In this document: positions 1 to 64,000 of the stretch, in pieces
How positions within the stretch are numbered: the first letter of the stretch is position 1
Layout of the letters: the number at the start of each line of letters is the position of its first letter
DNA from: Acidimicrobiia bacterium
GTDB taxonomy: Bacteria; Actinomycetota; Acidimicrobiia; Acidimicrobiales; SHLQ01
NCBI GenBank assembly: GCA_033344795.1
Contig: JAWPMS010000001.1
Coordinates: forward strand, 2,344,507 to 2,408,506
Direction: 5' to 3'
Length of the DNA: 64,000 nucleotides
The notes under the pieces: model-generated
Database searches by the model: none
The model's input: only the letters and a program-made list of their open reading frames with translations
Told to the model about the DNA's origin: nothing
Position numbers and translations under genes: made by a program

Positions 1-2
1 TC

Positions 3-1283
3 ATGCGCCAAAAATGGCGCGGAGGTCCCGTGCGTCACATCTTTATCGCCGCAGTTTGCACTCTGTGCGCCATAACTGCGCTACTCGCTTTGCCGCCGAT
101 CGGCGAACCTGACGCCTTGCTGGTCACCCAATCTGCGGGCGACCGACTGTCGGTCACGACGACCGAACCCCCGGTTTCGCCGCGCATGCTGATTTCGCCG
201 ACCTCGGCGCCATCGGCACCGGACAGCGACGTGAGCGTCCTTGGTGCAGTAGAACTACCGCTCGCAATAGATGACACCGATCTCTCGACCGAAACGAACC
301 GGTCCTTCGGCGGATCTGTCGCGGCGCTCGACAACCGCAGCGAGGCAACGGATGTCGACGTGACGACCACCGCGCCGACGACGACAACGACAACCTCGAC
401 CACCACCACCACGACGACTGCGGCCCCGGCCACCACAGCAGCACCGACGACGACGAGCGAACCCCCCGACGGTGAAGGAGGCGTTCTCATCAGTCCGCAG
501 GGCGTTGTCCTGCCGGTGATCGGCCCAGCAGCGACCGAAGGATGGCGCGCGCTGACGCCCTGCGGCAACGAGGTCACCACTTCGGAGGGTGAACGCGTGC
601 TCTCCGTCGACTTCGTCCTCGACCCCGGCCATGGTGGAAGCGAGGGCGGCGCGGCGGGCCCGAACGGCGCCACAGAGAAGGCGTTGAACCTTCGAGTTGC
701 CGAGATCGTCGAGTGGTATCTGGAGGAAGCGGGATACTCGGTGCTGCTCACCCGCCGAACTGACATTCGCATCCCACTCAAGTCGCGCGCCGACATCGCC
801 AACGCGCTCAATCCCCACGCGTTCGTCTCCATTCATCACAACGGGGGCGCCACGAGACCTCAGCCGGAACCCGGAACCGAGCTCTTCGTCGATGCTGGCA
901 ACCCCGAGTCGCGCCGTCTCGGAGGCATCCTGTTCGAGGAAATCACCGAGCGCCTGTCCGCCTATGAGGCGGACTGGGTTGGATCGTGGCGCAACGGAGT
1001 TTCCGCACGCCTGAACAGCGAGGGAGCCGACCTCTACGGTCTCCATCGATACACGCCTGGCATCGTGTCGGTCATCACCGAGGCGGGATATCTTTCCAAC
1101 GCATCGGAGGCTGAGCTCTACGCGGACAACGACGTGCAGTGGTCGCACGGGCGTGCCATCGCCGAGGGTCTGATGCGGTGGCATCGCACGAGTGACGCCG
1201 GTTCGGGTTATCTCGAGGATTTCGTCGACGATTCGTCGAGCGGAACAGGCGGTTTCGATGGGTGTGTCGACCCCAGCCTGTAG
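3..1283 (+). CDS. N-acetylmuramoyl-L-alanine amidase (Amidase_3 family), membrane-anchored, with Thr/Pro-rich linker
   Basis: 426-aa ORF. N-terminal hydrophobic anchor IFIAAVCTLCAITALLAL. TTTAPTTTTTTSTTTTTTTAAPATT linker. C-terminal half carries Amidase_3 hallmarks DPGHGG..GAAGPNG..EKALNL, FVSIHHNG, TEAGYLSN. Confidence 0.85.
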   Translation: MRQKWRGGPVRHIFIAAVCTLCAITALLALPPIGEPDALLVTQSAGDRLSVTTTEPPVSPRMLISPTSAPSAPDSDVSVLGAVELPLAIDDTDLSTETNRSFGGSVAALDNRSEATDVDVTTTAPTTTTTTSTTTTTTTAAPATTAAPTTTSEPPDGEGGVLISPQGVVLPVIGPAATEGWRALTPCGNEVTTSEGERVLSVDFVLDPGHGGSEGGAAGPNGATEKALNLRVAEIVEWYLEEAGYSVLLTRRTDIRIPLKSRADIANALNPHAFVSIHHNGGATRPQPEPGTELFVDAGNPESRRLGGILFEEITERLSAYEADWVGSWRNGVSARLNSEGADLYGLHRYTPGIVSVITEAGYLSNASEAELYADNDVQWSHGRAIAEGLMRWHRTSDAGSGYLEDFVDDSSSGTGGFDGCVDPSL

Positions 1284-1300
1284 CCAGCGCTACATGAAGT

Positions 1301-1777
1301 TCACTGCTGAAGAGTCCAGACGAGAACAACAAGTGCGATGAGACCCCGGCTGGTCCAAGCGGCGGTGCGCATCCAATTCGATCGCAGGAGGCGTTTGTGA
1401 GCGTCATCCGAGAATCCAGTGCTCAGAGCTTCGTGCGCGGGGATCGACGATCGAATCGTCACGCCGATCACCACGAGCTCGAGTAACCCGCCAGCGGTGG
1501 CCAACAGCCGCATCCAACCGGTGGGAGCGAAAACGAAGAGTCCGAGGACCGTGAGTCCCTCCACCAGCCATGGGGCAGCGATCAGGCGTCCCATGCCCAC
1601 CATGTGGGTTTGTTGAAAGCTGGAATAACGATCGGGGTCGATCGCAGAGAAGCTGGGATAGTGGATCAGCTGGATCGTCCAGATCAGTCCGACCAGAAAC
1701 CACGTCGCGGCACCGTGAAGGACGACGAGAGTCAGCCAGATTCCGGAGTCAGGGTCGACGTTCATCGGGCCGACCAC
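1301..1777 (-). CDS. small integral membrane protein (DUF1772-like, four hydrophobic segments)
   Basis: 158-aa ORF with four hydrophobic helices and the pattern LIHYPSF...Q..H typical of DUF1772-type proteins. Its start overlaps the stop of the upstream gene by 16 nt, suggesting an operon. Confidence 0.5.
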   Translation of the reverse strand: MVGPMNVDPDSGIWLTLVVLHGAATWFLVGLIWTIQLIHYPSFSAIDPDRYSSFQQTHMVGMGRLIAAPWLVEGLTVLGLFVFAPTGWMRLLATAGGLLELVVIGVTIRSSIPAHEALSTGFSDDAHKRLLRSNWMRTAAWTSRGLIALVVLVWTLQQ

Positions 1778-3117
1778 AAGCCGAGGTCACCGCCGGAGAT
1801 CCGCACCGCACCAAACTCGTCGTCGACGAGGTCGACCCAGACGCCGGTTTGGCCATCGATGGATCCTGACAGCACCATCGCCCGCGAATCGGGAGACCAC
1901 CAGCTCGACGAGTGGTTGTACTGGTCGGCGAATGGCAAGTACGAGGTCGCGAATTCCTGGCTGGGAATGAATGGCGTGAGCATCGACACCCCGTCGGGTG
2001 TTGCGACGAGCCACTGCAGGGTGTTGTTGCCCGCCTGCAACATCGCCAGGCTCGATCCATCGGGGCTCCACTGCATGGCGACGATCTGGCGTTCGTCCCT
2101 CGTCGTGACCTCACGAGTGTCGAGGTCGATGATCGAGACCTGGCCACTCGGAAGATCCGGTGGCTCGTCCGTCTGGAAGCCGATCACCTGTGATTGTGGT
2201 GGCTCGACGTCGATCACCAGCACAGCCACCTGCCCTTCGGTGGGGTTGTTGGTCGTGGCCACCGGACCCGAGCTGCGGCCGATGGCGTCCTGGCTCCCGT
2301 CTGCCCCGAGGAGCACGACATCGTTGAAGCCGTTTTGGAGCACGGCGACCACGACGTCGTCGGCTCCCTCATCTCCACCCGCCACCACGGCAGGTGTCTG
2401 AAATGCTCCGAGGGGACTCGCCAGAACACGCGGCGTGGGTGGCACCTCGCCAGAGGCATCAATGACCGTGAGGGTTGTCGTGCCGACCGCAGCAATGATC
2501 GAATCGTCGTCCAGCCAGTCGAAATAGAACGGTTGTCCGGTCGCTACCGCCCGCACTTCGGCACTCTCGGGGTCGGCCACGACGAATTCGATGCTGGCGG
2601 GTACGGGCCGAAGGGCGGCGATCCACGTGTCGTCGGGCGACCATGAAAGATAGAACGCTGGGCTGCTGACGGCGGCGCTCACGACGTTGGAGCCGTCAAC
2701 ATCGGCGACGAAGAACCTCGGACCATCGGTATCGATCGCTGTCCATGCCACACGGTCGCCGTTGCGCGAAAACGTCGGTTGGTTGAGGAGCGATTCTGCG
2801 CCGGATGCGAGTTCTTGTCGATCGTTTCCATCGGGCCGTACAACCACGAGACTTCCGTCGTCATCGCGCAGAACGATGGAGCCGTCGACATTTGCGAGAT
2901 CGTTGAGCGCAACCGGGGGGATTGTCGGCAACGTCGGCTGCGGCGAGTCGGGCTCGTTGTCGCCAGCTGGAGCCTCCGTCGTCTCCGGCATTCGCTCGTC
3001 GGCATCGACCGTGCCCGTCACCGTTGGTGCGCTCGTGGGTGCCGCCGGGCGCGTGCCGCCCGACGAGCACGCGCTCACAAGCAGAATTGAAATCGCGAAC
3101 CTCAGAAGCCGGTTCAG
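1762..3117 (-). CDS. lipoprotein with TolB-like/PD40 beta-propeller repeats; probable non-canonical (CTG/ATT) start
   Basis: The track ORF starts at GTG 3078 (MSACSS...). The in-frame upstream codons encode a textbook lipoprotein signal, NRLLRFAISILLVSAC. The body has repeated W(S/T)PDG-type propeller motifs (WSPDDTW, WSPDGSS, WSPDSRA). Confidence 0.6.
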   Translation of the reverse strand: MNRLLRFAISILLVSACSSGGTRPAAPTSAPTVTGTVDADERMPETTEAPAGDNEPDSPQPTLPTIPPVALNDLANVDGSIVLRDDDGSLVVVRPDGNDRQELASGAESLLNQPTFSRNGDRVAWTAIDTDGPRFFVADVDGSNVVSAAVSSPAFYLSWSPDDTWIAALRPVPASIEFVVADPESAEVRAVATGQPFYFDWLDDDSIIAAVGTTTLTVIDASGEVPPTPRVLASPLGAFQTPAVVAGGDEGADDVVVAVLQNGFNDVVLLGADGSQDAIGRSSGPVATTNNPTEGQVAVLVIDVEPPQSQVIGFQTDEPPDLPSGQVSIIDLDTREVTTRDERQIVAMQWSPDGSSLAMLQAGNNTLQWLVATPDGVSMLTPFIPSQEFATSYLPFADQYNHSSSWWSPDSRAMVLSGSIDGQTGVWVDLVDDEFGAVRISGGDLGLWSAR

Positions 3118-4460
3118 TTGAATGGATCCTCGTCTCTCGTGCGATTGAGGAACGTTTCTCTCGTCGGCCGGTTGCTCGAATCAGGGAAGCGGGCGATCAG
3201 TTCACGTGCCTGGTCTACCCATTGATCTCGTTCGATCCGGCCCGGGAACTCCATCAACGCATCGTCGACCCGTGCGACCCCTGACTCGTCGAGGCCCGCC
3301 AACTGTTCCCACGAGGTGATTCCGAGCGTTGCGAGGAGTTCTTCCATCCGTGGTCCGATGCCCCGGATCACCTTCAGGTCATCGATGTGGTCAGCGGAGG
3401 CGACACCAAGGGTCTCCACAGTCGCAAGGTTGCTGGTGGCGCTGACGGTTGTGTCGTCGGCGTGGTGCGCCTGATGTATTGCCTCGCCGGACTCCACATG
3501 TTCGCCCATGCTCGGGGCTGCGGCCTCGAGCGCTGCGATGCGCCGGTCGCGTTCGGCGAGGTCCACCCGAAGTTGACCGATGATCGCGGTGCTTCCGTTC
3601 TCGTCGTCGCGCGCCCGTTCCTCGAGCTCGCTCACGCGGGCGTGTGCCGCATCGAGATCGGCGGTGGCCGTCGAGAGTCGGGCGTCGAAATCGGCGATGC
3701 GGCTCTGTGAGACATCAAGTTCGGTTCGGGCCGCCTTGAGCGCCGCGTCGAGCTCTGCCGAAGTCGTTTGGGCCTCGTGAACCTGATCGGCGATCAGGGC
3801 GGCTGACGCAGCGCCCGACTCGAGCTCCTCGAGACGCGTGGTCTGGGCGGCGGCGGAATCACGCACGGCGGCGAACTCTGCCGACTTGGTGTCGAGCTCA
3901 GACTGCAGGACCTGGGTTTGCCTGGTCAGTTCCTTCAGCTCGCTCAACGCGCCTTCGAGCTCGGACTCGCGTTCTTCGACCGATTGCTCGAGCTGACTCC
4001 GACGAACAGCTCCATCCTCGAGTTCTTTGCGGAGACGATCGATCTCTTCGTCGAGCGCTTGCCGCTCTTCGTTGGAGGTGGTGGCCGCGAGCAGCTCCGC
4101 CTCGAGCGACGCGCTTCTCTCTCGGGCATCGACAAGCTCGCTATTGGCAATCTCGATATCCGCGGCCAGACCTTCGGCCTGATGTATTGCCAACGAAGCC
4201 TTGTCGTTCGCAACAGACACCTCATCGGTGAGCGTGTTCACCTGGTTTGCCAGTATCGAACGCTCGTTGTTGGCCTCCTCGTACGCCGCTCGTACGGCCG
4301 CCTCGTCGGCCTTGGCCTGATTGGCGTTGGCCGCGAGCTGGTTCCACTCGCTCGCATGAATGGTTCGTCGACGCCATCGCCAAAGGAACCAGCCGATGAG
4401 GACGCCCAAGCCAACCGCAAGAAGTAGCGGAATGAGGATCTCCGGTAGTACCCAAGTCAT
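3114..4460 (-). CDS. membrane-anchored coiled-coil protein with C-terminal helix-hairpin-helix-like domain
   Basis: 448 aa. N-terminal TM (ILIPLLLAVGLGVLIGWFLW), about 300 aa of Ala/Glu/Leu-rich coiled coil, C-terminal DDLKVIRGIGPRMEELLATLGITSWEQLA. GAAGGAG SD lies 9 nt before ATG 4460. Confidence 0.6.
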   Translation of the reverse strand: MTWVLPEILIPLLLAVGLGVLIGWFLWRWRRRTIHASEWNQLAANANQAKADEAAVRAAYEEANNERSILANQVNTLTDEVSVANDKASLAIHQAEGLAADIEIANSELVDARERSASLEAELLAATTSNEERQALDEEIDRLRKELEDGAVRRSQLEQSVEERESELEGALSELKELTRQTQVLQSELDTKSAEFAAVRDSAAAQTTRLEELESGAASAALIADQVHEAQTTSAELDAALKAARTELDVSQSRIADFDARLSTATADLDAAHARVSELEERARDDENGSTAIIGQLRVDLAERDRRIAALEAAAPSMGEHVESGEAIHQAHHADDTTVSATSNLATVETLGVASADHIDDLKVIRGIGPRMEELLATLGITSWEQLAGLDESGVARVDDALMEFPGRIERDQWVDQARELIARFPDSSNRPTRETFLNRTRDEDPFN

Positions 4461-4495
4461 GAGATGTGCTCCTTCAGGGAACGAGGGCGTGGCAT

Positions 4496-6037
4496 CTAGA
4501 AGCCCTCCTTGGCAAAGAACTCGACTCGTCGGTTCTGGAGTCGGCCTTCTTGCGTGCTGTTGTCGGCGAGGGGTTGCGTTTCACCAAATCCCACGGATCG
4601 AAGCCGCTCGGGGTCGATGCCCGAGGACGAGATGTAACCAACGACGGCATCCGCTCTTCGTTGCGAGAGATCCCGGTTGTATTCTTCTTCACCCTCGGAG
4701 TCGGTGTGACCGCCGGTCTCGACGACCGGTCGGGAATAACGATTCATCGCATCGACGACCTTGTCGAGGGTGACTTGTGCCGATGGAGCAAGCTCGTCGG
4801 AGTCGGTCGCGAACACCACGGTCTCTCGAATCTCGTCTTGGAGCGAGTCGAGCTCGGCTTGAAGGAGATCGATCTCTTCCTCGAGAGAGAGTTCGGGAGC
4901 TGGTGGAGGGACGACGCGCACTTCGCCGCCGGGACGAAGGTTGGCGGCACCGGTTGCCGCAACAGCAGTGGCCGTCGCTGCCTGCCCGGCCGAGTCCTCG
5001 GCTTCGCCGTTGACGGTGATGTCCGTATCGTTGATTGTGGCGTCGGCCGACGTCAAGTCATCGAATGTCGAGATCACCGACGCGAGAGCAGACACCCGCG
5101 CAGCAGATCCGGGAACGGCCTCGGGCAGGTCGGTGACCGCCAGGTTGTTGACCACGTTGATTGTGCCGACCACAGAAGACGACGCAACGGCGAGTTCGAG
5201 ATTCTGCTCCATGCTGAAGACCGTGCCGTTCAAAACGATTCGGGTGCCGTCGAAGACCACTGACACGTCAAGTGATTCCAACGTCGGTGGGGATGTCACG
5301 GTGACATCATCGCCGCTCACACCGTCGAGGAGTTCCGCGAACTCGGGCGAGGTGGCCGCGATCGTGCCAGTCACGGGTCCAGTGTCGCCGACGAGTAGCT
5401 CGGCCGTCTCGAAATAGCCGTTGAGCAATCCGCCCACCGCCGAGCTGAACTTCTTGATCTGGCCCGCTGCATCCGACGATGACGGCTCCAGTCCCGACAC
5501 CGTGATCGCGTCGGCCACGATCAAGCCGGTGGCGTCCGCGGCATTCAAGATCTCGTCCTTGTCGCTCTGCGAAGGAACGGAACCCGTAAGCGTCAGTGTG
5601 ATGCCGTCGGAACGAGCATCGAGCGCAATTGGGCCGAACAAGGGAGGGGGAGCGTCGCTGGCGGCGACGGTTGCCGTCCGGATGTCCGCGTTGTCGGGGC
5701 CGGTGCCACGCTCCAGGATCTGGACGAGCTCACCCCGGTCGGTGCCCAATGCCATCTTCCCCCCGACCTCAACATCGCGGTAGGTGGCATTGAACGTGAG
5801 ATTGGAGGTGTCGATTCCGGCGTCGATGAGCAGTTCCTCGGCGGCCTCCTCCACGTCTTCCTCGATGTGTTGCACGGCCCAAATCGTCGAGATGGCGAGA
5901 AACGGCAAGATGATGAGCGGAAGAATCCAGGCCCAGCGCCGGGATTCCCAAGGCATGAAACCCTGAGAGGTGCCCTCGAGCAGCGCGGGGCGGGTCCAGT
6001 CGACCGGTCCGTTCAGCTGTTCGGGGGTATTCGCCAT
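4496..6037 (-). CDS. OmpA/MotB-domain peptidoglycan-binding protein with N-terminal TM and BON-like repeats
   Basis: C-terminus GHTDSEGEEEYNRDLSQRRADAV...GFGETQPL...NRRVEFF is an OmpA_C-like domain. Start moved to ATG 6037 (MANTPEQ...) because GAGGAGGAG SD sits 5 nt upstream. The track ORF extends to 6082. Confidence 0.8.
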   Translation of the reverse strand: MANTPEQLNGPVDWTRPALLEGTSQGFMPWESRRWAWILPLIILPFLAISTIWAVQHIEEDVEEAAEELLIDAGIDTSNLTFNATYRDVEVGGKMALGTDRGELVQILERGTGPDNADIRTATVAASDAPPPLFGPIALDARSDGITLTLTGSVPSQSDKDEILNAADATGLIVADAITVSGLEPSSSDAAGQIKKFSSAVGGLLNGYFETAELLVGDTGPVTGTIAATSPEFAELLDGVSGDDVTVTSPPTLESLDVSVVFDGTRIVLNGTVFSMEQNLELAVASSSVVGTINVVNNLAVTDLPEAVPGSAARVSALASVISTFDDLTSADATINDTDITVNGEAEDSAGQAATATAVAATGAANLRPGGEVRVVPPPAPELSLEEEIDLLQAELDSLQDEIRETVVFATDSDELAPSAQVTLDKVVDAMNRYSRPVVETGGHTDSEGEEEYNRDLSQRRADAVVGYISSSGIDPERLRSVGFGETQPLADNSTQEGRLQNRRVEFFAKEGF

Positions 6038-6132
6038 GAATCTCCTCCTCGCCCGATGTGTCGAGGCGGCCCTGTCCGCCACCCCGCCAGCGTACGGTGA
6101 TTCTCTGGTCGGGGTTGGCTCAGGCGCACGGG

Positions 6133-7095
6133 CTAGCCGACGACAAGAAACTCGATTCGCCGATTGACCGCTCGACCCTCGTCGGTGATGTTCGGTTCGA
6201 GCGGTTTCGACTCGCCGAAGCCAACGCCGGTGAGCCGCGACTGATCGATTCCTCGTTGCGCCAATGCAAGGATCACCGCATCGGCACGTTCCTGGCTGAG
6301 TACCTCGTTGCGCACGTCGTCGCCATCGGAATCGGTGTGGCCGTGCACCTCGACTCGGAGTCCAGGTGCGCCGCTCAAGATGGTGGCCACCGAATCGACG
6401 ATGATCGATCCTTCGGGGGTGAGTGAGGCGCTTCCCGTTTCGAAGGTGATCTGACCAACCGATGAAAGCTGTTGTTGTACGCCGCCGGTCTGCTCTGCTG
6501 ACGAAGCGGCTGGCACGACGGCCCGCTCCTCGATCGCTCCGCCGACCACCACGACTCGATTGTCCACCCGTTGCGTGCCTTCTACCGATCGTGCGACGGC
6601 GCCGATCGAGGCCGCCGCCGTCGGATCAGCTGCTTGACCGTTGATGATGATCGTGCCGTCCTCTTCGGTGACGGTCAATCCGTCGAATCCGGCTCGCAAT
6701 TGAGCATCGTGCACAGCGACTGCAAGCTCGGACTGCTCGACCACCGCTGCTTCGTCGTCACTGGGTTCACCGATGGACCCCGAGCGAATTGCCATCCCGA
6801 TCACGAAGACGGCGCACAAGAAGAGAAGAAGTGGAATGAGGAACCGCGGGTCGGTCCACGAGCTGCCGGGCTCGGCGGGGGGAGGACGGGTTGGTTGCCG
6901 CGGACGTCGAGTCGGGCCCGGGCCACCGCGATCGAGATCATCGAGATCGAGTAAATCGATGTCATCAGGAGGCCGAACGGACATGAAAACACGGTACGGG
7001 CCGGCGATCAGGCGGTGGTGGACGCTCACGGCTGGGCCGTCGGAACCATCTCCTTGGGCTATCGGAATCGAATGTCCGATCGGCCCTTCTTTCAT
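6133..7095 (-). CDS. OmpA/MotB-domain peptidoglycan-binding protein
   Basis: C-terminus VHGHTDSDGDDVRNEVLSQERADAV...GFGESKPL...NRRIEFLV. One TM (FLIPLLLFLCAVFVIGMAI). The start is uncertain; ATG 6984 is an alternative. Confidence 0.75.
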   Translation of the reverse strand: MKEGPIGHSIPIAQGDGSDGPAVSVHHRLIAGPYRVFMSVRPPDDIDLLDLDDLDRGGPGPTRRPRQPTRPPPAEPGSSWTDPRFLIPLLLFLCAVFVIGMAIRSGSIGEPSDDEAAVVEQSELAVAVHDAQLRAGFDGLTVTEEDGTIIINGQAADPTAAASIGAVARSVEGTQRVDNRVVVVGGAIEERAVVPAASSAEQTGGVQQQLSSVGQITFETGSASLTPEGSIIVDSVATILSGAPGLRVEVHGHTDSDGDDVRNEVLSQERADAVILALAQRGIDQSRLTGVGFGESKPLEPNITDEGRAVNRRIEFLVVG

Positions 7096-7123
7096 CGGGA
7101 TCGACGCTCTACCTTCTTCATCA

Positions 7124-8149
7124 ATGGACCCCTTCGCGCTAGACGATCACGCTCAATTGGCCCTGGAAGTGGCCAAACACGCCGCACTTGCAAACGGTGA
7201 TTCCCGTTGTGGGACCGAGTATCTGCTGTACGGGCTCGTCGCCACGGCACGCGGGGACATGGTCGAGCTGATCGAGCTCTTTGCGCTCAACACGCTGCGG
7301 GTTGACAGAGCGATCGAGCGAATACTCGAAGCGCGGCCTGGCGCCGACCCCCTCGCTCCTCGTTCGCCTGATCTGACAGAGCGGGCCATCGCCGCGTTGT
7401 CAACGCCGCGGCTCGATGGCAAGGGCCCTACAGGGTCATTCGAATTGCTCCACGGATTGCTCCTCGATGACGAGTCAGGCGCTTGTGTGGTGTTGCGAGA
7501 TCTCGGGGTGCAACCCGAGGAAGCTCGCCGGCTCGTGAGCTACGGCATTCGCCACCTCTCTCGTCAGGAGATCGATGACCTGCTGGCCACGCTCGATCGT
7601 CGAGAGGGCGATCACCGGCCGTGGTGGGGACCCGACCCAGCAAGTCGGATCAGCTCGATCCGGACGCCGTTGCACGTTGCATCGAGCGATAGTGCTCGCA
7701 TCGATCTGACTGCCCTTGGGTCGGATGGTTCCGGACTCGGGTTCACACTTTCGATCCGGTCCTTGCGGACATGGGTTCTGCCTCCGAAATTCGCGCCGGA
7801 GGAAGCGTTGATCCCCGGGCTTGGAGCGCAATACAACGACGGACCTGACTTCTTCCTGTTGCAGCTCGTGCTGCCCGATGGCACGGTTCTCGACAACCGA
7901 TCGGTCGCGGACCGGTTCAGCGTGGCGCAACCCGAACTCCCTCGCCTCCTCCGTATTGGCCAACGCGACGAGCACATCAATCTGAACGATCGTCGTCAAC
8001 ATGATCAGCACGTGATCACCGGGGACTGGTGGGTTTGGCCGCAACCGACGGCGGGCCCCGTCGAGGTTCGCATCGACTGGCCAGCAGAAGCCGCGTCGGG
8101 CGCGGTCACCTTCGATCTCTCGATCCTCACCTCCGCAGAGAGAAGCTGA
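7124..8149 (+). CDS. Clp N-terminal (Clp_N repeat) domain protein
   Basis: From ATG 7124: MDPFALDDHAQLALEVAKHAALANGDSRCGTEYLLYGLV... and a second repeat LTERAIAALS...GSFELLHGLL. The track ORF from 6773 overlaps the divergent OmpA gene and was trimmed. Confidence 0.6.
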   Translation: MDPFALDDHAQLALEVAKHAALANGDSRCGTEYLLYGLVATARGDMVELIELFALNTLRVDRAIERILEARPGADPLAPRSPDLTERAIAALSTPRLDGKGPTGSFELLHGLLLDDESGACVVLRDLGVQPEEARRLVSYGIRHLSRQEIDDLLATLDRREGDHRPWWGPDPASRISSIRTPLHVASSDSARIDLTALGSDGSGLGFTLSIRSLRTWVLPPKFAPEEALIPGLGAQYNDGPDFFLLQLVLPDGTVLDNRSVADRFSVAQPELPRLLRIGQRDEHINLNDRRQHDQHVITGDWWVWPQPTAGPVEVRIDWPAEAASGAVTFDLSILTSAERS

Positions 8150-8193
8150 GCACCGAATTGCATGGATCGGCCCCTGTGGGACGTAAGATTTGA

Positions 8194-8562
<369 letters not shown>

Positions 8563-8574
8563 GAAGGAATCACC

Positions 8575-8931
8575 ATGGCCAAAGTCACGATCTACCACAA
8601 CCCACATTGAGGTTCGTCGAAGAACGCCTTGGCGGTCGCCGAGGATCTGGGTGTCGACCACGATGTCGTGCTCTATATGAAAGAACCGCCTGACGCGAAG
8701 ACCCTCAAAACAATCATTGCGGGCTTGGAAGATCCGGTAGAGGATCTCGTTCGCAAGGACAGCCAGTTCAAGAAGCTCGGGCTCGACGCAGACGACTACG
8801 TCGGCAATCCTGATGCCGTCATCGAGCTGCTGTCCCAGCGAAAGGCGCTGCTTCAGCGTCCGATCGTCGTCAAGGGCAAGAAAGCCATCATCGGACGACC
8901 GAAAGCTCGAATCCGAGAGTTTCTGAGCTAG
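8575..8931 (+). CDS. arsC: ArsC-family (glutaredoxin-type arsenate reductase-like) protein with in-frame TGA at the catalytic Cys position (selenocysteine candidate, or pseudogene)
   Basis: GAAGGA SD then ATG 8575. Reads MAKVTIYHNPH-TGA(8608-8610)-GSSKNALAVAEDLGV..VLYMKEPP..LVRKD..QRPIVV..IGRPK. The track only reports the portion from TTG 8629. The frame is continuous apart from the TGA. Confidence 0.6.
8627..8644 (+). promoter_or_regulatory. candidate bacterial SECIS-like hairpin downstream of the in-frame UGA
   Basis: CCUUGGC(8627-8633)-GGUC-GCCGAGG(8638-8644). A 7-bp stem (one G-U pair) with a G-rich tetraloop. The stem starts 19 nt after the U of UGA. Confidence 0.35.
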
Positions 8932-8985
8932 CCCGCCAGAGCCCGCCTTTGCGGCTGAGGCGATGCTGTTCTAACCATAGGGAGT

Positions 8986-9738
8986 GTGAGGACGTACTCG
9001 AAGGCTCTCGTTGTGCCGTTTGTGGTGCTGGCCCTCTGGTTGTTCCCGAGCGACCCGCCGGCGGTACTCGTGGCCGGAGCTGTCGAGACCTCGTCCTCGT
9101 CTGTGCTCGAGTCGTTGGCTGACGCAGCGCCGACGACGGAGGTCGTCACGTCCGTTGCGCAGTTCGCTCCAACGTCTGGTACCGATACGACTGCCGCGCC
9201 GCAACCGCCAGCGTCGTCGACCTCGACTTCGGTGGCTCCCGCGACGACCATCGAGCTTGCACCACCGACCACCAGTGCATCGACGACCACCGCACCGTCG
9301 GTTCCCCTCGGTCAACAAGCGCTCGACCGTGTTTCCTTTGACTGGCGAACGCGCTTTCCAAATTGGGTCGTCGAGTTTCGAAGCGCTCGCGAAGGCATCA
9401 GAGCTCTGACCTATCCAGCGGAGCGTCGGATAGAGGTTTTTGTTCGGCCGAGCGACACCGCATCGACGTTGCATCGAGTCTTCGCTCACGAATTGGGCCA
9501 TCTGATCGACGTAGAGCTGAACAACGATGAAGACCGCGCTCGTTGGTTCGAAACGCGGGGAATCGCGCAGTCGACGCCTTGGTGGCCGTCAGCGTCGGCG
9601 CCAGATTTCGACACCGGAGCTGGTGACTTCGCCGAGGCGTTCGCGGTTTGGGAGACCGGGGTGTCGTCGCGGTCGACCGTTGGTGATCAGCCCGATGCAG
9701 CGGACCTCGAGTTGTTGCGAGAGCTCAGCGCCGGCTGA
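8986..9738 (+). CDS. secreted protein with HExxH zinc-metallopeptidase-like motif
   Basis: 250 aa. N-terminal hydrophobic signal (VVPFVVLALWLF), Ser/Thr/Pro-rich linker, FAHELGHLID motif. Confidence 0.5.
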   Translation: MRTYSKALVVPFVVLALWLFPSDPPAVLVAGAVETSSSSVLESLADAAPTTEVVTSVAQFAPTSGTDTTAAPQPPASSTSTSVAPATTIELAPPTTSASTTTAPSVPLGQQALDRVSFDWRTRFPNWVVEFRSAREGIRALTYPAERRIEVFVRPSDTASTLHRVFAHELGHLIDVELNNDEDRARWFETRGIAQSTPWWPSASAPDFDTGAGDFAEAFAVWETGVSSRSTVGDQPDAADLELLRELSAG

Positions 9739-9758
9739 GGCGATCGTCGGGCAGCTCG

Positions 9759-9962
9759 TCAGCAGACAGGGTCGAGATCGTCGTCATCATCGAAGAGGTC
9801 GTCGAGCCAGGCGCGCCCCGCCGATGGGTGATATCGGTAGCGGCGCCGAAGCCGCTCGGTGTCGAGATCGACGATGTTGGAGTCTTGCCACTCAGCTGAC
9901 GTGTCATCGGTGCTTTCGAGCGCGTCTTTGCCCGCCGGAACGAGATGTAGGTGTCGAGCCAT
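9759..9962 (-). CDS. small hypothetical acidic protein (67 aa)
   Basis: This is the ATG 9962 sub-ORF of the 348-aa track ORF. It is the only part not antisense to tag. High GC3. No recognisable domain. Confidence 0.3.
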   Translation of the reverse strand: MARHLHLVPAGKDALESTDDTSAEWQDSNIVDLDTERLRRRYRYHPSAGRAWLDDLFDDDDDLDPVC

Positions 9963-10022
9963 ACAGTCCGTATCGGCTCGTCTCCTGGCTTTCTGAAGAG
10001 ATGAGTTGCCTAGACTTCGTCG

Positions 10023-10628
10023 ATGGTTGATGTTCAGCGGTGTGGATGGCCCGGGGGTCACGACGACTACCTGGCGTATCACGATCATGAATGGGGAAGG
10101 CCCACGACCGATGATCACCGGTTGTTCGAGAAGATCTGTCTCGAGGGTTTTCAGTCCGGATTGTCGTGGATCACAATTCTTCGCAAAAGGGACCGATTTC
10201 GTGAGGTCTTCGCAAACTTCGACTTCGAGGTGGTGGCGTCGTTCGACGAGTCGGACGTCGAGAGGCTCCTCGGTGATGTCGGGATCATCCGCCATCGGGG
10301 CAAGATCGAGGCGACGATCAACAATGCACAGCGCGCGTGCGAACTGATGGAGTCGGCTGGTTCGATCGTCGATTGGGTCTGGGAGTGGGCGGTGGTCGAG
10401 CCTGAGCGTGACGGTGGTGAGGTGCCGACACAAACTCTTCGGTCTGCCGCGCTGGCCAAGGAATTGAAGAAGATGGGCTGGCGGTTCTTCGGCCCGACTA
10501 CCGCGTACGCCTTCATGCAGTCCGAAGGTTTGACGAACGATCACGATGCGTCGTGTTTTGTCCGTGAGGCGTGCGAGGACGAACGTCGAGAGTTCCTCGA
10601 GGGTCGCGTGCTTCGCACGGTTGCCTAG
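10023..10628 (+). CDS. tag: DNA-3-methyladenine glycosylase I
   Basis: 201 aa with YHDHEWGRP, LFEKICLEGFQSGLSWITILRKR, GIIRHRGKIEA, WRFFGPTTAYAFMQSEGLTNDH. Confidence 0.9.
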   Translation: MVDVQRCGWPGGHDDYLAYHDHEWGRPTTDDHRLFEKICLEGFQSGLSWITILRKRDRFREVFANFDFEVVASFDESDVERLLGDVGIIRHRGKIEATINNAQRACELMESAGSIVDWVWEWAVVEPERDGGEVPTQTLRSAALAKELKKMGWRFFGPTTAYAFMQSEGLTNDHDASCFVREACEDERREFLEGRVLRTVA

Positions 10629-10629
10629 T

Positions 10630-11076
10630 TCAGTCGCGCGCTCGCAGGCGCACCGAGGTGACCGCTTGGTCGATCGGGCGAGACGTGGCTTCGTCGATGA
10701 CGATTGGATGGACCGATTCGCCGGTCGAGGTGTCGAACAGTTCCACCCCAGCTCCATTTCGGAACAACCAGTCGTCTCCGAACTGCCACATCGTGAGCAG
10801 GACATCCCACAGGGCCCGACCCTTTGCGGTCAGGACGTAGTCGTGGCGGACAGGCCGATCCTGATAGGCGCTCCGTTCGACGACGCCTTCCTCCTCGAGG
10901 CGTCGCAACCGCTGGGTGAGTATGGCCTTGCTGATGTCGAGTTCTTCTTGAAGTTCTGCAAAGCGCGTCTTGCCCAAAACGAGCTCGCGGAGCAACAGCG
11001 GGGTCCACCAATCGCCGAGCAGATCAGTGGTGCGTGCGATCGGGCAGTAGGCCCGATCAAATCTCGTCCGCCTCAT
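10630..11076 (-). CDS. HxlR-family transcriptional regulator
   Basis: 148 aa from ATG 11076: CPIARTTDLLGDWWTPLLLRELVLGKTRFAELQEELDISKAILTQRLRRLEEEGVV. The start overlaps the stop of the upstream gene (TGATG, shared A at 11076). Confidence 0.85.
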   Translation of the reverse strand: MRRTRFDRAYCPIARTTDLLGDWWTPLLLRELVLGKTRFAELQEELDISKAILTQRLRRLEEEGVVERSAYQDRPVRHDYVLTAKGRALWDVLLTMWQFGDDWLFRNGAGVELFDTSTGESVHPIVIDEATSRPIDQAVTSVRLRARD

Positions 11077-13370
11077 CAGCTGACCAGTTCGAGCTTGGCG
11101 GGAACGTGCTTGTGCCATGGGGTGCCAGCGATTGGATCCTTCCAACTGAGAGACGTGAGTTCGTTGGGCGCGACGCCGGTGACCTCGGGGCTGCCTCCGG
11201 CTGGCGAGTAACCGAGCCCGAGACCGTTGGGAAGTGCGATGTGACCGCGCTGCATGGTGGCGTTGACATCCGCAACAGCGACGGCCGTCCCTTCCGCAGT
11301 CGTGATCCGCACCCGACTGCCGCTCTCGATGCCGAGCACCTCGGCATCGGCGACGCTCAGTCGAAGAGCGCCTTGTGCATCCTTCTTGCGCCAACTCGGA
11401 TCTCGCATGATCGTGTTGGCGGTGAAACTCCTGCGTTCGCCGGCGGAGAGCACGAATGGGTAGTCGTCTGTTGCGAGCGATACGGGACCGTCGCGGAGCG
11501 CCGACAGTTCTTCGAACATCTCGGGCAGGTCGAGATTGATCTTCTGGTCGGCGGTTCGCAGGAGGTCGAATCCTTGATCCGGCTCGTGTCGTGTGAGGGC
11601 AGTGCCATCGCGGCTGTCGATCAACGCGTCGAACAACGCGTTCCCCAACGCTGCGCCTTGTCCCTCATGCCCAGCCGCCTGGACCTGTTGCGGGTATCGC
11701 ATCGCGAGTTGTTGAGCGCTGAACCACAGCGGGGCTGCTGCGGACATGCCATCCGGCAGTGTCTTCCCGATCGTCTCATACAGCACGACTGCGCCCAGCG
11801 AAGCGAGCATCGGGTTCTCTGCTGCTGCGCCCAGGAATGCGGCGCCAAAGGCGTCATAGCCCTCCTGAGCGGCCTCTCGAAGCGGCTGAAGGTCGTCCTC
11901 GGCCACAAATCCCATGGCCTTTGCGAGTCTGGAGTGGATCTCGGCTTCGGGAAGCGTGCCCTCGAGCGGCTCGAGAAGGGGCTTTCTGAGCGTGGCTCGG
12001 TTCTCCGGGAAGGTCATGTTGAAGAAGGTCATCTCGGCCTTCTCATATTGGCTGGCTGCGGGAAACACGTAGTCGGCTTCTCTGGCGGTCTCGGTCATCG
12101 CGACGTCGATGACAACAGTGAGTTCCATCGCTCGCATGGCGTCACGAAATGAACCTGAGCTGGCGAGCGAATGCACAGGATTCGCACTTTCGATGAACAT
12201 CGCTCGTGTTCGGTCCTCGTGGTCGCTGAGGATTCCCGCAGCGATGTCGTTGCACGGGATCAGCCCGGAGATCACCCGGCCGCCAGTGATGGGGTCGATT
12301 GGTTCGGACCCCGATGTTCCATAGCTGAACAGCGGCACGATTGCGGTGTGTGCGTTCATCGCGCCGGGTTTGCCGTAGCTGCCGACGAGCGTGGAGAGTG
12401 CTCGCTGGAGGTACGAGACCAACGTGGAGTGTGGGGCCATTTCGACGCCGAGATCTTCGTAGATCGACACGCTTTCGGCCCGTGCAATTCGTCGGGTCGT
12501 TTCGCGGATCCGTTCCTCGGAGATGCCGCACCGGGCCGCATAGTCGGCGATCGGGATGTCTGTGAAGGCGGCAAGCGCCTGTTCGAGGCCGATGACGTTT
12601 TCTGCGAGCCAGTCGTGCGCCACGAGGTCTTCTTCGACGAGTACGGCGAGCATCGCGGCCAGCAGGAACGCATCACCGCCAGGGTTGACCTGAAGGAAGT
12701 AGTCCGCGAGGTCGGCGGTTTCCGTGCGGCGAACGTCGATCACGACCATCGACCGATCGTCGTCGGCGGCGATCTCCTTCAACACTCTTCTCGTTTCGTC
12801 GAAGCCGTGGCTGTGCCAGGGGTTCTTTCCCAGGAAGATCGAGACCTCGGCGTCCGCGAATTCACCATGGGTGTGCGTGCCGTACATTCGGCCTTCCACC
12901 CAGGCCTCGCCGGTCTTCTCCTGGGCAAGTGCATTCGATTTTCGTGTGATGCCGAGTGCATTGCGGAGTCCGGCGCCGTACAGGCCGCCGAGGTGGTTCC
13001 CCTGGCCGCCACCGCCGTAGTACATGATCTTGCCTTCGCCGTGTTCGGCGTTGACGGCAAGGAGAGCCGCAGCGACCTCGTCGATTGCCGTGTCCCAGTC
13101 GAGTGTGATGTAGGAGCCATCATCGAGCCGTTTCAAGGGATTGGTGAGTCGTCCGGCCGCGTTCTGATAGTGGTTGAGCCGAAGGGCCTTTTCGCACGTG
13201 TAGCCCTTGGAGGAGACGTGTGATTTGTTGCCGCGAACTCGCGAGAACTCACGACCGTCCAGCCGTACTTCCACGCCACAATTCGCGCTGCACAAGATGC
13301 AGACCGTCTTGTGCCATTCCGGGTCCGGCGTGGACTCGGCGTCGTTCGATGCGGCATCGCTGATTGTCAT
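11076..13370 (-). CDS. molybdopterin-dependent oxidoreductase (formate dehydrogenase/BisC-like family) with N-terminal 4Fe-4S motif
   Basis: 764 aa. N-terminal CILCSANCGVEV...KGYTCEK Cys cluster. Typical MopB motifs and a C-terminal molybdopterin dinucleotide-binding domain (ALRLSVADAEVLGIESGSRVRITT). Confidence 0.85.
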   Translation of the reverse strand: MTISDAASNDAESTPDPEWHKTVCILCSANCGVEVRLDGREFSRVRGNKSHVSSKGYTCEKALRLNHYQNAAGRLTNPLKRLDDGSYITLDWDTAIDEVAAALLAVNAEHGEGKIMYYGGGGQGNHLGGLYGAGLRNALGITRKSNALAQEKTGEAWVEGRMYGTHTHGEFADAEVSIFLGKNPWHSHGFDETRRVLKEIAADDDRSMVVIDVRRTETADLADYFLQVNPGGDAFLLAAMLAVLVEEDLVAHDWLAENVIGLEQALAAFTDIPIADYAARCGISEERIRETTRRIARAESVSIYEDLGVEMAPHSTLVSYLQRALSTLVGSYGKPGAMNAHTAIVPLFSYGTSGSEPIDPITGGRVISGLIPCNDIAAGILSDHEDRTRAMFIESANPVHSLASSGSFRDAMRAMELTVVIDVAMTETAREADYVFPAASQYEKAEMTFFNMTFPENRATLRKPLLEPLEGTLPEAEIHSRLAKAMGFVAEDDLQPLREAAQEGYDAFGAAFLGAAAENPMLASLGAVVLYETIGKTLPDGMSAAAPLWFSAQQLAMRYPQQVQAAGHEGQGAALGNALFDALIDSRDGTALTRHEPDQGFDLLRTADQKINLDLPEMFEELSALRDGPVSLATDDYPFVLSAGERRSFTANTIMRDPSWRKKDAQGALRLSVADAEVLGIESGSRVRITTAEGTAVAVADVNATMQRGHIALPNGLGLGYSPAGGSPEVTGVAPNELTSLSWKDPIAGTPWHKHVPAKLELVS

Positions 13371-13484
13371 GGTGTGACTCGCTTCCCCGATAAGGTGCTC
13401 ACTTCAGAGTGGGTTCGTTTATAGAACCTACTCGATCCACGTTTCCTGGCAAGCTGTCCTACTCACTCGCAAGGAGTCCTTCAC

Positions 13485-13970
13485 ATGCGCCTCAGTGACC
13501 AACCGTCCGTCGCGGTTGAAACGACGATCAAGGTCGAGCCCGAGCGGGTCTACGAGCTCGTCTCGGACCTCGATGCGATGGCAAGTTTTGGGACCGAATT
13601 CCAGTCCGGTCGATGGAACTCTGGCCGTCCGGGTTCGGTCGGATCAACCTTCGTTGGCCAGCAGCGCCTCGGTGATCGAGAGTGGGAGACAACCTCCACC
13701 GTTACGACTGCGATGCCCGGCAAGGCGTTTGCGTGGGTGGTCGGCGATCCGGACGATCCAACAGCGATCTGGACGGTCACCATGCGCTCGGTGCCGGAAG
13801 GAACCGAGGTCAACTACTCATTCGTGCATGGCCCAGGGCCGTCAGGGCTTCGCGATCGCGTCGAAGCGCAACCGCACGACGAAGAAAAGTTCGTCGAAGC
13901 GCGCCTCTCGATGCTGCAGCAGAACATGGTCAAGACCCTCGAAGGAATCCGCCGCCGCACCGCCCGATAG
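13485..13970 (+). CDS. SRPBCC-family (polyketide cyclase/dehydrase-like) protein
   Basis: 161 aa. N-terminal VETTIKVEPERVYELVSDLDAMASF pattern typical of SRPBCC. AAGGAG SD. Confidence 0.65.
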   Translation: MRLSDQPSVAVETTIKVEPERVYELVSDLDAMASFGTEFQSGRWNSGRPGSVGSTFVGQQRLGDREWETTSTVTTAMPGKAFAWVVGDPDDPTAIWTVTMRSVPEGTEVNYSFVHGPGPSGLRDRVEAQPHDEEKFVEARLSMLQQNMVKTLEGIRRRTAR

Positions 13971-13977
13971 GGGACCC

Positions 13978-15351
13978 CTAAACCAGGGCTGGCTCGCGCT
14001 CGTCGGGAGCTTCTTCGTCGGTCGTCGTCCCGTCGACGGGAGCGAGCCGACCTCGTGATGCTTCTACTTGGCGAATTCCGGCAGCGAGAACGGTCGCAAT
14101 GGCCACGAGCAGGAACACCCGCGGTGCCCTGGTGAACTTCTCGAGCAGATCGTCGATGCCCAATGAGGTCTCGAAGACCCTCTCGATCGCCCAGATCCCC
14201 GCGATGACCGCGAGCAGGATCGACCCGATTCGCAACACGAACGGATACAACACCGTTCGCCGCAGCAAGAACAGCGCAGGGAAGAGCAACAAGATGATGA
14301 ATGCCTGCCCGATCTCTACGCCGATGTTGAAGCCCAAGAGCGAGAGCACCCGCTGACCTCGACCGATTCCCAGGTCCGACAACAGACCGGCGAACCCAAA
14401 GCCGTGGAAGATCCCGAAGGCGAACGCGATGTACGCCTCCCGATTCGCGAAGATCGGTCGAAGATTGTGGATCGCAGTTGCGATGATCGATAACGCAATG
14501 ACCGTCTCGACGAACTTGCTCGGTAGCTCGATGATCTCGAGTCCACCGAGTGTGAGCGTGATCGAGTGCGCAACGGTGAACGCCGTGGCGATCTTGAGGA
14601 CTCGCCACAGCCCGTCCTTGAACGTCGGCACTGGAGACCATCCATCAGCGAGCGAGAACAACATGACGGCCGGAAGCAGCAGCACCAGGACGAACAAGAT
14701 GTGGTCGGTGCCGATGAAGATGTGCTCCATGCCCAGCGACACGGTGCCCGTGAAGGCCTTCCACAAGTTCGGATTGTCGAGGTTGACCGGGAGCGTGGGA
14801 CTGTCAGCTCTGATAAAGCCGGGAACAGCATCGCCCTCGTTCAAGAAGGTGCCGGTGACCGGGTCGGTGCGCATGACGACCTGAGCAAAATGGGTCTCAT
14901 CGCGGACGATGCCATCGAAGGTGACCTCGAAGACGCGTGGCGCAGAATCGAAGACGTTCTCGATGTCGAAGAGAAAGGCGCCGTATATCTCGTTCTCGGT
15001 TTCGATCGCGTCGACCTCGCCCGTGAACGTGATGTCCCACGGCGTGCCGTCCTCGGCCACGATGCTCAGATTGTCGGCGTTGTATGAGCGAACTGCCGCT
15101 TCGATCGCCGCGATGTCATCGGCGGTCGATTCGTTGGGATCGAGATCAAGATCGAACAGGTCGTTGAGCAGACCGACGGGGTGCTCGAGCTGGCCTTGCG
15201 CCGAACCGTCGGGAAAGACGTCGAGATAGACGACAGACGAATTGCCATCGTGCGCGCTGGCCACGCTGGTGAAAAGCATGCCAAACATCGGCACGAGCAT
15301 GACCGCCAAAGCTGCCATCAGTACGCGGGGGGATCGAGCTTTCGCCTTCAT
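13978..15351 (-). CDS. HupE/UreJ-family membrane protein with N-terminal extracytoplasmic domain
   Basis: 457 aa. Signal peptide, about 200-aa soluble domain, then TM region with FTVAHSITLTLG, FGIFHGFGFAGLL, GFNIGVEIGQ motifs. Confidence 0.7.
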   Translation of the reverse strand: MKAKARSPRVLMAALAVMLVPMFGMLFTSVASAHDGNSSVVYLDVFPDGSAQGQLEHPVGLLNDLFDLDLDPNESTADDIAAIEAAVRSYNADNLSIVAEDGTPWDITFTGEVDAIETENEIYGAFLFDIENVFDSAPRVFEVTFDGIVRDETHFAQVVMRTDPVTGTFLNEGDAVPGFIRADSPTLPVNLDNPNLWKAFTGTVSLGMEHIFIGTDHILFVLVLLLPAVMLFSLADGWSPVPTFKDGLWRVLKIATAFTVAHSITLTLGGLEIIELPSKFVETVIALSIIATAIHNLRPIFANREAYIAFAFGIFHGFGFAGLLSDLGIGRGQRVLSLLGFNIGVEIGQAFIILLLFPALFLLRRTVLYPFVLRIGSILLAVIAGIWAIERVFETSLGIDDLLEKFTRAPRVFLLVAIATVLAAGIRQVEASRGRLAPVDGTTTDEEAPDEREPALV

Positions 15352-15426
15352 TGGTAACTGTTCCTTGGTTTGTTCATGTTGATCAGTCTCTGTTTCCTAT
15401 GTTCGCTCACTACGCAGCGTTTGGAT

Positions 15427-16644
15427 TCAGGCCGGAAGGCCCAAAAGTCGAGCGATGATGTTCTTTTGAATGCTGGAAGCGCCTCCGTAGATCACGCCGC
15501 CACTGAGGTTTCGGAGATCTCGTTCGACGCCGAACTCGGTCACATAGCCGCGGGCACCATGTATTTCGACTGCGGCGAGTGCTCCTGCGAGCGCACCTTC
15601 ACTTCCGGCGAGTTTGCTGAGCGCTGCAGCCATCATCGAGCTTGCGCCTTGTTGTTGGAGCGCTGCGGCTTTGTACATGAGCAGCCGGGCCGACTCGTGC
15701 CCGAGCTTGACCTGGCTCAACGCATGCGAAACGCCTTGGAAAGATCCGATCGGCTCGCCGAACTGCTCTCGTGTTCGGCTGTATTCGACTGCGTCGTCGA
15801 GGACACGCTCGAGGGCGCCGATGCTGCCCACGAGGAGAAAGCCGCGTTCGGCTTCCATCGACGAGCTGAAAATGCTGGCGCCCGCCCCTTCGGCGCCCAT
15901 GCGGGCAGAGGTCGGCACGAAACAATCGGAGAACGTGACATCGGAGAAGGGCGTCGTGCGCATGCCCATCTTCGGGCGGTTCGGGCCCACCGTCAGGCCG
16001 GGAGTTGTGGCGGGTACGCAGAAGGCGGTGATTCCCCAACGGCCGAGCTCAGGGTTTGTGGTGGCGAAGATGATGAAGACATCGGCGACCGGGGCCATCG
16101 TGACCCAGCTCTTCTCTCCGTTGAGGACGTAGCCGCTCTCGACAGGAGTGGCCGTCGTCTGCAGCGAGTACGCATCGGAGCCCGAGCCGGCTTCGGACAT
16201 CGAGAACGATCCGATCGCCTCACCGCTCACCAGCTTCGGCATCCATTCGGCGGCCTGTTCTGGGGTGCCGAACCGTTCCATCGCCAATCCAACGGTCAGA
16301 ACTTGTGACGTCGTTGCGAAGACCAGCCCGTCATCGCGGCAACCGAGGCCCAAACCTTCGAGAGCCAGCAGTCCAGCGGTCAACGGGCGCCCTTGGCCAC
16401 CGAAGTCGGGTGAGGCCAGCAGGCCGAAGAGGCCCTCGCGTCCAATTCGTTCCCACCCCTCACGCCAGAAGGTGCAGCTGTGGTCTCGTTCCTCGAGCTG
16501 AGAGTCTGCCAGGTTGTGGCGAGCCCACTCGGCGACCGCCATCTTCGTGGGATGCTCGCCATCGAGAATTGCGGTGAGCATCTCGGTATCGGAGGCGTCG
16601 TCAAGGACCACGAGGTCATCCACCTGTGCATCCACGGCCTTCAT
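15427..16644 (-). CDS. acyl-CoA dehydrogenase-family flavoprotein (cluster-associated; IYGGAS instead of canonical YEG)
   Basis: 405 aa with ACAD N/M/C layout (GSFSMSEAGSGSDA, WVTMA, REQFGEPIGSFQ). C-terminal motif reads VIYGGASSIQKNII, whereas the other ACAD at 45570 has IFEGTEQIQQ. Divergent from the NRPS genes. Confidence 0.85.
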   Translation of the reverse strand: MKAVDAQVDDLVVLDDASDTEMLTAILDGEHPTKMAVAEWARHNLADSQLEERDHSCTFWREGWERIGREGLFGLLASPDFGGQGRPLTAGLLALEGLGLGCRDDGLVFATTSQVLTVGLAMERFGTPEQAAEWMPKLVSGEAIGSFSMSEAGSGSDAYSLQTTATPVESGYVLNGEKSWVTMAPVADVFIIFATTNPELGRWGITAFCVPATTPGLTVGPNRPKMGMRTTPFSDVTFSDCFVPTSARMGAEGAGASIFSSSMEAERGFLLVGSIGALERVLDDAVEYSRTREQFGEPIGSFQGVSHALSQVKLGHESARLLMYKAAALQQQGASSMMAAALSKLAGSEGALAGALAAVEIHGARGYVTEFGVERDLRNLSGGVIYGGASSIQKNIIARLLGLPA

Positions 16645-16712
16645 CGGCTTCGTACCTCTCTCACACCGCGAGGAATCTCGCAGTTGCCACTACGCAACGA
16701 GTACCACACAGA

Positions 16713-16724
16713 TGCAAATTTGCA
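16713..16724. promoter_or_regulatory. perfect 12-bp palindrome TGCAAATTTGCA in divergent promoter region (candidate operator)
   Basis: Lies in an AT-rich patch of the 210-bp intergenic region between ACAD (start 16644, minus) and the A-domain gene (start 16855, plus). Confidence 0.35.
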
Positions 16725-16854
16725 ATTCGAGTTCGCCCGGCGATCCAGCACTGAAATCCTTCGTGTCCAAAAGAACTATTTGCCCTGTCTACGTTCCGCG
16801 GCACGCTGTTGGATGCGAGATATCCGACCGATTGAAGAGAGGGAGCGTGCAAAC

Positions 16855-18462
16855 GTGAGTGTCGCCGTCGATCGTCGCGACGCGCCGTCGTTGAGTGGCC
16901 TGCTCGACGCGCAAGCCATGCGCTCTCCTGACAGCGACGCGGTTGTCGACGTCTCGCGCACGTGGTCCTACGCCGAAGTAGCGCAGGCTCGGGGACAGCT
17001 TTCCGCCGCGCTCCTTTCGTGCGGTGTTGTTCCAGGCGACCGCGTCGGCGTGCACCTGAACAAATGTGCTGAGGGATTCGTGGCAATGCATGCAGTCGTA
17101 TCGGTGGGAGCCATTGCGGTGCCTCTCGATCCGGGCTCCCCGGCGGTGCGGCTCGCACGCATCTGTGAACGAATGCAGATCGACGTGATCGTGTCGCATC
17201 AACCGCGCGTGGGCACACTCATGGAAGTACACGCACTCCGACCGATCGGCGCACTAATCGGCGTTGCGAGTGAGGAGCTCGACACCCGCTCGATCAGCTC
17301 CCAACAGTTGGCCGACTTCGAGGAAGCCTCGCCGCTCGACGTTGATGTCGACAGCCCGTCCTACATCATCACGACATCGGGCTCGACCGGCGAACCGAAG
17401 GGAATGGTGCACACACATCGAAGTGCGCTGGCCTACGCCAACATGACCCTTCGCACGTATGGGCTCTTGTCAGAAGATCGCGTGAGTGACATCGCCCCGC
17501 ACCACTTCGACATCTCGACACACTCACTGTGGTCCGTGCCACTCGCCGGGGCGGCAAACGTTGTCATCTCCGAGCCGTATCAGCGGTTGCCGGCGAGCCA
17601 TTCCCAGCGCCTCCAGGACGAACGTGTCTCGTACTGGTACTCGGTTCCCTTCTTGTTACACCAGCTCGTCCTGCGCGGCGATCTGAAGAATCGAGACCTG
17701 TCAGCCCTGCGGTGGGTTCACTTCGGCGGCGAAGTGATTTCGCCCACGGTCATTGCTGAGTTCATGCAGGCGGCCCCCAACGCCCGCTTCGCGAACATCT
17801 TTGGCCCCGCCGAGACGAACCAGTGCTCGGTGGCCTTCTTCGACGACGCTCCGGATCCAGACAAGATGTTGTCGGTGGGGTTCCCTCTCGATCACAGCGA
17901 TATTCGAATCATCGATCCCGCAGCGGACCACCCGGGACTCGAGAACGCCGTTCAGAGCGGCGAGATGTGGGCGTCGACGCCGCAGTTGATGGAGGGGTAC
18001 TGGCAACAACCAGACCTCAACGCTCGAGTCCTCGTCGAATGTGATGGGAAGACCTGGTATCGCACAGGCGATCTCGTCTCGACCGACGAGACCGGTGAGA
18101 TGACGTTTCATGGACGAGTCGATCATCAGGTCAAGGTTCGCGGATTTCGCATTGAACTCGAAGGCATCGAGTTGGAACTCGAACAACTCGGCGCTGCAGA
18201 TCATGTGGTGGTCGCCGTACTTCGAGCCGAGTCGGGTGAGGACGAACTGGTTGCAGGTCTGCTCGGTGTGAGCGACAAGTTCGAGCACGCTGACTTTGTG
18301 CAGCGCGCTGCATCCGTTCTGCCCGCCTACGCCGTACCTACTCAAAGCAGAGTGATCGATTCCGCCCGCTTCACTGGCAGCGGAAAGCTCGATCGACGGA
18401 CGCTTCGAGAGCACCTTCTCGAAGTCACGCAGCTCGAAACCCTGAAGGAACACCACGCATGA
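16855..18462 (+). CDS. stand-alone NRPS-type adenylation enzyme (amino acid-AMP ligase)
   Basis: Start set to GTG 16855 (GGGAG SD 9 nt upstream); ATG 16813 is an alternative. Cores YIITTSGSTGEPKGMVHTH, FDIS (Asp235 present), NIFGPAET, YRTGDLV, GRVDHQVKVRGFRIELEGIE, GSGKLDRR. Confidence 0.85.
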   Translation: MSVAVDRRDAPSLSGLLDAQAMRSPDSDAVVDVSRTWSYAEVAQARGQLSAALLSCGVVPGDRVGVHLNKCAEGFVAMHAVVSVGAIAVPLDPGSPAVRLARICERMQIDVIVSHQPRVGTLMEVHALRPIGALIGVASEELDTRSISSQQLADFEEASPLDVDVDSPSYIITTSGSTGEPKGMVHTHRSALAYANMTLRTYGLLSEDRVSDIAPHHFDISTHSLWSVPLAGAANVVISEPYQRLPASHSQRLQDERVSYWYSVPFLLHQLVLRGDLKNRDLSALRWVHFGGEVISPTVIAEFMQAAPNARFANIFGPAETNQCSVAFFDDAPDPDKMLSVGFPLDHSDIRIIDPAADHPGLENAVQSGEMWASTPQLMEGYWQQPDLNARVLVECDGKTWYRTGDLVSTDETGEMTFHGRVDHQVKVRGFRIELEGIELELEQLGAADHVVVAVLRAESGEDELVAGLLGVSDKFEHADFVQRAASVLPAYAVPTQSRVIDSARFTGSGKLDRRTLREHLLEVTQLETLKEHHA

Positions 18463-18707
18463 CCACCTCACTCGCTGAGCAATTGACAAGCTTCATCCAA
18501 GAAGAGATCGTGCTCGACGACGTCGTGGTGACCGGTGACTTCGATCTGCTGTTGTCGGGAGCAGTGGACAGTCTCGGTGTCATTCGCATCACGCACTGGA
18601 TGGAGGAGACGTTCGGGGTGGTGGTCGATCCTGGTGATGTCACGCTCGACAATTTCCAGACGATCGACAAGATGGCCGCATACCTCGACGCCCGAGCTGC
18701 GGTCTGA
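18459..18707 (+). CDS. stand-alone acyl/peptidyl carrier protein
   Basis: 82 aa with LLSGAVDSLGVIRI (DSL phosphopantetheine site). ATG 18459 overlaps the TGA of the A-domain gene (ATGA coupling). Confidence 0.85.
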   Translation: MTTSLAEQLTSFIQEEIVLDDVVVTGDFDLLLSGAVDSLGVIRITHWMEETFGVVVDPGDVTLDNFQTIDKMAAYLDARAAV

Positions 18708-18712
18708 ATTTC

Positions 18713-21700
18713 ATGACCAACTCGGTGTACCTCTCACCACGACGCTCTCTCACACCGTCGCAGGAACTGATCTGGACATCGCAGAGGCTGCAACCGGATT
18801 CACCGCATCAGAACATGGCGCTGATCACGAGGTTCGACGCCCCCATCGACGCTGGCCGTTTCTTGCACGCGGTGGACGTCGTCGCGAGTCGCAGCGATGC
18901 GTTGCGGACGACGGTCCGCGAGGTCGATGGGGTTCCGCACCCCGCCATCGCCTCAGCCACACCGTCACCGTGCACGGTGCTGCGCCTCGACGAAGCCCGC
19001 CTCGACGACTGGCTCGCCGATCGGATCGCTCGACCGATCGACATCGCCACCGCCGCATACGAGTCCGTGCTGCTCGATCACGGATCAGACCGCTGGTCTT
19101 GGTTCGTCAACGTGCATCACATCGTCATCGATGCTGCGAGTTCCGCCAACTTCTTCAATGCGGTCGCCGATGAGTATCACGGTTCGCCTGCGGACGTTCC
19201 GAGCTACACCGACGTGTGGACCGAGATGTCCAGCCAGAGTGATACGGCCCGCTTCGAAAAGGCGCGCGATCACTGGGCGCTGAGCCGAGAGGCCACGCCC
19301 ACTTCGATGTACCGACCAGACTCGGGTCCCACCAGCACCGCCGATCGCATCACAATCGAGATGGACTCCGGACGACAAACGCAACTCGACGCGTTGCTCT
19401 CCGATCGTTTCAAACTGCTCAGCCCGGACCTGTCGCTCATGACGGCACTCGCCACCGCGCTGTCGGCCTATCTCGCACGGCTCGGAAACGAATCCATCAC
19501 GATCGGCATTCCGATTCATCACCGCAGCACGAAGGCGGCGAAGGCAGTGATTGGACCGCTGGTCGAGATGTTCCCACTTCAGGTCGAGGTTCGCGACGAC
19601 GACACGTTTGGCTCCCTGCACGATCGAGTGACCCGGAGCGTCTTCGAGCTTCTGCGATACGCCCTACCTGGCACGAGTCCGCGTCAATCGTTCGATGTCG
19701 TGCTCAATGTGCACGGGGCCACCCTTGGATCATTCGGTCCCATACCAGCCCACACGACGTGGATCCACCCAGGGCACATCGACCCGCACCATCGCCTGCG
19801 GGTCCAAGCACTCGACTACGACGGCTCCGGCACCCTGGATCTCGGTCTGGATGTGAACCACCGGATCGCCGACGCGGATCATCGCCGGCGCGCAGGGGAG
19901 CACTTCGCAACCGTGCTCGATGTAATGGTCTCCAGCCCCGACACGAAGATTCATTCCGTCGTCTTGGTCGGTGAGGGTGAGCGACTCTTGCTCGAGCCAC
20001 TCACGAACCCCTCGGCCGGAACGCCGATCGACGACGTGGCTCCAGCAGTCGTCGCCGACCGTCTGCGCGCCAACCGCGATGTGCCGACACTCGCCCATGG
20101 CAACCGGGTGCTGTCGGCCGTCGAGCTCGACGATCGAATCGAAACGGTCTCGACGACCTTGCGTCGTGCCGGAATTGGCCGAGGAGACCTGATCGGTATC
20201 GAGATGCCGATCGGCATCCCGGCGGTGATTGCGATCCACGGGGTTTTGCGTGCTGGTGCGGCCTTTGTTCCGATCGATCCGACCTATCCCGACGCACGCC
20301 GCGAGCACATCCGCACGGACTCTGGTTGCGCTCTGGTGCTGACCTCGCTCGAAGAGCTCGAAGCGCTCGAAGTGACGGACGCTCCGACCGTTGGCTCGAG
20401 CGACGTCTCTGCCGACGATCTTGCCTATGTGATCTACACGTCGGGTTCGACCGGTCTTCCAAAGGGTGTGCCGATCACGCACCGGGGCCTCTCGGAGTAT
20501 CTGGGATTCGCCCACGGTGCCTATGCGAAGCGCGAGGGTGCGTCCACACATCAGCTCTGCATGCCTCTGTTCACGTCGCTGTCCTTCGACCTGACGATCA
20601 CCACGTTGTTCTTGCCCCTTCTTGCCGGCGGCCTGATGACCGTGCACCCCGAGGGCGGACTTCCGGCTCTGCGCGAGATCGTCGATGAAGGTCGAGCGAC
20701 CATCTTGAAGGCAACACCTTCACACCTGGAGCTTCTCGTTCGGATGCTCGATGCCGAGCATCCGCTCCGAACGCTGATTGTCGGCGGCGAAGCATTCATG
20801 ACCGATCTCGCTGATCGCCTGATCGATGTCCTGGGCGAGGATGTCGCGATCTTCAACGAATACGGACCGACAGAGGCGGTCGTTGGCTGCATGGAACATC
20901 TGTATGTTCCGGCGGCAGACCCTGGCCCCGAGGTACCCATTGGTCGACCAGCGCCTGGCGTCGAACTTCACATTCTCGACCGTTTCGGCCGACCCGTTCC
21001 CCTGGGCGTCGCAGGCGAGTTGGCAATTCACCGACCTGGCATGACGCAGGGATACCTGGGTCGACCTGACTTGAACGAGGCGAAACTCGTGCACATCGAG
21101 GACTCAGGTTCGGAGTCGCTTCTCTATCGAACCGGTGACCTCGTCCGAATGCTCGATGCAGACCGCATGGTGTACCTCGGTCGAATCGATGAGCAGATCA
21201 AGGTTGGCGGGATCCGTCTCGAACCGGGCGAAATCGAACACATCGCCCTGCAACTTCCGGGCGTGCAACGAGCTGTTGCCGGACTCTGGACTCCCGACCC
21301 GAACAGCGCAGTGGAACACTGCGTTCGTTGCGGACTTGGTTCCGACGTCCCCGACGTGACCATCGATGGCGATGGAGTCTGTTCGAGCTGTCATCACTTC
21401 GATCTCGTTGCACCGCAGGCCGAGGCCTGGTTCAAGGATGAAGACGACCTCGCCCTCGCGCTCTCCGACGCTCGCAACCGATCCACCGGTGACTACGACG
21501 TCGTCCACTTGATCTCCGGTGGCAAGGACTCGACCTACGCGCTCTACAAGCTCGTCGAGATGGGTGCTCGCGTCTTCGCCATCACGTTGGACAATGGCTA
21601 CATCGCGGACGTTGCGAAGGCCAACGTTCGCCGGGCGACGAGCGCCTTGGGGGTCGACCACGAATTCGTCACCGTCGACGGCATGGACGAGATCTTCCGA

Positions 21701-24700
21701 GACAGCCTCGACCGCTTCTCCAATGTGTGCAACGGCTGTTACAAGGCGATCTACACCATTGCGTTGGCCAAAGCTGAAGAGCTGGGAATCGGAGCGATTG
21801 TGACCGGCCTGTCTCGCGGGCAGTTCTTCGAGACCCGCCTGGTGCCCGGCATGTTCGAATCCGATCGATTCGACCCCGAGGCCATCGACGAGATGGTCAA
21901 GCAAGCACGACACGTCTACCACTCCACACCCGACGCGGTGTCCGAGCACATGGATGTCGACTTTCTCGACGACGAAACGATCTTTGATCGCATCACGTTC
22001 ATCGACTTCTACCGATACGTCGACGTCGAGCTGAGCGAGCTCTATCGCGCGCTCGACAGCAGCGGCACCTGGCAGCGGCCGCCAGATTCGGGTCGCTCAA
22101 CCAATTGCCTGATCAACGCTGCCGGAATCTTCGTTCACAAAATCGAACAGGGACATCACAACTACGCCGCCCCATACAGTTGGGACGTTCGGCTTGGTCA
22201 CAAGACTCGCGACGAGGCGCTCTACGAACTCGACGACCCAATGGATGACGCAGAGCTCTCGGCGATCACCAATATGCTCGCCGAGGTTGGCTATGAACCG
22301 CGCAAGCCTGAGGTGCTCACACTTTGGGTCGAGGCGACCTCCGATCTCGACCTCGAGTTGTTGCGAGAGGATCTGACGTCGGGCCTGCCCGCGCACGCTG
22401 TTCCGCAGGCGATCGAGCTGGTGGACACGATTCCTCTCACGACCAATGGCAAGGTTGATTCATCGGCTCTCCCCGCTCCGGCCTTCCGACGCACAGGGGC
22501 TACGCCAGGCGAAGGTCGGGTGCCCGAGTCGCGAACCGAAATTCAGATCGCTTCTGTCTGGGAGACCGTTCTCGGGCTGACGGGCGTCCGAGCAACCGAC
22601 GACTTCTTCGCCCTCGGTGGCACGTCGCTCCACGCACTCGAGATGATCGTTCGTGTGAGCGACCACTTCGACCTCGTCGTTCCCGAGTCGATCGCCTTCA
22701 CCCGACGCACCATCGCTGATCTCGCGACGCACATCGACGACGCACTCGGGGCCATCACCGATGACCCAGCCGAGGCGGTTTCTGCACGTGCGGCCCTGAC
22801 CATTCCCGACGTCGAGAGCGACCGACTGCCGTTGTCGGCGGGCGAAGACGCGATGTTGTACGAGTGGAGGCGCGATCCGTCCGACACCCGCTACAACGTG
22901 GCCCGCCTTTACTCCCTCCCGGCTGACGTCGATCTCGCTCGATTCACCGAAGCGGTCCGTGTGGTGGTTGCACATCAACCGACTCTGCACACCTCGTATG
23001 GGCCCCGACGAAACACACTCTCTGTCGACGCAGCCCTGTGGGTCGGTGAGGCAAAATCTGAGGTGGCGAGGCTTTCCGAGTTGGCCGACAGCATCAACCA
23101 GATGCAATTCGACCTGATCACCGGTCGGCTGATCACACTTCACTACCTGCGAAGCGATCACCCTTCGGACAGGGGAGTCGTCGGCGCGCTGCTTCGGACG
23201 CACCACATCGTGAGCGATGCTGGTTCGCTCGACGTCCTCTGGAACCAGATCGATCAGGCATACCGGGGCGAGACGCTTGCACCCCTCGCAGTCTCGTACG
23301 CGGCGCACGGGGTCTGGCAGCGTCAGAGGTCGGCCGATCCAGAGGTGGTGTGGAGCCCGGCCGAGGCGCCCGGCGAATTGCTCATTCGAGGATCGCAGCC
23401 CGAGCCCGACGGATATGTCCATCGTGATGCACCGATATCCATGAGCCAGATGCGCAACGCGCCAGCGACCACCCCGTTCGCGAGTGCCCTCACCGCGTTG
23501 GCTGCATCGATGGCGCCGTATCACGACCGGTCAACCTTTGAGCTCACGGTGACTTCTTCGGTGCGTGACCATCCAGATCTGGCCAATGTGGTCGGATACT
23601 TCTTGAACCCGCTCCCGCTGCTCGTCGATGTTGATTCGACGAGGTCGGTTGCATCGCTGGCCGATGATGTGAGCGGACAGCTCGCCGTCGCGCTGGAACA
23701 CCGCGCGGTGCCGTTTGGCTCCATCGTGCGATCCGCGAGGACGCGGGGTCTGACGCCGCCATCCGGTCGGATCATGCTCGCGGTCGAAGATCTTGCCCCA
23801 TCAGAGCTCGACGGGGTTCCGGTCGATCACACGATCTTGTCCTCCGGAACCGCCGTCAACGACCTGACGTTCTTCGTGCAAATCCGCGAGGAGCTCGTCG
23901 AGTTGGGCGTGGAGTATCGAGGCGCAACGATCGGCCGTTCTCTCGCGACGCGTTTGCTCGACGAGTTCGCGCAGACGCTGCTGGCACTCGTCGATGACCC
24001 CTCTCGGGCCGTTGGAGACCTGGGCGTCCGACCCGCGCCTCTCCGCGGTCGAGAACTCACCTCCCCTCCAATCCAGGCGTCAACGCTCATCGACGAGTCG
24101 ATCGACGCAGTTCCCGACCGACCGGCTGTTCGCTGTGGAAACTCGATGCTCACCTACGCAGAATTGGATGAGCGGTCGCGCTCCCTGGCGGCACGCTTGC
24201 GGGCCGTGGGCGTAGGCGCCGGCGACCGGGTCGCAGTTGTGCTTCCACGCTCTACCCATCTGCCCGTAGCTATTCGGGCCAGTTGGATACTCGGCGCGAG
24301 TTACGTCCCGATCGATGTTTCGCAGCCCGCGTCGCGTGTGACCGAGCTGCTTTCGGCAGCGGACGTGGTCGCTGCTGTCACCTCAGGCGATGGCCATCGA
24401 GGTCTCACCGAAGTCACGACCGTCAACATCGATCATGGCGACAACGCGGTGCTCCCCGTGACCCGCAAACATGCGACCGAGCCCAGCGACGAGGCATATG
24501 TCATCTTCACTTCGGGCTCAACCGGCCGTCCGAAGGGTGTGCCGATCTCGCACGCGAACCTGGCGGCATCGCTTGCGGCTCGACGCGAGTGGTACGAGGA
24601 CCCCGTCGACCGGTACCTGGTGGTCTCGAGCGCTGGCTTTGATTCATCGGTAGCCGGTCTCTTCTGGGCGCTCGCTGACGGTGGTGAGATCGTCTTGCCG

Positions 24701-26692
24701 ACCGAGGATGAGGTTCACAATGTCGACGCGCTGCTGACTCTGATCGAGAAGTCCGCGCCGTCGCACACCCTGATGGTGCCTTCGCTCTACGGAGCTCTGC
24801 TCAGCCGACAGTCGGGTCCGCTACCCGCCATCACCACGGTGATCGTTGCGGGAGAAGCCTGTCCCCCTGCCTTGGTGGCCGAACACCATGCCGTCGCGCC
24901 AGGAGTGGAGTTGACAAACGAGTACGGACCCACCGAAGCCACGGTGTGGTCGACGGTTCATCGTTGTACAGCCGACGATGCGATGTTGGTACCGATCGGT
25001 CGCCCGATCCCCGGCGTCGCGGTCGAAGTCGTCGACGACCACGGACAGTCGCTCCCGTTCGATGCTGCGGGTGAATTGTGGGTTTCTGGTCCGGGCGTGG
25101 CGGACGGATATCTTGGCGAAACGCAGTCGACTGCGTTTCTCCCTGACCGGGGGACTGGTCCGATCTATCGAACCGGCGACCTGGTTGTTCGCCGGGATGA
25201 CGGTGTCCTCGAATTCCTGGGGCGGATCGATTCACAGCTCTCCGTGGGTGGCGTGCGGATCGAACCAGCCGAGGTCGAGAACGTTCTGAGTGCAATTCCC
25301 GGCGTGTCCGCGGCGATCGTCGATCTTCGTGGTCGTCAGCTCATCGGCTGGGTGGAGAGCGCCCAGCAGCTCTCGAGTGCCGACCTCGTGAAATCGGTTG
25401 CCGCGGTCCTTCCTCAGACGCACGTCCCAAAACGAATCATCGTTCTTCCCCGGCTTCCACGAACCCAGAATGGGAAGGTCGATCGCGCCGCGACCGGCGA
25501 GCTTCCCGCCGAAGCCCCTAGCGGGTCGTTGCCCGATGTCGCTTCAGACGAATCGGACGGCCTTGATCCCGTCGTTGCCTCGGTCACCGCCATCTTCATG
25601 GCAGCCTTCGATGGCGAGCCGATGACGCCCCATACCGACTTCTTCGATGCCGGCGGAGACTCGCTTCGCGCCGTCGCCCTCGTATCACTTCTCGAAGCCG
25701 AGTTCGGCCGACGGGTCGCTATTGGTGAATTGATCGATGCGCCCACACCCACGTCGCTCGCCGCGCGCCTCGACCAGGCCCCACAGGTGATCGATGGTGT
25801 GCCGGCGGCCTCCATTGCAGACGATGGCGTCGTCGGCCGCGCGCAGGTCGCCGCTCGCCCCGATGGACTGGTCGAATGGCTTCGCTCATCTGGTTCTCAG
25901 AGGCCCTTGATCGTGTTGCCTCCCGGTGGCGGAAACCTGCTGCGGTATGCGCCGCTCGTGAAGAACCTCGACGAAGACATTCCCGTCGTCGGCGTGCGTC
26001 TGCCGGGAGCTGACGCTCGCAGCGAGATCGTGGATTCCATCGCTGCCCAGGCGGTCACGATGCTCGAAGCGCTGGACAGCGCCGTCGATCACGGCCCATA
26101 CCGTTTGCTCGGCTGGTCTACAGGTGGTCTCCTTGCCTGGGAGATCGGCCGTCTGCTTCAGGAGCGAGGCGACGAAGTCGAGATCGTCGCAATGGTCGAC
26201 ACGGTGATGGCGGGCCTCAAGGTGGACGACACCGGAACGATCGCCAATAAGTACGCCGACATGTTGCGCGAGGAAGGCATCCGATCCGTTGTCGAGGAAG
26301 GAACCTCCCGTGTGCGGGAGCGTGTGTCGTTTGCTCTCGCTCGGCGGCGATATCGGTCCGCCCGTGAAGCTGGGCAGACGCCGTCGCTCGAAGATGCAGA
26401 GCGTCAACTGGGCCCGGTCATCCGTCGTGCAGCACTGAACTATCGACCGAAGTTCCTCGATCTACCGATCGTGTATTTCTCGGCGAGTGCGTCCGAGGAT
26501 GCGGTCACGGTCGATCCGTGGACCGAGGTTCAGGGGTCGGATCGTCCGCTCGATGTGGTTGTCATCGAAGGTGTGCACTTTCTCCCGGAGGACGAGTGCA
26601 TCATCGGGCGCCATCGTGTGCACGAGCTGGTCGCGGCGTTGCACGCACGCCTGCGGTCCAACGGCGGTGAAGGTCAGAGGGCTGCCGTATAA
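18713..26692 (+). CDS. non-ribosomal peptide synthetase, C-A(PP-loop insert)-T-C-A-T-TE
   Basis: 2659 aa. Landmarks: C1 HHIVID nt 19115-19132; A1 A3 core from 20426; A8 21179-21238; SGGKDS 21515-21532; A9 LPAHAVP from 22385; A10 NGK 22445-22453; T1 GGTS Ser 22625; C2 HHIVSD 23201-23218; A2 A3 core from 24497; A10 Lys 25475; T2 GGDS Ser 25661; TE GWSTG Ser 26117. Confidence 0.95.
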   Translation: MTNSVYLSPRRSLTPSQELIWTSQRLQPDSPHQNMALITRFDAPIDAGRFLHAVDVVASRSDALRTTVREVDGVPHPAIASATPSPCTVLRLDEARLDDWLADRIARPIDIATAAYESVLLDHGSDRWSWFVNVHHIVIDAASSANFFNAVADEYHGSPADVPSYTDVWTEMSSQSDTARFEKARDHWALSREATPTSMYRPDSGPTSTADRITIEMDSGRQTQLDALLSDRFKLLSPDLSLMTALATALSAYLARLGNESITIGIPIHHRSTKAAKAVIGPLVEMFPLQVEVRDDDTFGSLHDRVTRSVFELLRYALPGTSPRQSFDVVLNVHGATLGSFGPIPAHTTWIHPGHIDPHHRLRVQALDYDGSGTLDLGLDVNHRIADADHRRRAGEHFATVLDVMVSSPDTKIHSVVLVGEGERLLLEPLTNPSAGTPIDDVAPAVVADRLRANRDVPTLAHGNRVLSAVELDDRIETVSTTLRRAGIGRGDLIGIEMPIGIPAVIAIHGVLRAGAAFVPIDPTYPDARREHIRTDSGCALVLTSLEELEALEVTDAPTVGSSDVSADDLAYVIYTSGSTGLPKGVPITHRGLSEYLGFAHGAYAKREGASTHQLCMPLFTSLSFDLTITTLFLPLLAGGLMTVHPEGGLPALREIVDEGRATILKATPSHLELLVRMLDAEHPLRTLIVGGEAFMTDLADRLIDVLGEDVAIFNEYGPTEAVVGCMEHLYVPAADPGPEVPIGRPAPGVELHILDRFGRPVPLGVAGELAIHRPGMTQGYLGRPDLNEAKLVHIEDSGSESLLYRTGDLVRMLDADRMVYLGRIDEQIKVGGIRLEPGEIEHIALQLPGVQRAVAGLWTPDPNSAVEHCVRCGLGSDVPDVTIDGDGVCSSCHHFDLVAPQAEAWFKDEDDLALALSDARNRSTGDYDVVHLISGGKDSTYALYKLVEMGARVFAITLDNGYIADVAKANVRRATSALGVDHEFVTVDGMDEIFRDSLDRFSNVCNGCYKAIYTIALAKAEELGIGAIVTGLSRGQFFETRLVPGMFESDRFDPEAIDEMVKQARHVYHSTPDAVSEHMDVDFLDDETIFDRITFIDFYRYVDVELSELYRALDSSGTWQRPPDSGRSTNCLINAAGIFVHKIEQGHHNYAAPYSWDVRLGHKTRDEALYELDDPMDDAELSAITNMLAEVGYEPRKPEVLTLWVEATSDLDLELLREDLTSGLPAHAVPQAIELVDTIPLTTNGKVDSSALPAPAFRRTGATPGEGRVPESRTEIQIASVWETVLGLTGVRATDDFFALGGTSLHALEMIVRVSDHFDLVVPESIAFTRRTIADLATHIDDALGAITDDPAEAVSARAALTIPDVESDRLPLSAGEDAMLYEWRRDPSDTRYNVARLYSLPADVDLARFTEAVRVVVAHQPTLHTSYGPRRNTLSVDAALWVGEAKSEVARLSELADSINQMQFDLITGRLITLHYLRSDHPSDRGVVGALLRTHHIVSDAGSLDVLWNQIDQAYRGETLAPLAVSYAAHGVWQRQRSADPEVVWSPAEAPGELLIRGSQPEPDGYVHRDAPISMSQMRNAPATTPFASALTALAASMAPYHDRSTFELTVTSSVRDHPDLANVVGYFLNPLPLLVDVDSTRSVASLADDVSGQLAVALEHRAVPFGSIVRSARTRGLTPPSGRIMLAVEDLAPSELDGVPVDHTILSSGTAVNDLTFFVQIREELVELGVEYRGATIGRSLATRLLDEFAQTLLALVDDPSRAVGDLGVRPAPLRGRELTSPPIQASTLIDESIDAVPDRPAVRCGNSMLTYAELDERSRSLAARLRAVGVGAGDRVAVVLPRSTHLPVAIRASWILGASYVPIDVSQPASRVTELLSAADVVAAVTSGDGHRGLTEVTTVNIDHGDNAVLPVTRKHATEPSDEAYVIFTSGSTGRPKGVPISHANLAASLAARREWYEDPVDRYLVVSSAGFDSSVAGLFWALADGGEIVLPTEDEVHNVDALLTLIEKSAPSHTLMVPSLYGALLSRQSGPLPAITTVIVAGEACPPALVAEHHAVAPGVELTNEYGPTEATVWSTVHRCTADDAMLVPIGRPIPGVAVEVVDDHGQSLPFDAAGELWVSGPGVADGYLGETQSTAFLPDRGTGPIYRTGDLVVRRDDGVLEFLGRIDSQLSVGGVRIEPAEVENVLSAIPGVSAAIVDLRGRQLIGWVESAQQLSSADLVKSVAAVLPQTHVPKRIIVLPRLPRTQNGKVDRAATGELPAEAPSGSLPDVASDESDGLDPVVASVTAIFMAAFDGEPMTPHTDFFDAGGDSLRAVALVSLLEAEFGRRVAIGELIDAPTPTSLAARLDQAPQVIDGVPAASIADDGVVGRAQVAARPDGLVEWLRSSGSQRPLIVLPPGGGNLLRYAPLVKNLDEDIPVVGVRLPGADARSEIVDSIAAQAVTMLEALDSAVDHGPYRLLGWSTGGLLAWEIGRLLQERGDEVEIVAMVDTVMAGLKVDDTGTIANKYADMLREEGIRSVVEEGTSRVRERVSFALARRRYRSAREAGQTPSLEDAERQLGPVIRRAALNYRPKFLDLPIVYFSASASEDAVTVDPWTEVQGSDRPLDVVVIEGVHFLPEDECIIGRHRVHELVAALHARLRSNGGEGQRAAV
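21302..22311 (+). other. PP-loop ATP pyrophosphatase / amidotransferase-like domain inserted in adenylation domain A1 between cores A8 and A9
   Basis: CVRCGLGSDVPDVTIDGDGVCSSC zinc ribbon (from nt 21320), DVVHLISGGKDSTYAL PP-loop, VCNGCYKAIY...IVTGLSRGQFFE. A8 to A9 spacing is 382 aa, far longer than in A2 of the same protein. Boundaries approximate. Confidence 0.8.
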
Positions 26693-27636
26693 CGGCTCAC
26701 CCGGTCGACCAGTCCGCCGTATCGCTTCTCGAGCGCACCTTCCACATCATCGGGTTCCGCCACCACGGCGAATGTTTTGAGCATTCCATCGTCGATGACG
26801 TCGGCCAGTTCGGCCCAGCGATTCGACTTCGTCAGCGAGTTGAGCTCGAGTTGGGCATCTCCCCAGCCATGGAAGTCCAAGACGTCTTTGTATGCCGGTG
26901 TCGATCCATAGAAGCCGATCTGCTGTTTGATCGCAATCGCCGAAGCGGCCATCTCGTCTTCGTCGTCTCCGGTGACGACGAACGCCGGGAGTGATACCTC
27001 GACTTCATCATGGGGACGGTTCGCATCGTCCATGTACTTGCGCATCTTTGGAAGCGCCACCGACGCGAAGTGTTCCGGCGTCGTGAAGGGGTGGACCATC
27101 CATCCGCTGCACTGTTCGGCGGCCACCTTCACCATCAGTGGCCCAACAGCAGCGAGAAAGACTCGTGGCCGACCGTGACTCGCCGGACCCGGGTTGAAGA
27201 AGTCCGTCATCAGGATGTGTGTGTAGTGCTCACCTTTGAATCGGAGCGGTTCGCCGGTGTCCCAACAGTCCCAAATGGCTTCCAGGGCAGCGATGAATTC
27301 ACGCATCCTGGCCGCTGGCGCGGTCCATGGCATCGAAAATCGCTTCGTGATGTGTGGTTTGATCTGGCTCCCGAGACCGAGAATCATCCGGCCCTCCGAG
27401 AACTCGTTGAGATCACGCGCCGTGTGGGCGAGCGTCATTGGATTGCGAGCGAACGCAACGGCGATCGAGGTACCGAGATCCAGCCGCTCGGTCGATTCCG
27501 CCGCGAGGACCAACGGTAGGAATGGGTCATGCGACGTTTCCGCCGTGAAGGCCCCAGCGAATCCTCGTTCTTCGAGACTTGCGGCTTGGTCGCCCACGCG
27601 GGCGAGGTCGTTGTGCAGGGTTGCGTCCGAGAGCAT
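26674..27636 (-). CDS. LLM-class (luciferase-like) F420-dependent oxidoreductase
   Basis: 320 aa. Typical LLM pattern (ERGFAGAFTAETSHDPF, LGTSIAVAFARNP, GRMILGLGSQ). The 3' end converges on and overlaps the NRPS stop by 19 nt. Confidence 0.8.
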   Translation of the reverse strand: MLSDATLHNDLARVGDQAASLEERGFAGAFTAETSHDPFLPLVLAAESTERLDLGTSIAVAFARNPMTLAHTARDLNEFSEGRMILGLGSQIKPHITKRFSMPWTAPAARMREFIAALEAIWDCWDTGEPLRFKGEHYTHILMTDFFNPGPASHGRPRVFLAAVGPLMVKVAAEQCSGWMVHPFTTPEHFASVALPKMRKYMDDANRPHDEVEVSLPAFVVTGDDEDEMAASAIAIKQQIGFYGSTPAYKDVLDFHGWGDAQLELNSLTKSNRWAELADVIDDGMLKTFAVVAEPDDVEGALEKRYGGLVDRVSRYTAAL

Positions 27637-27675
27637 GCACCGATGTTAGATACTGCTCGCTGCTACCGTGCGACG

Positions 27676-28284
27676 ATGCATCGTCACATCTCCGTCGTTT
27701 TCGATCTGGGCAACGTCTTGATCGAGTGGGATCGACGCAACCTTTTTGCGAAGCTCATCGATGATCCAATCGAGTTGCAGGCCTTCTTGGACACCGTTTT
27801 CACCATGGAGGACAACATGGAGCTCGACCGCGGCACGCCACTGCATGATGTGGCCAGCGCCGTCGCGGCACGACATCCCGAGCAGCGAGAACTCGTGATG
27901 GCATTCGCAGATCGTTGGGTGGAGACCCTGGGGGGTGTCATCGAGGGAACGGTGGAAATTCTCGACGAGCTGAGTCTCAACGGCGTGCCCCTCTATGCGC
28001 TCAGCAACTGGGGGCGCGACACCTTTGCGATGATCGAACCCAACTACTCCTTCTTCGAGTTGTTCGACGGCATGGTGATCAGCGGCCGGGAGGGTGTGAT
28101 CAAACCCGATCCCGCGATCTTCGATCTGCTCTGCACCCGGTATGGATTCGCGCCGGAGGATGCCGTGTTCATCGACGACTCTGGAGCGAATGTCGCTGCT
28201 GCCATGTCGCTCGGGTTCGACGCGCTGCTGTTCGAACGACCCGATCGCCTGCGTCAACAGCTGGTCGAACGAAATCTTCTCTGA
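27676..28284 (+). CDS. HAD-superfamily hydrolase
   Basis: From ATG 27676: VVFDLGNVLIEW (motif I), LSNW (motif II), FIDDSGANV (motif IV). The track ORF from 27529 overlaps the LLM gene and was trimmed. Confidence 0.8.
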   Translation: MHRHISVVFDLGNVLIEWDRRNLFAKLIDDPIELQAFLDTVFTMEDNMELDRGTPLHDVASAVAARHPEQRELVMAFADRWVETLGGVIEGTVEILDELSLNGVPLYALSNWGRDTFAMIEPNYSFFELFDGMVISGREGVIKPDPAIFDLLCTRYGFAPEDAVFIDDSGANVAAAMSLGFDALLFERPDRLRQQLVERNLL

Positions 28285-28300
28285 CCTACGTCGACCGGCA

Positions 28301-29338
28301 TCAGCGACAGCCCTGCACGCTGAGGTCGTCGAGTAGTGGACCGATTGCCGTTGCGGTGGTCGGAAGGAGGCACGCCTGACCTGGGTTGCCAAACTCGAGC
28401 CGCAAGAGAGCTGAATCTGCACGAAGCGCTTCAGGAGTGTCGATGACCGCGTTGCCGAGGCTGTATGCGACGGTCGACTGACCGACCCGATCGAAGCGCT
28501 GGATGAAGTCCGAGCCGTGGCCGATCACCGCGTCGACGCCGGCATCGACCAACTGCTGGATGCTGTCGATCTGTTCGGGGGTGGGGGAGCGATCATCGAG
28601 GGAACCCACGTCGACCACCACGACGACGCCCAATCCCTCTTCGTGGCGCGTGGCCACCTCCTCGAGGAGCGCATCGAACGATGCAGGTCCGGCAATGCCG
28701 GCGGTGACCGCCCCAGCCGATGCAGCGTCGTCCGCTCTGAGTGAGATCGCATGCAGCGAGATCATCGAGTCGCCGCTGCCGGCTGTGAGCCCGTTGACGG
28801 CGCTGGCTTCGTTGGGGCCATATCCGAGCACGTTGAGGCCTTTCGTGCCGACGTCGACCACGAATGTTCGAAGATCTTCCCCAGCGGTTGCAGCCTCGGC
28901 AGTCGCGACGTTCAGCAGATCGACGCCGCCAAGCGACCACCCGGTCACCTCGTCGGCACCGCAACCCTCGGCGGTCGGGGCGCAGCCCAAAGAGGCAACC
29001 GTCACCAGATCGTTGCCGATGACGGGTACGTCGGACTGCCACGCTGCAGACGGGTCAGTGATCGAACGGATACTGCCGAGCACATGCAGGATTGGATTCG
29101 CTCGCGTGCTGGCCTGCGGAGCCGTCGTCGTGGTTCGGTTCGGGTCCAGGGTGGCGTCGATTGGATCCGCGGCAAGCCGAGCGTTGATCGTCGTGGTCGT
29201 CGTTGACGCCCCGAGCGAAGTGTTGTCTCCCTCGTCACTGGAGCAAGCAGCGAGAATCAGGGCGCTGACGCCCAGGGCAATCAGAACCTGTGCCGAAGAT
29301 CGGTGAGCCCGCAAGATCGCGGAATGAAGTGACAGCAC
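28301..29338 (-). CDS. secreted lipoprotein, CapA/metallophosphatase-like C-terminal region (degenerate)
   Basis: Lipobox LILAAC. Start chosen at GTG 29338 so the signal peptide is about 31 aa; the track start is 29395. C-terminal VDAGVDAVIGHGSDFIQ...AYSLGN resembles CapA-family proteins. Confidence 0.5.
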   Translation of the reverse strand: MLSLHSAILRAHRSSAQVLIALGVSALILAACSSDEGDNTSLGASTTTTTINARLAADPIDATLDPNRTTTTAPQASTRANPILHVLGSIRSITDPSAAWQSDVPVIGNDLVTVASLGCAPTAEGCGADEVTGWSLGGVDLLNVATAEAATAGEDLRTFVVDVGTKGLNVLGYGPNEASAVNGLTAGSGDSMISLHAISLRADDAASAGAVTAGIAGPASFDALLEEVATRHEEGLGVVVVVDVGSLDDRSPTPEQIDSIQQLVDAGVDAVIGHGSDFIQRFDRVGQSTVAYSLGNAVIDTPEALRADSALLRLEFGNPGQACLLPTTATAIGPLLDDLSVQGCR

Positions 29339-29422
29339 CAACTCAGTCTGCCGTGTCGGGCGCAAGTGGGGCGCGCACCCCCGTGAACCCGTCACGAACC
29401 TGGCCGCCTCTAACCTTGGAGA

Positions 29423-30268
29423 ATGCGCAGACTTCTCTCATTCCTCGTGATGGTGGTGTTGGTCCTCACTGCCTGTGGTGAGGGTGAGTCGATCGTGGAG
29501 CCGGGACCCGGCGATCCTGAGGAGACGACAACGACGAGCGCTCCAGACGAGGAGTCCGATGACGACTCCGACGAGGTCGTCACCGGTGGCGACGAGGACG
29601 AGGTGGACGGAACGACGACCACCCAACCTCCAGCAGCGACTGGACAAGACGCCGACACGACGGCCACCACCGTGGTGATCGATGAGAACTCCGTCAACGC
29701 GGCGGCCTACACCGAGCTCGCAGCATCGGGATTGGTCTTGACGCTCGACGAACAGTCGTGTGCTGACCAGAGCGCTGCTGCCGCGATCGAGGGAGGTCTC
29801 GACTCGGTGGATGCGGTCATCACGGCCGTACAAGATTGTGCGTCGCCGCGTGCGATCGATGCATTTGCGTCCGGGCTGATTCTCGCAGGCGGTCGACCCC
29901 TACCGTCCACCGAAGCGGCATGCGTGTCGAGCCGGCTGCAATCGGCCGAGGAGTATCGGCCGTTCTGGCAGGCGCTGCTCGAAGAGGAGCCGTTCGATTT
30001 CCTGCTCGCTGACCTCACCGTACAAAACCGCTACCTCGAGCTGTACGCGGAGTGTGTCTCGGTGGGTCGAGCGGTGAGTGAGCAGGCCAATGTCGAGCTT
30101 TCTCCACCGACGATGGGATGTATCGATGATCTCTATCGAGATCGCGAATTCGTTCGGGTGACGATCGAGGCAGACCTTTCGGGCGACGTCGATGAACGCG
30201 AACGAATCGACGGCCAGATCTCTCGCTGCCTCACCAATGACGAACGAGCAGCACTAGGAGACGGCTAG
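29423..30268 (+). CDS. lipoprotein with acidic low-complexity N-terminal region
   Basis: MRRLLSFLVMVVLVLTAC lipoprotein signal. Asp/Glu/Thr-rich stretch. No recognised domain. Confidence 0.55.
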   Translation: MRRLLSFLVMVVLVLTACGEGESIVEPGPGDPEETTTTSAPDEESDDDSDEVVTGGDEDEVDGTTTTQPPAATGQDADTTATTVVIDENSVNAAAYTELAASGLVLTLDEQSCADQSAAAAIEGGLDSVDAVITAVQDCASPRAIDAFASGLILAGGRPLPSTEAACVSSRLQSAEEYRPFWQALLEEEPFDFLLADLTVQNRYLELYAECVSVGRAVSEQANVELSPPTMGCIDDLYRDREFVRVTIEADLSGDVDERERIDGQISRCLTNDERAALGDG

Positions 30269-30335
30269 GTCGCTCGCGCGGTGACTCACCGAGCTACGAA
30301 CCCCCGTAGAGTTGACCGGGCAGGGAGGAAATGAA

Positions 30336-31034
30336 ATGTCATTTCACATGTTCGGATTTCCCATCACGATCCACGGCTCCTTCCTGGCTGTCATCGCAAT
30401 TCTCGGGTACACATCGTTTCCCGAACAGCTCGATCGAGTCGCCGCCTTTGTTGTCATTGCGCTGATTGCGATCGTCATCCACGAGCTCGGGCATGCATTT
30501 GCTGCCCGTTCGCAGGGCACGCACGGTACGCCGACGATTTCACTTGAAGGTATGGCGGGGTTGACGAGGTACCGCTTGCAAGAGCAGCCGTCGCGTTCGC
30601 AAGCGATCATGATCAGCTTTGCCGGACCTCTCGCCGGAATCCTCCTCGGCGCAGCTGTCCTGGCCCTGGCTCGAAGTGGGTTCCTCGACCGGACGCCGCT
30701 GATCGATGACCTGATCTTGATCGGACTCTTCACGACGTTTGGCTGGAGCGCGTTCAACCTCTTGCCGATCGTGCCCCTCGATGGTGGACACATCATGACC
30801 GACCTCATTCCGGGTTCGGTGCCGGTGCGGCGACGCCGCGCTGCGATCGTGTCCATCATCGTGGCTGTCGCTGCTGCGATCTGGCTGTGGTTCTACCTCG
30901 GGAGCCTTTTCGCTCCCTTGATTCTGGGAATGATGGCGTATCAGAACTTCACGTCGATCTCTCGAGCTCGCCCAGCCGCGGGTATCCCGGTGCCCATGTC
31001 GCCACGCGACGACAGTCCGGTAAACGACGGCTGA
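30336..31034 (+). CDS. M50-family (site-2 protease-like) membrane metalloprotease
   Basis: HELGHAF motif in a TM helix, a second motif NLLPIVPLDGG, and multiple TMs. Start at ATG 30336 after a GGGAGGA SD. Confidence 0.75.
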   Translation: MSFHMFGFPITIHGSFLAVIAILGYTSFPEQLDRVAAFVVIALIAIVIHELGHAFAARSQGTHGTPTISLEGMAGLTRYRLQEQPSRSQAIMISFAGPLAGILLGAAVLALARSGFLDRTPLIDDLILIGLFTTFGWSAFNLLPIVPLDGGHIMTDLIPGSVPVRRRRAAIVSIIVAVAAAIWLWFYLGSLFAPLILGMMAYQNFTSISRARPAAGIPVPMSPRDDSPVNDG

Positions 31035-31125
31035 CAGTTTTCTGCTCCAGTTCGGCGTCCAACGATTGGCGCAATAGTGTCCAGTCGCGTGATCTGCACG
31101 CCGCAGATTGGACGGAGAAAAGAAC

Positions 31126-32112
31126 ATGCGCGCATTGATGTTGAGCAACGAGGACGGCGAGTTCTCGTGCGATGTCACCGAACTCGGCGAGGATGCGCTA
31201 CCTGAAGGTGAAGTGCTCGTCGCTGTTGAGTACTCGACGCTCAACTACAAAGACGGGCTCGCGATAACCAACACCTCGCCAATCGTGCGAACGTGGCCGA
31301 TGGTTCCGGGCGTCGACCTCGCGGGGACCGTCTTGAGCTCGTCGGAGGATCGGTACAAGATCGGTGATCGTGTTGTGCTCAATGGCTGGGACGTCGGCGA
31401 GAAACACTGGGGTGGCCTCGCGGAGCGGGCGCGTGTGCAAGCGGACTGGCTCACGCCGATTCCCGAGGATTTCTCGACCTATCAGGCGGCTGCGATCGGG
31501 ACTGCAGGGTACACGGCCATGTTGTGCGTCCTTGCTCTCGAGGAGCACGGCGTTCGCCCAGAGTCCGGCAAGGTTCTCGTCACCGGCGCCGCTGGCGGAG
31601 TGGGATCGGTCGCCGTGGCGATCCTCTCGCGACTCGGCTACGAGGTGATTGCCTCCTCGGGGCGGATCGAAACCGAAGCGGAGTATCTGACTTCGCTCGG
31701 TGCGACAGAACTGATCGACCGGTCTGAGCTGTCCGGCGAGGGCGGTCGCCCCCTGGCGAAAGTCAGGTGGGCCGGAGCCATCGATGTGGCGGGAAGTCAT
31801 ACGCTGGCCAACGTTCTGGCGGCCACCGCTCCACAGGGGTGTGTTGCTGCGTGCGGGCTCGCCCAGGGTATGGACCTCGTGACGTCCGTCGCGCCGCTGA
31901 TCCTTCGTGGGGTCACCCTCGTCGGCGTCGACTCTGTCCATGAGTCAGCCGATCGACGAACGCTCGCGTGGTCGCGACTCGCCACCGACCTCGATGTCAC
32001 GTTGCTCGACTCGATGATCACCGAAATTGGGCTCGACGAAGTGCCACAAGCCGCACGAGACATCATCGACGGACGAATTCGAGGCCGGGTCGTGGTCGAC
32101 GTCGGTCGGTGA
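31126..32112 (+). CDS. YhdH/AcuI-type NADPH:quinone/acrylyl-CoA reductase (MDR superfamily)
   Basis: MRALML...[20 protein letters not shown]..., [12 protein letters not shown]. Start at ATG 31126 (GGAGAA SD). Confidence 0.85.
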
Positions 32113-32146
32113 GGCGAAACCTCTTCCGAACGTCTAGTTGAGTTCC

Positions 32147-33274
32147 TCAGGATGCAGGAACGATGGTGATGATGCCAACCGAGGGTGGTACGCCGAGGCG
32201 CATCTGCGGGGCCTGCCCCCGCTCGAGGCCAACGCCGGTCGATACGTAGATCGGGTGGCCATTGACCACATGAAGGCCGCCGGCCGCAACGACCCGCGGT
32301 ACGTCCGAAAACGTGATGACAGGGCCGATCCGAGGTAGCGCGACCTGCCCACCATGGGTATGCCCAGCGATCAGCAGATCGATCGGGACGTCGCTCGGCA
32401 GGGTCAGCACCGCATCTGGATAGTGGCTCACCATCAGGACGAGATCGTCGTCTGCGATGGACGTCGAAAGCTGATCGAGAAGCACGGGCGCGAGTTCGTT
32501 TCGATCGTGGTCCTCCGAAGTGCTGGCTCCCACCAGAGTCACCTGTTGGCCGCGTACCCGGATCTGTTGGATCTCATCCTCGAGATAGATCGCACCCGCT
32601 TCTTCTGCAATGTCCTTGACGACCTCTCCGTCATCAACGTTGCCATTGACGATGACCACATGATCCACGGCGTCGGTCAGTGTGCGAAGCCATCCGACGA
32701 ACATCGGAATTGCTGCATTGACGTCCTCGGGCTCGAGTTGAAACAGGTCGCCGGGCAAGACGACCAGATCTGGCTCCGCCTCGAGCACGGCGTCGGCGGC
32801 TGCACGCTCATGGCTGCCGATCGACGTGGTCTGCAGGTCAGCAATCACGCCAACAACGAGCGTTTCGGTGGCCCCCTCAGCACCGAGTATCTGCGTGTCG
32901 ACCTGCAACCGAAACGGCTCGACGTGGGTGGCCCACAGACCCAGCACGACTGCCGCGAGAGCTCCGATGATCATGATCCACCCAACGAAGGGCGTGCGTC
33001 GCTCCGCATCGATGAGCTGCGGGATCACGATCCAGGCCGCAGCCAACGGAAACCCGACGGTGATCAACAGGTATCCGAAGTGGATCACGCCGAAGAAGTC
33101 GAGTCCGGCCGCGATCGAGAGAACAACGATCGCGACGACCGAGAAAAGGCCCGCGACCAGAGAACCGATCATGACATCCGCGATTGCCGTGCCCCACCGT
33201 CGATAACGAGCTGCGATCCCACCCGACAGCCCAGCGACGATGGCGCAGACGAGGAGGACGAGGCTTAGATCCAC
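32147..33274 (-). CDS. membrane-anchored metallophosphoesterase
   Basis: Four N-terminal TMs, then DLVVLPGDLF, NGNVD, IAGHTHGGQV calcineurin-like motifs. Confidence 0.8.
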   Translation of the reverse strand: MDLSLVLLVCAIVAGLSGGIAARYRRWGTAIADVMIGSLVAGLFSVVAIVVLSIAAGLDFFGVIHFGYLLITVGFPLAAAWIVIPQLIDAERRTPFVGWIMIIGALAAVVLGLWATHVEPFRLQVDTQILGAEGATETLVVGVIADLQTTSIGSHERAAADAVLEAEPDLVVLPGDLFQLEPEDVNAAIPMFVGWLRTLTDAVDHVVIVNGNVDDGEVVKDIAEEAGAIYLEDEIQQIRVRGQQVTLVGASTSEDHDRNELAPVLLDQLSTSIADDDLVLMVSHYPDAVLTLPSDVPIDLLIAGHTHGGQVALPRIGPVITFSDVPRVVAAGGLHVVNGHPIYVSTGVGLERGQAPQMRLGVPPSVGIITIVPAS

Positions 33275-33301
33275 AGGCGAAATCGTTGCAGATCTTGGAG
33301 A

Positions 33302-34162
33302 TCAGATGTCGTCAGAGCGGTTCCGAAGAAAGTTTTCTATCTCATCGGTCATCGCGTCTGCGTCGTACACGACCTCGGGTTCCGAATCGACACGCTGCTC
33401 GAGGTCATCGACATAGGAGCGCACGTCCTCGTCGTCATCGAGCGCGAGATGGACGCGGGCTTCCCAATCACGAATCTCATCAGCGAGTCCAACATGGTCG
33501 GTGGGGATTCCGCAGATCTGCTCGATATTGGCCAGGAGAGCCGCGGTTGCCTTGGGTGAAGGGCTTCCGGGAACGTAATGAGGCACGCTGACGCGCAACG
33601 AGACCAATGGTCGACCCCGATCGGACAGTTCCTGATGCAACGAGCCGATGAGGCCGGTTGGGCCCTCGTAGGTCGGGCGTCCGATCCCCAGTGTCGTCGC
33701 GAGTTCTTCGTCGCCGGTCGATGCCGTGACGGGAAACGATCTGGTGTGAGGAACCATGGCAAGCGCAGATCCGAGGGTGACCACGAGCTCGGTTCGCGTC
33801 GTATCCATGAGCTCGATCAGTGTCTCGCAGAAGGAGCGCCAGCGAAGGTTCGGCTCGATCCCGCTCAGGAGCACGAGGTCACGTTTGCCCTCTGGTGTCT
33901 TGGCCCACACGATGTTGTTCGTCGGCCAATGAATCTCTCGCGCCCCGTTTGCGCCGAGACGGACGTGCGGGCGGGTTTCCTGGAAGTCGAACAACGTCTC
34001 GGGATCGATCGACGCTGCCGGGTTTCCACCATGGGTCATCGAGAGCCAATCGACGGCGTTTGTCGCAGCGGAGCCCATATCGAACATGCCTTTGAAGGCC
34101 ATCACGAAGATGGGACGATCGAGCTCGGGAAGCGGATGCAACTCGTATGGAATGGGAGCCAC
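33302..34162 (-). CDS. PAC2-family (proteasome assembly chaperone 2-like) protein
   Basis: 286 aa. YELHPLPELDRPIFVMAFKGMFDMGSAA...GIEPNLRW...YEGPTGLIG pattern typical of actinobacterial PAC2 proteins. Confidence 0.75.
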   Translation of the reverse strand: MAPIPYELHPLPELDRPIFVMAFKGMFDMGSAATNAVDWLSMTHGGNPAASIDPETLFDFQETRPHVRLGANGAREIHWPTNNIVWAKTPEGKRDLVLLSGIEPNLRWRSFCETLIELMDTTRTELVVTLGSALAMVPHTRSFPVTASTGDEELATTLGIGRPTYEGPTGLIGSLHQELSDRGRPLVSLRVSVPHYVPGSPSPKATAALLANIEQICGIPTDHVGLADEIRDWEARVHLALDDDEDVRSYVDDLEQRVDSEPEVVYDADAMTDEIENFLRNRSDDI

Positions 34163-34304
34163 GAGTAAACGCTACTGCGCAACCGTCCACATGCTCGCGA
34201 AATCACTCCTTGCGATGATTACGGTGTCGAACCTCGGGATCGCGTAACGTACGGCATCGAGAACTACGCAGTCCAGGTGGGTCTGCGCGGAAAGTGGTGA
34301 TGAC

Positions 34305-34940
34305 ATGAGCGACGCAACACAACCTCCGGGGTGGTACCCAGCTGAAGGAGACCCTCCCGGAACGGTTCGATGGTGGGATGGCGGGAAGTGGGTTGGTGGT
34401 CCTCAGCAACAGGGTGCCCAGCAGCAAGCCGGCTACGTGGCACCGGGAGCAGGTTCGCTCGCAAATGGGCGAGAGCTCGCCGATCCGTGGTTGCGCATCG
34501 CCGCCAAGATCATCGACGCGATCGTCGCGACACTGATCACGCTTCCCTTTGGTGCTGCAGCGATCGTCAGCGCGTTCCGAAGTGGTGCCGATGGCACCGA
34601 CCTCGAGGTCAATATCGGTCTGGCGCTCGTTGGTGCGATCGTTGGCGCCGCGTACTACACCCTGATGAACACGTACATGTCTGGCACCGTCGGCAAACTC
34701 TTGCTTGGTCTTCGAATCGTGAAGCGTGATGGCACGGAGCCGCTCGGTGTGCCCGATGGACCAAAACGAAGCCTCATGCACATCGTGGCGATTCTGGGCG
34801 CGATCCCGATCGTTGGACTGCTGGTTTCGGCGGTCACCACGATCGTCGGTCTCGTATCGCTCGTGTTCTTGTTCACCGATCCAGAACACCGCACGGTGAT
34901 GGATCGATTCGCCGACACCTACGTCGTCAAGAAGCAGTAG
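34305..34940 (+). CDS. RDD-family membrane protein with N-terminal DUF2510-like motif
   Basis: GWYPAEGDPPGTVRWWDGGKWVG then RIAAKIIDAIV...RDG; three TMs. The opposite-strand ORF 34203-34889 was rejected. Confidence 0.75.
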   Translation: MSDATQPPGWYPAEGDPPGTVRWWDGGKWVGGPQQQGAQQQAGYVAPGAGSLANGRELADPWLRIAAKIIDAIVATLITLPFGAAAIVSAFRSGADGTDLEVNIGLALVGAIVGAAYYTLMNTYMSGTVGKLLLGLRIVKRDGTEPLGVPDGPKRSLMHIVAILGAIPIVGLLVSAVTTIVGLVSLVFLFTDPEHRTVMDRFADTYVVKKQ

Positions 34941-34943
34941 TTC

Positions 34944-35408
34944 TTATTCTTCGGCCTCGGCCGGCGTGGACGTAGCTTCCGCGCCGGCATCGGCTGCTGG
35001 TTCCTCGTCTGCCGAGGTTTCCGCCAGGGCGGCCTCTGGCGCATCGGCGTCGTCCGGTGCATCAGCTGGAGTGTCTGCAGCTGTCCCCTCGGATTCTTCT
35101 GCCTTGGCCTTTGGCTTGCGCTGCTCGTCACCAGCCAGCGGGTTGTCCTTGATCTCGTTGTAGGCCGCGAGCGCTGCCTTGTACGCCGTTTCCGCCTCGG
35201 CTTTGTCGCTCGCGGAAGCATCGGGGTTGTCCGTGAGCTTGCGCACGACTGCTGCAGCCTCGTCCTTTGCCCGCTCGGCTTTCGCCACGCGCTTGGCTCC
35301 GCGCTCTTTTGCGGCGCTTGCCTCCACACGTTCGTTGAAGAGCAATAGGGCTGCTCGGGTCTCATCGTCGACTTGAATCTCAGTGCTCACCCCCACATCA
35401 TCGGTCAT
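34944..35408 (-). CDS. hypothetical Ala/Glu/Lys-rich protein
   Basis: Start taken at MTDDVGVSTEI (ATG 35408). Low-complexity helical/acidic sequence. No domain recognised. Confidence 0.4.
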   Translation of the reverse strand: MTDDVGVSTEIQVDDETRAALLLFNERVEASAAKERGAKRVAKAERAKDEAAAVVRKLTDNPDASASDKAEAETAYKAALAAYNEIKDNPLAGDEQRKPKAKAEESEGTAADTPADAPDDADAPEAALAETSADEEPAADAGAEATSTPAEAEE

Positions 35409-35435
35409 CTTGGGCTGACGGGCCAATATGAATGT

Positions 35436-37550
35436 GTGTCTCACTCGTCACCACATCCTCAGGTCATCTCGTTCCCGCGCCGCCACGCCACGACTCGGCG
35501 GTTCACACTCGGTGCTCCCCGGTCGTTTTCCGTCTCCGACGATGGATCCCGTGTCCTCTTCTTGCGATCGTCTGGGCCCGAGGATCCGCAGAACAGCCTG
35601 TGGGTCGTTGAGCCAGGGGAGGCGGCACGCGCGGTCTTCGACGCGACAGGGTCCACGAGTGGTTCGCTGACAGACGCCGAGCGGGCGCGTCGAGAACGGA
35701 TGCGTGAGCAAGCTTCGGGCGTGGTCTCGTTCGCGGCGCGGCCCGATTGTTCGGAGGTGGTGTTTGCGTTGGCCGGGCAGCTCTACAAGAGCGAGGTGTC
35801 GACCGGGGAATCGGTGGAACTCGCGAGCGACGGCAACGTGTTCGATCCGCATTTCGAACCCGGCGCCGATCGGATCGCGTATGTGAGCGGTTCGACGTTG
35901 CGGCTCACGTCGGGTGCCGACGACCAGTTGGTGCCGGGAACCGATGAGGGCGGCGATCTCGTCTCCTGGGGTTCGGCGGAGTTCGTCGCGGCAGAGGAAA
36001 TGGGTCGCGGCCGCGGGTATTGGTGGTCACCAGAGGGCCGACAGATGGCGGTGTGTCGCGTCGACACAGCTCCGGTCGAGGAGTGGTGGATATCTTCGCC
36101 TGAGCGCCCAGCCGTTGCGCCTCGTTCGATTCGCTACCCGGCCGCGGGGACGAAAAATGCCGATGTGCAGCTGTGGATCGTCGATGTCGACGAGGGACCG
36201 GTCCACCAGATCGATTGGCAGCAAGGTGAGTTCGAGTATCTCGCTGACGTGAAGTGGGGAGAGCAGCTGTTGCTGACCGTGCAGACGCGCGACCAGCGGG
36301 TCCGCGTCGTGCTCGTGGCCGACCCGAGCACGGGTGATGTGACAGAACTTCAACGCGATACCGATGACCGCTGGGTGGAACTCTTCGCCAACACGCCTCA
36401 CGAGAGCTCACTCGGGCTCGTCACGATCGCCGACGACGCGCATGCCCGCCGCGTGTCGATCGATGGGGAGTTCGTTTCAGGGGTTGACGTCAACGTGCGT
36501 CAGTTCGTGGGCGTCGTCGACGACACCGCCCTTGTGACCGTGACGACCGACGCGACGAACTCCGTTCTCGCTCGCCTCGAACGTGATGGGTCCCTCGAGC
36601 TCTTGTCGTCGGTCGACCACTTCACCAGCGCTGTCTGCAAGGGCGGCACGATGGTCGTGACCGAAGCTGGGCCCGATATCGATACGTCCTACGAGGTCAC
36701 GTGGATGGATGGCACGACGACAACGCTCGAGTCGTACGCGTCTTCGCCAGGATTTCCGTGCACGCCGGAATTCCACGTGGTCGGCGAGCGATCGCTCAAC
36801 CTCGCGCTATGTCTTCCCGAGGGTCACGACGGATCACCACTGCCTGTTCTTCTCGATCCCTACGGGGGCCCGCATGCGCAACGAGTGCTTCGTGTCCGAA
36901 ACGCACATGCGTCGTCGCAGTGGTTCGCCGAGCAAGGATTCGCCGTAGTGGTGATCGACGGTCGCGGGACGCCAGGCCGCGGCCCGGCGTTCGAGCGTGA
37001 GATCTATGGCGACTTCGCCACGAAGGTCCTCGACGACCAGATCGAGGCGCTCGAAGCGTTGGCGGCGGTTCGTTCGGAGATCGATCTGGGTCGTGTCGGC
37101 ATGCGCGGCTGGTCCTTCGGCGGGTACCTCGCCGCGTTGGCGGTGATGCGGCGGCCGGATGCGGTTCACGCAGCGATCGCTGGAGCTCCCGTCACCGATT
37201 GGCGTCTCTACGACACGCACTACACCGAGCGATATCTCGGTCATCCCAACGAGCACCCCGAGCATTATGAACAGAGCGGCCTCATCTCGGACGCTCCATC
37301 CCTCGATCGCCCCCTCATGTTGATCCACGGTCTCGCGGACGACAACGTTGTCGCGGCGCACACGCTCACGCTTTCCCAGGCGCTGCTCGAGGCCGGCCGC
37401 CCCCACGAAGTGCTACCCCTTTCGGGCGTCACACACATGACACCCCAAGAGCAGGTCGCCGAAAACCTCCTGCACCTCCAACGAGACTTCCTCCTCACCC
37501 ACCTCTCTCGCGACAAGGGGTCTGACCCCTTTCCCCAAAAAGGGGTCTGA
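35436..37550 (+). CDS. S9-family serine peptidase (dipeptidyl aminopeptidase IV-like)
   Basis: N-terminal FPRRHATTRRFTLGAPRSF..FLRS propeller region. C-terminal GWSFGGYL (nucleophile Ser), HGLADDNV, GVTH. Start at GTG 35436 is uncertain. The last about 11 codons read into the palindromic repeat array. Confidence 0.85.
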   Translation: MSHSSPHPQVISFPRRHATTRRFTLGAPRSFSVSDDGSRVLFLRSSGPEDPQNSLWVVEPGEAARAVFDATGSTSGSLTDAERARRERMREQASGVVSFAARPDCSEVVFALAGQLYKSEVSTGESVELASDGNVFDPHFEPGADRIAYVSGSTLRLTSGADDQLVPGTDEGGDLVSWGSAEFVAAEEMGRGRGYWWSPEGRQMAVCRVDTAPVEEWWISSPERPAVAPRSIRYPAAGTKNADVQLWIVDVDEGPVHQIDWQQGEFEYLADVKWGEQLLLTVQTRDQRVRVVLVADPSTGDVTELQRDTDDRWVELFANTPHESSLGLVTIADDAHARRVSIDGEFVSGVDVNVRQFVGVVDDTALVTVTTDATNSVLARLERDGSLELLSSVDHFTSAVCKGGTMVVTEAGPDIDTSYEVTWMDGTTTTLESYASSPGFPCTPEFHVVGERSLNLALCLPEGHDGSPLPVLLDPYGGPHAQRVLRVRNAHASSQWFAEQGFAVVVIDGRGTPGRGPAFEREIYGDFATKVLDDQIEALEALAAVRSEIDLGRVGMRGWSFGGYLAALAVMRRPDAVHAAIAGAPVTDWRLYDTHYTERYLGHPNEHPEHYEQSGLISDAPSLDRPLMLIHGLADDNVVAAHTLTLSQALLEAGRPHEVLPLSGVTHMTPQEQVAENLLHLQRDFLLTHLSRDKGSDPFPQKGV

Positions 37551-37579
37551 CCCCTTTTTCGAAAAAGGGGTCAGACCCC
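37515..37579. repeat. array of three GGGGTC(T/A)GACCCC hairpin palindromes; probable bidirectional terminator / REP-like element
   Basis: AAGGGGTCTGACCCCTT (37515-37531). AAAAAGGGGTCTGACCCCTTTTT (37537-37559). GGGGTCAGACCCC (37567-37579). 37542-37579 is one perfect 38-bp palindrome. Confidence 0.8.
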
Positions 37580-37644
37580 ATGTGTCGGGCGTCACAGTCG
37601 GGTTGGGATCGCGGCTCGCATTGTTCGCTCTGTACGATCTCGGC

Positions 37645-38415
37645 ATGATCGATCCACTGGGCACATTCAGACTCGACGGCAAAGTCGTGATCATCACGGG
37701 AGCGAGCTCGGGACTGGGCGCCCGATTCGCGCGGGTCTGCGATGCCGCTGGAGCTTCCGTTGTTCTGGCGGCCCGTCGGCTCGACCGCCTCGAGACGCTC
37801 GCTGGAGAGCTGAACAATGCAATCGCGGTACAAGCCGACTTCGCGACGGACGATGCGGCATCGACGGTGGTCGACGCGGCCTTGAGCAGCTTTGGTGCGA
37901 TCGACGTGGTCGTAAACAACGCAGGCATGAATCGTGCGGTCAACGCCGTTGACGACACCATGGAAGGCTTTCGCAGCGAGCTTCAGGTGAACCTCGTCGG
38001 TCCCTACGATCTTGCAGCCCGGTCGGCCAAGTGGATGATCGAGAACGGTCGGCCAGGGGCTGTCGTGAACATCGCGTCGGTGTTGGGTGTGGTAGCTGGC
38101 GGTCCGATGAAGGTGCCAGGTTACGCCGCGTCAAAGGGCGCTTTGGTACAGCTCACACGCGAGCTTGCAAGTGAATGGGCTCGCAAGAACATCCGGGTCA
38201 ACGCGATCGGCCCGGGGTGGTTCGAATCCGAGATGACCCAGGAGACGATGTTCGATGACGAACGAGCGCATGAGTTCATCAAACGTGGTGCGCCGCTCGG
38301 ACGGGGAGGACGAGAACACGAGCTCGATGGCGCGCTCTTGTTTCTCGCCAGCGATGCGAGCAGTTACGTGACCGGCCAGACCCTGTTCGTCGACGGTGGC
38401 TGGACGATCGTCTAG
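37645..38415 (+). CDS. SDR-family oxidoreductase
   Basis: From ATG 37645: GKVVIITGASSGLG (TGxxxGxG), NNAG, YAASKGAL (YxxxK). Confidence 0.85.
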   Translation: MIDPLGTFRLDGKVVIITGASSGLGARFARVCDAAGASVVLAARRLDRLETLAGELNNAIAVQADFATDDAASTVVDAALSSFGAIDVVVNNAGMNRAVNAVDDTMEGFRSELQVNLVGPYDLAARSAKWMIENGRPGAVVNIASVLGVVAGGPMKVPGYAASKGALVQLTRELASEWARKNIRVNAIGPGWFESEMTQETMFDDERAHEFIKRGAPLGRGGREHELDGALLFLASDASSYVTGQTLFVDGGWTIV

Positions 38416-39245
38416 GAGATTCGCCCAACGGCACGCATTCGTCGCTCGACATCGGCCACCATGTCCAGGTCGAGCAAACCATCGGCTGGCGTGAAGCGAA
38501 CCTGATCCAGCCACCCGAGCGCTCCGTCGACTTCGAGCTCGTACCGCTCGGCGATGATCGCCGCAGCGCTGTCATCGATCGAAAGCGCGGCGGCTCGAGC
38601 CGAGGCCACTTGCGATGCCGACTCCGCAACACCCGGGTTCTCGGCCAGAAATCTCTCGGTGGCGACGATTGAGAATCCTGGCCACGGCGTGGCTAGCACA
38701 TCGATCCGGTCGAACGTGCCGTTGTCGACGTGTGGTTGTGTCATCGACATGTTCCACAAGAACACGTCGGCCTCGCCTGATGGCAACGCTTCGAGAGCAC
38801 CGTCGAGCCCGCCGACGACGAGAAAATTCTCGTCGGTCAGGGTCCAGTCGAGGTCCTGAGCCATGACCCTCGACATGAGCTCGGAGCCCGAGCCAATCCG
38901 TGAGATCGCAAATCGAGCTGCGGGATCGGTCTGAGTTGGCAGCTCGGATATCGCGCGGATCGGCGAACCGGCGCGCACGAAGACGCCCCAGAGCAGCGGA
39001 GAATCAACCCAGGGACGAAGAAGGCGAGAAGGATTGCCGTTGGCGATCGCCGTGATCGCGCCTTCGGTGAGCGGCGTGGCCATGTCGATCTCGCCAGCCT
39101 CCAGCGCACGCATGATCGAGCCGGTTCCGCCGGGGAAGTCGGTCCACTCGACGTTTATGTCGATGTGCGAGAAGAGGTGCTCCTCGATCGCGAGGATCCA
39201 GGGCAGATTGAAGTGCTCGGGCACTCCACCAACGCGAACGTGCAT
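38412..39245 (-). CDS. NMT1/THI5-like periplasmic-binding-protein-fold protein (no signal peptide)
   Basis: 277 aa, MHVRVGGVPEHFNLPW...FPGGTGSIMRALEAGEIDMA pattern. The start overlaps the valS stop region, suggesting an operon. Confidence 0.55.
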   Translation of the reverse strand: MHVRVGGVPEHFNLPWILAIEEHLFSHIDINVEWTDFPGGTGSIMRALEAGEIDMATPLTEGAITAIANGNPSRLLRPWVDSPLLWGVFVRAGSPIRAISELPTQTDPAARFAISRIGSGSELMSRVMAQDLDWTLTDENFLVVGGLDGALEALPSGEADVFLWNMSMTQPHVDNGTFDRIDVLATPWPGFSIVATERFLAENPGVAESASQVASARAAALSIDDSAAAIIAERYELEVDGALGWLDQVRFTPADGLLDLDMVADVERRMRAVGRIS

Positions 39246-42200
39246 CAGCTGAGGCCGTCGAGCGACGCCTGAGCGGCCGCCAGATCGGCCTCCGCCAGCG
39301 CCAACATGTCGCGCGTCTCCTGCACCAGGTGAGGGGGAGCACCGTTCACGTAGCCATCGTTCGACAGCTTGCCGCGAAAGCCTGCGGCTTGTTTCGTCTT
39401 CTGCTCGATGAGGGCGGTGAGACGATCCCGTTCGGCGCCCACGTCGACCTCGTCGACCAGTCCAGATACCTCGACCTGCGAACCTTCGAACGGAATCGTC
39501 GATCGGACTGCTACTTGGGTCGTCAGGTCGCCAACTTCGCCCAGGCCAGCAAGGGTCTCGACCAGACCCTCGGCCAGCGTCACGAGCTCGAGAACTTGCT
39601 CGGGGGCGTGTAGCGCGATGCGTTGTTTCGGTTTCACGTTCTGTTTGGCGCGAAGCGTGCGAATCTCCGTGACGAGGGCGTAGGCCCGGTCGAAGTCGGT
39701 CACAACGGCTGCGTCGGCCAGTGCCGAATCAGCGACAGGCCACGCTGCGCTTGCCAGCACATCGCTGCGGGGAAGTGCCAGACCCTGGATGCTCCCTGCC
39801 TGAACCGCCGACACGTGAGGCCACAGCGCCTCGGTGATGAAGGGACACACGGGGTGCATGAGCCGGAGTGAGGCGTCGAGGACGGCACCGAGCACCACTT
39901 GCTGCGTGGTGTCGTCATCGATTGTGGGTTTGATGGCTTCGAGGTAACGGTCGCAGAGGTCGCGCCACACGAAGTCGTAGAGCGTGTCGGCGTACACGTT
40001 GAACTGGTAGCTCTCGACAGCGGCTTCGAGGGCGCCGATTGTCTCGTGCAGTTTGGCCACGATCCATCGATCGGCGAATCGGGCGCTCGCCATGTCGACC
40101 GGCTCGGGAACGGTCGTTTCTGGATCGAGCCGTGACAACGCGAACCGGGTGGCGTTCCACAACTTGTTCGAAAAGTTCCGGCCGCCGTCGAATTTGGCCG
40201 AAGTGTTTCGGGCCAGTGGTGCGTCGGTGCTCGGCTCGTTGATGCCAGCCGCTACGCCGTACGCGCTGACCATCTTCTTCGACGGATCACCAGGACTGAC
40301 CTGTTCGGGCGCGGCGACGAGATGCCCTGCCTTGGTGGTGATGAATTCGGGGGTGAACGCTTCGCCGGTGTGTGGGCAGACCATGTCGACCGGCATGCGC
40401 ACATCTTGGGTGTCGGTGGTCATCTGCACGAGCGTGAATCGCATGGCGTCGGCGCCGTGGCTGTAGATGATGTCGCGTGGATCGACTCCATTGCCGAGAC
40501 TCTTCGACATCTTCTGACCATGGCCGTCCATGACCATCGCATGGATGAAGACGTCTTCGAACGGCAGTTGGCCGTCCATGAAGTAGCGATTGAACATGAC
40601 CATGCGACTCACCCAGAGGGTGATGATCTCGCGGGCAGTGCTCAGCAACGAGGTTGGATTGAAGGCCTCGAGCAGTCCTTCGGCTTCGGGGAAGTCCTCG
40701 GCGTAGGGCCAACCCATGGTCGACATCGGCCAGAGGGCAGACGAGAACCAGGTGTCGAGCACATCGGGGTCTCGTTCGAATCCGTCGGCTTCGAGTGCGG
40801 CGACCAAAGCGGCCTCGTCCATCGAATCATCCGGTCGATCGCTGCGCTGGAGGGTGCCTTGCGGTGGTACGCACACGCTCTCGACGATCTCGGTGTCGGT
40901 GATCTGGCGTGCGTTGTATGCCGCCCCGGCGGCGGTCCAGCGATCGCCAGCATCGGAGGCGACGGTCGATGACGTTCGGTTCCACACTGGGATCTGATGT
41001 CCCCACCAGAGCTGCCGGCTGATGCACCAGTCGCGGATGTTCTCGTGCCACTGCTGATAGGTCCGGGCGTATCGATCGGGAAAGAACGTCAGCCCGCCAT
41101 CGCCGTTGTTCGAGCCGTCGAGCAGCGACGGATCGACGTTGGATCGCTGGTCGGGTGTCATGGCGCTGAGCGCGGAACCGCGCAGGCGCGGGTCGGTCAC
41201 ACGCACGTACCACTGGTCGGACAACCACGGTTCGATCGGGACGTGGCTTCGATAGCTGTGCCCGACCGAGTGGCTGTAGTCGACGACTTTGGCGAGCATG
41301 CCGTTGGCGTCGAACCAGTCGACCACGGCGGTTCGGGCGTCGTCTCGGCTGAGTCCGATGAAGGGACGAGCGTCTTCGGAGATTTCATCCCAGCCGTATT
41401 GATCCGAGATGGACGCGTCGGCGGCCATGACGTTGATCGCTTCGAGGTCGTGGCGCAGCCCGATGTCCCAGTCGTTGGGGTCGTGCGCGGGCGTGACCTT
41501 GAGAAAGCCACTGGACATCTTTGCCTTGGGGTCGCTGCTCTCTGGGTCGCCGATGACGACGTAGTCATCTTCGATGATCGGGATGCGGCGTCCGACGATC
41601 GGCAGGATCACGAACTTGCCTCGCAGTTCGGCGGCGCGAGGATGATCGGGGTGTACGGCGACCGCGGTGTCACCAAACATGGTTTCGGGTCGCGTGGTTG
41701 CCACCGTGACGTGGCCGGTGCCATCTTCGAGCGGGTACTCGAGGTACCACATGTGCCCGTCGATGTCGTCCATTTCGACTTCGTCGTCGGAGAGCGCCGT
41801 GCCGGTGGCCGGGTCCCAGTTGACCAGCCGCTTGCCTCGGTAGATCAGGTCATCTTTGAACAGTTGGAAGAACGCGTGACGAACCGCGGTGGCGCACATG
41901 TCGTCCATCGTGAAGCGCGTGCGTTCGTAGTCGCAGCTCGCGCCCATCTCGTTGAGCTGGGCGAGGATGACCGCCTCGTATTCGTCCTTCCACTTCTGCG
42001 TTTGCGTGACGAACGCTTCGCGTCCGATCTCAAGACGCTTGACGCCCTGGCTGAGCATGCGCTTCTCGACCACGGTTTGTGTGGCGATTCCTGCGTGATC
42101 GGTGCCCGGCATCCACATGGTGTTGTGGCCCTGCATGCGGTGATACCGGACCAGCACATCCTGCAGGGTGTTGTTCAGCGCGTGTCCGAGGTGAAGGGCA

Positions 42201-42367
42201 GCGGTGACGTTTGGCGGCGGGATGACAACGCTGTAGGTCGGGGTGTCGTCACCATCGGGTCCGGGCACCGCGTGGAAGGCCCCGGACTTCTCCCAGAGCG
42301 CGGAGATCTTGGGCTCATTGTCCGCTGGTACGTAGACCTTCGCGAGTTCAGGGCTGGTGTCACTCAT
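39245..42367 (-). CDS. valS: valine--tRNA ligase
   Basis: 1040 aa. PPPNVTAALHLGHA (HIGH), WMPGTDHAGIATQ, DWCISRQLWWGH, DVLDTWFSS, KMSKSLGN, C-terminal coiled coil. Confidence 0.95.
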   Translation of the reverse strand: MSDTSPELAKVYVPADNEPKISALWEKSGAFHAVPGPDGDDTPTYSVVIPPPNVTAALHLGHALNNTLQDVLVRYHRMQGHNTMWMPGTDHAGIATQTVVEKRMLSQGVKRLEIGREAFVTQTQKWKDEYEAVILAQLNEMGASCDYERTRFTMDDMCATAVRHAFFQLFKDDLIYRGKRLVNWDPATGTALSDDEVEMDDIDGHMWYLEYPLEDGTGHVTVATTRPETMFGDTAVAVHPDHPRAAELRGKFVILPIVGRRIPIIEDDYVVIGDPESSDPKAKMSSGFLKVTPAHDPNDWDIGLRHDLEAINVMAADASISDQYGWDEISEDARPFIGLSRDDARTAVVDWFDANGMLAKVVDYSHSVGHSYRSHVPIEPWLSDQWYVRVTDPRLRGSALSAMTPDQRSNVDPSLLDGSNNGDGGLTFFPDRYARTYQQWHENIRDWCISRQLWWGHQIPVWNRTSSTVASDAGDRWTAAGAAYNARQITDTEIVESVCVPPQGTLQRSDRPDDSMDEAALVAALEADGFERDPDVLDTWFSSALWPMSTMGWPYAEDFPEAEGLLEAFNPTSLLSTAREIITLWVSRMVMFNRYFMDGQLPFEDVFIHAMVMDGHGQKMSKSLGNGVDPRDIIYSHGADAMRFTLVQMTTDTQDVRMPVDMVCPHTGEAFTPEFITTKAGHLVAAPEQVSPGDPSKKMVSAYGVAAGINEPSTDAPLARNTSAKFDGGRNFSNKLWNATRFALSRLDPETTVPEPVDMASARFADRWIVAKLHETIGALEAAVESYQFNVYADTLYDFVWRDLCDRYLEAIKPTIDDDTTQQVVLGAVLDASLRLMHPVCPFITEALWPHVSAVQAGSIQGLALPRSDVLASAAWPVADSALADAAVVTDFDRAYALVTEIRTLRAKQNVKPKQRIALHAPEQVLELVTLAEGLVETLAGLGEVGDLTTQVAVRSTIPFEGSQVEVSGLVDEVDVGAERDRLTALIEQKTKQAAGFRGKLSNDGYVNGAPPHLVQETRDMLALAEADLAAAQASLDGLS

Positions 42368-42431
42368 GAGGTTGCAAGGCTACTGCGGTGACCCCGGTCG
42401 TCGGTGACGCTCCTGGCCGAAACCGGCTGAT

Positions 42432-42848
42432 TTAGACCGCTGAGCGCTCCATTGCCAGATTCTCGATCTGGGCGGCCAAACGTGGGCACTGATCGAGAAC
42501 CGAGTTGAACTCGCGTCGCGTCATGACGAGGATCGAGAGCTCGTCGTGTGCCTCGAGCGATGCGTTCCGGGGTTCGCCGGTGAGAAGAGCGAGCTCGCCG
42601 AGGACGGTGCCTGCTCCGACGGTGACGATGACGGCGTTGTCACGGATGACGTCGGCGGTGCCCTCGAGGACCACCACGGCCTCTTGGCCAACGGCGCCTT
42701 CGGTTGCAAATCGTTGTCCGGCAGCAAGAGTCGCAACGGTTCCCCTGCGGCTGAGGGCGACCATCTCTTGGTCGGTGAATGTATCGGCGAGTGACTGCTT
42801 GATCAGTGGGTGGATCTGGCTGTTGCGGCGTGAGCGAAGGAACGACAT
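42432..42848 (-). CDS. cyclic nucleotide-binding domain protein
   Basis: 138 aa from ATG 42848: ...GQEAVVVLEGTADV...GAGTVLGELALLTGEPRNASLEA (cNMP phosphate-binding cassette). Confidence 0.75.
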   Translation of the reverse strand: MSFLRSRRNSQIHPLIKQSLADTFTDQEMVALSRRGTVATLAAGQRFATEGAVGQEAVVVLEGTADVIRDNAVIVTVGAGTVLGELALLTGEPRNASLEAHDELSILVMTRREFNSVLDQCPRLAAQIENLAMERSAV

Positions 42849-42978
42849 GAGACGCCTCCTGGGCGTTTTGGGGGATGAATTGATCGTACGAATGAACAAC
42901 CCTTTCTTCGGACGATTTGTGCCCGGTGCCGCACGTGTCATTGGGCACCTTGCGTCGACGGTGCAGTACCGTTCGCGG

Positions 42979-45399
42979 ATGGTCGAACGGTATGTCGGAA
43001 GGTCGATGGGGCGTCCGGAGGATCCTTCCTTTCTGCGCGGCATGAGCAGGTACGTCGCCAACCTGAGATCCGAGCGAGATGATGGCCGCACGGGTGCTGC
43101 GCCCTTCGCCCACGTTGCGTTCGTGCGATCGCCGTTCGCCCACGCCCAGATCGTCGACATCGATGTTGCCGAAGCGAAGGTGGCGCCAGGAGTGCTGGCC
43201 GTTGTCACCGCCACAGATCACGACGTTGTGCCACTTGGCGCGTTGGTGGCGGAGAGCGCCACTCCGAGACACGCCATGCCACTGCTCGCAGAAGGGACAG
43301 CGCGGTACGTCGGTGAGCCGGTTGTCGCAGTCGTGGCCGAAACCGAAGCCCAAGCGGTCGACGCCACCGAGCAGGTGATCGTCGATTGGGAACCACTCGA
43401 TGCCGTGATCGACGTGAACGACGCGCTCGAAGACAACGTCGTGTTGTTCACGGCGACGAGTCGTGCTCGCTCGAGGCGGGACGACGATGGGGGGCCGGCG
43501 ACCAACGTCGTGGAAGAACACGAGGCCGGGCACGACGATGGGGGGCCGGCGACCAACGTCGTGGAAGAACACGAGGCCGGGCACGACGAGTCATGCTTCA
43601 GCGGAAGGGTGGACGTGCAGCAACGGTTCTGGAATCCGCGCCAGCTGCCGGCCCCGATCGAGCCATACGTCGAGGTGTGCGGCTGGGATGCGGCCGGACA
43701 CCTTCACGTCCAAACGTCCACCCAGAGACCGCACGGTTTTCGAGACCAGCTCGCGTCGCTCTACGAACTCGACCCGGCCCACGTGCATGTGACGGCGCCG
43801 GCCGTCGGTGGCGGGTTCGGGGGCAAGGTGAGTCGGACGTCAGAGGAGCACGTATTGCCTCTCCTGTCGCGGATCGTGGGGCGTCCTGTCCGATGGGTGC
43901 AGACGCGCAATGAGTACTTCGTCGGTGCCACTCACGGGCGCGGCGAACAGATCGACTTTCGACTCTCCGGGACTGACGATGGGCGGATCATTGCCCTCCG
44001 AGGAGACATGGTGAAGGACAGCGGGGCGTATCCAGGCGTCGGCGCCACGCTTCCGAGTCGATACACGGCGCCCGGTGCCAGTGGGCCCTACGACATTGCC
44101 CATGTCGAGTTCTCGGCTCGTTCGGTCGTGACGAATGCGCCGTCGATTTCTGCGTTTCGCGGCGCCGGACGGGCACCGTACATCGCCGCTCTCGAGCGAC
44201 TGATCGACATGTATGCGGCCCGGATTGGGATGGACCCGGCCGACGTGCGGCGCCGGAACCTGGTCCGTCGAGAACAGATGCCGTTCCTGTCGGTGACCGG
44301 GGCGACCTACGACGAAGCCGACTATGTCGGTGACCTCGATCGTGCGCTCCACGAAGTGGGTTACGACGAGCTGCGTCGCGAACAAGCTAAACGCCGCGAG
44401 AGCGCTGCAGGCTGGCAGCTGGGTATCGGCATGGCCGCCTACCATCACCAGACCGTGGGTGCCGGTGGCTCCGAGGAGGCGAGGGTGGAGATCACCCCTT
44501 CAGGTGGTGCGATGGTGTTCACCGGATCGACCTCGCAGGGCCATGGGCACGACGTGACGTGGGCGCAGATCGCCGCCGACGAACTCGGGATGCCGATCGA
44601 TCAGATCTCTGTGCACGAGGGCTCGACGTCACACACGGCAACCGGGGTTGGTGCGGTCGGCTCTCGTTCGTTGCAAACGGCAGGGGTGGCGATCATGACC
44701 GCGTCGGGGGTGCTCGTGGAGCGCGCACGGCAGGTTGCAGCGCGGCTTCTCGAAGCGGCGCCCGAGGACGTCGTGTGCACAGTCGATGGCGACGGGGGCG
44801 AGCCCGCTGCCCACTTCCACGTGGTAGGCGTTCCTTCCGTCTGGGTCGGCTGGGTCGACGTGGCCGCCGAGGTCGCTCGCTCTGACGCACCCGATGAGTT
44901 GGTGTGTGGCGAGACGCACAACGTGGGCGATCAGACGTCGTTTCCATCGGGAAGCCACGTCGCCGTGGTCGAGGTCGACATCGAGACCGGTTTCGTTCGG
45001 CTCATACGGTTCGTTGGCGTCGACGATGTGGGCAATCGTGTGAACCCGATGGTGGTCGAGGGCCAGCTGCATGGGGGAATTGCGTCGGGTCTCAGCCAGG
45101 TGTTCGGCGAGGAGATGCGCTACGACGGTGACGGCAATCCGTTGACGACGAACTTCGCGGACTATCTGATTGCCACAGCCGACCAACTCCCGATGTTCGA
45201 GCTGCACCCGTCGGTGACGTCGACCTCTTTCAATGCGCTCGGATCCAAGGGTGTGGGTGAATCGGGGACCGTCGGAGCGACTCCCGCCCTGCACAACGCG
45301 GTGATCGATGCGGTCAGCCATCTGGGGGTCGAACACATCGAACTTCCATGTACGCCGATGCGTGTTTGGCAGGCGATCAACGATGCCGGTGCCAAATAG
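42979..45399 (+). CDS. xanthine dehydrogenase/aldehyde oxidase-family molybdopterin-binding large subunit (no adjacent small or medium subunit)
   Basis: From ATG 42979: MVERYVGRSMGRPEDPSFLRG, APAVGGGFGGK, RGAGRAPY, SQGHGH, GESGTVG. The track ORF from 42505 is antisense to the cNMP gene and was trimmed. Confidence 0.85.
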   Translation: MVERYVGRSMGRPEDPSFLRGMSRYVANLRSERDDGRTGAAPFAHVAFVRSPFAHAQIVDIDVAEAKVAPGVLAVVTATDHDVVPLGALVAESATPRHAMPLLAEGTARYVGEPVVAVVAETEAQAVDATEQVIVDWEPLDAVIDVNDALEDNVVLFTATSRARSRRDDDGGPATNVVEEHEAGHDDGGPATNVVEEHEAGHDESCFSGRVDVQQRFWNPRQLPAPIEPYVEVCGWDAAGHLHVQTSTQRPHGFRDQLASLYELDPAHVHVTAPAVGGGFGGKVSRTSEEHVLPLLSRIVGRPVRWVQTRNEYFVGATHGRGEQIDFRLSGTDDGRIIALRGDMVKDSGAYPGVGATLPSRYTAPGASGPYDIAHVEFSARSVVTNAPSISAFRGAGRAPYIAALERLIDMYAARIGMDPADVRRRNLVRREQMPFLSVTGATYDEADYVGDLDRALHEVGYDELRREQAKRRESAAGWQLGIGMAAYHHQTVGAGGSEEARVEITPSGGAMVFTGSTSQGHGHDVTWAQIAADELGMPIDQISVHEGSTSHTATGVGAVGSRSLQTAGVAIMTASGVLVERARQVAARLLEAAPEDVVCTVDGDGGEPAAHFHVVGVPSVWVGWVDVAAEVARSDAPDELVCGETHNVGDQTSFPSGSHVAVVEVDIETGFVRLIRFVGVDDVGNRVNPMVVEGQLHGGIASGLSQVFGEEMRYDGDGNPLTTNFADYLIATADQLPMFELHPSVTSTSFNALGSKGVGESGTVGATPALHNAVIDAVSHLGVEHIELPCTPMRVWQAINDAGAK
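43481..43582 (+). repeat. perfect 51-bp x2 in-frame tandem duplication inside the XDH-family gene
   Basis: 43481-43531 is identical to 43532-43582, followed by a 7-nt partial third copy. Encodes DDGGPATNVVEEHEAGH twice. Confidence 0.95.
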
Positions 45400-45492
45400 C
45401 GAACCTCGTTTGGCGGTTTCGGTTCCTGAAGGCGAGACTCGCGCGAATAATCCATTTGATCTGTTGCGGTGAACCAGGTGATCTGTAGGCTG

Positions 45493-45508
45493 GTTACCGA
45501 CCGGTAAC
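45493..45508. promoter_or_regulatory. 16-bp palindrome GTTACCG-AC-CGGTAAC upstream of ACAD (candidate TetR/FadR-type operator)
   Basis: Perfect 7+2+7 inverted repeat, ending 61 nt upstream of ATG 45570. Confidence 0.35.
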
Positions 45509-45569
45509 TTGCGGCATCAATTCTCCGCCCGGGTGACCGACTTGGAAGTGGACGACCCTGGAGGCCGAC

Positions 45570-46796
45570 ATGGCTGATTTCTCGCTAGATCTCAACGAAG
45601 ACCAGATCCAACTCAAGAAGTGGGTGCACGGGTTTGCCGAGGACGTCATGCGTCCCGCGGGCGAAGAGTGGGACGAGCGCGAAGAAACTCCGTGGCCAAT
45701 CATCGAAGAGGCCGCGAAGATCGGACTCTACGGCTGGGAGATCATGGCCGAGACCATGATGAATGACCCCACAGGCTTGTCGTCGATGGTGCTGCTCGAA
45801 GAGCTCTTCTGGGGCGACGCAGGTATTGCGATGTCTCTCATGGGAACTGGCCTCGCCGCCGCAGGTATCGCGGCATCGGGCACACCGGAGCAGGTCATGG
45901 AATGGGTGCCACAGATGTATGGCACCCCCGATGACATCAAGCTCGGTGCCTTCTGCTCGTCTGAGCCAGACGCCGGATCCGACGTTTCGGCGATCCGCAC
46001 CAACGCGAAGTACGACGAAGCCAAAGACGAGTGGACAATCAACGGCACCAAGACGTGGATCACCAACGGTGGCATCGCCGATGTGCATGTGGTTGTCGCC
46101 GTCGTCGACTCTGACCTCGGGACGAAGGGCCACGCGAGTTTCATCGTGCCCGCAGAAGCCAAACTCGACGGCTCACTTCGTCAAGGGCAGAAGTTCAAGA
46201 AGCACGGCATCCGGGCCAGCCACACCGCTGAGGTGATTCTCGAAGACGTCAAGGTTCCCGGCGCATTTCTCCTCGGAGGCAAAGAGCGCATGGACGAAAA
46301 GCACGCTCGCCTCCGCGAAGGCGGCGGTGGTGCGGTCAGCAATTCGGCGATGAAGACGTTCGAGTCGACCCGGCCAGCCGTTGGCGCCCAGGCCGTGGGC
46401 ATTGCTCGTGCGGCCTACGAGTACGCGCTCGAGTACGCGAAGGAGCGCGTGCAGTTCGGTCGGCCGATCATTCAGAACCAGTCGATCGCCTTCATGCTCG
46501 CCGACATGATCACCGAGATCGATGCGTCACGGTTGCTCGTGCACCGCGCAGCATGGCTGGCAAAGAACGGCGAGTTCGTGAACGCCGAAGGTTCGATGGC
46601 CAAGCTCAAGGCCGGCCGCACCGCCACCTGGGTGACCGAGCGCGCCATCCAGATTCTGGGCGGCTATGGCTACATCCGCGAGTTCCCGGTCGAGCGCTTC
46701 CATCGCGACGCCAAGATCCACGACATCTTCGAAGGCACCGAGCAGATCCAGCAGCTGGTCATCAGTCGAGCCATCTCGGGCATGCGCATCGAGTAG
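45570..46796 (+). CDS. acyl-CoA dehydrogenase
   Basis: 408 aa. GAFCSSEPDAGSD, WITNGG, canonical C-terminal IFEGTEQIQQLVISR with catalytic Glu. Confidence 0.9.
   Translation: MADFSLDLNEDQIQLKKWVHGFAEDVMRPAGEEWDEREETPWPIIEEAAKIGLYGWEIMAETMMNDPTGLSSMVLLEELFWGDAGIAMSLMGTGLAAAGIAASGTPEQVMEWVPQMYGTPDDIKLGAFCSSEPDAGSDVSAIRTNAKYDEAKDEWTINGTKTWITNGGIADVHVVVAVVDSDLGTKGHASFIVPAEAKLDGSLRQGQKFKKHGIRASHTAEVILEDVKVPGAFLLGGKERMDEKHARLREGGGGAVSNSAMKTFESTRPAVGAQAVGIARAAYEYALEYAKERVQFGRPIIQNQSIAFMLADMITEIDASRLLVHRAAWLAKNGEFVNAEGSMAKLKAGRTATWVTERAIQILGGYGYIREFPVERFHRDAKIHDIFEGTEQIQQLVISRAISGMRIE
46718..46796 (+). repeat. 79-bp direct repeat, copy A (last 26 codons plus stop of ACAD); candidate attL
   Basis: Matches 50224-50302 at 77/79 positions. 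The two differences (46765 T/C, 46768 A/G) are synonymous in the ACAD frame. Confidence 0.9.
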
Positions 46797-46945
46797 CTAG
46801 AAGGTCATCAAATTCAACGAATTTGCCACCGAAGCGCTGAGGCTCGCACCTCGCAACAGGTTCGTGCTCGCTCGGCTCGAAAACGCATTTGTCCCTAGTT
46901 TGTCCCTAGTTAGACGCCTTCGTTGCCGAAGGCAGAAACTCATCG

Positions 46946-48055
46946 GTGGATGTGATGGCGTCGGCGTACGGAGAATTCACGTCGCCGCCTGCGCTCCCAC
47001 AGACCCGGTCTAGGGAAATGCTCGTCGCGACACCCACTGGTTACCTCGAAGCCGAACCAGACTCTGACGTTTTCACGACGCAGGGATTCGACTTCTCAGA
47101 CGAGCTTTCGACGCCCACTGACCCCAACTCTCCGGAAACACCACACCTGGGCAGAGTGGGAGAATGGAGGCTCGTGGCGTTTCCAGACCAATACGTACTC
47201 CACAGACAGTCGACCGACGAGCGCCTAGTCTTCTCATATCCTGATGAATTCGAGCCCGATCAGAACAACAGACATAGAACCTCTGATTTCATTGGCGTCG
47301 ACGGGACACTGCGTTTCGCCGTCCGCGTTCAACGCCCCTCACCTACCACTACAGGCCGCGACCGCCATGTGATGGTGCTCCAAAAGGTACCCGGAGGAGT
47401 ATGGACCGCTTCAGTTTCGGATCGCTTGGTTCGGGAAGGCACGGACGCTGCTGTCAGCAGTCATAGCGATCTAAGTCTAAGTGCGGAAGGTTTGTTCCCG
47501 GCCCCAGCAGGGTTCGGCGGGAACGTACAATTCGCGTCCTTCGAATCAGACGGATCGATCGGAGAGTGGGCACGCCTAGATGGAACACTCGGTTCTGACT
47601 ACCAGCTCATTGTCACCGATGGCGATAATGGCACCGAAGGCCGCTTCTATTTCGCGATCCCCGGTGTCCCGAACCTTGCCGATTCCATCGAGGTCTTCCG
47701 ACCTGATGGCACGCGGTCTGGCACGATAGCCCAGCCGACAGCGGCCACTGGCGAGATCAATGGGGCCTTCGCTCTAAGGCCTGACTTCGACGGCATCGTC
47801 ACGCTCGCGATTACCTACACCAGCGGTGAGATCTGGATGGCGACCACGCAGGCAGGAGCCGGATTCGACGGCGCCGTGTTCGACTTGGTCGGCGTGATCG
47901 ACCGCCCAGTCCGGCCCGTCCGGGTCGACTATTCCTACAGTGGGGTGTGGCTCTATCGGCTTGACGGCAATCATCTCGAGGCCTTCCGCATCGGGCTTTC
48001 ACCTAGGGGAGATGACCTTGTCACGGCTGACCGACGGTTTCGACGCCTGGTGTGA
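46946..48055 (+). CDS. hypothetical protein (islet cargo)
   Basis: 369-aa ORF with no recognised motif. Its 3' end overlaps the SMI1/KNR4 gene start by 44 nt. Confidence 0.45.
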   Translation: MDVMASAYGEFTSPPALPQTRSREMLVATPTGYLEAEPDSDVFTTQGFDFSDELSTPTDPNSPETPHLGRVGEWRLVAFPDQYVLHRQSTDERLVFSYPDEFEPDQNNRHRTSDFIGVDGTLRFAVRVQRPSPTTTGRDRHVMVLQKVPGGVWTASVSDRLVREGTDAAVSSHSDLSLSAEGLFPAPAGFGGNVQFASFESDGSIGEWARLDGTLGSDYQLIVTDGDNGTEGRFYFAIPGVPNLADSIEVFRPDGTRSGTIAQPTAATGEINGAFALRPDFDGIVTLAITYTSGEIWMATTQAGAGFDGAVFDLVGVIDRPVRPVRVDYSYSGVWLYRLDGNHLEAFRIGLSPRGDDLVTADRRFRRLV

Positions 48056-48653
48056 GATTCTCGCGGCGAACGGGCATGCGCTTGAGTTGCTGGACGGCGC
48101 GCCCGAGGAAGAGATAGTTGGTGCTGAGCGGCAGGTCGGGTTCACCTTTGCGCCCGAGGTTCGTGAGCTCTATGCCCACAGCAACGGACTGACGGTTCCG
48201 GGCGTCGGCTTGTTGTTCCTGCCTCCTTCGATGTCTTTTCTGCAGCTCGAGAACGGTCATTCATATCGTTCTTCGTTCAAGAATGCCCCCGAACTTGCTT
48301 CGGAGGACCTGCAGAATCCGGGTGTCCGCGGTCCGGGCGGCGTGCCTCTCGAGGTCCTGGCCGTTTTTTGGGGTGGTGAGGGCACTGTTGCCGTTGAGTG
48401 TTCTGAGCATGCGCAGGGTGCGGTGATGTTTCTCAACGATGACGCCCGGTTCTTCTGGGTGGCGCGGAGTTTGACGGAGTTATTTGAGCGGTACGTCGAT
48501 GCCTATGAGAAGGGCATCATTGAGTGGGATGACATGGGCTATCCGGCTGTCAGGCGTCGGTATGAGTCGAAGATGGTCGAGTACACGAGCGACGAGCCTC
48601 CACGTGGTAGCTGCAGTGTCTGGCATTGGGACGACTGGGCCACAGGTCACTGA
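48012..48653 (+). CDS. SMI1/KNR4 (SUKH-1) family protein (immunity-protein-like)
   Basis: From ATG 48012 (AGGGGAG SD): LELLDGAPEEEIVGAERQVGFTFAPEVRELYAHSNG...LTELFERYV pattern typical of SMI1_KNR4. Confidence 0.65.
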   Translation: MTLSRLTDGFDAWCEILAANGHALELLDGAPEEEIVGAERQVGFTFAPEVRELYAHSNGLTVPGVGLLFLPPSMSFLQLENGHSYRSSFKNAPELASEDLQNPGVRGPGGVPLEVLAVFWGGEGTVAVECSEHAQGAVMFLNDDARFFWVARSLTELFERYVDAYEKGIIEWDDMGYPAVRRRYESKMVEYTSDEPPRGSCSVWHWDDWATGH

Positions 48654-48798
48654 CTGTCGAATCGTTCACGTCGCCAACGTCGGAGAACTCTTCAAGGACA
48701 GCGAACGCTTGGTGAGGAGTTGGCGAGTCTGAGCTGAGACCCTGATTCTGGTCCACCTGGACCGGACAACGGGTCCCTCTCAAGTCAGCCAGGTTGTG

Positions 48799-49812
48799 TC
48801 AGTCGGTAGTGTCTCGTTCGGCGACGAACGGCCCGAGTTGTTCCCATATCTCGATGAGGCAGTAAGAGTAGGGGACGACTTCGGAGTGTTCGAACAGGTC
48901 AGCGGGATCGCCTGTGAGATCACCGAACGTCGGGTTCAGTTCAGCGCGCCCATCACCATTGGTCTCGAAGATCGCGTTTACGAAGACGGCGGTCTCCATT
49001 TGCGGCTCGTTGGGGGCGAGCCAAGAGGAGATCAGCCATGCGCCTGCGTCAACATCTCCGGTCTCGCGGATCCTGACGAACTCAGAGGAGAGAACGTTCA
49101 CGTCATCGATGTCGTGCTCGATGAGTGGCCTGGCTGCGCTGACCGTGCCGGTGGCTGCGAGGGGTGTCGTGCCATAGCCGGGATGGACCTCTGGGTTGTT
49201 GTGCCAGAAAGGTTCGTACTGCTGCATCAGGCTGCCCCAGTGAGTGACCGATGCCTCGATGTTGTTGCCGCAATCATAGCTGTAGTGCACGACGGGGAAA
49301 CCCTCAGCGGCAAGTCCGTATGCGACGCTTGTGTTGTCGGCGACGATTGTGTCAGCGCTCGGTACGTATCCCTCGTCCCAGATCCCGACGTACTCGAAGC
49401 CTTCGAGATCCTCGAAGAAACGAATTGGTTCCGCGGGCGGATCGTACTGCGGGCGTTGACGCTCGGGCGGAAGTTCAAACGTGTGGGCCTCAATTCGGAT
49501 GTCTTCGAGCTCTGACGAAGGCGCTACAGGGTCAGCGAGCCTTTCGGATGTGGCGTCTTGCTGGTCGAGATGTTTCGGCTCGGCGGCAGACATGGCTTGT
49601 GGGTCTGCTGTGCCCTGTTCGGTTTGGGGCGGGAGCGCTTCACTCCCGGGGTTGGCCGAGTTTGTTGTCGGGCTGGCGAATGGAGCAGCCACTGGAGTCG
49701 GATTTTGATCCGACGCCACGACCGAAGAAGAGGTATCCGAGGTACACGCCGCGCTCATAAGCGAACTCACTGATATCGCTGCAACTATGACATAGCGTTT
49801 TCGAGGACCCAC
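48799..49812 (-). CDS. hypothetical lipoprotein (islet cargo)
   Basis: RKRYVIVAAISVSSLMSAAC lipoprotein signal if started at GTG 49812; the track start is 49944. Ser/Pro-rich linker. No recognised domain. Confidence 0.5.
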   Translation of the reverse strand: MGPRKRYVIVAAISVSSLMSAACTSDTSSSVVASDQNPTPVAAPFASPTTNSANPGSEALPPQTEQGTADPQAMSAAEPKHLDQQDATSERLADPVAPSSELEDIRIEAHTFELPPERQRPQYDPPAEPIRFFEDLEGFEYVGIWDEGYVPSADTIVADNTSVAYGLAAEGFPVVHYSYDCGNNIEASVTHWGSLMQQYEPFWHNNPEVHPGYGTTPLAATGTVSAARPLIEHDIDDVNVLSSEFVRIRETGDVDAGAWLISSWLAPNEPQMETAVFVNAIFETNGDGRAELNPTFGDLTGDPADLFEHSEVVPYSYCLIEIWEQLGPFVAERDTTD

Positions 49813-50223
49813 TTCCCGTTTATCGTCGTCCAACGACCTTGCCTGAAGGATCAAGTTGTGTTCGGTGTGCCAGTACCGGCATTCACTCTTCCCGTCGTTG
49901 TTCTGGGAGGCGCTTCTCAGATCGGAGGTGCACAGGAGGTGCACGGCACCCGCCGACAGCGGCCGGCTTCAGCCGGACACAACAGGACTGCCTGGACAAG
50001 AATCCTTGAGGACTCAGGACCTGCCGACACGACATCGCATTGGCTGGACAATTCAGGCGAGACTTAAACACCGCTTCTCTTCTGTGGCGAGCCGAGTGTC
50101 CCTAGTTTTGTCCCTAGTAACCGGTCATGCGGGACGTGACAGAACATTCCGAGATGGACGGAAACGTTGAAAACACAGCACTCAACGACACCCGGCGATA
50201 CCAGCTAGACAGGTCAGAAGGAC

Positions 50224-50302
50224 CCACGACATCTTCGAAGGCACCGAGCAGATCCAGCAGCTGGTCATCAGCCGGGCCATCTCGGGCATGCGCATCGAGT
50301 AG
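50224..50302 (+). repeat. 79-bp direct repeat, copy B (orphan copy of ACAD 3' end); candidate attR
   Basis: See copy A. No ACAD-like sequence precedes it. Confidence 0.9.
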
Positions 50303-50320
50303 AGCTGAGCAGGCGTGACC

Positions 50321-51085
50321 TCAGTTGGCGGCTTCGGGGCGGGCGAAGCCGACGAGCTCGATCAGCCGGTCGGTGTCACAACCCGCAGCGTCGGACGACC
50401 CGGCGGTGAGGACGGTGTCGAGGATCGTGGCGATGGCTGCCGTGACGGCGTCTTCGCGAGCTCGCGCCTCTTCGAGCAGGATCGGGAATTCGCCGTCGTC
50501 GGCGTCGAGTGTGGCCGCGAGGCGAGCCCGCGCGTCGGAGTCGAATTGCACCCGATCATCGTCGATCGACTCGAGCCCCGAGAAGGCGTCGTCGACCAGG
50601 ACGAGCAGGTCCGGCTGCGAAGTCGGACTGAACGACCAGTTCTCGATTCCGCGCCACTGATCCACGCCGTCGACGAGCGCAGTGAACTCCGTTGGGCAGA
50701 ACGTCACGAGCGCAGGCACGAGCGCAGGCGCGGGTGCCGGATCGTCGGCCGTGTCGACCGCCTCTTGTGCCGACTGGAACTGCGTCAGGCCGATGGCGAC
50801 AACGGCGATCAGCGCCGCTGCGGCGGCGAGTAGCCGAACGATGGGCCGGTTGCCTGCTCGCTGATCAATGTCTGGTTGCAGCTCGATGACGGGGGCCGCG
50901 AAATCGTCGATCGCGTCGGGTGGGCCGATCACGGGGGGGACCTCCGCCAACTCATCACTCGTGGCCGGGCTAGACGCCTCCGCCGGGAGGCCGAGTCGCG
51001 CCCGTACCCGATCGCGCTCGTCGGCCCGCAGCGCACGTGGGCGGTCGGCGTCGCTCAGCAGCTCGCTGAGCTCGTGGTCATCCAT
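50321..51085 (-). CDS. anti-sigma factor-like membrane protein
   Basis: From ATG 51085 (overlaps the sigma gene stop by 8 nt): short cytoplasmic N-terminus, one TM (IVRLLAAAAALIAVVAIGL), extracytoplasmic domain. Confidence 0.55.
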   Translation of the reverse strand: MDDHELSELLSDADRPRALRADERDRVRARLGLPAEASSPATSDELAEVPPVIGPPDAIDDFAAPVIELQPDIDQRAGNRPIVRLLAAAAALIAVVAIGLTQFQSAQEAVDTADDPAPAPALVPALVTFCPTEFTALVDGVDQWRGIENWSFSPTSQPDLLVLVDDAFSGLESIDDDRVQFDSDARARLAATLDADDGEFPILLEEARAREDAVTAAIATILDTVLTAGSSDAAGCDTDRLIELVGFARPEAAN

Positions 51086-51605
51086 CGTGCTCTCCAGCTT
51101 CGTTTCGGTTGCTGTCGTATGCCGTACGGAAGGCCTGCTTGGCCCGGCCGAGCAGCGACTCCGTGGCCTTGTAGGACGACCCGAGTGCTTCAGCCACCTC
51201 ACTCGTGGAGAAGCCGTCGACGTAGCGCAGCACCAACGCAGCACGCTGCCGGTCGCTCAGTGACGCCAGCGCCTCCTCGACGGCACCATCAGGGTCGGTT
51301 TCTGGTGCCGCCGGCTCGCTACTGAACTCCCGCTGCAGTCGGTCGAACCGCCGTTGTTGGCGCGACGACGTCCTCCAGTGGTCCACGAGCCGACGACGAG
51401 CGACCGTCGTCAGCCACCCGCCGCTGACCTCCGCAGCCCGACCTTCGGCGCAGAGTTTCCCCGCAGCCAAGAACGTCTCGGTGAGGAGGTCCTCGGCCAC
51501 GGCGCGGCTCCCACAGCGATGCAGCAGGAAACCGAAGACGCGCTCGGACTCTTGCTCGAAGATCGCTCCGAGGAGTGCAGTAGGGTCCGCGACAATCACC
51601 TCCAT
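51078..51605 (-). CDS. ECF-type RNA polymerase sigma-70 family factor
   Basis: 175 aa from ATG 51605. Region 2 (FGFLLHRCGSRAVAEDLLTETF..RLVDHWR) and region 4 (LSDRQRAALVLRYVDGFSTSEVAEALGSSYKATESLLGRAK). Confidence 0.85.
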   Translation of the reverse strand: MEVIVADPTALLGAIFEQESERVFGFLLHRCGSRAVAEDLLTETFLAAGKLCAEGRAAEVSGGWLTTVARRRLVDHWRTSSRQQRRFDRLQREFSSEPAAPETDPDGAVEEALASLSDRQRAALVLRYVDGFSTSEVAEALGSSYKATESLLGRAKQAFRTAYDSNRNEAGEHDG

Positions 51606-51710
51606 GCCCTTCTGTCGCTCGGCACGGCCCGAATCCCTCGCGAGCGTCGGTTCCGAAGTCGCTCGATTATCGCGCGAGGGATTTGGCGGCGCCGGAGCGA
51701 TACCGGTTCC

Positions 51711-53135
51711 ATGGAACGCACACCGATGTCTCGAATCCACCGATCCTTTGCCCTCGCCGTGGGCCTAGCGCTGGCCGTCCTGGCCAGTGCATGTTCGTCC
51801 GACTCGCCCGACGCGCAAGCCGAGGTGCAAGCCGTCGAATCGACAACGACCACCGCGGCACCAACCACGACTGTGGCGTCGACGACAACCGGAGCGCCCG
51901 CGCCTCCCGAACCGGTGGCGCTCACCGGCACGGCAGTCGAGTCCCTCCTGGTGGACCTGCCGAGCGAGGACGGCTGGCTGTTGCCCGCCGGGTCATGGAC
52001 GTCAGACGTGTTCTCCGTGGGCGTGGAGTGGACGTCTCCAGTCGACATGTACCTCGAACAGGCGGCCGCCCACTTCGTGCAGCTCCGGCCGGTCGACGGC
52101 GGTTCGCCTATATGGGTTTTTGAGCCGTTCGAGCTCGCAGGTCCGCAGGGCTGGTTCGCCATACCCCGGCCATTCGACCTGGCGATTTTTGCGGCCAACC
52201 CGGAAATCGAGATGCACAGCCAGACGTCGGACGGTCCGGCTTCGGCGGACTTCACGGTGGTCGGCGAGCGGGTCGGATCGGGCACTCCGTGTCCGTACGA
52301 TGCCGAGCTCTCGTGCACCGCAGGCTTCGGGACGAGGGCATGGGTGGTCAGCCCCCCGCTGGACGTCCAAAGCCGGCTCGTCACCGCGGACCCCGACCTC
52401 CCGATGGTCGTCGCAACCTACGGTGATTCGAGCGGCCCCGGGGCGAACGCCGCGCTTGCCGTCGAGATCGCAACAAGCATCCGGACCGGAGAGGTCGAAA
52501 AGCCAGCCACCACATTCGTCTCCGCCGTGAACTCGCAATCGGGCGAGCTCCCTGCCGGCGTGCTTCGAGGCCGACTCGGACAAGATGCGGTGATCGAGTT
52601 CGCATTCGACGAGCCGGCCGCAAACTGGAGCCGACGGTGGTCGTATTACCGCACGATCGACCTCTTGACGTCCTCGGGACCACAGGCCTCGGCCAGCATC
52701 TTTGCGTTGACAGGCGCGATCGACCCCGAGGCTGAGCAGCAGTTCGGCACCGAAGGCGTCCTGGCAGAACCTCCGCAAGGCGTCGACGAGGTTGAAGCCT
52801 GGCTCGGGAAGCTCGTGGCCATCGTCGACTCTGGCGAAGCGACCTTCGGCAACGCGCCTGCAGCGTGGTGGGACGTCACCGTCGACGACACCGTGGACAG
52901 CTCGCCGTGCCAAGTCGCACATTTGCAGGGCCCGGACGCCTTGTGCGTCGACTACCGCTGGGACGAGCGCTGGTTTTCGATCCCAAGCGGCACGATAACG
53001 CGGATGTACTACGTGCCCGGTCCTGAGGTGTTGCTCTATCTCGAAGCGGGATCGGATTCGACCCTGGACGACGCGCTCGCGGCGGCAGCACCGCTACTCG
53101 ACAACCTCGCCATCTCGGCGGTCGCCGACGGCTAG
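51711..53135 (+). CDS. hypothetical lipoprotein
   Basis: MSRIHRSFALAVGLALAVLASAC lipoprotein signal (start 51711 or 51726), Thr-rich linker. The track ORF from 51354 is antisense to the sigma gene and was trimmed. Confidence 0.6.
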   Translation: MERTPMSRIHRSFALAVGLALAVLASACSSDSPDAQAEVQAVESTTTTAAPTTTVASTTTGAPAPPEPVALTGTAVESLLVDLPSEDGWLLPAGSWTSDVFSVGVEWTSPVDMYLEQAAAHFVQLRPVDGGSPIWVFEPFELAGPQGWFAIPRPFDLAIFAANPEIEMHSQTSDGPASADFTVVGERVGSGTPCPYDAELSCTAGFGTRAWVVSPPLDVQSRLVTADPDLPMVVATYGDSSGPGANAALAVEIATSIRTGEVEKPATTFVSAVNSQSGELPAGVLRGRLGQDAVIEFAFDEPAANWSRRWSYYRTIDLLTSSGPQASASIFALTGAIDPEAEQQFGTEGVLAEPPQGVDEVEAWLGKLVAIVDSGEATFGNAPAAWWDVTVDDTVDSSPCQVAHLQGPDALCVDYRWDERWFSIPSGTITRMYYVPGPEVLLYLEAGSDSTLDDALAAAAPLLDNLAISAVADG

Positions 53136-53156
53136 GTGTTGTAGCTGGGTTGGTTA

Positions 53157-53219
53157 TTCGCAACGCTGCTTCCAGGCGATCGATCGGTTGCCGTTGTCGG
53201 TGAGGATCCGTTCGATCTG
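53157..53219 (-). mobile_element. possible remnant (21 codons) of an IS481/IS3-type DDE transposase
   Basis: Reads QIERILTDNGNRSIAWKQRCE-stop, which resembles the (V/I)LTDNGS.YRS..W stretch of rve-domain transposases. Too short to be sure. Confidence 0.25.
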
Positions 53220-53226
53220 ACAGTGG

Positions 53227-53370
53227 CTAGGTAGTCCCCGACTGGTCAACCACGTCCGAAGCAGATGAGGCATCCGTCGGGTTCCGACCCGGCGGATGCC
53301 CAAGCGCCTGCAGCCCGCGTGCGAGGTCGCGCGGGCGGTGGCTTCCCACAGGGACTGGCCTTCGGACACG
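53227..53370 (-). pseudogene. orphan, frameshifted copy of the 3' end of the HD-domain gene at 56702-57403
   Basis: 53225-53307 matches 56700-56782 at 80/83, including a 63-nt perfect run. Weaker similarity continues to about 53365. Translates ...ALGHPPGRNPTDASSASDVVDQSGTT against ...ALGHPPGRNPTDASSASDVVDEPRTT. Confidence 0.6.
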
Positions 53371-53437
53371 TGTAGTTCGGGTGGGCCGCGGCGGCTTCCC
53401 AGAGGGTTCCAGCAGCAAGTGTGAGCAATAGCTGAAT

Positions 53438-54628
53438 CTACAGTTCGATTCGCTCTGCGCGGAGCTGCTCGAGTTCGGGTGGATCGGGAAAGTCAAGCAC
53501 TCTGACCCGAGCGGGGTAGTGGTTGGTCGGTTCTAACCGATGGCCACAGATCTCCTCGACTGCCTTCCAGGGGACCAAAAACACAGGGATCTCGGGGTTC
53601 TGGAAGAACGCAACGATGTCCGTGCGGGGAAGCAGCGTGTCAACGTCCTCAGACCAGGTGCACATGGAGAAGATCTCTCCGTTGGAAGTCTGCTTTGCTG
53701 AGTACGTTGCCACGAAGAGTTCATCGTCGAGGTGCGTATTGAGCACTGCCTGTTGAGTCGCGTAGCCGCTTGCGAGGTCGACAACGATCAGTTTGTGCAC
53801 GGCCTCGAACGCTGGGTGTGTGTAGGAAAGCTCGAGCGGACGCCAGTTGTCCGTGTCGCCGATGATTGGTGTGAGGCTCACCGGGTCCGCTTCATCTTTG
53901 AGGCTGAGAGCGAGCTCCGCAGCGATTCGAAGTCCCTCGGAGTTGCCGGCGTCTGCAACCAGACACCGTCGTCGCGTCGGCTGAAAGACGACCTTCTCTC
54001 CCGAGATGGGAAGGCCGTCGAGTGCGCCTGGCAGGAGCAATCTGGCGCCTGCGTAGTCATCTTCACCGACTGGCACGAATAGCAGATCGCCCACGCATTC
54101 CCACGCCTGGACCGAGTCGGCGGCAAGGTTGTCTTTGCCGATCTGAAGTAGCTCTTCGAATGAGCGGCCGTTTTCAGCAACTTGATCGGTGGTGGCGATC
54201 TGCATTGTCGTCGGCGAGTCCGCAATCAGACACCACACGAGATCGGCGGCGATGGGAGCTGTTGGCATCGTTGAGCTTGTTGGCAACCCACCTTCTTGGC
54301 CGCCTTGAAGACTGATGGTTTCCAGCGTCGCCCGAGAACGCACGCCTGCTCGAAGTTGCGCCAAGTGGAGCTGGGGCGGCGTGTTTGCATCACGGTATAT
54401 GCCCTGGAGCACGCCATCGAGCCACGGCTCCCGGTCCGCAGGTTCGTGTTCGTGCCACTTGAGCCGAAGGTTGTGGAGATAGGCGATGTGGTCACCGATG
54501 TTCAGTGTGTCGCCGGGGCCGTCGACGATGGCCGCATCTTTCGGCGCATGCCGTCGCGACAGTTCGCGGACCGCTTGATCGAAGTCCGACATGTCGATCT
54601 CTGCGATCTTCTTCTTGAAAAATGCCAT
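53438..54628 (-). CDS. hypothetical protein
   Basis: Start taken at MAFFKKKIAEID (ATG 54628), 396 aa. No recognised motif. Confidence 0.5.
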   Translation of the reverse strand: MAFFKKKIAEIDMSDFDQAVRELSRRHAPKDAAIVDGPGDTLNIGDHIAYLHNLRLKWHEHEPADREPWLDGVLQGIYRDANTPPQLHLAQLRAGVRSRATLETISLQGGQEGGLPTSSTMPTAPIAADLVWCLIADSPTTMQIATTDQVAENGRSFEELLQIGKDNLAADSVQAWECVGDLLFVPVGEDDYAGARLLLPGALDGLPISGEKVVFQPTRRRCLVADAGNSEGLRIAAELALSLKDEADPVSLTPIIGDTDNWRPLELSYTHPAFEAVHKLIVVDLASGYATQQAVLNTHLDDELFVATYSAKQTSNGEIFSMCTWSEDVDTLLPRTDIVAFFQNPEIPVFLVPWKAVEEICGHRLEPTNHYPARVRVLDFPDPPELEQLRAERIEL

Positions 54629-54665
54629 CGCCTCATATCGACGGACGAACAGCGAGGGTTGAGAC

Positions 54666-55628
54666 CTACGTGAGCGGTCGAATCTCCGAACCGTCGTGGG
54701 AGATTTCGATTCGGTCAAAATCGTTGGCGAGGTGAAGCCCTCCTCGGAAGTGCTGTCGGGCCTCGTCGCGAACGTCGCTGATCGTCAGACCATCGCCGTG
54801 ACTTGTGTAGCGCGGGCTGAAGTGAGTGAGAACCAAATTGCGGACGCCGTTCGCCTGTGCGGCGGCTGCGACCCGCTCTGCGGTGCTGTGGCCGCGGTCG
54901 TCGCCGAGTGTTGCGAGCACCGGTTCTGTGTACGTCGCTTCATGCACAGCGACATCGGCGCCCGCCGTCGTTTCGAATAGTGCCGCTGGTGCGGCATTGT
55001 CCCCAGAGATCACGATCCGTCTACCCGGCCGCGACGGCCCCGTGACCCTGTCGGGCTTCACTGTCTGGCCGTTGGTCAGCTCGACGGACTCGCCGCGTTG
55101 GAGTTGTGCGAACATCGGTCCTTCGGGCACTCCGGCTGCGCGTGCTGCCTCGACGTTGAACTGACCGGGCCGATCTCCTTCACGCACCGACCAAGCGAGG
55201 CTCGTCACCCGGTGGGTGAGGGGTACGGCGTCGACGGTTATTGCTGCGTCGTCGATGACTCGTCCGCCGTCGGGGCTGACCTCGTGGATCTCCATTGGGT
55301 AGGCGAGGTGGGTGCTCGAAGCGGTGAGGACAGTCTCGAGCATTGCTTTCAGGCCAGGTGGTCCGTAGATCGTAAGCGGAGCGATCGTTCCGTCCATCGA
55401 TCGTGAACCAAGGAGGCCGAACAACCCGAAGCAGTGATCGCCGTGCAGGTGGCTGATGAAGATTCGCCGGAGCTTTGACAGTGAGAGCGAGGTCTTGAGC
55501 AGTTGGTGCTGGGTGGCTTCGCCACAGTCGAACAGATCCCAGTGTCCGTCGATTCGAAGTGCGAGGCCAGTGACGTTTCGCTCCATGGTGGGTGTACCCG
55601 AGGACGTACCGAGAAAGGTCAACTCCAT
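54666..55628 (-). CDS. rnz: ribonuclease Z (tRNA 3' endonuclease, MBL fold)
   Basis: MELTFLGTSSGTPT..RNVT..LFDCGEATQHQLL...ISHLHGDHCFGLFGLLGSRS...HEAT...LTHFSPRY. Collinear with B. subtilis RNase Z as I recall it. Confidence 0.85.
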   Translation of the reverse strand: MELTFLGTSSGTPTMERNVTGLALRIDGHWDLFDCGEATQHQLLKTSLSLSKLRRIFISHLHGDHCFGLFGLLGSRSMDGTIAPLTIYGPPGLKAMLETVLTASSTHLAYPMEIHEVSPDGGRVIDDAAITVDAVPLTHRVTSLAWSVREGDRPGQFNVEAARAAGVPEGPMFAQLQRGESVELTNGQTVKPDRVTGPSRPGRRIVISGDNAAPAALFETTAGADVAVHEATYTEPVLATLGDDRGHSTAERVAAAAQANGVRNLVLTHFSPRYTSHGDGLTISDVRDEARQHFRGGLHLANDFDRIEISHDGSEIRPLT

Positions 55629-55753
55629 CGCGCATGCTTAGCACGAGGCTGTTCTCGGCAGCCTTCTCCCAGTTACATCTTGACGGCACCGAGCAGCTCC
55701 GGCAGCTCGTGATCAGCGGGGCGACTGATCGCGCGCTGTGTCATGTCTGAGTG

Positions 55754-55779
55754 CTGAAACGGTGCAGAAACGGTCAGAC
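55754..55779 (+). promoter_or_regulatory. 11-bp-phased direct repeat CTGAAACGGTGCAGAAACGGTCAGAC (candidate SARP box), copy 1
   Basis: Shares AACGGTGCAGAAACGGTC (18/18) and 23/26 overall with 61041-61066. Lies about 75-95 nt upstream of the CAP-like gene start. Confidence 0.5.
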
Positions 55780-55849
55780 CTCCAAGGTGTCTTCACGCCG
55801 CATTGCGGCGCGCATCGCACGAGCGGTGACAGCAGACGGGAGAATGACC

Positions 55850-56695
55850 ATGAAGAACCAACTACACGTGCCACGTCGGGGTGCCGCCCTGCTACTCGTG
55901 GTAGCGATCGTCGGAGCGCTGACCATGTCGCTGGCACCTGCTGGGGCAGCGCCTGGTGGTGGCAAAGCAAAGGTTGGGGTCTGTCACTTCGACGATGACG
56001 GCAAGGTGAAGCTGCTGATGGTTGCCGAACGCGGGGCCAGGGCGTTGCTGCGCAAAGGCGACGTGCAACCAGGCGATGCGGTGCCTGGACTCGACGGCGT
56101 TGTCTACGACGACCAGTGTCGACCCGTGTTCCCGCACGCGCAAGTGGCGCTCGACGTCTTGAACGAGGTCAGGTTCGGCATCGATCCGCCGTGCGATCCC
56201 AACGCGGTTCCGACGCCGTGTGGGCCCGAGAACGGCGGTTTGTTGCCCCCGGTGGTGTGGGACCAGGGACTGGCCGACTTGGCCGCTCCGATCGCCGCCG
56301 CTTGTCCGGTCTTCACCCCAGGCCCGGAGGCGCACCCCGATGGCATGGCGTCGAACATCTACCTTCACTGGAGCCCCGATCCGGTCACGGACGCCGAATT
56401 GGCCGAGCTTGCCATACGAAACTGGGCCGAGAAGCAGATTCAATACAACGCGTTGACGGGCGGCTCGATTCGCAATGGCGATACGAGCCAGCTGAGCTTC
56501 GTACGCCTGATTTCGGCAACCCGCGTAGGCATGGCGGTGAAGGCCGACTGCCCGAACAACCGGGGCGTCGCGTTCATGATCCTCGACCCCGCGCCCGCCG
56601 ACGGACCTGCCTACCCGCCGATCTGCGACCTGCCGGAGTCGGAGTGGGGTTCCCGTCCTTGTGTCGCCGATCCGATTCCCTCACCCGGCGCCTGA
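55850..56695 (+). CDS. secreted CAP/SCP/PR1-like protein
   Basis: Start at ATG 55850 (GGGAGA SD): MKNQLHVPRRGAALLLVVAIVGALTMSLAPAGA signal. The C-terminal region has weak CAP-like features. Family call tentative. Confidence 0.5.
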   Translation: MKNQLHVPRRGAALLLVVAIVGALTMSLAPAGAAPGGGKAKVGVCHFDDDGKVKLLMVAERGARALLRKGDVQPGDAVPGLDGVVYDDQCRPVFPHAQVALDVLNEVRFGIDPPCDPNAVPTPCGPENGGLLPPVVWDQGLADLAAPIAAACPVFTPGPEAHPDGMASNIYLHWSPDPVTDAELAELAIRNWAEKQIQYNALTGGSIRNGDTSQLSFVRLISATRVGMAVKADCPNNRGVAFMILDPAPADGPAYPPICDLPESEWGSRPCVADPIPSPGA

Positions 56696-56701
56696 GATTG
56701 G

Positions 56702-57403
56702 CTAGGTAGTCCGCGGCTCGTCAACCACGTCCGAAGCAGATGAGGCATCCGTCGGGTTCCGACCCGGCGGATGCCCAAGCGCGTGCAATTCGCGTGCCAG
56801 GTTCCGACGGGCGGCCGATTCCCAGAGGGATTGGGCGACCGGAGTGAAGAACAGCGAGTCCCTCTCTAAGAACTGGCGGAGAACGAGTGACCTTCCAACG
56901 CGGTAGTCGGCGTCGGTGACGAGGGCGTACTCCTTGCGAATCTGTTCGGCGTAGCGGTCATAGACACGTGGTTCAGCACCGAGGATGGAAAGGTCCGCAT
57001 CGAGGAACTCTGCGGCCCCATCGAGAGGCACAAGACGATGACCGTCGGTGGCGCGAATCAGGCTTGCCACTCGCTCCACCAACTCGGCTTCGCAGTCGGC
57101 CAGTTCCTGTTCAGCGAGCTGAGCGCTGCGTTCCTCGTTGGACTCGTTGCCAGGCGGCAACGGCGAGTCGTACACCGCGTCGTGGTAGAAGGCAGCCAAT
57201 CGAAGAGCAGGATCAGCTGATGGATCGAGCACATCGAGGTGGCTAAGCACGGCCTGAACATGCTGAGCGGTGTGGTAATGCCGCTGGGGTTCGCGATGTC
57301 GAGACAGCAACGCATGTATCGCATCCGGCGGCGCACCTACGGCTGCTGTCAGCCGCTGCCATTCAGAGACCAGGAAGGCTTCGGCGTCGGAGGAACCAGT
57401 CAC
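56702..57403 (-). CDS. HD-superfamily metal-dependent phosphohydrolase-like protein (COG4339-like)
   Basis: 233 aa. REPQRHYHTAQHV, AAFYHDAVYD, NEERSA, FLDADLSILG, IRKEY pattern. Its C-terminal tail coincides with the duplicated segment. Confidence 0.65.
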   Translation of the reverse strand: MTGSSDAEAFLVSEWQRLTAAVGAPPDAIHALLSRHREPQRHYHTAQHVQAVLSHLDVLDPSADPALRLAAFYHDAVYDSPLPPGNESNEERSAQLAEQELADCEAELVERVASLIRATDGHRLVPLDGAAEFLDADLSILGAEPRVYDRYAEQIRKEYALVTDADYRVGRSLVLRQFLERDSLFFTPVAQSLWESAARRNLARELHALGHPPGRNPTDASSASDVVDEPRTT

Positions 57404-57478
57404 AGCGACAACCGTAGATCGTGACGTACGGGCGTCTACTCCACGCTAGGAACTAGTTGCCCCTAGCTCGCAGACCCG

Positions 57479-57709
57479 TCAGTCGTCGAACAGTGGTGGG
57501 TAGACGGGCCCGTCGGCTGGGGCGGGGTCGAGGATCATGAAGGCGACCCCACGGTTGTTCGGGTAATCGGCGTTGGCCCACAGCCCTACGCGAGTCGCCG
57601 AGATCAGCCGCTTGAACGAGAGGTGGCTCAGGTCACCGTTGCGGATGGCGTCGCCGAGCACGAAGCCGTCGATGCCGGGTGCCGGGTCGCCCCCTCCGCA
57701 GATCGCCAT
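57479..57709 (-). pseudogene. truncated paralog of the CAP-like gene (C-terminal about 65 codons), inverted relative to 55850-56695
   Basis: IRNGDLSHLSFKRLISATRVGLWANADYPNNRGVAFMILDPAPADGPVYPP against IRNGDTSQLSFVRLISATRVGMAVKADCPNNRGVAFMILDPAPADGPAYPP. Confidence 0.55.
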
Positions 57710-57772
57710 GGCGCAGTCGTGCTCGCGCGCCGTTTTCGGAAACCATGATGAGAATAGGTGAACGCCTTAGCG

Positions 57773-60700
57773 TCAGACCGAACGGAGTGCGGCTAACTCG
57801 ATGCTCGCAGGGTGATCCTCGAGATAGCAGCGACGCAATTCAGGATCGGTGATCGAACGGGCAGTCGCGGTTTGAATCGATTGTGCTGTCGCGATTGCAT
57901 CGACCGCCCTCGAACCATCAGCTGCATGGAACGCAGCAGCGAGGTCCAGGTGCGTCGCGACCGGCCAAGGAAGTGCCGGCGCGTCGGGCGCCGCGAGCTC
58001 GACCATGACCTCGTCGGCCAGTGCGGCGGCGCTTTCGAGTTCGCCCAAGATGGCAGCTGACCGGGCGATCAGGGCCTTGCCGGTGAGCGCGAAGTGAGAC
58101 GCCTCGCGGTCGGCCGCGATCTCGACCAGTTCCTCTGCGGCGACGATCGCTTGTTCATGTCGTCCTCGGTCCTGGAGGTGACGCACCCACGGCGGCAGGT
58201 TGTACAAGAGGCCGTAGGTGAACTTCTGCGACCGGGTCAGGGCAATGCCCTCCACGAAATCGCGTTCGCCTTCCTCATGGCGCCCCAAGCCCACGAGGCA
58301 TTCGGCGTGTTGTGCCAATGCGTAACCCTCGACCTGCAAGTCACCCGTGGAGCGAAACAGGTCGAGAGCCGTTGCGGTGTGGCGGCGCGCCCTCTCGTAG
58401 TCACCAAGGAGGACCAGCGAGGCACCCACATTGATGTGCAGCGAAGCAAGCCGCTGCCGATTGCCAATTTTCTCTGTGAGAGACATCGCAGTCGAATCGG
58501 CCACATACGCTTCCCAAACTTTGTTCTGTTCGGCGTAGGTCGGGGCGAGATAGCTGTGGGTCAACGCCTGGGCGCGTACATCGTTGGCATGTTCGAACAG
58601 TTCCAACGCTTGCCGGTACACGGCTATGGCGTCGTCGAAGCTGCCGGTCGCTGACAGCAAGCGACCTCGCTGCAACAACGACCAAGCGCGTAGCTCGGGT
58701 TCGTCCAGATCATCGAGTTGGCTTTCGGTCGCCTCGAGCATCACTGACGCTCGGGTCAGGTCACCGTCGTAGAACGCCGACTGTGCTCGGTGCAGGTTCG
58801 CCCATGCTCGGTCTGCGTCGCGCGCCGGGGCTTCGGCCAACAGTTCGTCGATGCGATCACAAAGTTCATCGACGACCGCATCCTGACTGTCGACGGCGAG
58901 AAGGCGTGCGGTGATACGACGAAAGAACGCCTCGTCGTGGTCACCGTCCGGATCGAGACGACGCTCACGAATGGCGTCCGCCGCGTCGGAGGTCAGACCC
59001 GGCGCTTCGACGACGCGGCCAGCGAGCTCGAACAGGTACCCGACACCCATTGCCGCCGAGCCGAGCTCGGAGGTGAGGCCGTGTGCGAGCGCGTACCGCC
59101 ACGCCGCTCGGACGTTGTCGAGATCGCGCACGAGCCCGTCGCTCACGGTTGGCGCCTCGCCCGAGATCAGTGTCGCTTCGGCCTCGGCGACACGGCCGAG
59201 GAACCAACGCGCGTGGGCCGTTTCGGCCGCGACGCGATCGTCGAGGCGAGCTGCCGCCGACTGCCGGAGGAGTTCGTGAAACCGAAACCTGCGGCCGCCC
59301 TCTTCGACAAGCAGTGATTTGCGTGCGAGTCGGCTTGCTTCGTGGCCACTCGAGCCGATCAAGGCATGCGCAGCCTCGCTGTCGAACCCGTCGCGGGTCA
59401 CGCTTAGGTGAGCGAGCGCGCGTTGTTCGTCGGGCTCGAGTGTGGCCCACGAGTGCTCGAACACGGCGTCGAAGGTTCGGTGCCGGTCCGGGGCGTCGCG
59501 CAGCGCCTCACCAGGCAGGTCGATCTCGCTGTGGAGCATGGCGTTCAGGTCGCCAACGCTCAACGGTCCGATGCGCGCCGCCGTGAGCTCCAGGTGCAGC
59601 GGGATCCCCTCCAATAGGCGGCACAAGCGCCCGACCTCGTCGGGATCCTCGGCTGCCAGCGAGAACGTCTTGTCGACTCGATACGCGCGGTCGGCGAAAA
59701 GCCTCACGGCCGGTGATTCGGCAATGTCAGAAGCGCCAGGTTCTGGGGTCTCCAAACCGCAGAGAACGAAAAGATCTTCGCTGCTCACTTCGAGGGGCTC
59801 TCGCGACGTCGTAAGGAGTCGTAGCCCAGAACAGCCTTGAAGCAGGGCCACGACCGTGTCGCGTGCGTCATCTACGAGGTGCTCGAAGTTGTCGAGCACG
59901 AGGCACATGCGTTTGTCGCCGATCAGTTCGATCACGCGATCTCGGGGTTCGGCCGCGCTTTGGACCGCATCGGGAGCGATGGCGTCGAATACCGCCGACA
60001 ACATTTCGGCCTCGGAGGCGACCGATGCGAGTGAAAGGAAGAACACGCCGGCGGGGTGAGCTTCGACACTTGCCCTCGCAGCCTCGGCTGCGAGGCGAGT
60101 CTTGCCGACACCGCCCGGGCCCACGATCGTCATCAGGCGGTAGTCGCCACGCTTCAGTCGTTCGCCCAACAAGCTCAGCTCGAGTTCTCGACCGAAGAAC
60201 GGCGTCAGGTCGGTGGGAATGCCGACGGTTCTCGTCGTCTCCTCAGCGGGTGTTTGCGTCGTGCCGGCGACGATCTGATCGAGCACCGCAGTTGTGTCGG
60301 GTGAGGGTGTGAGGCCGAGCTCGTTCCAAAGAACGCTGGCGCACACCTCGTACTGCGCGTGGGCTGCAGCCGGTCCACTGATCGATGCCATCGCGATCAT
60401 CAGGTGTTGGTGCGCTACCTCGTGCCACGGTTCGATCTCGAGGATGCGCTGGGCGCAGTCGCGACACCGGGTGAGATCGTCAGCGCTTAGCGAGTCAGCG
60501 CTCGCCTTCGTCAACGCCTGCAACGCGGTCGCCTGGAGGTTCTGACGACGGGCGGCCGCCCAGTCCTCGAACAGTTCCGCTCCCTCGATGGTGAGAGCGT
60601 TGAGGAAGTCTCCTAGGTACCGATCCAACACGGCGTCGGCTTGTTCATCTGAGGCTGCGTCGTCGATCGTCGAGGCGTCGTAGTCCACCGATGTCGAGAT

Positions 60701-60994
60701 CCACACACGGTCACGATCGGCGCCGATGTGGTTGCCGGCCACCGCTCGGAGTCGCGTGAGCGCAACGCGAAGGTTGGCACGAGCGCGTTCGTCCGGCATA
60801 TCCGACCAGAGCAGGCCTGCTAAGACTCCCCGGCGAACGGGTCCGCCCGCGTCCGCCAGGTACACGAGCAACAGTGCGGCCTTGTCAGGTATCCGCGCAT
60901 CGACGCGTTGACCATCGATCGCAATTCGAAGATCGCCGAGGGCTGACACCCGAAGAGGCGTCGTCCTCGTTTGCTCTTGTTCCCCCGCACCCAC
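57773..60994 (-). CDS. SARP/AfsR-type transcriptional regulator (winged-helix + BTAD + NB-ARC P-loop + TPR)
   Basis: 1073 aa. N-terminal LRVSALGDLRIAIDG...ANLRVALTRLR, BTAD LDRYLGDFL, Walker A GPGGVGKTRLA, long C-terminal TPR-like repeats. Confidence 0.85.
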   Translation of the reverse strand: MGAGEQEQTRTTPLRVSALGDLRIAIDGQRVDARIPDKAALLLVYLADAGGPVRRGVLAGLLWSDMPDERARANLRVALTRLRAVAGNHIGADRDRVWISTSVDYDASTIDDAASDEQADAVLDRYLGDFLNALTIEGAELFEDWAAARRQNLQATALQALTKASADSLSADDLTRCRDCAQRILEIEPWHEVAHQHLMIAMASISGPAAAHAQYEVCASVLWNELGLTPSPDTTAVLDQIVAGTTQTPAEETTRTVGIPTDLTPFFGRELELSLLGERLKRGDYRLMTIVGPGGVGKTRLAAEAARASVEAHPAGVFFLSLASVASEAEMLSAVFDAIAPDAVQSAAEPRDRVIELIGDKRMCLVLDNFEHLVDDARDTVVALLQGCSGLRLLTTSREPLEVSSEDLFVLCGLETPEPGASDIAESPAVRLFADRAYRVDKTFSLAAEDPDEVGRLCRLLEGIPLHLELTAARIGPLSVGDLNAMLHSEIDLPGEALRDAPDRHRTFDAVFEHSWATLEPDEQRALAHLSVTRDGFDSEAAHALIGSSGHEASRLARKSLLVEEGGRRFRFHELLRQSAAARLDDRVAAETAHARWFLGRVAEAEATLISGEAPTVSDGLVRDLDNVRAAWRYALAHGLTSELGSAAMGVGYLFELAGRVVEAPGLTSDAADAIRERRLDPDGDHDEAFFRRITARLLAVDSQDAVVDELCDRIDELLAEAPARDADRAWANLHRAQSAFYDGDLTRASVMLEATESQLDDLDEPELRAWSLLQRGRLLSATGSFDDAIAVYRQALELFEHANDVRAQALTHSYLAPTYAEQNKVWEAYVADSTAMSLTEKIGNRQRLASLHINVGASLVLLGDYERARRHTATALDLFRSTGDLQVEGYALAQHAECLVGLGRHEEGERDFVEGIALTRSQKFTYGLLYNLPPWVRHLQDRGRHEQAIVAAEELVEIAADREASHFALTGKALIARSAAILGELESAAALADEVMVELAAPDAPALPWPVATHLDLAAAFHAADGSRAVDAIATAQSIQTATARSITDPELRRCYLEDHPASIELAALRSV

Positions 60995-61040
60995 GGGCAG
61001 ATCTTAGAGAACGATGGGCCGCATCCACGCTTCGAGGCAT

Positions 61041-61066
61041 CTGTAACGGTGCAGAAACGGTCGGTC
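61041..61066 (+). promoter_or_regulatory. 11-bp-phased direct repeat CTGTAACGGTGCAGAAACGGTCGGTC (candidate SARP box), copy 2
   Basis: Lies in the 119-bp divergent region between the SARP gene and the acyl-CoA ligase gene. Ends 47 nt before ATG 61114. Confidence 0.5.
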
Positions 61067-61113
61067 TGCAGAGTGGTTCGTAGCAGATCCAAACAGCAAG
61101 AAGGTGGGAACCA

Positions 61114-62691
61114 ATGAACACACAAATTCTGTACACCAGCCCGAATCCAGCTATCGAGATCCCGGAGACGTCGCTCCATGAACTGATCCTGGACGGTGCC
61201 CGCGGTCGGGCAGACTCGGTAGCGCTCGTCGACGCGATGAGCGGAGCGTCGCTGACATACGGTGACCTCGCCGGACAGATCGAGCGTGTCGCGGCCGGCC
61301 TCGTCGACGCCGGGCTCGACAAAGGGGACGTCGTCGCGATCATCAGCGCGAACTGCATCGAATACCCGGTCGCGTGCCTGGGGGTGATGGCCGCCGGTGG
61401 CGTCGTATCGGGCGTGAACCCGACCTACACGAGCGGTGAGCTCGTACACCAGCTCACCGATGCGGGCGCGACTAGAGCGATCGTTGCCGACATGTTCTTG
61501 CCCGCTGTCCAAGCGATCAAGGCCGACGCTGGGATTGATCAGATCTACGTCTTCGGAGCGGGTTCGGGAGACGGCGTTGAAGCATTCTCGAGTCTGGTTG
61601 ATCACGACCTGCCTGCCGCATCGGTTGGCGTTGACCCCGACGACCTCGCAGCCTTGCCTTACTCGTCGGGAACGACGGGACGGTCGAAGGGAGTTCGCCT
61701 CACCCACCGCAACCTCGTCGCCAACCTGCGGCAATCCAACGACATGCTGGCGCTCACATCCGACAACACGGTGATGGCGTTCCTTCCCATGTTTCACATC
61801 ATGGGATTCGCGGTCATCACGATGGGTGGTCTCGACGCAGGCGTCACACTCGTCACGATCCCGACGTTCGAGCCGCAGCTGTTCTGTCAGACAATCCAGG
61901 ATCACCGCGTCAACACGCTCTACGTCGTGCCTCCCGTGGTGAACTTTCTCGCCGGCCACCCGCTGGTTGACCAATACGATCTGTCGAGTATCGAGCTGCT
62001 CGGCAGCGGCGCCGCACCCTTGGGCGCAGACATGGAGGCCGCCGTGGCGGCGCGCCTCGGTTGCCTCGTTGGTCAGGGGTTTGGCATGACCGAGGTAGCG
62101 GGCACCTCGACCTTGCCTCGCAAGCTCGGGGAGGGGGTGTTCGACCTCCGCCCGGGTTCATCGGGTCAACTCATTTCCAGCATGGAGGCACTGATCATCG
62201 ACCCGGAGTCCGGCGAGTCGCTCGGTCCATACGAGACCGGTGAGTTGTGGGTCCGGGGGCCGAACTGCTTTGACGGCTACCTCAACAACGCAGACGCAAC
62301 AGCCGAGACGATCGACGGCGACGGCTGGTTGCACACCGGCGACTTGTGCCACTTCGACGACGACGGCTACCTCTTCGTGACCGATCGCCTGAAGGAGCTG
62401 ATCAAGGTCAAGGGCTTCCAAGTAGCGCCAGCTGAGCTCGAGGCGCTTCTGATCACTCATCCGAACGTGTCCGACGTTGCCGTTGTCGGACGCCCCGACG
62501 ATCGCTCTGGAGAAGTCCCCGTGGCGCACGTCGTGCCAAACGGTGAACTCGACATCGACGAACTTCGGCGTTGGGTGGCCGACCAGGTGGCCGACTACAA
62601 GCAGCTCGCCGATGTCGTGATTGCCGAGGCGATTCCAAAGAACCCATCGGGCAAGATCTTGCGCCGCGAACTTCGCTCGGCGGTGGTCTGA
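61114..62691 (+). CDS. AMP-dependent acyl-CoA synthetase/ligase (4-coumarate-CoA ligase-like)
   Basis: 525 aa. LPYSSGTTGRSKGV, GFGMTE, WLHTGDL, DRLKELIKVKGFQVAPAELE, PSGKILRR. Confidence 0.9.
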   Translation: MNTQILYTSPNPAIEIPETSLHELILDGARGRADSVALVDAMSGASLTYGDLAGQIERVAAGLVDAGLDKGDVVAIISANCIEYPVACLGVMAAGGVVSGVNPTYTSGELVHQLTDAGATRAIVADMFLPAVQAIKADAGIDQIYVFGAGSGDGVEAFSSLVDHDLPAASVGVDPDDLAALPYSSGTTGRSKGVRLTHRNLVANLRQSNDMLALTSDNTVMAFLPMFHIMGFAVITMGGLDAGVTLVTIPTFEPQLFCQTIQDHRVNTLYVVPPVVNFLAGHPLVDQYDLSSIELLGSGAAPLGADMEAAVAARLGCLVGQGFGMTEVAGTSTLPRKLGEGVFDLRPGSSGQLISSMEALIIDPESGESLGPYETGELWVRGPNCFDGYLNNADATAETIDGDGWLHTGDLCHFDDDGYLFVTDRLKELIKVKGFQVAPAELEALLITHPNVSDVAVVGRPDDRSGEVPVAHVVPNGELDIDELRRWVADQVADYKQLADVVIAEAIPKNPSGKILRRELRSAVV

Positions 62692-62693
62692 TC

Positions 62694-63542
62694 ATGGCGG
62701 CCCAGCCAATGAGTCAGCGCCCGCAGGTCGGCACGTTCACGACGGTCGAGGTCGTTGCCCAACTACGGGAGTCGGCAGACCGGTTTGCGAACCTGGTTCC
62801 ACGGATCACCGACGAGGCGGCGGTGTCACCCCACCTCCCGGACTGGCCGGTGAGCGAAATCGTGCGCCACGTCACGATCCTGCCGGACTACTACCAGGAG
62901 ATTGCCGCTGGCAACGCCGAGCTGATCGACGAGGCCACCGACATGGCGTCAAAGAACACGCAGAACATCGCCCGTATTGAAGGCCTTTCGCTTTCGGAGT
63001 GTGCAGAGCACATGATCCACGGGATCGATGCTTTCTGTCGGGTGGTCGAAGCGGACGATGGGCAGAGCCTCGTCGACTTCCACGCTGGGTCGACGGGAAC
63101 GCTGACCCAGATCGCAGCGATTGCCGTGGGGGAGTACGAAGTACATGGCCTCGACCTTGCGGCCGCGTTGGGCGTGCCATGGCAGATAGAGCGAAATGGT
63201 GCTGCGATGTGCATCCTCGGTGCGCTTCCCGTCGCCGGTACGCAGTGGCTCGACGCCGAGGCTGTCGCGGGCCACTCGGGGAGTTATCGGATCAAACTTC
63301 GTGGTGGCTCTGGTGCGGTCCACGTGAGCTTCAGCGATGGAGCAGCTCGGATCTGCGGATCGCCAGACACCGCAGCTTCGGAGCCAGCGTCCACGTTGAT
63401 AAGTGCAGACCCGGTCGCATTCCTGAAGGTGTTCTACCGCCGTCAATCGCAGTGGGCAGCCATTGCCCGGGCGCAGATGCTCTCGTACGGAACCAAGCCG
63501 CTACGGGCGCTGACGCTGAAGGACAAGTTCTTGCCAATCTGA
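62694..63542 (+). CDS. DinB/MDMPI-like (mycothiol-dependent isomerase N-terminal domain family) protein
   Basis: From ATG 62694, 2 nt after the ligase stop. N-terminal LRESADRFANLV...WPVSEIVRHV pattern. The track ORF from 62571 overlaps the ligase and was trimmed. Confidence 0.55.
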   Translation: MAAQPMSQRPQVGTFTTVEVVAQLRESADRFANLVPRITDEAAVSPHLPDWPVSEIVRHVTILPDYYQEIAAGNAELIDEATDMASKNTQNIARIEGLSLSECAEHMIHGIDAFCRVVEADDGQSLVDFHAGSTGTLTQIAAIAVGEYEVHGLDLAAALGVPWQIERNGAAMCILGALPVAGTQWLDAEAVAGHSGSYRIKLRGGSGAVHVSFSDGAARICGSPDTAASEPASTLISADPVAFLKVFYRRQSQWAAIARAQMLSYGTKPLRALTLKDKFLPI

Positions 63543-63604
63543 TGTGCGCCGTTCGGACCGTCGTCGCGTCATCGGAGTCAAAAACTTGCTGACCTCGCTG
63601 GAAT

Positions 63605-64000
63605 TCAACGGCGCATGCCGGCCACGAGGGCGGGAAGTGCGACCACAGTGGCGAGCCAGCTCAGCAGGATGATTCCAGCGAGGAACAAACCGACGATGAC
63701 ATAGGGCGTGAGTGACGATAGAAGCAGCGGAAGGAACCCGACAGCAACCACTGCCGCGTTCCGGGTGAGGGCCCGGGCTGGTTCTTCTGCGAAGGCGTTC
63801 ACCGCCGTCAGGCTGTCGCCGAGATCGGAGCGAAGTTCGCGAAAACGCTCGACGAAATGGATGGCGAAGTCGACGCCGATTCCCAGCACGAGTGTCGATA
63901 ACACGGCAATTGGCATGTCGTAGTCCTTGCCGATTGCGCCGATCGTTCCGTAGACGACCAGGATTGTCCAGAGCACCGGAGAGATGCCAATGACGGCCCA
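63605..64000 (-). CDS. MMPL/RND-family transporter, C-terminal fragment (gene continues beyond window end)
   Basis: LGIGVDFAIHFVERFRE and terminal TM helices typical of the MMPL C-terminal half. The reading frame is open to the window edge. Confidence 0.7.
   Translation of the reverse strand, partial: WAVIGISPVLWTILVVYGTIGAIGKDYDMPIAVLSTLVLGIGVDFAIHFVERFRELRSDLGDSLTAVNAFAEEPARALTRNAAVVAVGFLPLLLSSLTPYVIVGLFLAGIILLSWLATVVALPALVAGMRR

Follow-up and report, generated by a model that had tools for sequence, protein, structure and literature searches.

Comparative analysis indicates that positions 8575-8931 of the DNA studied here very probably constitute a selenoprotein gene, encoding a 118-amino-acid reductase of the ArsC family (thioredoxin-like fold) with a predicted selenocysteine (Sec) nucleophile, a UGA codon that would be recoded by a SECIS element, and a P-II gene as neighbour. 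We refer to this gene as Sec-ArsC and to the whole 64-kb stretch of DNA that was analysed (64,000 nucleotides from an Acidimicrobiales bacterium) as the window. A preliminary description made from the sequence had already proposed a Sec-decoded ArsC-like reductase, and this proposal is now supported by a TGA in 78 of 78 orthologous loci, a covarying hairpin, homologs that carry TGC, and selD genes within the clade. The features of the locus are as follows.

8224..8562, plus strand: gene for a P-II (GlnB/GlnK-family) signal protein, Pfam PF00543 over the full profile, directly upstream
8563-8568, plus strand: Shine-Dalgarno-like GAAGGA, 6 nt 5' of ATG 8575, read from the sequence
8575..8931, plus strand: Sec-ArsC gene, ArsC family (PF03960), 118 codons plus stop, with predicted Sec as codon 12
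8608..8610, plus strand: in-frame UGA, predicted to be read as Sec, at the position of R773 ArsC Cys12; TGA in 78 of 78 loci
8627..8644, plus strand: putative bacterial SECIS-type hairpin, 7-bp stem and GGUC apical loop, coding for A-L-A-V-A-E
8629..8631, plus strand: TTG, Leu codon +7, inside the hairpin, taken as the start by gene callers and giving a 100-aa annotation

Gene model and ArsC family membership

The Sec-ArsC frame opens with ATG 8575, reads MAKVTIYHNPH up to the TGA, continues as GSSKNALAVAE... (GSSKNALAVAEDLGV...REFLS) and closes with TAG 8929-8931, so that the active-site motif reads U-G-S-S, that is, UxxS. The positions given earlier for the stop of the P-II gene (there called glnB), the GAAGGA, the ATG 8575, the TGA 8608-8610 and the frame to 8931 were all confirmed by the sequence, as was the remark that the open reading frame track starts only at TTG 8629: the mechanical list for the window holds only the frame TTG 8629..8931 (100 aa) for this locus. 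The product of the upstream gene matched PF00543 over the full profile (Pfam, E=3.9e-30) and scored 145.9 and 145.5 bits with the NCBIfam P-II models, under their equivalog cutoffs. The P-II gene itself ends on TGA (8560-8562), and thus TGA is an ordinary stop codon in the source genome.

For profile searches of the Sec-ArsC product, Cys was put in place of the TGA. The product matched Pfam ArsC (PF03960) over profile positions 1-79 of 79 (E=4e-17; 62.7 bits, cutoff 24). The best NCBIfam model was TIGR00014 arsC with 95.3 bits, which lies under the equivalog cutoff of 106.05; with the same model and cutoff the Cys-form relatives scored 87.8-97.1 bits and another Sec form, with C substituted, 94.4 bits, and the score of Sec-ArsC with NF007456 was also under the cutoff of that model. 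TIGR00014 was by far the top-scoring family, at 95 bits versus 54 for the Spx subfamily model. The latter (TIGR01617, Spx/MgsR) reached at best 53.6 bits against a cutoff of 75.05, and the CxxC motif that marks Spx is absent from Sec-ArsC, which has UxxS and no second Cys.

The preliminary description had aligned the product with R773 ArsC and had reported a collinear match, with equivalents of Arg60, Arg94 and Arg107 and with the TGA on Cys12, which phmmer searches against the PDB reproduced. The best solved relative was 3RDW (E=1.8e-18, residues 2-117 versus 5-120), and 1I9D/1JZW, the R773/E. coli ArsC, matched with E=2.4e-16 over query residues 1-113 versus chain residues 1-112. In the 1I9D alignment the TGA falls on Cys12, and Arg60 (DLVR), Arg94 (LLQR-P, query R95) and Arg107 (IIGR-P, query R108) are all conserved; moreover, all 79 predicted Sec-ArsC proteins have the equivalents of these arginines, within the LVRK, QRP and GRP motifs, without variation. 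Judged by alignment, the catalytic constellation of R773-type ArsC (Cys12 plus Arg60/94/107) is present in the predicted enzyme, with Sec replacing Cys. We also found that not one of the 79 predicted proteins contains a Cys, which would make Sec12 the sole redox-active chalcogen.

Conservation of the UGA and of the downstream hairpin

Orthologs were collected in a scan that took one genome per species and yielded 80 loci, representing the closest relatives rather than the whole ArsC family. Codon 12 proved to be TGA in all 78 of the 80 loci of this clade that have readable upstream sequence, which answers the question raised earlier about this codon in orthologs. In these 78 loci the TGA is flanked in frame by M/V-x-x-V-T-I-Y-H-x-x-x before and G/N-S-S-x-N-A-L-A-V-A-E after, and the lowest protein identity to the window among the orthologous loci is about 68%. 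The records are labelled Acidimicrobiales/Acidimicrobiia, Ca. Microthrix and Verrucomicrobiales/Akkermansiaceae/Roseibacillus, and contigs of 280-380 kb are among them. Codons -6, -5 and -4 encode Ile, Tyr and His in 100% of the sequences, yet each of these residues is written with two synonymous codons, which indicates that the sequence 5' of the TGA is translated and that selection acts on its protein product. The TGA is also present in two contigs of the same species from separate sequencing runs (SRR23272297 and SRR25654120), whose identity to the window over 15-19 kb is 98.4% and 98.9%. With the TGA reproduced in these two independent same-species assemblies, a base-call error, about which the preliminary description had been cautious, or a mutation in a single strain is excluded.

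The hairpin at 8627-8644 (CCUUGGC-GGUC-GCCGAGG) has a perfect 7-bp stem with one G·U pair and a 4-nt loop, and begins after a spacer of 16 nt (19 nt when counted from the U of the UGA). It was found in both the minimum free energy and the centroid folds. The folding energy of the 63-nt segment was no better than that of shuffled sequence (z=-0.05), and by itself the hairpin is indistinguishable from a GC-rich background; the case for it therefore rests on comparative evidence.

This evidence was drawn from a codon-aligned set of 79 sequences, in which codons +6 to +11 are frozen at the synonymous level (GCC in 76/79, TTG in 66/79, GCG in 78/78, GTC in 79/79, only GCC or GCU at the next, and GAG in 72/73); four-fold codons elsewhere in the gene use three or four synonyms each. 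The GGUC loop is invariant in 79/79 sequences. RNAalifold, applied to the alignment, predicted the 8627-8644 hairpin as the sole structure. By pair counting, 98.7% of cells were paired and double compensatory changes occurred in three of the seven pairs, while controls with slid partners gave 29-70% of cells paired; none of 500 shuffles reached the observed covariation score or the observed count of double-changed cells. In loci of both phylum labels, a G-C pair was changed to A-U, five times in all, by TTG to TTA combined with GCC to GCU, and an A·C intermediate was never seen. A U-A pair was changed to C-G four times, in loci labelled Verrucomicrobia; each of these four involves a Glu-to-Gly substitution, an amino acid change that restores the base pair. 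One locus (L070) carries two double compensatory changes. The 7-bp hairpin with a GGUC loop, 19 nt after the UGA, that had been noticed in the single sequence is thus upheld as conserved and covarying in orthologs. If it acts as proposed, the SECIS fixes the peptide ALAVAE, an unusually clean case in which the sequence of a protein is constrained by an RNA element.

According to a published generalisation (PMC4605307), a bacterial SECIS has a stem of 6-8 bp and, about 20 nt after the UGA, a conserved G in the loop; criteria have also been given in PMC1088965. With a stem of 7 bp and loop Gs 24-25 nt after the UGA, the predicted hairpin conforms to the bacterial SECIS criteria of both sources. 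Rfam gave no match over the window at the gathering threshold, nor over 8540-8760 at E values up to 10; this negative is uninformative because Rfam is without a usable bacterial SECIS model, a lack also stated in a preprint (bioRxiv 10.64898/2026.04.03.716425).

Homologs with Cys in place of Sec offered a comparison that had been suggested at the outset, and it came out as expected of a Sec gene: the homologs with TGC are without the hairpin and the TGA forms have it. Among the best 120 database protein matches, on which the following counts are based, eight carry Cys at position 12 (P0014, P0025, P0042, P0045, P0067 and P0101 among them), and the codon of the Cys form is TGC in the four loci L081-L084. 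The Cys forms are 66-70% identical and have NALALLKE, NALALLDE or NAITIADE where the Sec forms read NALAVAE. The 18-mer of the Cys forms that is homologous to the hairpin is essentially unstructured, at -0.1 to -1.1 kcal/mol, versus -10.7 for the Sec-ArsC hairpin. Another 24 of the 120 are full length with W at position 12, and 88 are N-terminally truncated. Altogether, TGA forms make up 112 of the 120 closest database proteins, and every one of the 112 is wrong, being either no longer than 100 aa or provided with a W in the active site, and automated pipelines lose the catalytic residue in essentially every genome carrying Sec-ArsC.

Most of the truncated entries (84 of the 88) start at the TTG of the hairpin, with MAVAE or LAVAE N-termini, and this gene-caller model, together with the fact that TTG is a legal start codon, speaks for a reading in which the UGA ends an 11-codon leader peptide and the true product is a 100-aa protein from TTG 8629. 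We consider this very unlikely. The truncated product would be without the first beta-strand and the catalytic HNPxC/U loop (ArsC residues 1-17), the 11 codons before the UGA show conservation of the encoded residues (the Ile, Tyr and His described above being invariant despite synonymous changes), the TTG lies within the conserved stem without a Shine-Dalgarno of its own, and the Cys-form homologs are full length.

There is a negligible chance that the locus is a pseudogene, an ordinary Cys-ArsC gene disabled by a recent TGC/TGT-to-TGA nonsense mutation or by a sequencing error, even though a single base change turns TGC or TGT into TGA and gene callers treat the locus as truncated. The TGA persists in all 78 readable orthologous loci, the most distant of which retain about 68% protein identity, and in both independent same-species assemblies, and these two observations rule out a mutation or a sequencing error as its source. 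Furthermore, protein-level purifying selection is seen on both sides of the TGA, and the conserved, covarying hairpin is tied to TGA forms only. As far as sequences can tell, the comparative data have already effectively refuted this explanation.

Probable selenocysteine decoding and the P-II linkage

The window holds no tRNA, and accordingly ARAGORN found no tRNA-Sec in its 64 kb; nor did it find one in 60 related loci. These negatives are uninformative because selC need not be linked. SelA, SelB and SelD were not among the 20 largest open reading frames of the window in a Pfam scan, and an absence of the Sec machinery from a 64-kb sample is to be expected. We also used approximate E. coli SelA, SelB and SelD sequences as tblastn probes against the window and the 80 loci (about 1.2 Mb, with 10-kb flanks). 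SelA and SelB remained unmatched in the window and the 80 loci, a weak negative given distant, approximate probes and 10-kb flanks. SelD was matched in two loci, L045 (E=5e-74) and L047 (E=7e-61), 5-8 kb from Sec-ArsC on the same contig. Both selD genes read SQYSHGAG-TGA-ACKLGP with the TGA in frame, at a position that presumably corresponds to Cys17 of E. coli SelD, and the AIRS and AIRS_C domains of their products were confirmed. Downstream of the TGA, both genes have a stable hairpin whose apical motif is GGUC or GGUUC. A second, unrelated gene with a conserved TGA and a hairpin is thus present in at least two genomes of the clade, and it is the gene of the selenium-donor enzyme.

In the sister order Actinomarinales, selA, selB, selC, selD and a Sec-form SelD are reported for all 84 complete genomes in a 2026 preprint (bioRxiv 10.64898/2026.04.03.716425). 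From the relatives we infer that the source genome probably has Sec-decoding capacity, and the Sec-ArsC gene marks the source Acidimicrobiales bacterium as a probable user of selenocysteine.

Some database translations give W at position 12, which would agree with near-cognate or reassigned decoding, in which the UGA is read through as Trp, Cys or Gly and not as Sec. This is highly improbable. TGA is the commonest ordinary stop codon within the 64-kb window, the end of the P-II gene included, which argues against a genome-wide reassignment, and the W forms match DNA that has TGA: the N-terminus of the W form P0038 matches L077, whose DNA carries TGA. We take the W at position 12 to be an artefact of translating TGA as Trp. 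Moreover, Trp or Gly as the catalytic nucleophile would be inactive, and two features point specifically to Sec: the conserved hairpin at the distance of a SECIS and the presence of a Sec-form selD on the same contigs.

A simple scan of the window for a TGA followed by a hairpin with a GGU loop, with open frames on both sides, returned the ArsC site only, apart from a second match at about 9314 on the minus strand, which is antisense to the 8986-9738 open reading frame and was judged spurious. Two minus-strand pairs of in-frame open reading frames joined by TGA (at about 33301/33302 and 29437/29438) were likewise rejected as selenoproteins, their downstream parts having the size of complete Metallophos and PGA_cap genes in relatives.

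The gap between the P-II and Sec-ArsC genes is 12 nt, and no promoter- or terminator-like sites were found between them, so that the two are probably co-transcribed in the source lineage. The genes are adjacent in nine syntenic genome loci and also in L085-L091, and two further loci have P-II at a distance of 2-4 kb; in L088 and L089 the pair is kept although the wider neighbourhood differs. Adjacency is missing from the other loci, about 67 in number; in L045, for example, Sec-ArsC lies between a SerB-like gene and gcvT/gcvP. The linkage to P-II is a feature of a subclade. The co-transcription with P-II put forward in the preliminary description is therefore plausible in view of the gap, the missing terminator and the adjacency within the subclade, but it does not extend to the whole family.

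Among the neighbours in the window, in L045 and in L085-L091 there are no ars genes (arsR, arsB, acr3 or arsA). A neighbouring molybdopterin oxidoreductase was considered as an arsenic enzyme and rejected: it reached no equivalog cutoff, and the arsenite-oxidase model gave 44.8 bits against a cutoff of 359.

Proposed mechanism and comparison with known systems

In the proposed mechanism the UGA at 8608-8610 would be recoded in translation instead of being read as a stop. The hairpin at 8627-8644 would serve as a bacterial SECIS, holding SelB·GTP·Sec-tRNA(Sec) at the entrance of the ribosome and thereby leading to the insertion of Sec; this tethering step is suggested by the anatomy and the conservation of the hairpin. 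The mature enzyme is expected to be free of Cys while retaining the HNPx-U-GSS-K/R-N anion loop and the three arginines which in R773 ArsC bind the oxyanion. From the sequence we infer both its catalytic chemistry and its substrate: a mechanism of the monothiol type is most likely, in which an oxyanion (by homology, arsenate) would be attacked by the selenolate of Sec12, and an external low-molecular-weight thiol or a glutaredoxin-like partner would then resolve the resulting selenium adduct.

Arsenate as the substrate is a homology-based guess. It is a real, if tentative, possibility that Sec-ArsC is a genuine selenoprotein with a role other than arsenate reduction, acting as a selenol reductase for another oxyanion or for thiols/disulfides, possibly one tied to metabolism under the control of P-II. 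The Sec and Cys forms all score under the arsC equivalog cutoff (88-97 versus 106.05 bits), no ars genes occur in any neighbourhood examined, the best solved relative is 3RDW, a 'putative arsenate reductase' that is itself uncharacterised, the pairing with P-II is kept in the second, otherwise different context of L088/L089, and reviews give the function of the family as unknown. Against such a role, the arsC model scores far best (95 bits versus 54 for the Spx subfamily), the constellation of Cys12 and Arg60/94/107 is strictly conserved, and a stand-alone housekeeping arsenate reductase is plausible in marine bacteria. Marine bacteria meet arsenate as a phosphate analogue.

A bolder and doubtful extension would describe the clade, Sec-only and Cys-free, as a housekeeping, non-arsenic selenol reductase that entered a P-II operon in one Acidimicrobiales lineage and was transferred, together with its SECIS, between Acidimicrobiia and Verrucomicrobiota. 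If true, the P-II operon would link a selenoenzyme to nitrogen/energy status, and the near-identical transferred SECIS would imply that SelB recognition is compatible across phyla.

Among characterised proteins, the R773/E. coli ArsC (1I9D, 1JZW) has the HNPxC-G-[ST]-S-[RK]-N loop and Arg60/94/107 in common with Sec-ArsC. However, Sec-ArsC has Sec at the position of Cys12, is shorter (118 versus 141 aa), contains no Cys, lies outside any ars operon and scores under the cutoffs of TIGR00014 and NF007456. In R773 ArsC the nucleophile is the only redox residue needed for catalysis, and external glutathione/glutaredoxin resolves the adduct; by analogy, this monothiol logic matches an enzyme predicted to have a single Sec and no Cys. 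The Yersinia pestis protein 3RDW ('putative arsenate reductase', 121 aa), which we take to be a YfgD-like protein, resembles Sec-ArsC in its short architecture and catalytic motifs, but it is a Cys form from Gammaproteobacteria whose function is uncharacterised. The UxxC 'arsenate reductase 2 / arsenate reductase-like' selenoproteins (cd03032, NF041106) and Spx share the Pfam ArsC/Spx superfamily with Sec-ArsC, yet these types have a dithiol-type UxxC/CxxC motif, whereas Sec-ArsC has UxxS and no resolving Cys.

As in the E. coli fdhF SECIS, the stem-loop of Sec-ArsC lies directly 3' of the UGA within the coding sequence, and the apical loop of the fdhF element is likewise GGUC (G22-C25), with G23 and U24 contacted by SelB. 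The two differ in that the distance from the UGA to the loop is about 5 nt greater in Sec-ArsC (loop positions 27-30 from the U) and the Sec-ArsC hairpin has neither an evident bulged U nor a conserved lower stem.

The closest known system is a selenoprotein family. An 'arsenate reductase' (COG1393, UxxS; 14 sequences) was one of several selenoprotein families newly identified in the Sargasso Sea (PMC1088965), and 'arsenate reductase (ArsC) 1' (pfam03960/COG1393/TIGR00014, UxxS) was predicted from marine metagenomes roughly two decades ago by Zhang, Fomenko & Gladyshev 2005 (Sargasso Sea) and Zhang & Gladyshev 2008 (GOS); ArsC-like selenoproteins have also been reported in genomes of Deltaproteobacteria (PMC1794560), and reviews of 2022 and 2026 list the ArsC 1 family as known from bioinformatics only. 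Sec-ArsC shares with this family the Sec position, the U-G-S-S motif and the Pfam family, a SECIS-like stem-loop after the UGA whose small apical loop includes a G, the marine/aquatic distribution and the widespread Cys homologs, and we found no essential difference between the two. By these shared features Sec-ArsC is a predicted member of the published, computationally predicted 'arsenate reductase (ArsC) 1, UxxS' selenoprotein family and is not a new category. What is new is how strongly the SECIS is conserved and that it covaries, the phylum labels, the complete lack of Cys, the synteny with P-II in one subclade and the systematic mis-annotation; the remaining novelty lies in the substrate question, the P-II linkage and a near-identical SECIS in two phyla. 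Within the family, a Cys-free member with Sec/Cys ortholog pairs makes a convenient target for biochemistry.

Sec-form SelD in relatives and the Trp-form database entries

Two related contigs, L045 and L047, encode a selenophosphate synthetase (selD) that is itself interrupted by an in-frame TGA:

L045:17669-17671, TGA in a selD gene at about 17.6-18.7 kb
L047:15329-15331, TGA in a selD gene at about 15.3-16.3 kb

In both genes the TGA lies within the motif SHGAG-U-ACK, at a position which we take to be that of Cys17 in E. coli SelD, and 3' of it lies a hairpin whose apical motif is GGUC or GGUUC. The selD of L045 and L047 is a Sec-form SelD, encoded on the same contig as the ArsC-family selenoprotein gene (Sec-ArsC).

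Six database homologs of Sec-ArsC (P0002, P0006, P0010, P0013, P0038 and P0050) carry Trp at the Sec position in public translations, mostly from ENA. Because the DNA matching such proteins has TGA (P0038 corresponds to locus L077), we read the Trp forms as apparent products of translation under a code with TGA as Trp; these entries would then be database artefacts, which could mislead homology-based annotation.

Neighbours of the P-II/Sec-ArsC pair

Around the pair formed by the P-II signal protein gene and Sec-ArsC, the window, from an actinobacterial-type genome, contains the following genes:

4496-6082 and 6133-7095 (-), two tandem OmpA-domain proteins (BON/OmpA)
6773-8149, Clp_N-like protein adjoining the tandem OmpA-domain genes
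8986-9738 (+), 250-aa ORF directly downstream of Sec-ArsC

The tandem OmpA-domain genes are syntenic with the pair across the Acidimicrobiales subclade, and the synteny of the 250-aa ORF is also conserved; its product begins with a hydrophobic stretch and contains a linker rich in Ser, Thr and Pro. Antisense to this ORF, a simple scan returned a second TGA with a hairpin (about 9314 (-), stem CGACGGU, loop GCGGUG, flanking frames open), which was judged a chance match.

The gene order OmpA-OmpA-ClpN-like-PII-SecArsC-Tag of the window and the Acidimicrobiales loci recurs in two contigs of about 61% GC labelled Chthoniobacterales (L001, CAXMRH010000073.1) and Verrucomicrobiales (L002, JBLIMK010000048.1); these are probably mis-binned or mislabelled.

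Other genes of the window

A redox regulator is paired with an oxidoreductase:

10630-11076 (-), HxlR/MarR-type (RrpB-like) redox regulator
11076-13370 (-), 764-aa cytoplasmic molybdopterin oxidoreductase whose N-terminus carries an Fe4S4 Cys motif

The oxidoreductase scored below all NCBIfam equivalog cutoffs, the best being Fdh-alpha (196 vs 666 bits).

A non-ribosomal peptide synthetase cluster occupies 16414-26692 (+) and includes a small PP-binding carrier (+) besides two larger genes:

16414-18462 (+), AMP-binding enzyme
18638-26692 (+), giant ORF, length about 2,684 aa

Condensation, AMP-binding, PP-binding and Thioesterase domains are annotated on the giant ORF in the near-identical contig L090.

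Four sizeable ORFs of the window gave no Pfam match at E<=1e-4, namely the 250-aa ORF and the following:

3114-4580 (-), 488 aa
51264-53135 (+), 623 aa
53438-54784 (-), 448 aa

A second context of the pair

In two related loci the pair stands in a second genomic context, where a MIP-family channel gene follows a GntR regulator and lies two genes upstream of the pair:

L088:4948-5688, MIP-family channel
L089:5021-5688, MIP-family channel

MIP-family aquaglyceroporins can conduct arsenite, and the nearby channel may offer a functional hint.

Follow-up and report, generated by a model that had tools for sequence, protein, structure and literature searches.

The region from 13978 to 26692 of the window, i.e., of the whole 64,000-nucleotide stretch of DNA that was analysed, is best explained as a single orphan biosynthetic gene cluster of an Acidimicrobiales-type actinobacterium, a reading to which, taken as a whole, we assign a probability of about 0.72. 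This cluster is compact and is kept across many bacteria, and its product is not known. That product is probably a small peptide made up of a proline-derived ring, a modified asparagine and a histidine, in that order, and it possibly works in copper, nickel or cobalt handling, perhaps as a copper/nickel metallophore. The features in question are as follows, with the synthetase (NRPS) as a whole spanning 18713-26692 (plus strand, 2659 aa).

13978-15351, minus strand: membrane protein with signal peptide, ~170-aa extracytoplasmic 'anglerase'-like domain and HupE/UreJ-2 permease domain (PF13795, 150 bits)
15427-16644, minus strand: ACAD-family flavoprotein, predicted prolyl-carrier-protein oxidase type (AnaB/PigA/RedW-like; HMM and PDB matches, catalytic Glu)
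16645-16854, no strand: divergent intergenic (promoter) region, with blocks common to orthologous clusters
16855-18462, plus strand: free-standing adenylation (free A) enzyme, predicted for an alpha-amino acid, code DIHYHGIQCK (AMP-binding by Pfam; D235 and K517 present)
18459-18707, plus strand: 82-aa carrier protein with GAVDSLG serine (PF00550, 32 bits)
18713-20032, plus strand: C1, N-terminal condensation domain, HHIVID at aa 135, proposed to take the carrier-bound starter in trans (Pfam, motifs)
20033-21307, plus strand: A1, motifs A1-A8, Asn code DLTKIGEVGK (code extraction, motifs)
21308-22300, plus strand: AMDH domain between A8 and A9 of A1, PP-loop ATP-pyrophosphatase fold, SGGKDS, N-terminal CxxC…CxxC (CysH homology)
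22301-22507, plus strand: C-terminal part of A1, A9 LPAHAVP, A10 NGKVD (motifs)
22535-22747, plus strand: T1, carrier domain, GGTSL (Pfam, motifs)
22775-24067, plus strand: C2, condensation domain, HHIVSD at aa 1497 (Pfam, motifs)
24080-25498, plus strand: A2, adenylation domain, His code DSALIAEVWK (code extraction)
25565-25777, plus strand: T2, carrier domain, GGDSL (Pfam, motifs)
25880-26689, plus strand: thioesterase (TE), GWSTGG, product release (PF00975, 77 bits; motif)
26674-27636, minus strand: F420-dependent LLM oxidoreductase, Bac_luciferase by Pfam (TIGR03617, 440 bits, cutoff 278)

An earlier note on this DNA had placed the ACAD, free A, carrier-protein, NRPS and LLM genes at positions that are all exact upon re-derivation, and the ATGA coupling, 5-nt gap, domain order and convergent NRPS/LLM overlap that it described are all present in the sequence and coordinates. 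Particularly, the ATG of the carrier-protein gene, at 18459, overlaps the TGA of the free A gene, at 18460-18462, and a gap of 5 nt separates the end of the carrier-protein gene from the NRPS ATG at 18713. The start codon of the free A gene itself is GTG, preceded at 10 nt by the ribosome-binding site GAGGGAG. The ACAD and HupE/UreJ-2 genes run divergently from this NRPS operon. Alignment of 12 orthologous intergenic regions finds conserved blocks in the intervening 16645-16854, i.e., GTACCACA-N9-10-ATGCAAT along with GGATGC, and this same region contains neither an Rfam family nor a match to the sigma-70 consensus.

The cluster boundaries nevertheless differ from those first proposed, which ran from 15427 to 27636 and thereby took in the LLM gene. 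The latter overlaps the end of the NRPS gene by 19 nt, as computed from coordinates, but as a candidate tailoring enzyme it was rejected, being kept in only 7 of the 60 related loci with enough downstream DNA to be scored for it, all of them close relatives. It is, that is, a neighbour only, and not a member of the cluster. At the opposite end, the remark that no MbtH, PPTase or exporter gene is visible stands for the first two, homologues of which are absent from the window (tblastn, E>1; motif scan), but not, in spirit, for the third, as the adjacent and co-conserved HupE/UreJ-2 membrane permease gene had been overlooked.

As to the NRPS itself, Pfam identifies Condensation, AMP-binding and PP-binding domains, two of each, plus a Thioesterase and a QueC/ThiI PP-loop match at aa 929-1037, and these together with the motifs agree with the order C-A(PP-loop)-T-C-A-T-TE that had been proposed. 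For C1 the best NCBIfam matches are partial and weak, to MxcG (57 bits) and EntF (33 bits), both of which are N-terminal C domains with aryl-carrier-protein donors. Within A1, 382 aa separate A8 (aa 823-842) from A9 (aa 1225), versus 43 aa in A2. The insert which makes up this difference is, going by its sequence, the known AMDH domain: over 329 aa it shares 44% identity (E 1e-111) with the characterised AMDH domain of CysH, as compared using the CysH sequence supplied in the supplement of PMC7966384, it scores 97 bits with TIGR03573, and its SGGKDS, at aa 935-940 of the NRPS, is invariant in 12 homologues. The surrounding A1 domain is, by its code, Asn-specific, with that code invariant as DLTK[IV]GEVGK across all related loci and with DLTKIGEVGK listed for a 3-cyanoalanine position (PMC12283262). 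The earlier prediction of a modified Asn from this PP-loop module is supported.

Which modification that would be may be judged by analogy. The CysH AMDH domain converts tethered Asn to beta-cyanoalanine or isoasparagine, dehydrating Asn when no CysJ hydroxylase acts (PMC7966384). As no beta-hydroxylase gene is encoded between 13978 and 26692, the nitrile, i.e., beta-cyanoalanine, would be favoured here, with isoasparagine the alternative. Held in common with CysH (cystobactamid) and AlbIV (albicidin) are the SGGKD PP-loop and its insertion into an Asn A domain with the code DLTKIGEVGK. Different are the surroundings, with a C-A(AMDH)-T-C-A(His)-T-TE protein here versus an A-AMDH-T module that stands alone amid p-aminobenzoate modules there, and with neither a CysJ-type hydroxylase nor a CysQ methyltransferase in the window.

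The A2 domain, by its code, is specific for histidine, which would make His the third residue. That is, DSALIAEVWK, which had been derived by hand and was re-derived identically, matches a published His-activating signature at 10 of 10 positions (PMC12283262), superseding the earlier statement that this code could not be assigned. Independent code extraction likewise reproduced the hand code of the free A domain. The pattern DS[AV]L[IVM]AEVWK is kept in the related loci and in 40 of 46 readable two-A-domain AMDH proteins, and the dominant context of AMDH homologues, counting these 40 of 46 two-module proteins as well as all related loci, indeed is an Asn(AMDH)-His dipeptide core.

The ACAD-like flavoprotein is, as judged from its sequence relationships, of the prolyl-carrier-protein oxidase type. 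All three Acyl-CoA_dh domains are matched by Pfam, among NCBIfam models RedW (342 bits) and PigA (327 bits) lead, with the next family at 242 bits, and the top PDB matches are AnaB (4irn, 284 bits) and PigA (5zw0, 257 bits; also 6af6), followed by 6cxt. Identity to pyrrole-type enzymes is 39-42%, versus 28% to the second, housekeeping ACAD of the window (45537-46793). Both of the motifs previously contrasted for these two proteins were found, with IYGGAS of the cluster ACAD placing G387 at the canonical ACAD Glu position (YEGT), where the second ACAD has IFEGT. Its E266 (EAERG), in turn, aligns with EWERG of AnaB and with the residue of PigA for which 6af6 has an Ala substitution; what this catalytic Glu does in AnaB and Bmp3 has been described, as has the general A/ACP/ACAD logic (PMC10849742). 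Equivalog cutoffs are not reached by the cluster ACAD (342 versus 650 for RedW, 327 versus 500 for PigA), and ACADs of typical pyrrole-type cassettes (L090, L091) also fall under them, at 466-492 bits (RedW) and 372-392 bits (PigA). An ordinary acyl-CoA dehydrogenase identity was rejected given a lead of ~100 bits for RedW/PigA, AnaB and PigA as top PDB matches, and loss of the canonical Glu. Action upon a carrier-bound substrate had been claimed with this grouping set beforehand as its test, and the ACAD indeed groups with RedW, PigA and AnaB, away from ordinary acyl-CoA dehydrogenases.

Combining these elements, the free A enzyme would charge the 82-aa carrier protein with an alpha-amino acid, most likely L-proline or a cyclic imino acid close to it, and the AnaB/PigA-type flavoprotein would, by homology, oxidise the resulting thioester to a pyrroline- or pyrrole-2-carboxyl unit. 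C1 may then condense that acyl group with the Asn activated by module 1, the embedded AMDH would turn carrier-bound Asn into beta-cyanoalanine (or else isoasparagine), module 2 would add histidine, and the TE presumably would release an acyl-tripeptide-like product. Similar trios of free A enzyme, small carrier protein and ACAD flavoprotein are PltF/PltL/PltE, RedM/RedO/RedW, PigI/PigG/PigA and Bmp4/Bmp1/Bmp3, all for pyrrole, along with AnaC/AnaD/AnaB for pyrroline, with the likeness extending to the flavoprotein's best HMM and PDB matches, to its catalytic Glu position and to the absence of the canonical ACAD Glu. The present cassette differs from these in its free A code, in its sub-cutoff ACAD scores and in feeding a C-started NRPS directly, without halogenase, KSIII or transferase. 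Each building block, i.e., thiotemplated proline-type oxidation cassette, AMDH, His module and TE, is known, but the combination and its product are not.

Co-conservation was counted over 64 related loci with enough upstream DNA. Among these the ACAD is found in 52, the free A enzyme in 51, the carrier protein in 60 and C1 in 61, and all four occur together in 47. The comparative-genomic check that had been called for thus finds the ACAD co-conserved with the NRPS, and this, along with the type of ACAD and the codes, supports the earlier core reading of an A, carrier-protein and ACAD starter system supplying a C-started NRPS for a tripeptide-like product with a modified Asn. It also bears upon the suggestion that the cassette instead serves another pathway, supplying free pyrrole-2-carboxylate or modifying lipid or cell envelope together with the membrane protein. 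Such a role would be in keeping with the divergent orientation of the ACAD and HupE genes relative to the NRPS operon and with six loci (L030, L034, L035, L046, L055, L062) which have NRPS, carrier protein and HupE but neither ACAD nor free A. It is, however, very unlikely: besides the 47 of 64 loci with all four elements, the NRPS, which starts with a C domain, lacks a loading module and therefore needs an external donor, while the carrier-protein gene both overlaps the A gene and all but abuts the NRPS start.

More of a contender, though still unlikely, is the same assembly line with a starter other than proline, that is, a more polar alpha-amino acid (e.g., hydroxylated or acidic) giving an alpha,beta-dehydro or otherwise desaturated aminoacyl starter. 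The free A domain keeps D235, and also K517, and as had been argued should for the former reason take an alpha-amino acid. Its score with TIGR01733 is slightly under the cutoff (298 versus 317 bits), and PltF, no close relative, ranks only 13th among its solved relatives, at 161 bits. Its code had previously been remarked to be unlike the classic Pro code, and only 4 of its 10 positions match the canonical pyrrole-cassette code DL[LF]YLALVCK, a reference derived here from Brasilonema and S. microflavus cassettes, for the latter of which the best PDB match to a single-domain protein is PltF. Positions 239 and 299 are both His in the window, with Lys or Gln at 299 in close relatives, versus Phe/Leu and Leu in canonical cassettes. 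These positions are hydrophobic in sister clusters that possess ornithine cyclodeaminase, and as they are polar here the starter in the window's own subclade, from which ornithine cyclodeaminase is missing, could differ.

Proline or a close cyclic imino acid nevertheless is the preferred starter. All of the characterised enzymes nearest to the flavoprotein use prolyl carrier proteins as substrates, and it keeps their catalytic Glu. The free A codes, furthermore, form a continuum toward the pyrrole-type code over orthologous clusters, with DMLYLAIQCK, for instance, sharing 7 of 10 positions with DLLYLALVCK. Proline is suggested as well by the ornithine-cyclodeaminase-family genes of ~17 sister loci (PF02423, 185 bits; best NCBIfam model ornithine cyclodeaminase), which in ~10 of these loci directly precede the free A orthologue.

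The remaining gene, at 13978-15351, is predicted from sequence and fold model to encode an 'anglerase'-HupE/UreJ-2 putative Cu/Ni permease. Cleavage of the signal peptide (…SVASA|HDGNSS) would leave His as the mature N terminus; this residue, H34, directly following ASA|, is invariant among 28 homologues, as are H210, D216, H217, H262, H295 and H316, and the permease domain carries an Hx5DH motif (EHIFIGTDH). The AF2 model (pLDDT 79.8) has as its best PDB fold match by Foldseek 9gce (E 1.4e-4, prob 1.0, TM 0.54), at a sequence identity of only 14%; 9gce is the Ang-1 domain, with Cu bound, from a HupE/UreJ-2 protein. The PF13795 domain, an extracytoplasmic beta-sandwich and an invariant His first after the signal peptide are held in common with the Ang-1/Ang-2-HupE/UreJ-2 permeases (PMC12537917), whereas the 14% identity and TM-score of 0.54 mark a difference from 9gce. 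Cu2+/Ni2+ binding is reported for Ang-HupE/UreJ-2 proteins, being shown only for RbAng-1a and MmAng-2a, and the passages drawn upon here from the published neighbourhood analysis do not report NRPS genes (PMC12537917).

Adjoining as it does a putative copper/nickel uptake protein, the cluster may specify a peptide that is metal-binding. More broadly, though with the odds against it, we propose that an undescribed class of small, His-terminated, Cu/Ni/Co-binding peptides, acting with co-encoded 'anglerase'-HupE/UreJ-2 permeases, comes from conserved C-A(Asn)AMDH-T-C-A(His)-T-TE synthetases whose starters vary, with the window's cluster a member having a proline-type oxidised starter. The Asn(AMDH)-His core, recurring across phyla, often is preceded by the ACAD/A/CP starter cassette and repeatedly is linked to the HupE-type gene, which adjoins AMDH-His NRPSs in four different gene orders across several phyla. 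Two of these place it within the starter operon, i.e., HupE-PCP-ACAD-MT-A on Rhodobacterales plasmids and ACAD-HupE-A-CP in the metagenome locus L095, and in another lineage the HupE-type gene is from a different Pfam family, PF04955. Inherited synteny by itself hardly explains such recurrence.

That recurrence is what weighs against a quite plausible competitor, held at somewhat less than even odds, namely an ordinary secreted bioactive peptide (antibiotic, signal or protease inhibitor) without a metal role, to which HupE/UreJ-2 is a mere syntenic neighbour. For this competitor speaks that the HupE-type gene, detected within the retrieved flank in 40 of 64 loci, is missing from that flank in the other 24. 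So too does the lack, among cluster genes and immediate neighbours (Pfam, NCBIfam), of recognised chelating-group genes (catechol, hydroxamate, etc.) and of TonB/ABC/MFS metallophore transport, both of which known siderophore-type NRPS metallophore clusters have. The sole characterised AMDH products, moreover, albicidin and cystobactamids, are gyrase inhibitors (PMC7966384).

Returning to a metal-binding product, structural analogy offers some guidance. The three-unit peptide, by comparison with ATCUN (amino-terminal Cu/Ni) X-X-His peptides, in which His is at position 3, also would have His in position 3 and could form an ATCUN-like chelate of four nitrogens, i.e., ring N, two amide N and imidazole, in 5,5,6 chelate rings. 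Where ATCUN peptides have a free amine at the N terminus, this one would have the nitrogen of a pyrrole or pyrroline, and an isoAsn linkage would alter the ring sizes. Small His-containing metallophores for Ni, Co, Zn and Cu exist, including the His-based opine metallophores staphylopine and pseudopaline, though the cluster lacks Cnt-type biosynthesis and transport genes. Ion import is the role of HupE-type proteins, which are not known to carry metallophores. Chalkophomycin, an NRPS/PKS product that binds Cu(II) and contains an N-hydroxypyrrole derived from proline, provides precedent for an A/ACP/ACAD pyrrole-type unit as copper ligand (PMC10849742). It differs in having two ACAD-like enzymes, one of them an N-oxygenase, as well as a diazeniumdiolate and another assembly line, and in lacking AMDH, His module and HupE gene.

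A testable product prediction is thereby available for a large orphan cluster family, and the Cu/Ni 'anglerase' permeases, themselves described only recently, gain a candidate physiological partner in the cluster peptide. If the metal-binding class is real, then marine and soil Acidimicrobiia, Rhodobacterales and other phyla would share a widespread metallophore system distinct from siderophores. If instead the metal role is wrong, what remains would still be a new NRPS member distinguished by a rare residue, either a nitrile or isoAsn. L095 has this same set of genes, and so do plasmids of two Rhodobacterales that are in culture and well suited to testing, Roseovarius pelagicus HL-MP18 and Pseudohalocynthiibacter aestuariivivens RR4-35.

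The biosynthetic cluster found at 13978-26692 of the window consists of a HupE/UreJ-2 gene, which the earlier note missed, followed by genes for an ACAD flavoprotein, a free adenylation (A) enzyme, a carrier protein and an NRPS. ORF and domain checking recovered all five genes which that note did name, with the coordinates and domains it had ascribed to them, and these are listed here along with the HupE/UreJ-2 gene:

13978-15351, minus strand: HupE/UreJ-2 protein gene (PF13795), immediately downstream of the ACAD gene
15427-16644, minus strand: ACAD flavoprotein gene, with three Acyl-CoA_dh domains
16855-18462, plus strand: free A gene, AMP-binding, at 298 bits just below the TIGR01733 cutoff of 317
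18459-18707, plus strand: carrier protein gene, 82 aa, PP-binding
18713-26692, plus strand: NRPS gene, 2659 aa
26674-27636, minus strand: LLM gene, luciferase-like (TIGR03617, F420-dependent LLM, 440 bits)

The ATGA overlap between the free A and carrier protein genes, as well as the 5-nt gap before the NRPS gene, can be read directly in the sequence, and the free A gene's assigned GTG start codon (16855) is served by a GAGGGAG ribosome-binding site. By its motifs the NRPS is C(HHIVID)-A-[insert with SGGKDS]-T-C(HHIVSD)-A-T-TE(GWSTGG), with the insert, an AMDH domain (21308-22300), located in the first A domain (A1), between motifs A8 and A9. Independent extraction reproduced both of the specificity codes that had been derived by hand, i.e., DIHYHGIQCK for the free A enzyme and DSALIAEVWK for the second NRPS A domain (A2), and gave DLTKIGEVGK for A1. 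PPTase and MbtH genes, previously described as missing from the 64-kb window, were likewise not found there by tblastn and motif scan, with the MbtH negative a weak one.

The insert matches TIGR03573 (N-acetyl sugar amidotransferase) at 97 bits, as well as PP-loop families, and over 329 aa shares 44% identity (E 1e-111) with the AMDH domain of CysH, the sequence of the latter being taken from the supplement of PMC7966384. In the CysH system, carrier-bound Asn is dehydrated by AMDH to beta-cyanoalanine, whereas prior action of the hydroxylase CysJ leads AMDH to isomerise the residue instead, giving isoasparagine (PMC7966384). AMDH homologues are numerous, every one of them residing within an Asn-specific A domain, and a metabolite has been linked to none (PMC7966384). 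The A1 code, DLTKIGEVGK, is an Asn code, and one which is given also for the 3-cyanoalanine position (PMC12283262). As no hydroxylase gene is present within 13978-26692, a nitrile would, by analogy with CysH, be a likelier outcome of module 1 than would isoasparagine. Six Cys residues of the AMDH domain (21308-22300) are invariant among 12 homologues, that is, an N-terminal CxxC…CxxC plus C141/C144 in CNGC. CysH is dark brown when purified and probably contains metal (PMC7966384), and these residues possibly form a Zn or Fe-S site, one of relevance perhaps to the AMDH mechanism.

For the residue added by module 2, which the earlier note could not assign, the A2 code supplies an answer, as DSALIAEVWK appears verbatim among His-activating signatures (PMC12283262): The residue is His. 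The pattern DS[AV]L[IVM]AEVWK is kept in related loci, in plasmid copies from Rhodobacterales and in four unrelated metagenome loci (L086, L093, L094 and L095). An exhaustive HMMER search with the insert returned 562 representatives (50%-identity clusters) at E<=1e-30. Two A domains are present in 46 of the best 147 of these, with the second code His-like in 40 of the 46; among the others, one has a Ser code, one repeats the Asn code of the AMDH module, and the rest are truncated. The Asn(AMDH)-His pair thus forms the invariable core of a large family, one in which albicidin and the cystobactamids are the atypical members.

The cluster ACAD scores highest against the NCBIfam models for RedW (L-prolyl-PCP dehydrogenase, 342 bits) and PigA (327 bits), with the next family approximately 100 bits lower. 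Neither score reaches the equivalog cutoff of its model, and the same holds for ACADs from typical plasmid pyrrole cassettes. The closest solved structures are AnaB (4irn, 284 bits) and PigA (5zw0, 257 bits), with 6cxt third, an entry which its depositors label as a butyryl-CoA dehydrogenase and which, judging from reference 42 of PMC10849742, we take to be Bmp3. The contrast that had been drawn between IYGGAS in this enzyme and IFEGT in the window's other ACAD is real. That is, Gly stands at the canonical ACAD Glu position, and E266 instead aligns with the Glu of AnaB and with the residue of PigA replaced by Ala in mutant entry 6af6. In AnaB and Bmp3 it is the Glu at the E266-equivalent position that serves as the catalytic base (PMC10849742), a paper in which the A/ACP/ACAD logic also is set out. 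IYGGAS thereby acquires a definite meaning: The cluster ACAD is of the prolyl-carrier-protein-oxidase type and does not belong with the fatty-acyl-CoA dehydrogenases.

What the free A enzyme supplies to such an oxidase is less easily read. Its D235 and K517 indicate that the substrate is an alpha-amino acid. As had been suspected, its code, DIHYHGIQCK, is unlike that of proline cassettes, for which PltF-like cassettes in plasmid records provided the canonical reference: DLLYLALVCK in a P450-ACAD-A-ACP-FAD oxidoreductase cassette of Brasilonema and DLFYLALVCK in a KSIII-ACP-A-ACAD cassette of S. microflavus. PltF, the best single-domain PDB match to the S. microflavus free A at 286 bits, matches that of the window at only 161 bits. 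Neither DIHYHGIQCK nor DL[LF]YLALVCK had a match in a full-text literature search, and no NCBIfam prolyl-AMP ligase model is among the matches listed, those of PltF-like enzymes included. The free A code, furthermore, varies over orthologous clusters (DQFYLGVQCK most frequently, and also DMLYLAIQCK, DIFYKGVQCK and DIHYQGVMCK), with Tyr278, Cys331 and Lys517 of the pocket constant and positions 239 and 299 variable. Ornithine-cyclodeaminase-family genes (PF02423, 185 bits; top NCBIfam model ornithine cyclodeaminase) suggest that the starter of the cluster family is proline or, possibly, pipecolate; these genes are found in approximately 17 sister loci and, in approximately 10 of these, immediately 5' of the free A gene. 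The subclade of the window lacks this gene and possesses a more polar free A pocket, and we therefore place the probability of a proline-type starter for the window cluster itself at roughly 55-60%.

Besides ornithine cyclodeaminase, the extra genes of sister clusters encode a PhyH-family dioxygenase (approximately 30 loci), a Cupin_8/JmjC-like hydroxylase and a methyltransferase. Examples of such accessory genes are:

L043, 4443-5432, minus strand
L031, 4544-5602, plus strand
L056, 3323-4282, plus strand
L054, 2461-3327, plus strand

The window cluster is the minimal version among these sister clusters. A link to the sponge pyrrole-imidazole alkaloids, i.e., the oroidin family, was considered and set aside, as the oroidin side chain exceeds histidine by one carbon and the cluster suggests neither bromination nor a 2-aminoimidazole.

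A possibility that had been raised against the cluster as a unit is that its ACAD might not be co-conserved with the NRPS. Scanning by alignment of the insert, with one genome per species, gave at least 575 loci, of which the best 80 are all from Acidimicrobiales or Ilumatobacteraceae MAGs (56-91% identity). The window is thereby assigned to this group, and its F420 enzyme is in keeping with Actinomycetota. Adding L001 and L002 to these gives 82 related loci, 64 of which extend for 7.3 kb or more upstream of the insert. Of these 64, 52 have the ACAD, 51 the free A, 60 the carrier protein, 61 the N-terminal condensation domain (C1) and 40 a HupE-like gene. ACAD, free A, carrier protein and C1 occur jointly in 47, so the association stands. 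The LLM/F420 oxidoreductase gene, however, is found in only 7 of the 60 loci whose downstream DNA is long enough to show it, each of the 7 a close relative, and for that reason is dropped from the cluster. Six loci (L030, L034, L035, L046, L055 and L062) represent a variant of the Acidimicrobiales cluster: They possess the NRPS, the carrier-protein gene and a minus-strand HupE gene while lacking ACAD and free A, and presumably therefore employ a different starter. Two further loci, L005 (JBLIMK010000015) and L006 (CAXMRH010000073), are labelled as from Verrucomicrobiales and Chthoniobacterales MAGs, have the same gene order, and carry inserts that are 87-90% identical to those of the window and of Acidimicrobiales MAGs; these probably are mis-binned actinobacterial contigs.

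The HupE/UreJ-2 protein bears a signal peptide, begins with His in its mature form, and comprises a domain of approximately 170 aa and then a permease domain with Hx5DH. His34 plus six more His/Asp residues are invariant over 28 homologues, and the single significant PDB match to its AlphaFold model (pLDDT 79.8) is 9gce, in which the Ang-1 domain from a HupE/UreJ-2 protein is seen with Cu bound. In ‘anglerase’ domains of this sort a mono-histidine brace binds Cu2+ and Ni2+, and the domains are proposed to be feeders of the permease; in the portion of that paper drawn upon here, the neighbourhood analysis makes no mention of NRPS genes (PMC12537917). AMDH-His synthetases occur together with a HupE-type gene in four distinct gene orders:

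HupE-ACAD divergent from A-CP-NRPS: the window and most Acidimicrobiales
HupE-PCP-ACAD-MT-A divergent from NRPS: plasmids of Pseudohalocynthiibacter aestuariivivens RR4-35 and Roseovarius pelagicus HL-MP18, both cultured
ACAD-HupE-A-CP-NRPS: metagenome locus L095
Classical PF04955 HupE beside an A(Ser code)-T-C…C-A(AMDH)-T-C-A(His)-T-TE synthetase: metagenome loci L086 and L093

In the plasmid copies (L083/L085, NZ_CP049039; L092, R. pelagicus NZ_CP106737, 153882-167571), from two cultured marine Rhodobacterales, A-MT-ACAD-PCP-HupE is divergent from a 2682-aa C-A(AMDH)-T-C-A(His)-T-TE NRPS. Seven cluster or flanking proteins have identical WP_ accessions in the two plasmids, and Tn7-like TniQ/TniB/transposase genes adjoin the cluster, which together suggest recent horizontal transfer.

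As the permease linkage recurs and the peptide would end in His, giving an X-X-His pattern, we hypothesize that the product has a role involving Cu or Ni. An X-X-His peptide is the classic Cu/Ni-binding (ATCUN) motif, and a pyrrole-2-carboxamide N terminus would retain its 5,5,6 chelate-ring pattern. Chalkophomycin shows that a proline-derived pyrrole unit can serve as a copper ligand within a non-ribosomal product (PMC10849742). Against this hypothesis, HupE proteins are known for importing ions and not for transporting metallophores, the cluster lacks any recognised gene for a chelator or for siderophore transport, and in a third of loci HupE falls beyond the flank that was retrieved.

The gene and domain content, motifs, codes, homologies and co-inheritance observed allow the following pathway to be proposed. 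The free A enzyme would load a proline-like residue onto the carrier protein, the flavoprotein would oxidise that residue by two or four electrons, and C1, which most resembles, though weakly, the aryl-accepting C domains of MxcG and EntF, would condense this starter in trans with the Asn module. AMDH then would dehydrate the Asn, module 2 would add His, and the TE would release the product. With a pyrrole starter, the predicted pyrrole-2-carbonyl-(beta-cyanoAla)-His would be C15H16N6O4 ([M+H]+ 345.131) and its Asn/isoAsn counterpart C15H18N6O5 ([M+H]+ 363.141), with pyrroline equivalents 2.016 heavier; the product of the plasmid cluster, given its methyltransferase, may gain a further 14.016. 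The searched literature, with most subscription journals outside of its coverage, holds no described product of the cluster family beyond the cystobactamid paper, nor any paper linking AMDH homologues, a His module, a proline-type cassette and HupE in one cluster. The individual parts are of known kinds; what is new is how they are combined, together with the Asn(AMDH)-His core across the family and the link to the permease. The cluster is a genome-mining lead, and one for which cultured hosts exist.

The divergent ACAD/A intergenic region (16645-16854) possesses blocks that are conserved over a dozen orthologous clusters, i.e., GTACCACA, 9-10 nt and then ATGCAAT, with CTACG…GGATGC farther downstream. 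No Rfam family, and thus no riboswitch or known RNA, was found there, nor any match to a sigma-70-like promoter or terminator, and the blocks could act as an operator or form a promoter of an unusual kind. Overlapping the ATGCAAT block is a perfect 12-nt palindrome, TGCAAATTTGCA (16713-16724), which occurs once in the window versus 0.03 times as expected by chance. It was rejected as a metal-regulator operator: its relaxed form is without match in any of 91 loci, and only its ATGCAAT part is conserved in alignment. An ATG at 16807, in frame and 48 nt 5' of the GTG assigned as the free A start codon, falls inside the GGATGC block, the conservation of which is probably non-coding, as its spacing to the start codon is out of frame in some orthologues.

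AMDH-like domains are found also outside of this NRPS type, at L087 10001-11163 (Chloroflexota chromosome CP070785) and L088 540-2183. One is stand-alone, of 387 aa and in a non-NRPS neighbourhood; the other is an A(AMDH)-T found beside capsule/sugar-modification genes. Downstream of the LLM gene in the window, lastly, is a pair of overlapping minus-strand ORFs (27646-28422 and 28301-29395) whose gene calls are uncertain, one without a Pfam match and the other, with a PGA_cap domain, present near the cluster in L001 as well.

Follow-up and report, generated by a model that had tools for sequence, protein, structure and literature searches.

An integrase-less islet, probably derived from small integrative elements that target the 3' end of an acyl-CoA dehydrogenase gene in Acidimicrobiia

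Introduction

Lambda Int, mycobacteriophage L5 Int and Tn916 Int are heterobivalent tyrosine integrases with arm-type sites. Tandem degraded modules that lie between repeated partial copies of a target gene are known from tycheposons and from the additive flexible genomic islands of marine microbes. Integration at protein-coding genes is also well documented, as with the dusA-specific integrases of prophages and genomic islands (PMC4482086) and the SGI1-type islands found at the 3' end of trmE (PMC8409611), and in the KplE1 prophage attL has been reported to overlap the int promoter (PMC2951348). The closest described systems are the CIMEs, defined as elements between att sites whose integration genes have been lost (PMC5704250); examples derive from ICESt1/ICESt3-type elements at the fda 3' end in Streptococcus thermophilus (Pavlovic et al. 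2004 and Bellanger et al. 2011, as cited in PMC5704250). We found no published description of an integrase specificity for the 3' end of an acyl-CoA dehydrogenase (ACAD) gene, and the only ACAD-related attB that we found in the literature belongs to a serine integrase and lies within fadE of Mycobacterium abscessus, where the gene is disrupted (PMC9934374).

Here we describe a 3.4-kb islet downstream of an ACAD gene in an Acidimicrobiia metagenome-assembled genome (MAG), within a 64-kb stretch of DNA that was analysed as a whole and that we refer to as the window. It resembles the CIMEs in having direct-repeat attL and attR at the 3' end of a housekeeping gene, in lacking the genes for integration and excision, and in occupying a site that is also used by related autonomous elements and where tandem accretion occurs; it differs in its Acidimicrobiia host, its target gene and the integrase family involved, and cis-mobilisation is here putative. 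As in the dusA and SGI1 systems, one integrase clade serves one conserved protein-coding gene in many genomes and the end of the gene is restored, but the gene targeted here encodes an acyl-CoA dehydrogenase, and its 3' end is the site. The related elements share with those of heterobivalent integrases the short direct repeats, placed in each arm at a distance of ~100 nt from the core, and the catalytic signature, whereas arm binding is here putative (a sub-threshold Pfam match) and the NTCCCTAN consensus of the repeats is specific to the family. One repeat set lies directly upstream of the int start, where, as in KplE1, autoregulation would be possible. Cargo modules split by copies of the target-gene 3' end, many of them without an integrase, recall the tycheposons and additive islands, which mostly use tRNA genes and other integrase families. 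The islet is, very likely, a non-autonomous derivative of small integrative elements that use a heterobivalent-type tyrosine integrase and insert in the last ~80 nt of ACAD.

Results

The target gene (45570–46796, plus strand) encodes a 408-residue protein with the Pfam domains Acyl-CoA_dh_N, _M and _1, identical to NCBI MDW3177968.1 from an Acidimicrobiia MAG. Its reading frame is intact, and element DNA now follows directly after its last codons. A repeat search recovers the last 82 nt of the gene (46715–46796, copy A) again in the same orientation at 50221–50302 (copy B) with 79 of 82 positions identical, and nhmmer detects the two copies with E values of 2e-28 and 1.5e-24, respectively; copy A, the functional end of ACAD, would be the attL core and copy B the attR core. 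The 79-bp repeat reported in the first-pass annotation (46718–46796 against 50224–50302, 77/79 identical) is this repeat minus its first three bases. It had been claimed that the two internal differences are synonymous and that no ACAD-like sequence precedes copy B, and both points hold: the changes are AGT/AGC (Ser) and CGA/CGG (Arg) in the ACAD frame, and the tblastn match at copy B covers the last 27 residues only. The 47-nt identical core within the repeat occurs exactly twice in the window, against zero occurrences expected from 100 shuffles.

The two differing codons are informative as to the origin of each copy. Copy A has AGT and CGA, and copy B has AGC and CGG, the codons common in relatives; because it is copy B that has the native codons of the relatives and copy A that lacks them, the pattern fits a gene end supplied by the element. 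In L177, the closest relative without an integrase adjoining ACAD, the native tail is 97.6% identical to copy B, whose left edge, GGACCCACGAC, is an element-type junction that is common to the related loci L087 and L091. The right part of copy B is the displaced native tail of ACAD. Across the class, the ACAD 3' tail is 90–96% identical in nucleotides to that of the window, and its third-position conservation is the highest within the gene.

Tandem TGTCCCTAGT pairs, missed in the first-pass annotation, lie inside both ends of the islet, and all four repeats are perfect 10-mers. In the P' arm (46797–46945, plus strand) the two repeats span 46890–46910 with an 11-nt period, the pair starting 94 nt past the stop codon, and in the P arm (50090–50220, plus strand) they span 50097–50118 with a 12-nt period. 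The P-arm pair ends 114 nt from the core motif, compared with 113 nt in L087 and L091, and the arm as a whole is 85% identical over 95 nt to that of the integrase-bearing L091 element (blastn, E 2.6e-23). L001 and L176 have a P' pair identical to that of the window, and the same pair stands just upstream of int in L001, L002, L029, L087, L091 and L176. Further similarity extends over 37 nt of the L001 arm (86%, blastn), and the alignment of the window to L176 runs past the stop codon as far as 46911; outside the repeats, the P' arm has little sequence in common with most family members.

In relatives, a tyrosine integrase family of at least 516 protein clusters occupies this site. In 65 of 72 metagenomic loci the integrase gene lies 43–156 nt past the stop codon of the orthologous ACAD gene, with a tandem pair no more than 90 nt from the int start in 56 of 72 metagenomic integrase loci, and a tyrosine integrase follows ACAD in at least 6 of 80 reference genomes, the closest relatives included. 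Directly 3' of the ACAD stop in L001, L002, L029, L035, L056 and L064, the integrase matches PF00589 with E values of 1e-16 to 1e-20; in the closer relatives L173–L176 it is likewise directly 3' of ACAD and is followed by an HTH_17 excisionase-like gene, and HTH_17 genes are present in 31 related loci. ACAD stands without an adjoining integrase in L167–L172 and L177. The family integrases have the catalytic signature R...HxxR...H...Y and a sub-threshold Pfam match to an N-terminal arm-binding domain (Arm-DNA-bind_4, E 0.17), and the NTCCCTAN repeats are presumably arm-type sites bound by Int.

Complete integrase-bearing elements of this family are 3.4–8 kb long and terminate in a shortened ACAD tail whose left boundary coincides with that of copy B; such a second, truncated tail accompanies an integrase-bearing element in L087, L091, L097, L110, L119, L122 and L164. 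They carry one tandem NTCCCTAN pair just upstream of int and another before the right-hand tail copy, and in all five right ends that were read (L087, L091, L097, L110 and L119) the P-arm pair lies 101–113 nt before the core. The left boundary of the duplicated tail falls within a few nucleotides of one place in integrase-bearing and integrase-less cases alike. The repeat variant partly follows the integrase clade, with the GTCCCTAG type going with the clade of the nearest relatives. The parent elements are islands of 3–8 kb with int and a xis-like gene, no conjugation genes being seen in those inspected, and their variable cargo includes a type I restriction-modification system (L056), a pair of an HNH nuclease and an AAA_15/21 ATPase (L176) and stress proteins (L029). 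Autonomous and integrase-less elements occur in tandem arrays in two loci, where a second, tandem element has a frameshifted int (L087) or an integrase-less module lies behind an integrase-bearing one (L097); both decay and accretion are directly visible in these arrays.

The arms of the islet are homologous to those of integrase-bearing elements, and a possible 21-nt int-start match lies at the expected place, so that the islet may have arisen from an autonomous element by deletion. The earlier reading of the repeats as attL and attR is strongly supported by the integrase family after the ACAD stop, the matching tail boundary and the arm repeats at the family spacing, which together show the ACAD 3' end to be a genuine attB.

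Three orphan genes fill the 3.4 kb between copies A and B. At the position of int in the family stands ORF369 (46946–48055, plus strand, 369 aa), for which homologue and domain searches and a structure prediction were run. It proved to be the ORFan that it had been called: a search of 5.8 billion proteins yielded no homologue, and Pfam, NCBIfam and PADLOC gave no match; AlphaFold2 in single-sequence mode predicts an all-beta protein at very low confidence (pLDDT 32), a model that is unusable, and GC by codon position (0.64/0.50/0.64) gives a weak coding signal. The 5' end of ORF369 contains a possible relic of an int start codon and first seven codons, ATGGCGTCGGCGTACGGAGAA (46954–46974, plus strand). 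Aligned locally with the first codons of int in L091, L002 and L087, it scores 23–25, a score reached by 1–5 of 500 shuffles, and a comparable score is absent for the int starts of L001 and L029. This putative 21-nt relic is short and marginally significant and is suggestive only, and beyond it a tblastn search with family integrases finds no integrase relic in the window. ORF369 itself was considered as a decayed or novel recombinase and rejected, as its tblastn similarity to family integrases is limited to the first codons.

The second gene (48015–48653, plus strand) overlaps the end of ORF369 by 41 nt and encodes a 212-residue SMI1/KNR4 (SUKH-1) protein, an assignment already made from the sequence and borne out by a match to PF09346 (E 2.1e-6) of 28.8 bits against a gathering cut-off of 25.4. 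A database search with this protein (P0018; NCBI name SMI1/KNR4 family protein) returns only itself. As to a role as immunity protein of a polymorphic toxin system, no adjacent toxin partner was recognised, the overlapping upstream ORF369 being without a recognisable toxin or trafficking domain or homologue. The third gene, on the minus strand (48799–49767), had been described as an ORFan lipoprotein. The first part of that description stands, since its sole real database match is itself; the second is possible, in that translation from a start further upstream places a Ser/Thr/Pro-rich linker after ...VSSLMSAAC, and NCBI annotates the last 264 aa only. PADLOC and NCBIfam gave no match that would indicate a function for the cargo. 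The lower GC content noted earlier inside the islet is present as a modest dip, with values of 0.57–0.62 inside, 0.66–0.68 to the right and 0.58–0.63 to the left. We found no ncRNA or tRNA at the site, and a promoter and terminator scan of the islet gave no signal above shuffle expectation.

The absence of a recombinase from the islet was confirmed by Pfam scans of the window genes, in which PF00589 and every other recombinase domain are absent. Searches of the whole 64-kb window with family integrases gave no tblastn match better than E 0.03, the HTH_17 genes of the family have no match there (E > 0.5), and the three islet ORFs match no recombinase, relaxase, coupling-protein or replication family. 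This absence had been called unusual, which it is not: CIMEs are a described class of this kind (PMC5704250), and there are four more integrase-less inter-tail segments among 171 related loci. Loss of the integrase is a common fate for such elements. A transposon or insertion sequence was also considered and rejected, as no transposase was found and the inverted repeats detected include no terminal ones, and the duplication is 82 nt long and specific to the gene.

A third copy of the tail, also missed initially, lies 5.4 kb further on. Copy C (55675–55724, plus strand; nhmmer E 1.7e-7, tblastn E 0.01) is a third att core, decayed to ~84% identity and missing 1 nt, and blastn aligns it to the L177 tail at 84% over 49 nt. 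Its presence implies that the site took at least two elements in succession by tandem accretion. Gene calls and Pfam searches place between copies B and C an older, second islet (50303–55674) with an anti-sigma-like ORF, an ECF sigma factor, orphans of 593 and 426 aa and a metallo-beta-lactamase-fold hydrolase; it contains no arm repeats and no int, and none of its genes is found downstream of ACAD in relatives. The downstream flank of ACAD is different in every relative examined, and for that reason no ancestral B' flank can be defined. In a search for an empty site in the same species, we found no genome or contig with an ACAD closer than about 85–87% DNA identity, and exact-protein look-ups of ACAD, ORF369 and the lipoprotein candidate found no contigs.

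Discussion

Comparison of the loci shows how an element of this family enters the site. In attP the element has an ACAD tail of its own, with a tandem NTCCCTAN pair some 100 nt away on either side. Recombination inside the conserved left half of the tail leaves ACAD intact with an element-derived end, so that the left end reads attL, P' arm and int, and the native tail is displaced to the far end, behind the P arm, as part of attR. The window copy has the attL core, P' pair, P pair and attR core in the family geometry; int and xis are missing, and the place where int should start is taken by the orphan ORF, followed by the SUKH gene and the putative lipoprotein gene. The islet would not move by itself. 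It is predicted to be a competent substrate for the Int and Xis of a related element elsewhere in the cell, or a helper might insert in tandem beside it and lead to cis-mobilisation after accretion. The islet is best described as CIME-like, with both att sites intact and int and xis lacking: attL and attR are kept and both arm pairs are intact, and genes for integration, excision and transfer are absent.

It is possible, but unlikely, that the islet is an evolved satellite, that is, an integrase-less hitchhiker whose att arms are under selection and which goes through regular rounds of excision, transfer and re-integration with the Int and Xis of autonomous members. We likewise doubt that integrase-less islets form a maintained, cargo-only satellite class that is shuttled among Acidimicrobiia by ACAD-specific Int and Xis; if they did, the last ~25 codons of ACAD would be mobile-element DNA, repeatedly swapped and homogenised across the class. 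The four perfect 10-mers of the arms and the cores, which are 96% identical with a 47-nt identical block, are what selection on the att sites would leave, but a recent insertion accounts equally well for intact arms, and the other integrase-less islets L025, L061 and L079 have eroded or absent arms, as decay predicts. The 95 nt over which the P arm is conserved are shared with an integrase-bearing element in a distant host whose ACAD is only ~76% identical, and inter-tail segments that lack an integrase are roughly as common as complete ones that have it; the cargo, however, is unique to the source genome and common to no other element, whereas a satellite that was spreading should turn up in several genomes. 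Furthermore, no cognate integrase is found in the window, and no close helper integrase from the source genome is evident among the best 120 of at least 516 family clusters.

Very improbable is RecA-dependent entry without a site-specific recombinase, either by Campbell-type integration through the conserved tail or by illegitimate duplication of the tail. The unusual conservation of the tail (90–96%, with the top third-position conservation) could support homologous exchange, and the islet has no integrase, but the start of the duplicated segment falls within a few nucleotides across independent elements with or without int, the family-specific arm repeats stand at fixed distances on both sides, and a dedicated integrase family is present at the site in most loci sampled; neither the shared boundary, nor the fixed arm spacing, nor the dedicated integrase is predicted by homologous recombination. 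An assembly artefact, in which strains were joined as a chimera at the repeated tail, is barely credible even though the source is a MAG and the contigs of several relatives break a few kilobases downstream of ACAD, which suggests population-level variability, as the source contig is 4,866,565 bp long, independent assemblies show the same arrangement of cargo bracketed by arm pairs and, outside these, by tail copies, and at both junctions the sequence is of the element type, as it should be in a real attL and attR.

Taken as a decayed integrative element, the islet is an ordinary product of island decay. What looks undescribed is a large integrase family dedicated to one ACAD 3' end in Acidimicrobiia and related Actinomycetota, with a recognisable attP architecture of an ~80-nt core and tandem NTCCCTAN pairs at about ±100 nt. 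The ACAD site is a hotspot of strain variation in a poorly cultured and environmentally abundant group, and a defined att architecture would permit automatic delimitation of islands in MAGs and would reveal integrase-less modules that island finders miss. The att system is also a possible tool for site-specific integration in Acidimicrobiia. In viral contigs the family integrase has two distant matches only, at 22% identity, and a scan of viral contigs for the arm motif returned four unrelated low-GC matches that are iteron-like.

The duplicated 3' end of the acyl-CoA dehydrogenase gene

The acyl-CoA dehydrogenase gene (ACAD, 45570-46796, 408 aa) is followed by a partial second copy of its own end. 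In a repeat search, its final 82 nt, stop codon included (46715-46796, copy A), match 50221-50302 (copy B) at 79 of 82 positions; the 79-nt repeat with 77 matches reported in the first-pass annotation is this same repeat minus its first three bases. A 47-nt block identical between the two copies occurs exactly twice in the 64 kb, against no occurrence in 100 shuffles. Both internal differences (AGT/AGC and CGA/CGG) proved synonymous in the ACAD reading frame, as had been proposed, and nothing ACAD-like precedes copy B, where the last 27 ACAD residues are all that can be recognised. The first-pass annotation overlooked a decayed third tail, copy C (55675-55724), which has a 1-nt deletion and ~84% identity and was found by tblastn (E 0.01), by nhmmer (E 1.7e-7) and by reading the sequence. 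The presence of copy C implies two successive inserts behind ACAD, a younger one at 46797-50220, the 3.4-kb islet, and an older one at 50303-55674 whose genes encode an ECF sigma factor and its anti-sigma partner, a hydrolase with a metallo-beta-lactamase fold and two orphan proteins. Copy C is immediately followed by an 11-nt tandem repeat, GTGC(A/T)GAAACG, in 2.6 copies (55751-55778), located where an orphan 314-aa ORF begins; it could represent the arm-type sites of another, older element or could be due to chance. The variable region downstream of the islets also encodes a 1073-aa STAND-type regulator (BTAD + NB-ARC/AAA + TPR; 57773-60994, minus strand).

Synonymous conservation at third codon positions peaks at the ACAD 3' end, at 0.70-0.71 compared with 0.50-0.65 elsewhere, and only 14 of 382 sliding windows reach this level (last ~40 codons, 46677-46796, in our sequence and 79 loci). 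The peak fits either constraint from an att core or homogenisation by it. A second ACAD paralogue (15427-16644, minus strand) has a tail that is only 38% identical in protein sequence to the targeted one and is not duplicated, which indicates that the integrase family described below discriminates between ACAD paralogues.

An integrase family dedicated to the ACAD 3' end

In 6 of 80 species-representative genomes with an ACAD orthologue, a ~365-aa tyrosine integrase (PF00589) lies on the same strand and starts ~45-140 nt past the ACAD stop codon. The six carriers include the two nearest relatives among these genomes, L001 and L002 (L numbers denote related genome or metagenome loci compared with the window), and a later tblastn pass added full-length family members in L050 and L078. 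Four closer relatives, located via the ACAD protein cluster (L173-L175 and L176, the last with 95.8% ACAD identity), share the gene order ACAD, integrase gene (int), small ORF, HTH_17 excisionase-like gene and cargo. A metagenome scan with a profile built from the six integrases returned 80 loci; where at least 120 nt of upstream sequence was available, the ACAD tail lies 43-156 nt upstream of int in 65 of 72. The same approach in a protein database places at least 516 protein clusters in the family, which the source annotation calls just "integrase" or "site-specific integrase" and whose members have the catalytic HxxR, H and Y residues. These gene neighbourhoods identify the ACAD 3' end as a genuine attB, used by an integrase family dedicated to it. 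Cargo on the integrase-bearing elements is variable and includes type I restriction-modification genes (L056), an HNH nuclease paired with an AAA_15/21 ATPase (L176) and, in L087, an ECF sigma factor; downstream of int in L029, where the right end falls beyond the available sequence, lie a Na+/H+ exchanger and universal stress proteins.

The family matches the parts of the classical mechanism, namely a tyrosine integrase, a gene 3'-end target, arm sites, an excisionase-like partner and tandem accretion. Its nearest analogues are other gene-specific integrase clades, for example the dusA-specific integrases and the trmE-targeting SGI1 group. In the open-access literature we found no description of integration into the ACAD 3' end, the sole ACAD-related attB there being in fadE of Mycobacterium abscessus, a gene disrupted by integration at this serine-integrase site (PMC9934374). 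The ACAD-specific integrase family, which is widespread and shows a clear attP architecture in Acidimicrobiia, is apparently undescribed, and it is this by-product of checking the islet that gives the finding its interest.

Attachment-site architecture of the family and of the islet

In seven loci (L087, L091, L097, L110, L119, L122 and L164), an integrase-bearing element of 3.4-8 kb is complete and terminates in a second, truncated ACAD tail. The truncated tail starts 77-83 nt before the stop codon in all of these and in three of the four integrase-less segments, the fourth (L079) having 88 nt, and the junction sequence AGGACCCACGAC is common to the window and the integrase clade nearest to it. 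A tandem NTCCCTAN pair stands immediately upstream of the int start in every integrase-bearing element read and in 56 of 72 metagenomic loci. At the right-hand tail, a second repeat pair precedes the conserved core motif by 101-113 nt (5 of 5 complete elements with the right end read). The repeat variant partly tracks the integrase clade, with the GTCCCTAG type belonging to the clade of the window's nearest relatives.

The window has the same arrangement, which the first-pass annotation had missed. Two tandem TGTCCCTAGT pairs in the same orientation lie one inside each islet end, at 46890-46910 (starting 94 nt after copy A) and 50097-50118 (ending 102 nt before copy B), and these account for all four exact matches to TGTCCCTAGT in the window. 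The right-hand pair is 114 nt from the core motif, compared with 113 nt in L087 and L091. Furthermore, the P arm, the element end next to copy B (50090-50182), is 85% identical over 95 nt (E 2.6e-23) to that of the integrase-bearing element in L091. At the other end, L001 and L176 carry P' pairs identical to the one next to copy A, and the L176 alignment to the window is continuous from ACAD across the stop codon to the end of this pair. We infer that a heterobivalent integrase binds the repeat pairs as arm-type sites, the Pfam arm-binding domain giving a sub-threshold match to the integrase (E 0.17); the putative arm pair adjoining int may also serve in autoregulation.

In one integrase clade (L002, L087 and L091, e.g. 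L091 9900-9950), three direct (T)CACCTCC repeats follow the ACAD stop codon and precede the NTCCCTAG pair. They are candidate sites for the excisionase (Xis) or a host factor, and the window's P' arm has no recognisable counterpart. Iteron-like arrays of the TGTCCCTAGT tandem motif are also present in four unrelated IMG/VR viral contigs (L081-L084), three of them AT-rich around the match and one (L083) with several copies in both orientations; convergence or chance probably explains their likeness to the Acidimicrobiia elements.

Origin of the islet

The reading of copies A and B as attL and attR cores is supported by the dedicated integrase family at the site, the fixed left boundary of the tail and the family arm repeats at both islet ends. 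In its structural part, the islet is likely a non-autonomous derivative of the ACAD-specific family, for which the cis-mobilizable element (CIME) is the nearest named category. The 4.87-Mb length of the contig and the repeated occurrence of this architecture in independent assemblies make an assembly chimera unlikely. Purely homologous, RecA-mediated integration or tail duplication would leave the fixed left boundary, the arm repeats and the dedicated integrase family unexplained. That the islet is an evolved, circulating satellite rather than a relic is also improbable. Perfect arm repeats, 96% identical cores and a P arm conserved with the element of a distant host favour sites that would be competent for recombination. 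Three points count against such a satellite: the cargo is unique to the source genome, the window has no cognate integrase, and no integrase of the source genome is evident among the best 120 of at least 516 family clusters.

A CIME-like derivative would have lost its integrase, and related loci display such a decay pathway directly. In L087, a second tandem element (17898-18917) has an arm pair of its own and an int that is frameshifted and truncated; in L097, an integrase-bearing element is followed by an integrase-less module of 3.4 kb (7642-11224), which has a separate P arm; and L091 has two attR-type tails 15 nt apart (14454-14643). Integrase-less segments between two tails are found in L025, where the arm repeats are eroded, and in L061 and L079, where they are absent. 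Pfam scans of gene-like ORFs across the window bear out the absence of any kind of recombinase. Calling that absence unusual was an overstatement, as 171 related loci contain four integrase-less segments and six non-redundant complete integrase-bearing ones. In the L061 islet, the 276-nt 3' end of an ORF convergent with ACAD, named cytochrome-P450-like from its sequence by eye, is duplicated at 93% (3395-3670 and 6825-7100), which suggests a second, nested insertion aimed at the end of that gene.

Searches of the window detected neither the family integrase (best tblastn match E 0.03) nor the family Xis (best match E 0.55). The 369-aa orphan ORF of the islet (ORF369, 46946-48055, plus strand) starts at the exact position where int starts in the family, and its first 21 nt (ATGGCGTCGGCGTACGGAGAA) resemble the int starts of L091, L002 and L087, with a score reached by 1-5 of 500 shuffles, though not those of L001 or L029. 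This is a hint that int may have been deleted or replaced downstream of its first codons.

Copy B has the codons AGC CGG of most relatives and shares 97.6% identity with the L177 tail, L177 being the closest relative without an integrase adjoining ACAD; copy A, the current working gene end, has AGT CGA. In our model, crossover would take place within the conserved left half of the core, so that the element provides a new ACAD end while the native one is moved out to attR. The native-type codons and element-type left edge of copy B fit this model; as the tail copies show only two internal differences, this is supportive rather than decisive for the proposed direction of exchange.

Islet genes

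The three genes described between the copies were recovered: ORF369, an overlapping SMI1/KNR4 (SUKH-1) gene scoring above the Pfam gathering threshold, and a minus-strand ORF. A search of 5.8 billion proteins gave no homologue of ORF369, which also lacks a family match, a protein database search with the SUKH-1 protein returned only itself, and the sole real match of the minus-strand ORF is likewise itself. ACAD and the minus-strand ORF, a putative lipoprotein, correspond to NCBI entries MDW3177968.1 and MDW3177971.1, from an Acidimicrobiia MAG with a 4,866,565-bp contig. The lower GC content claimed for the islet holds in part, its values (0.57-0.62) being slightly below the right flank (0.66-0.68) but not below the left; third-codon-position GC is 0.64-0.68 in the three islet ORFs versus 0.72-0.79 in neighbouring genes. 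Judging by its SUKH domain, the SMI1/KNR4 protein may confer immunity to a polymorphic toxin. ORF369 occupies the position of a toxin gene, overlapping and upstream of the SUKH gene, but as no toxin or trafficking domain is detectable in it, its role as the toxin partner is a guess.

Other features of the window

Upstream of ACAD, a 51-nt unit in 2.4 tandem copies (97% matches; 43472-43589) in the N-terminal part of a xanthine-dehydrogenase-like ORF (42505-45399) duplicates the peptide ...DDGGPATNVVEEHEAGH... A nonribosomal peptide synthetase (NRPS) cluster (16480-26692, plus strand) comprises a stand-alone adenylation enzyme, a carrier protein and a 2659-aa NRPS (C-A-T...A-T-TE). An unusual domain embedded in this NRPS, at residues ~930-1037, matches the PP-loop ATPase families QueC and ThiI.
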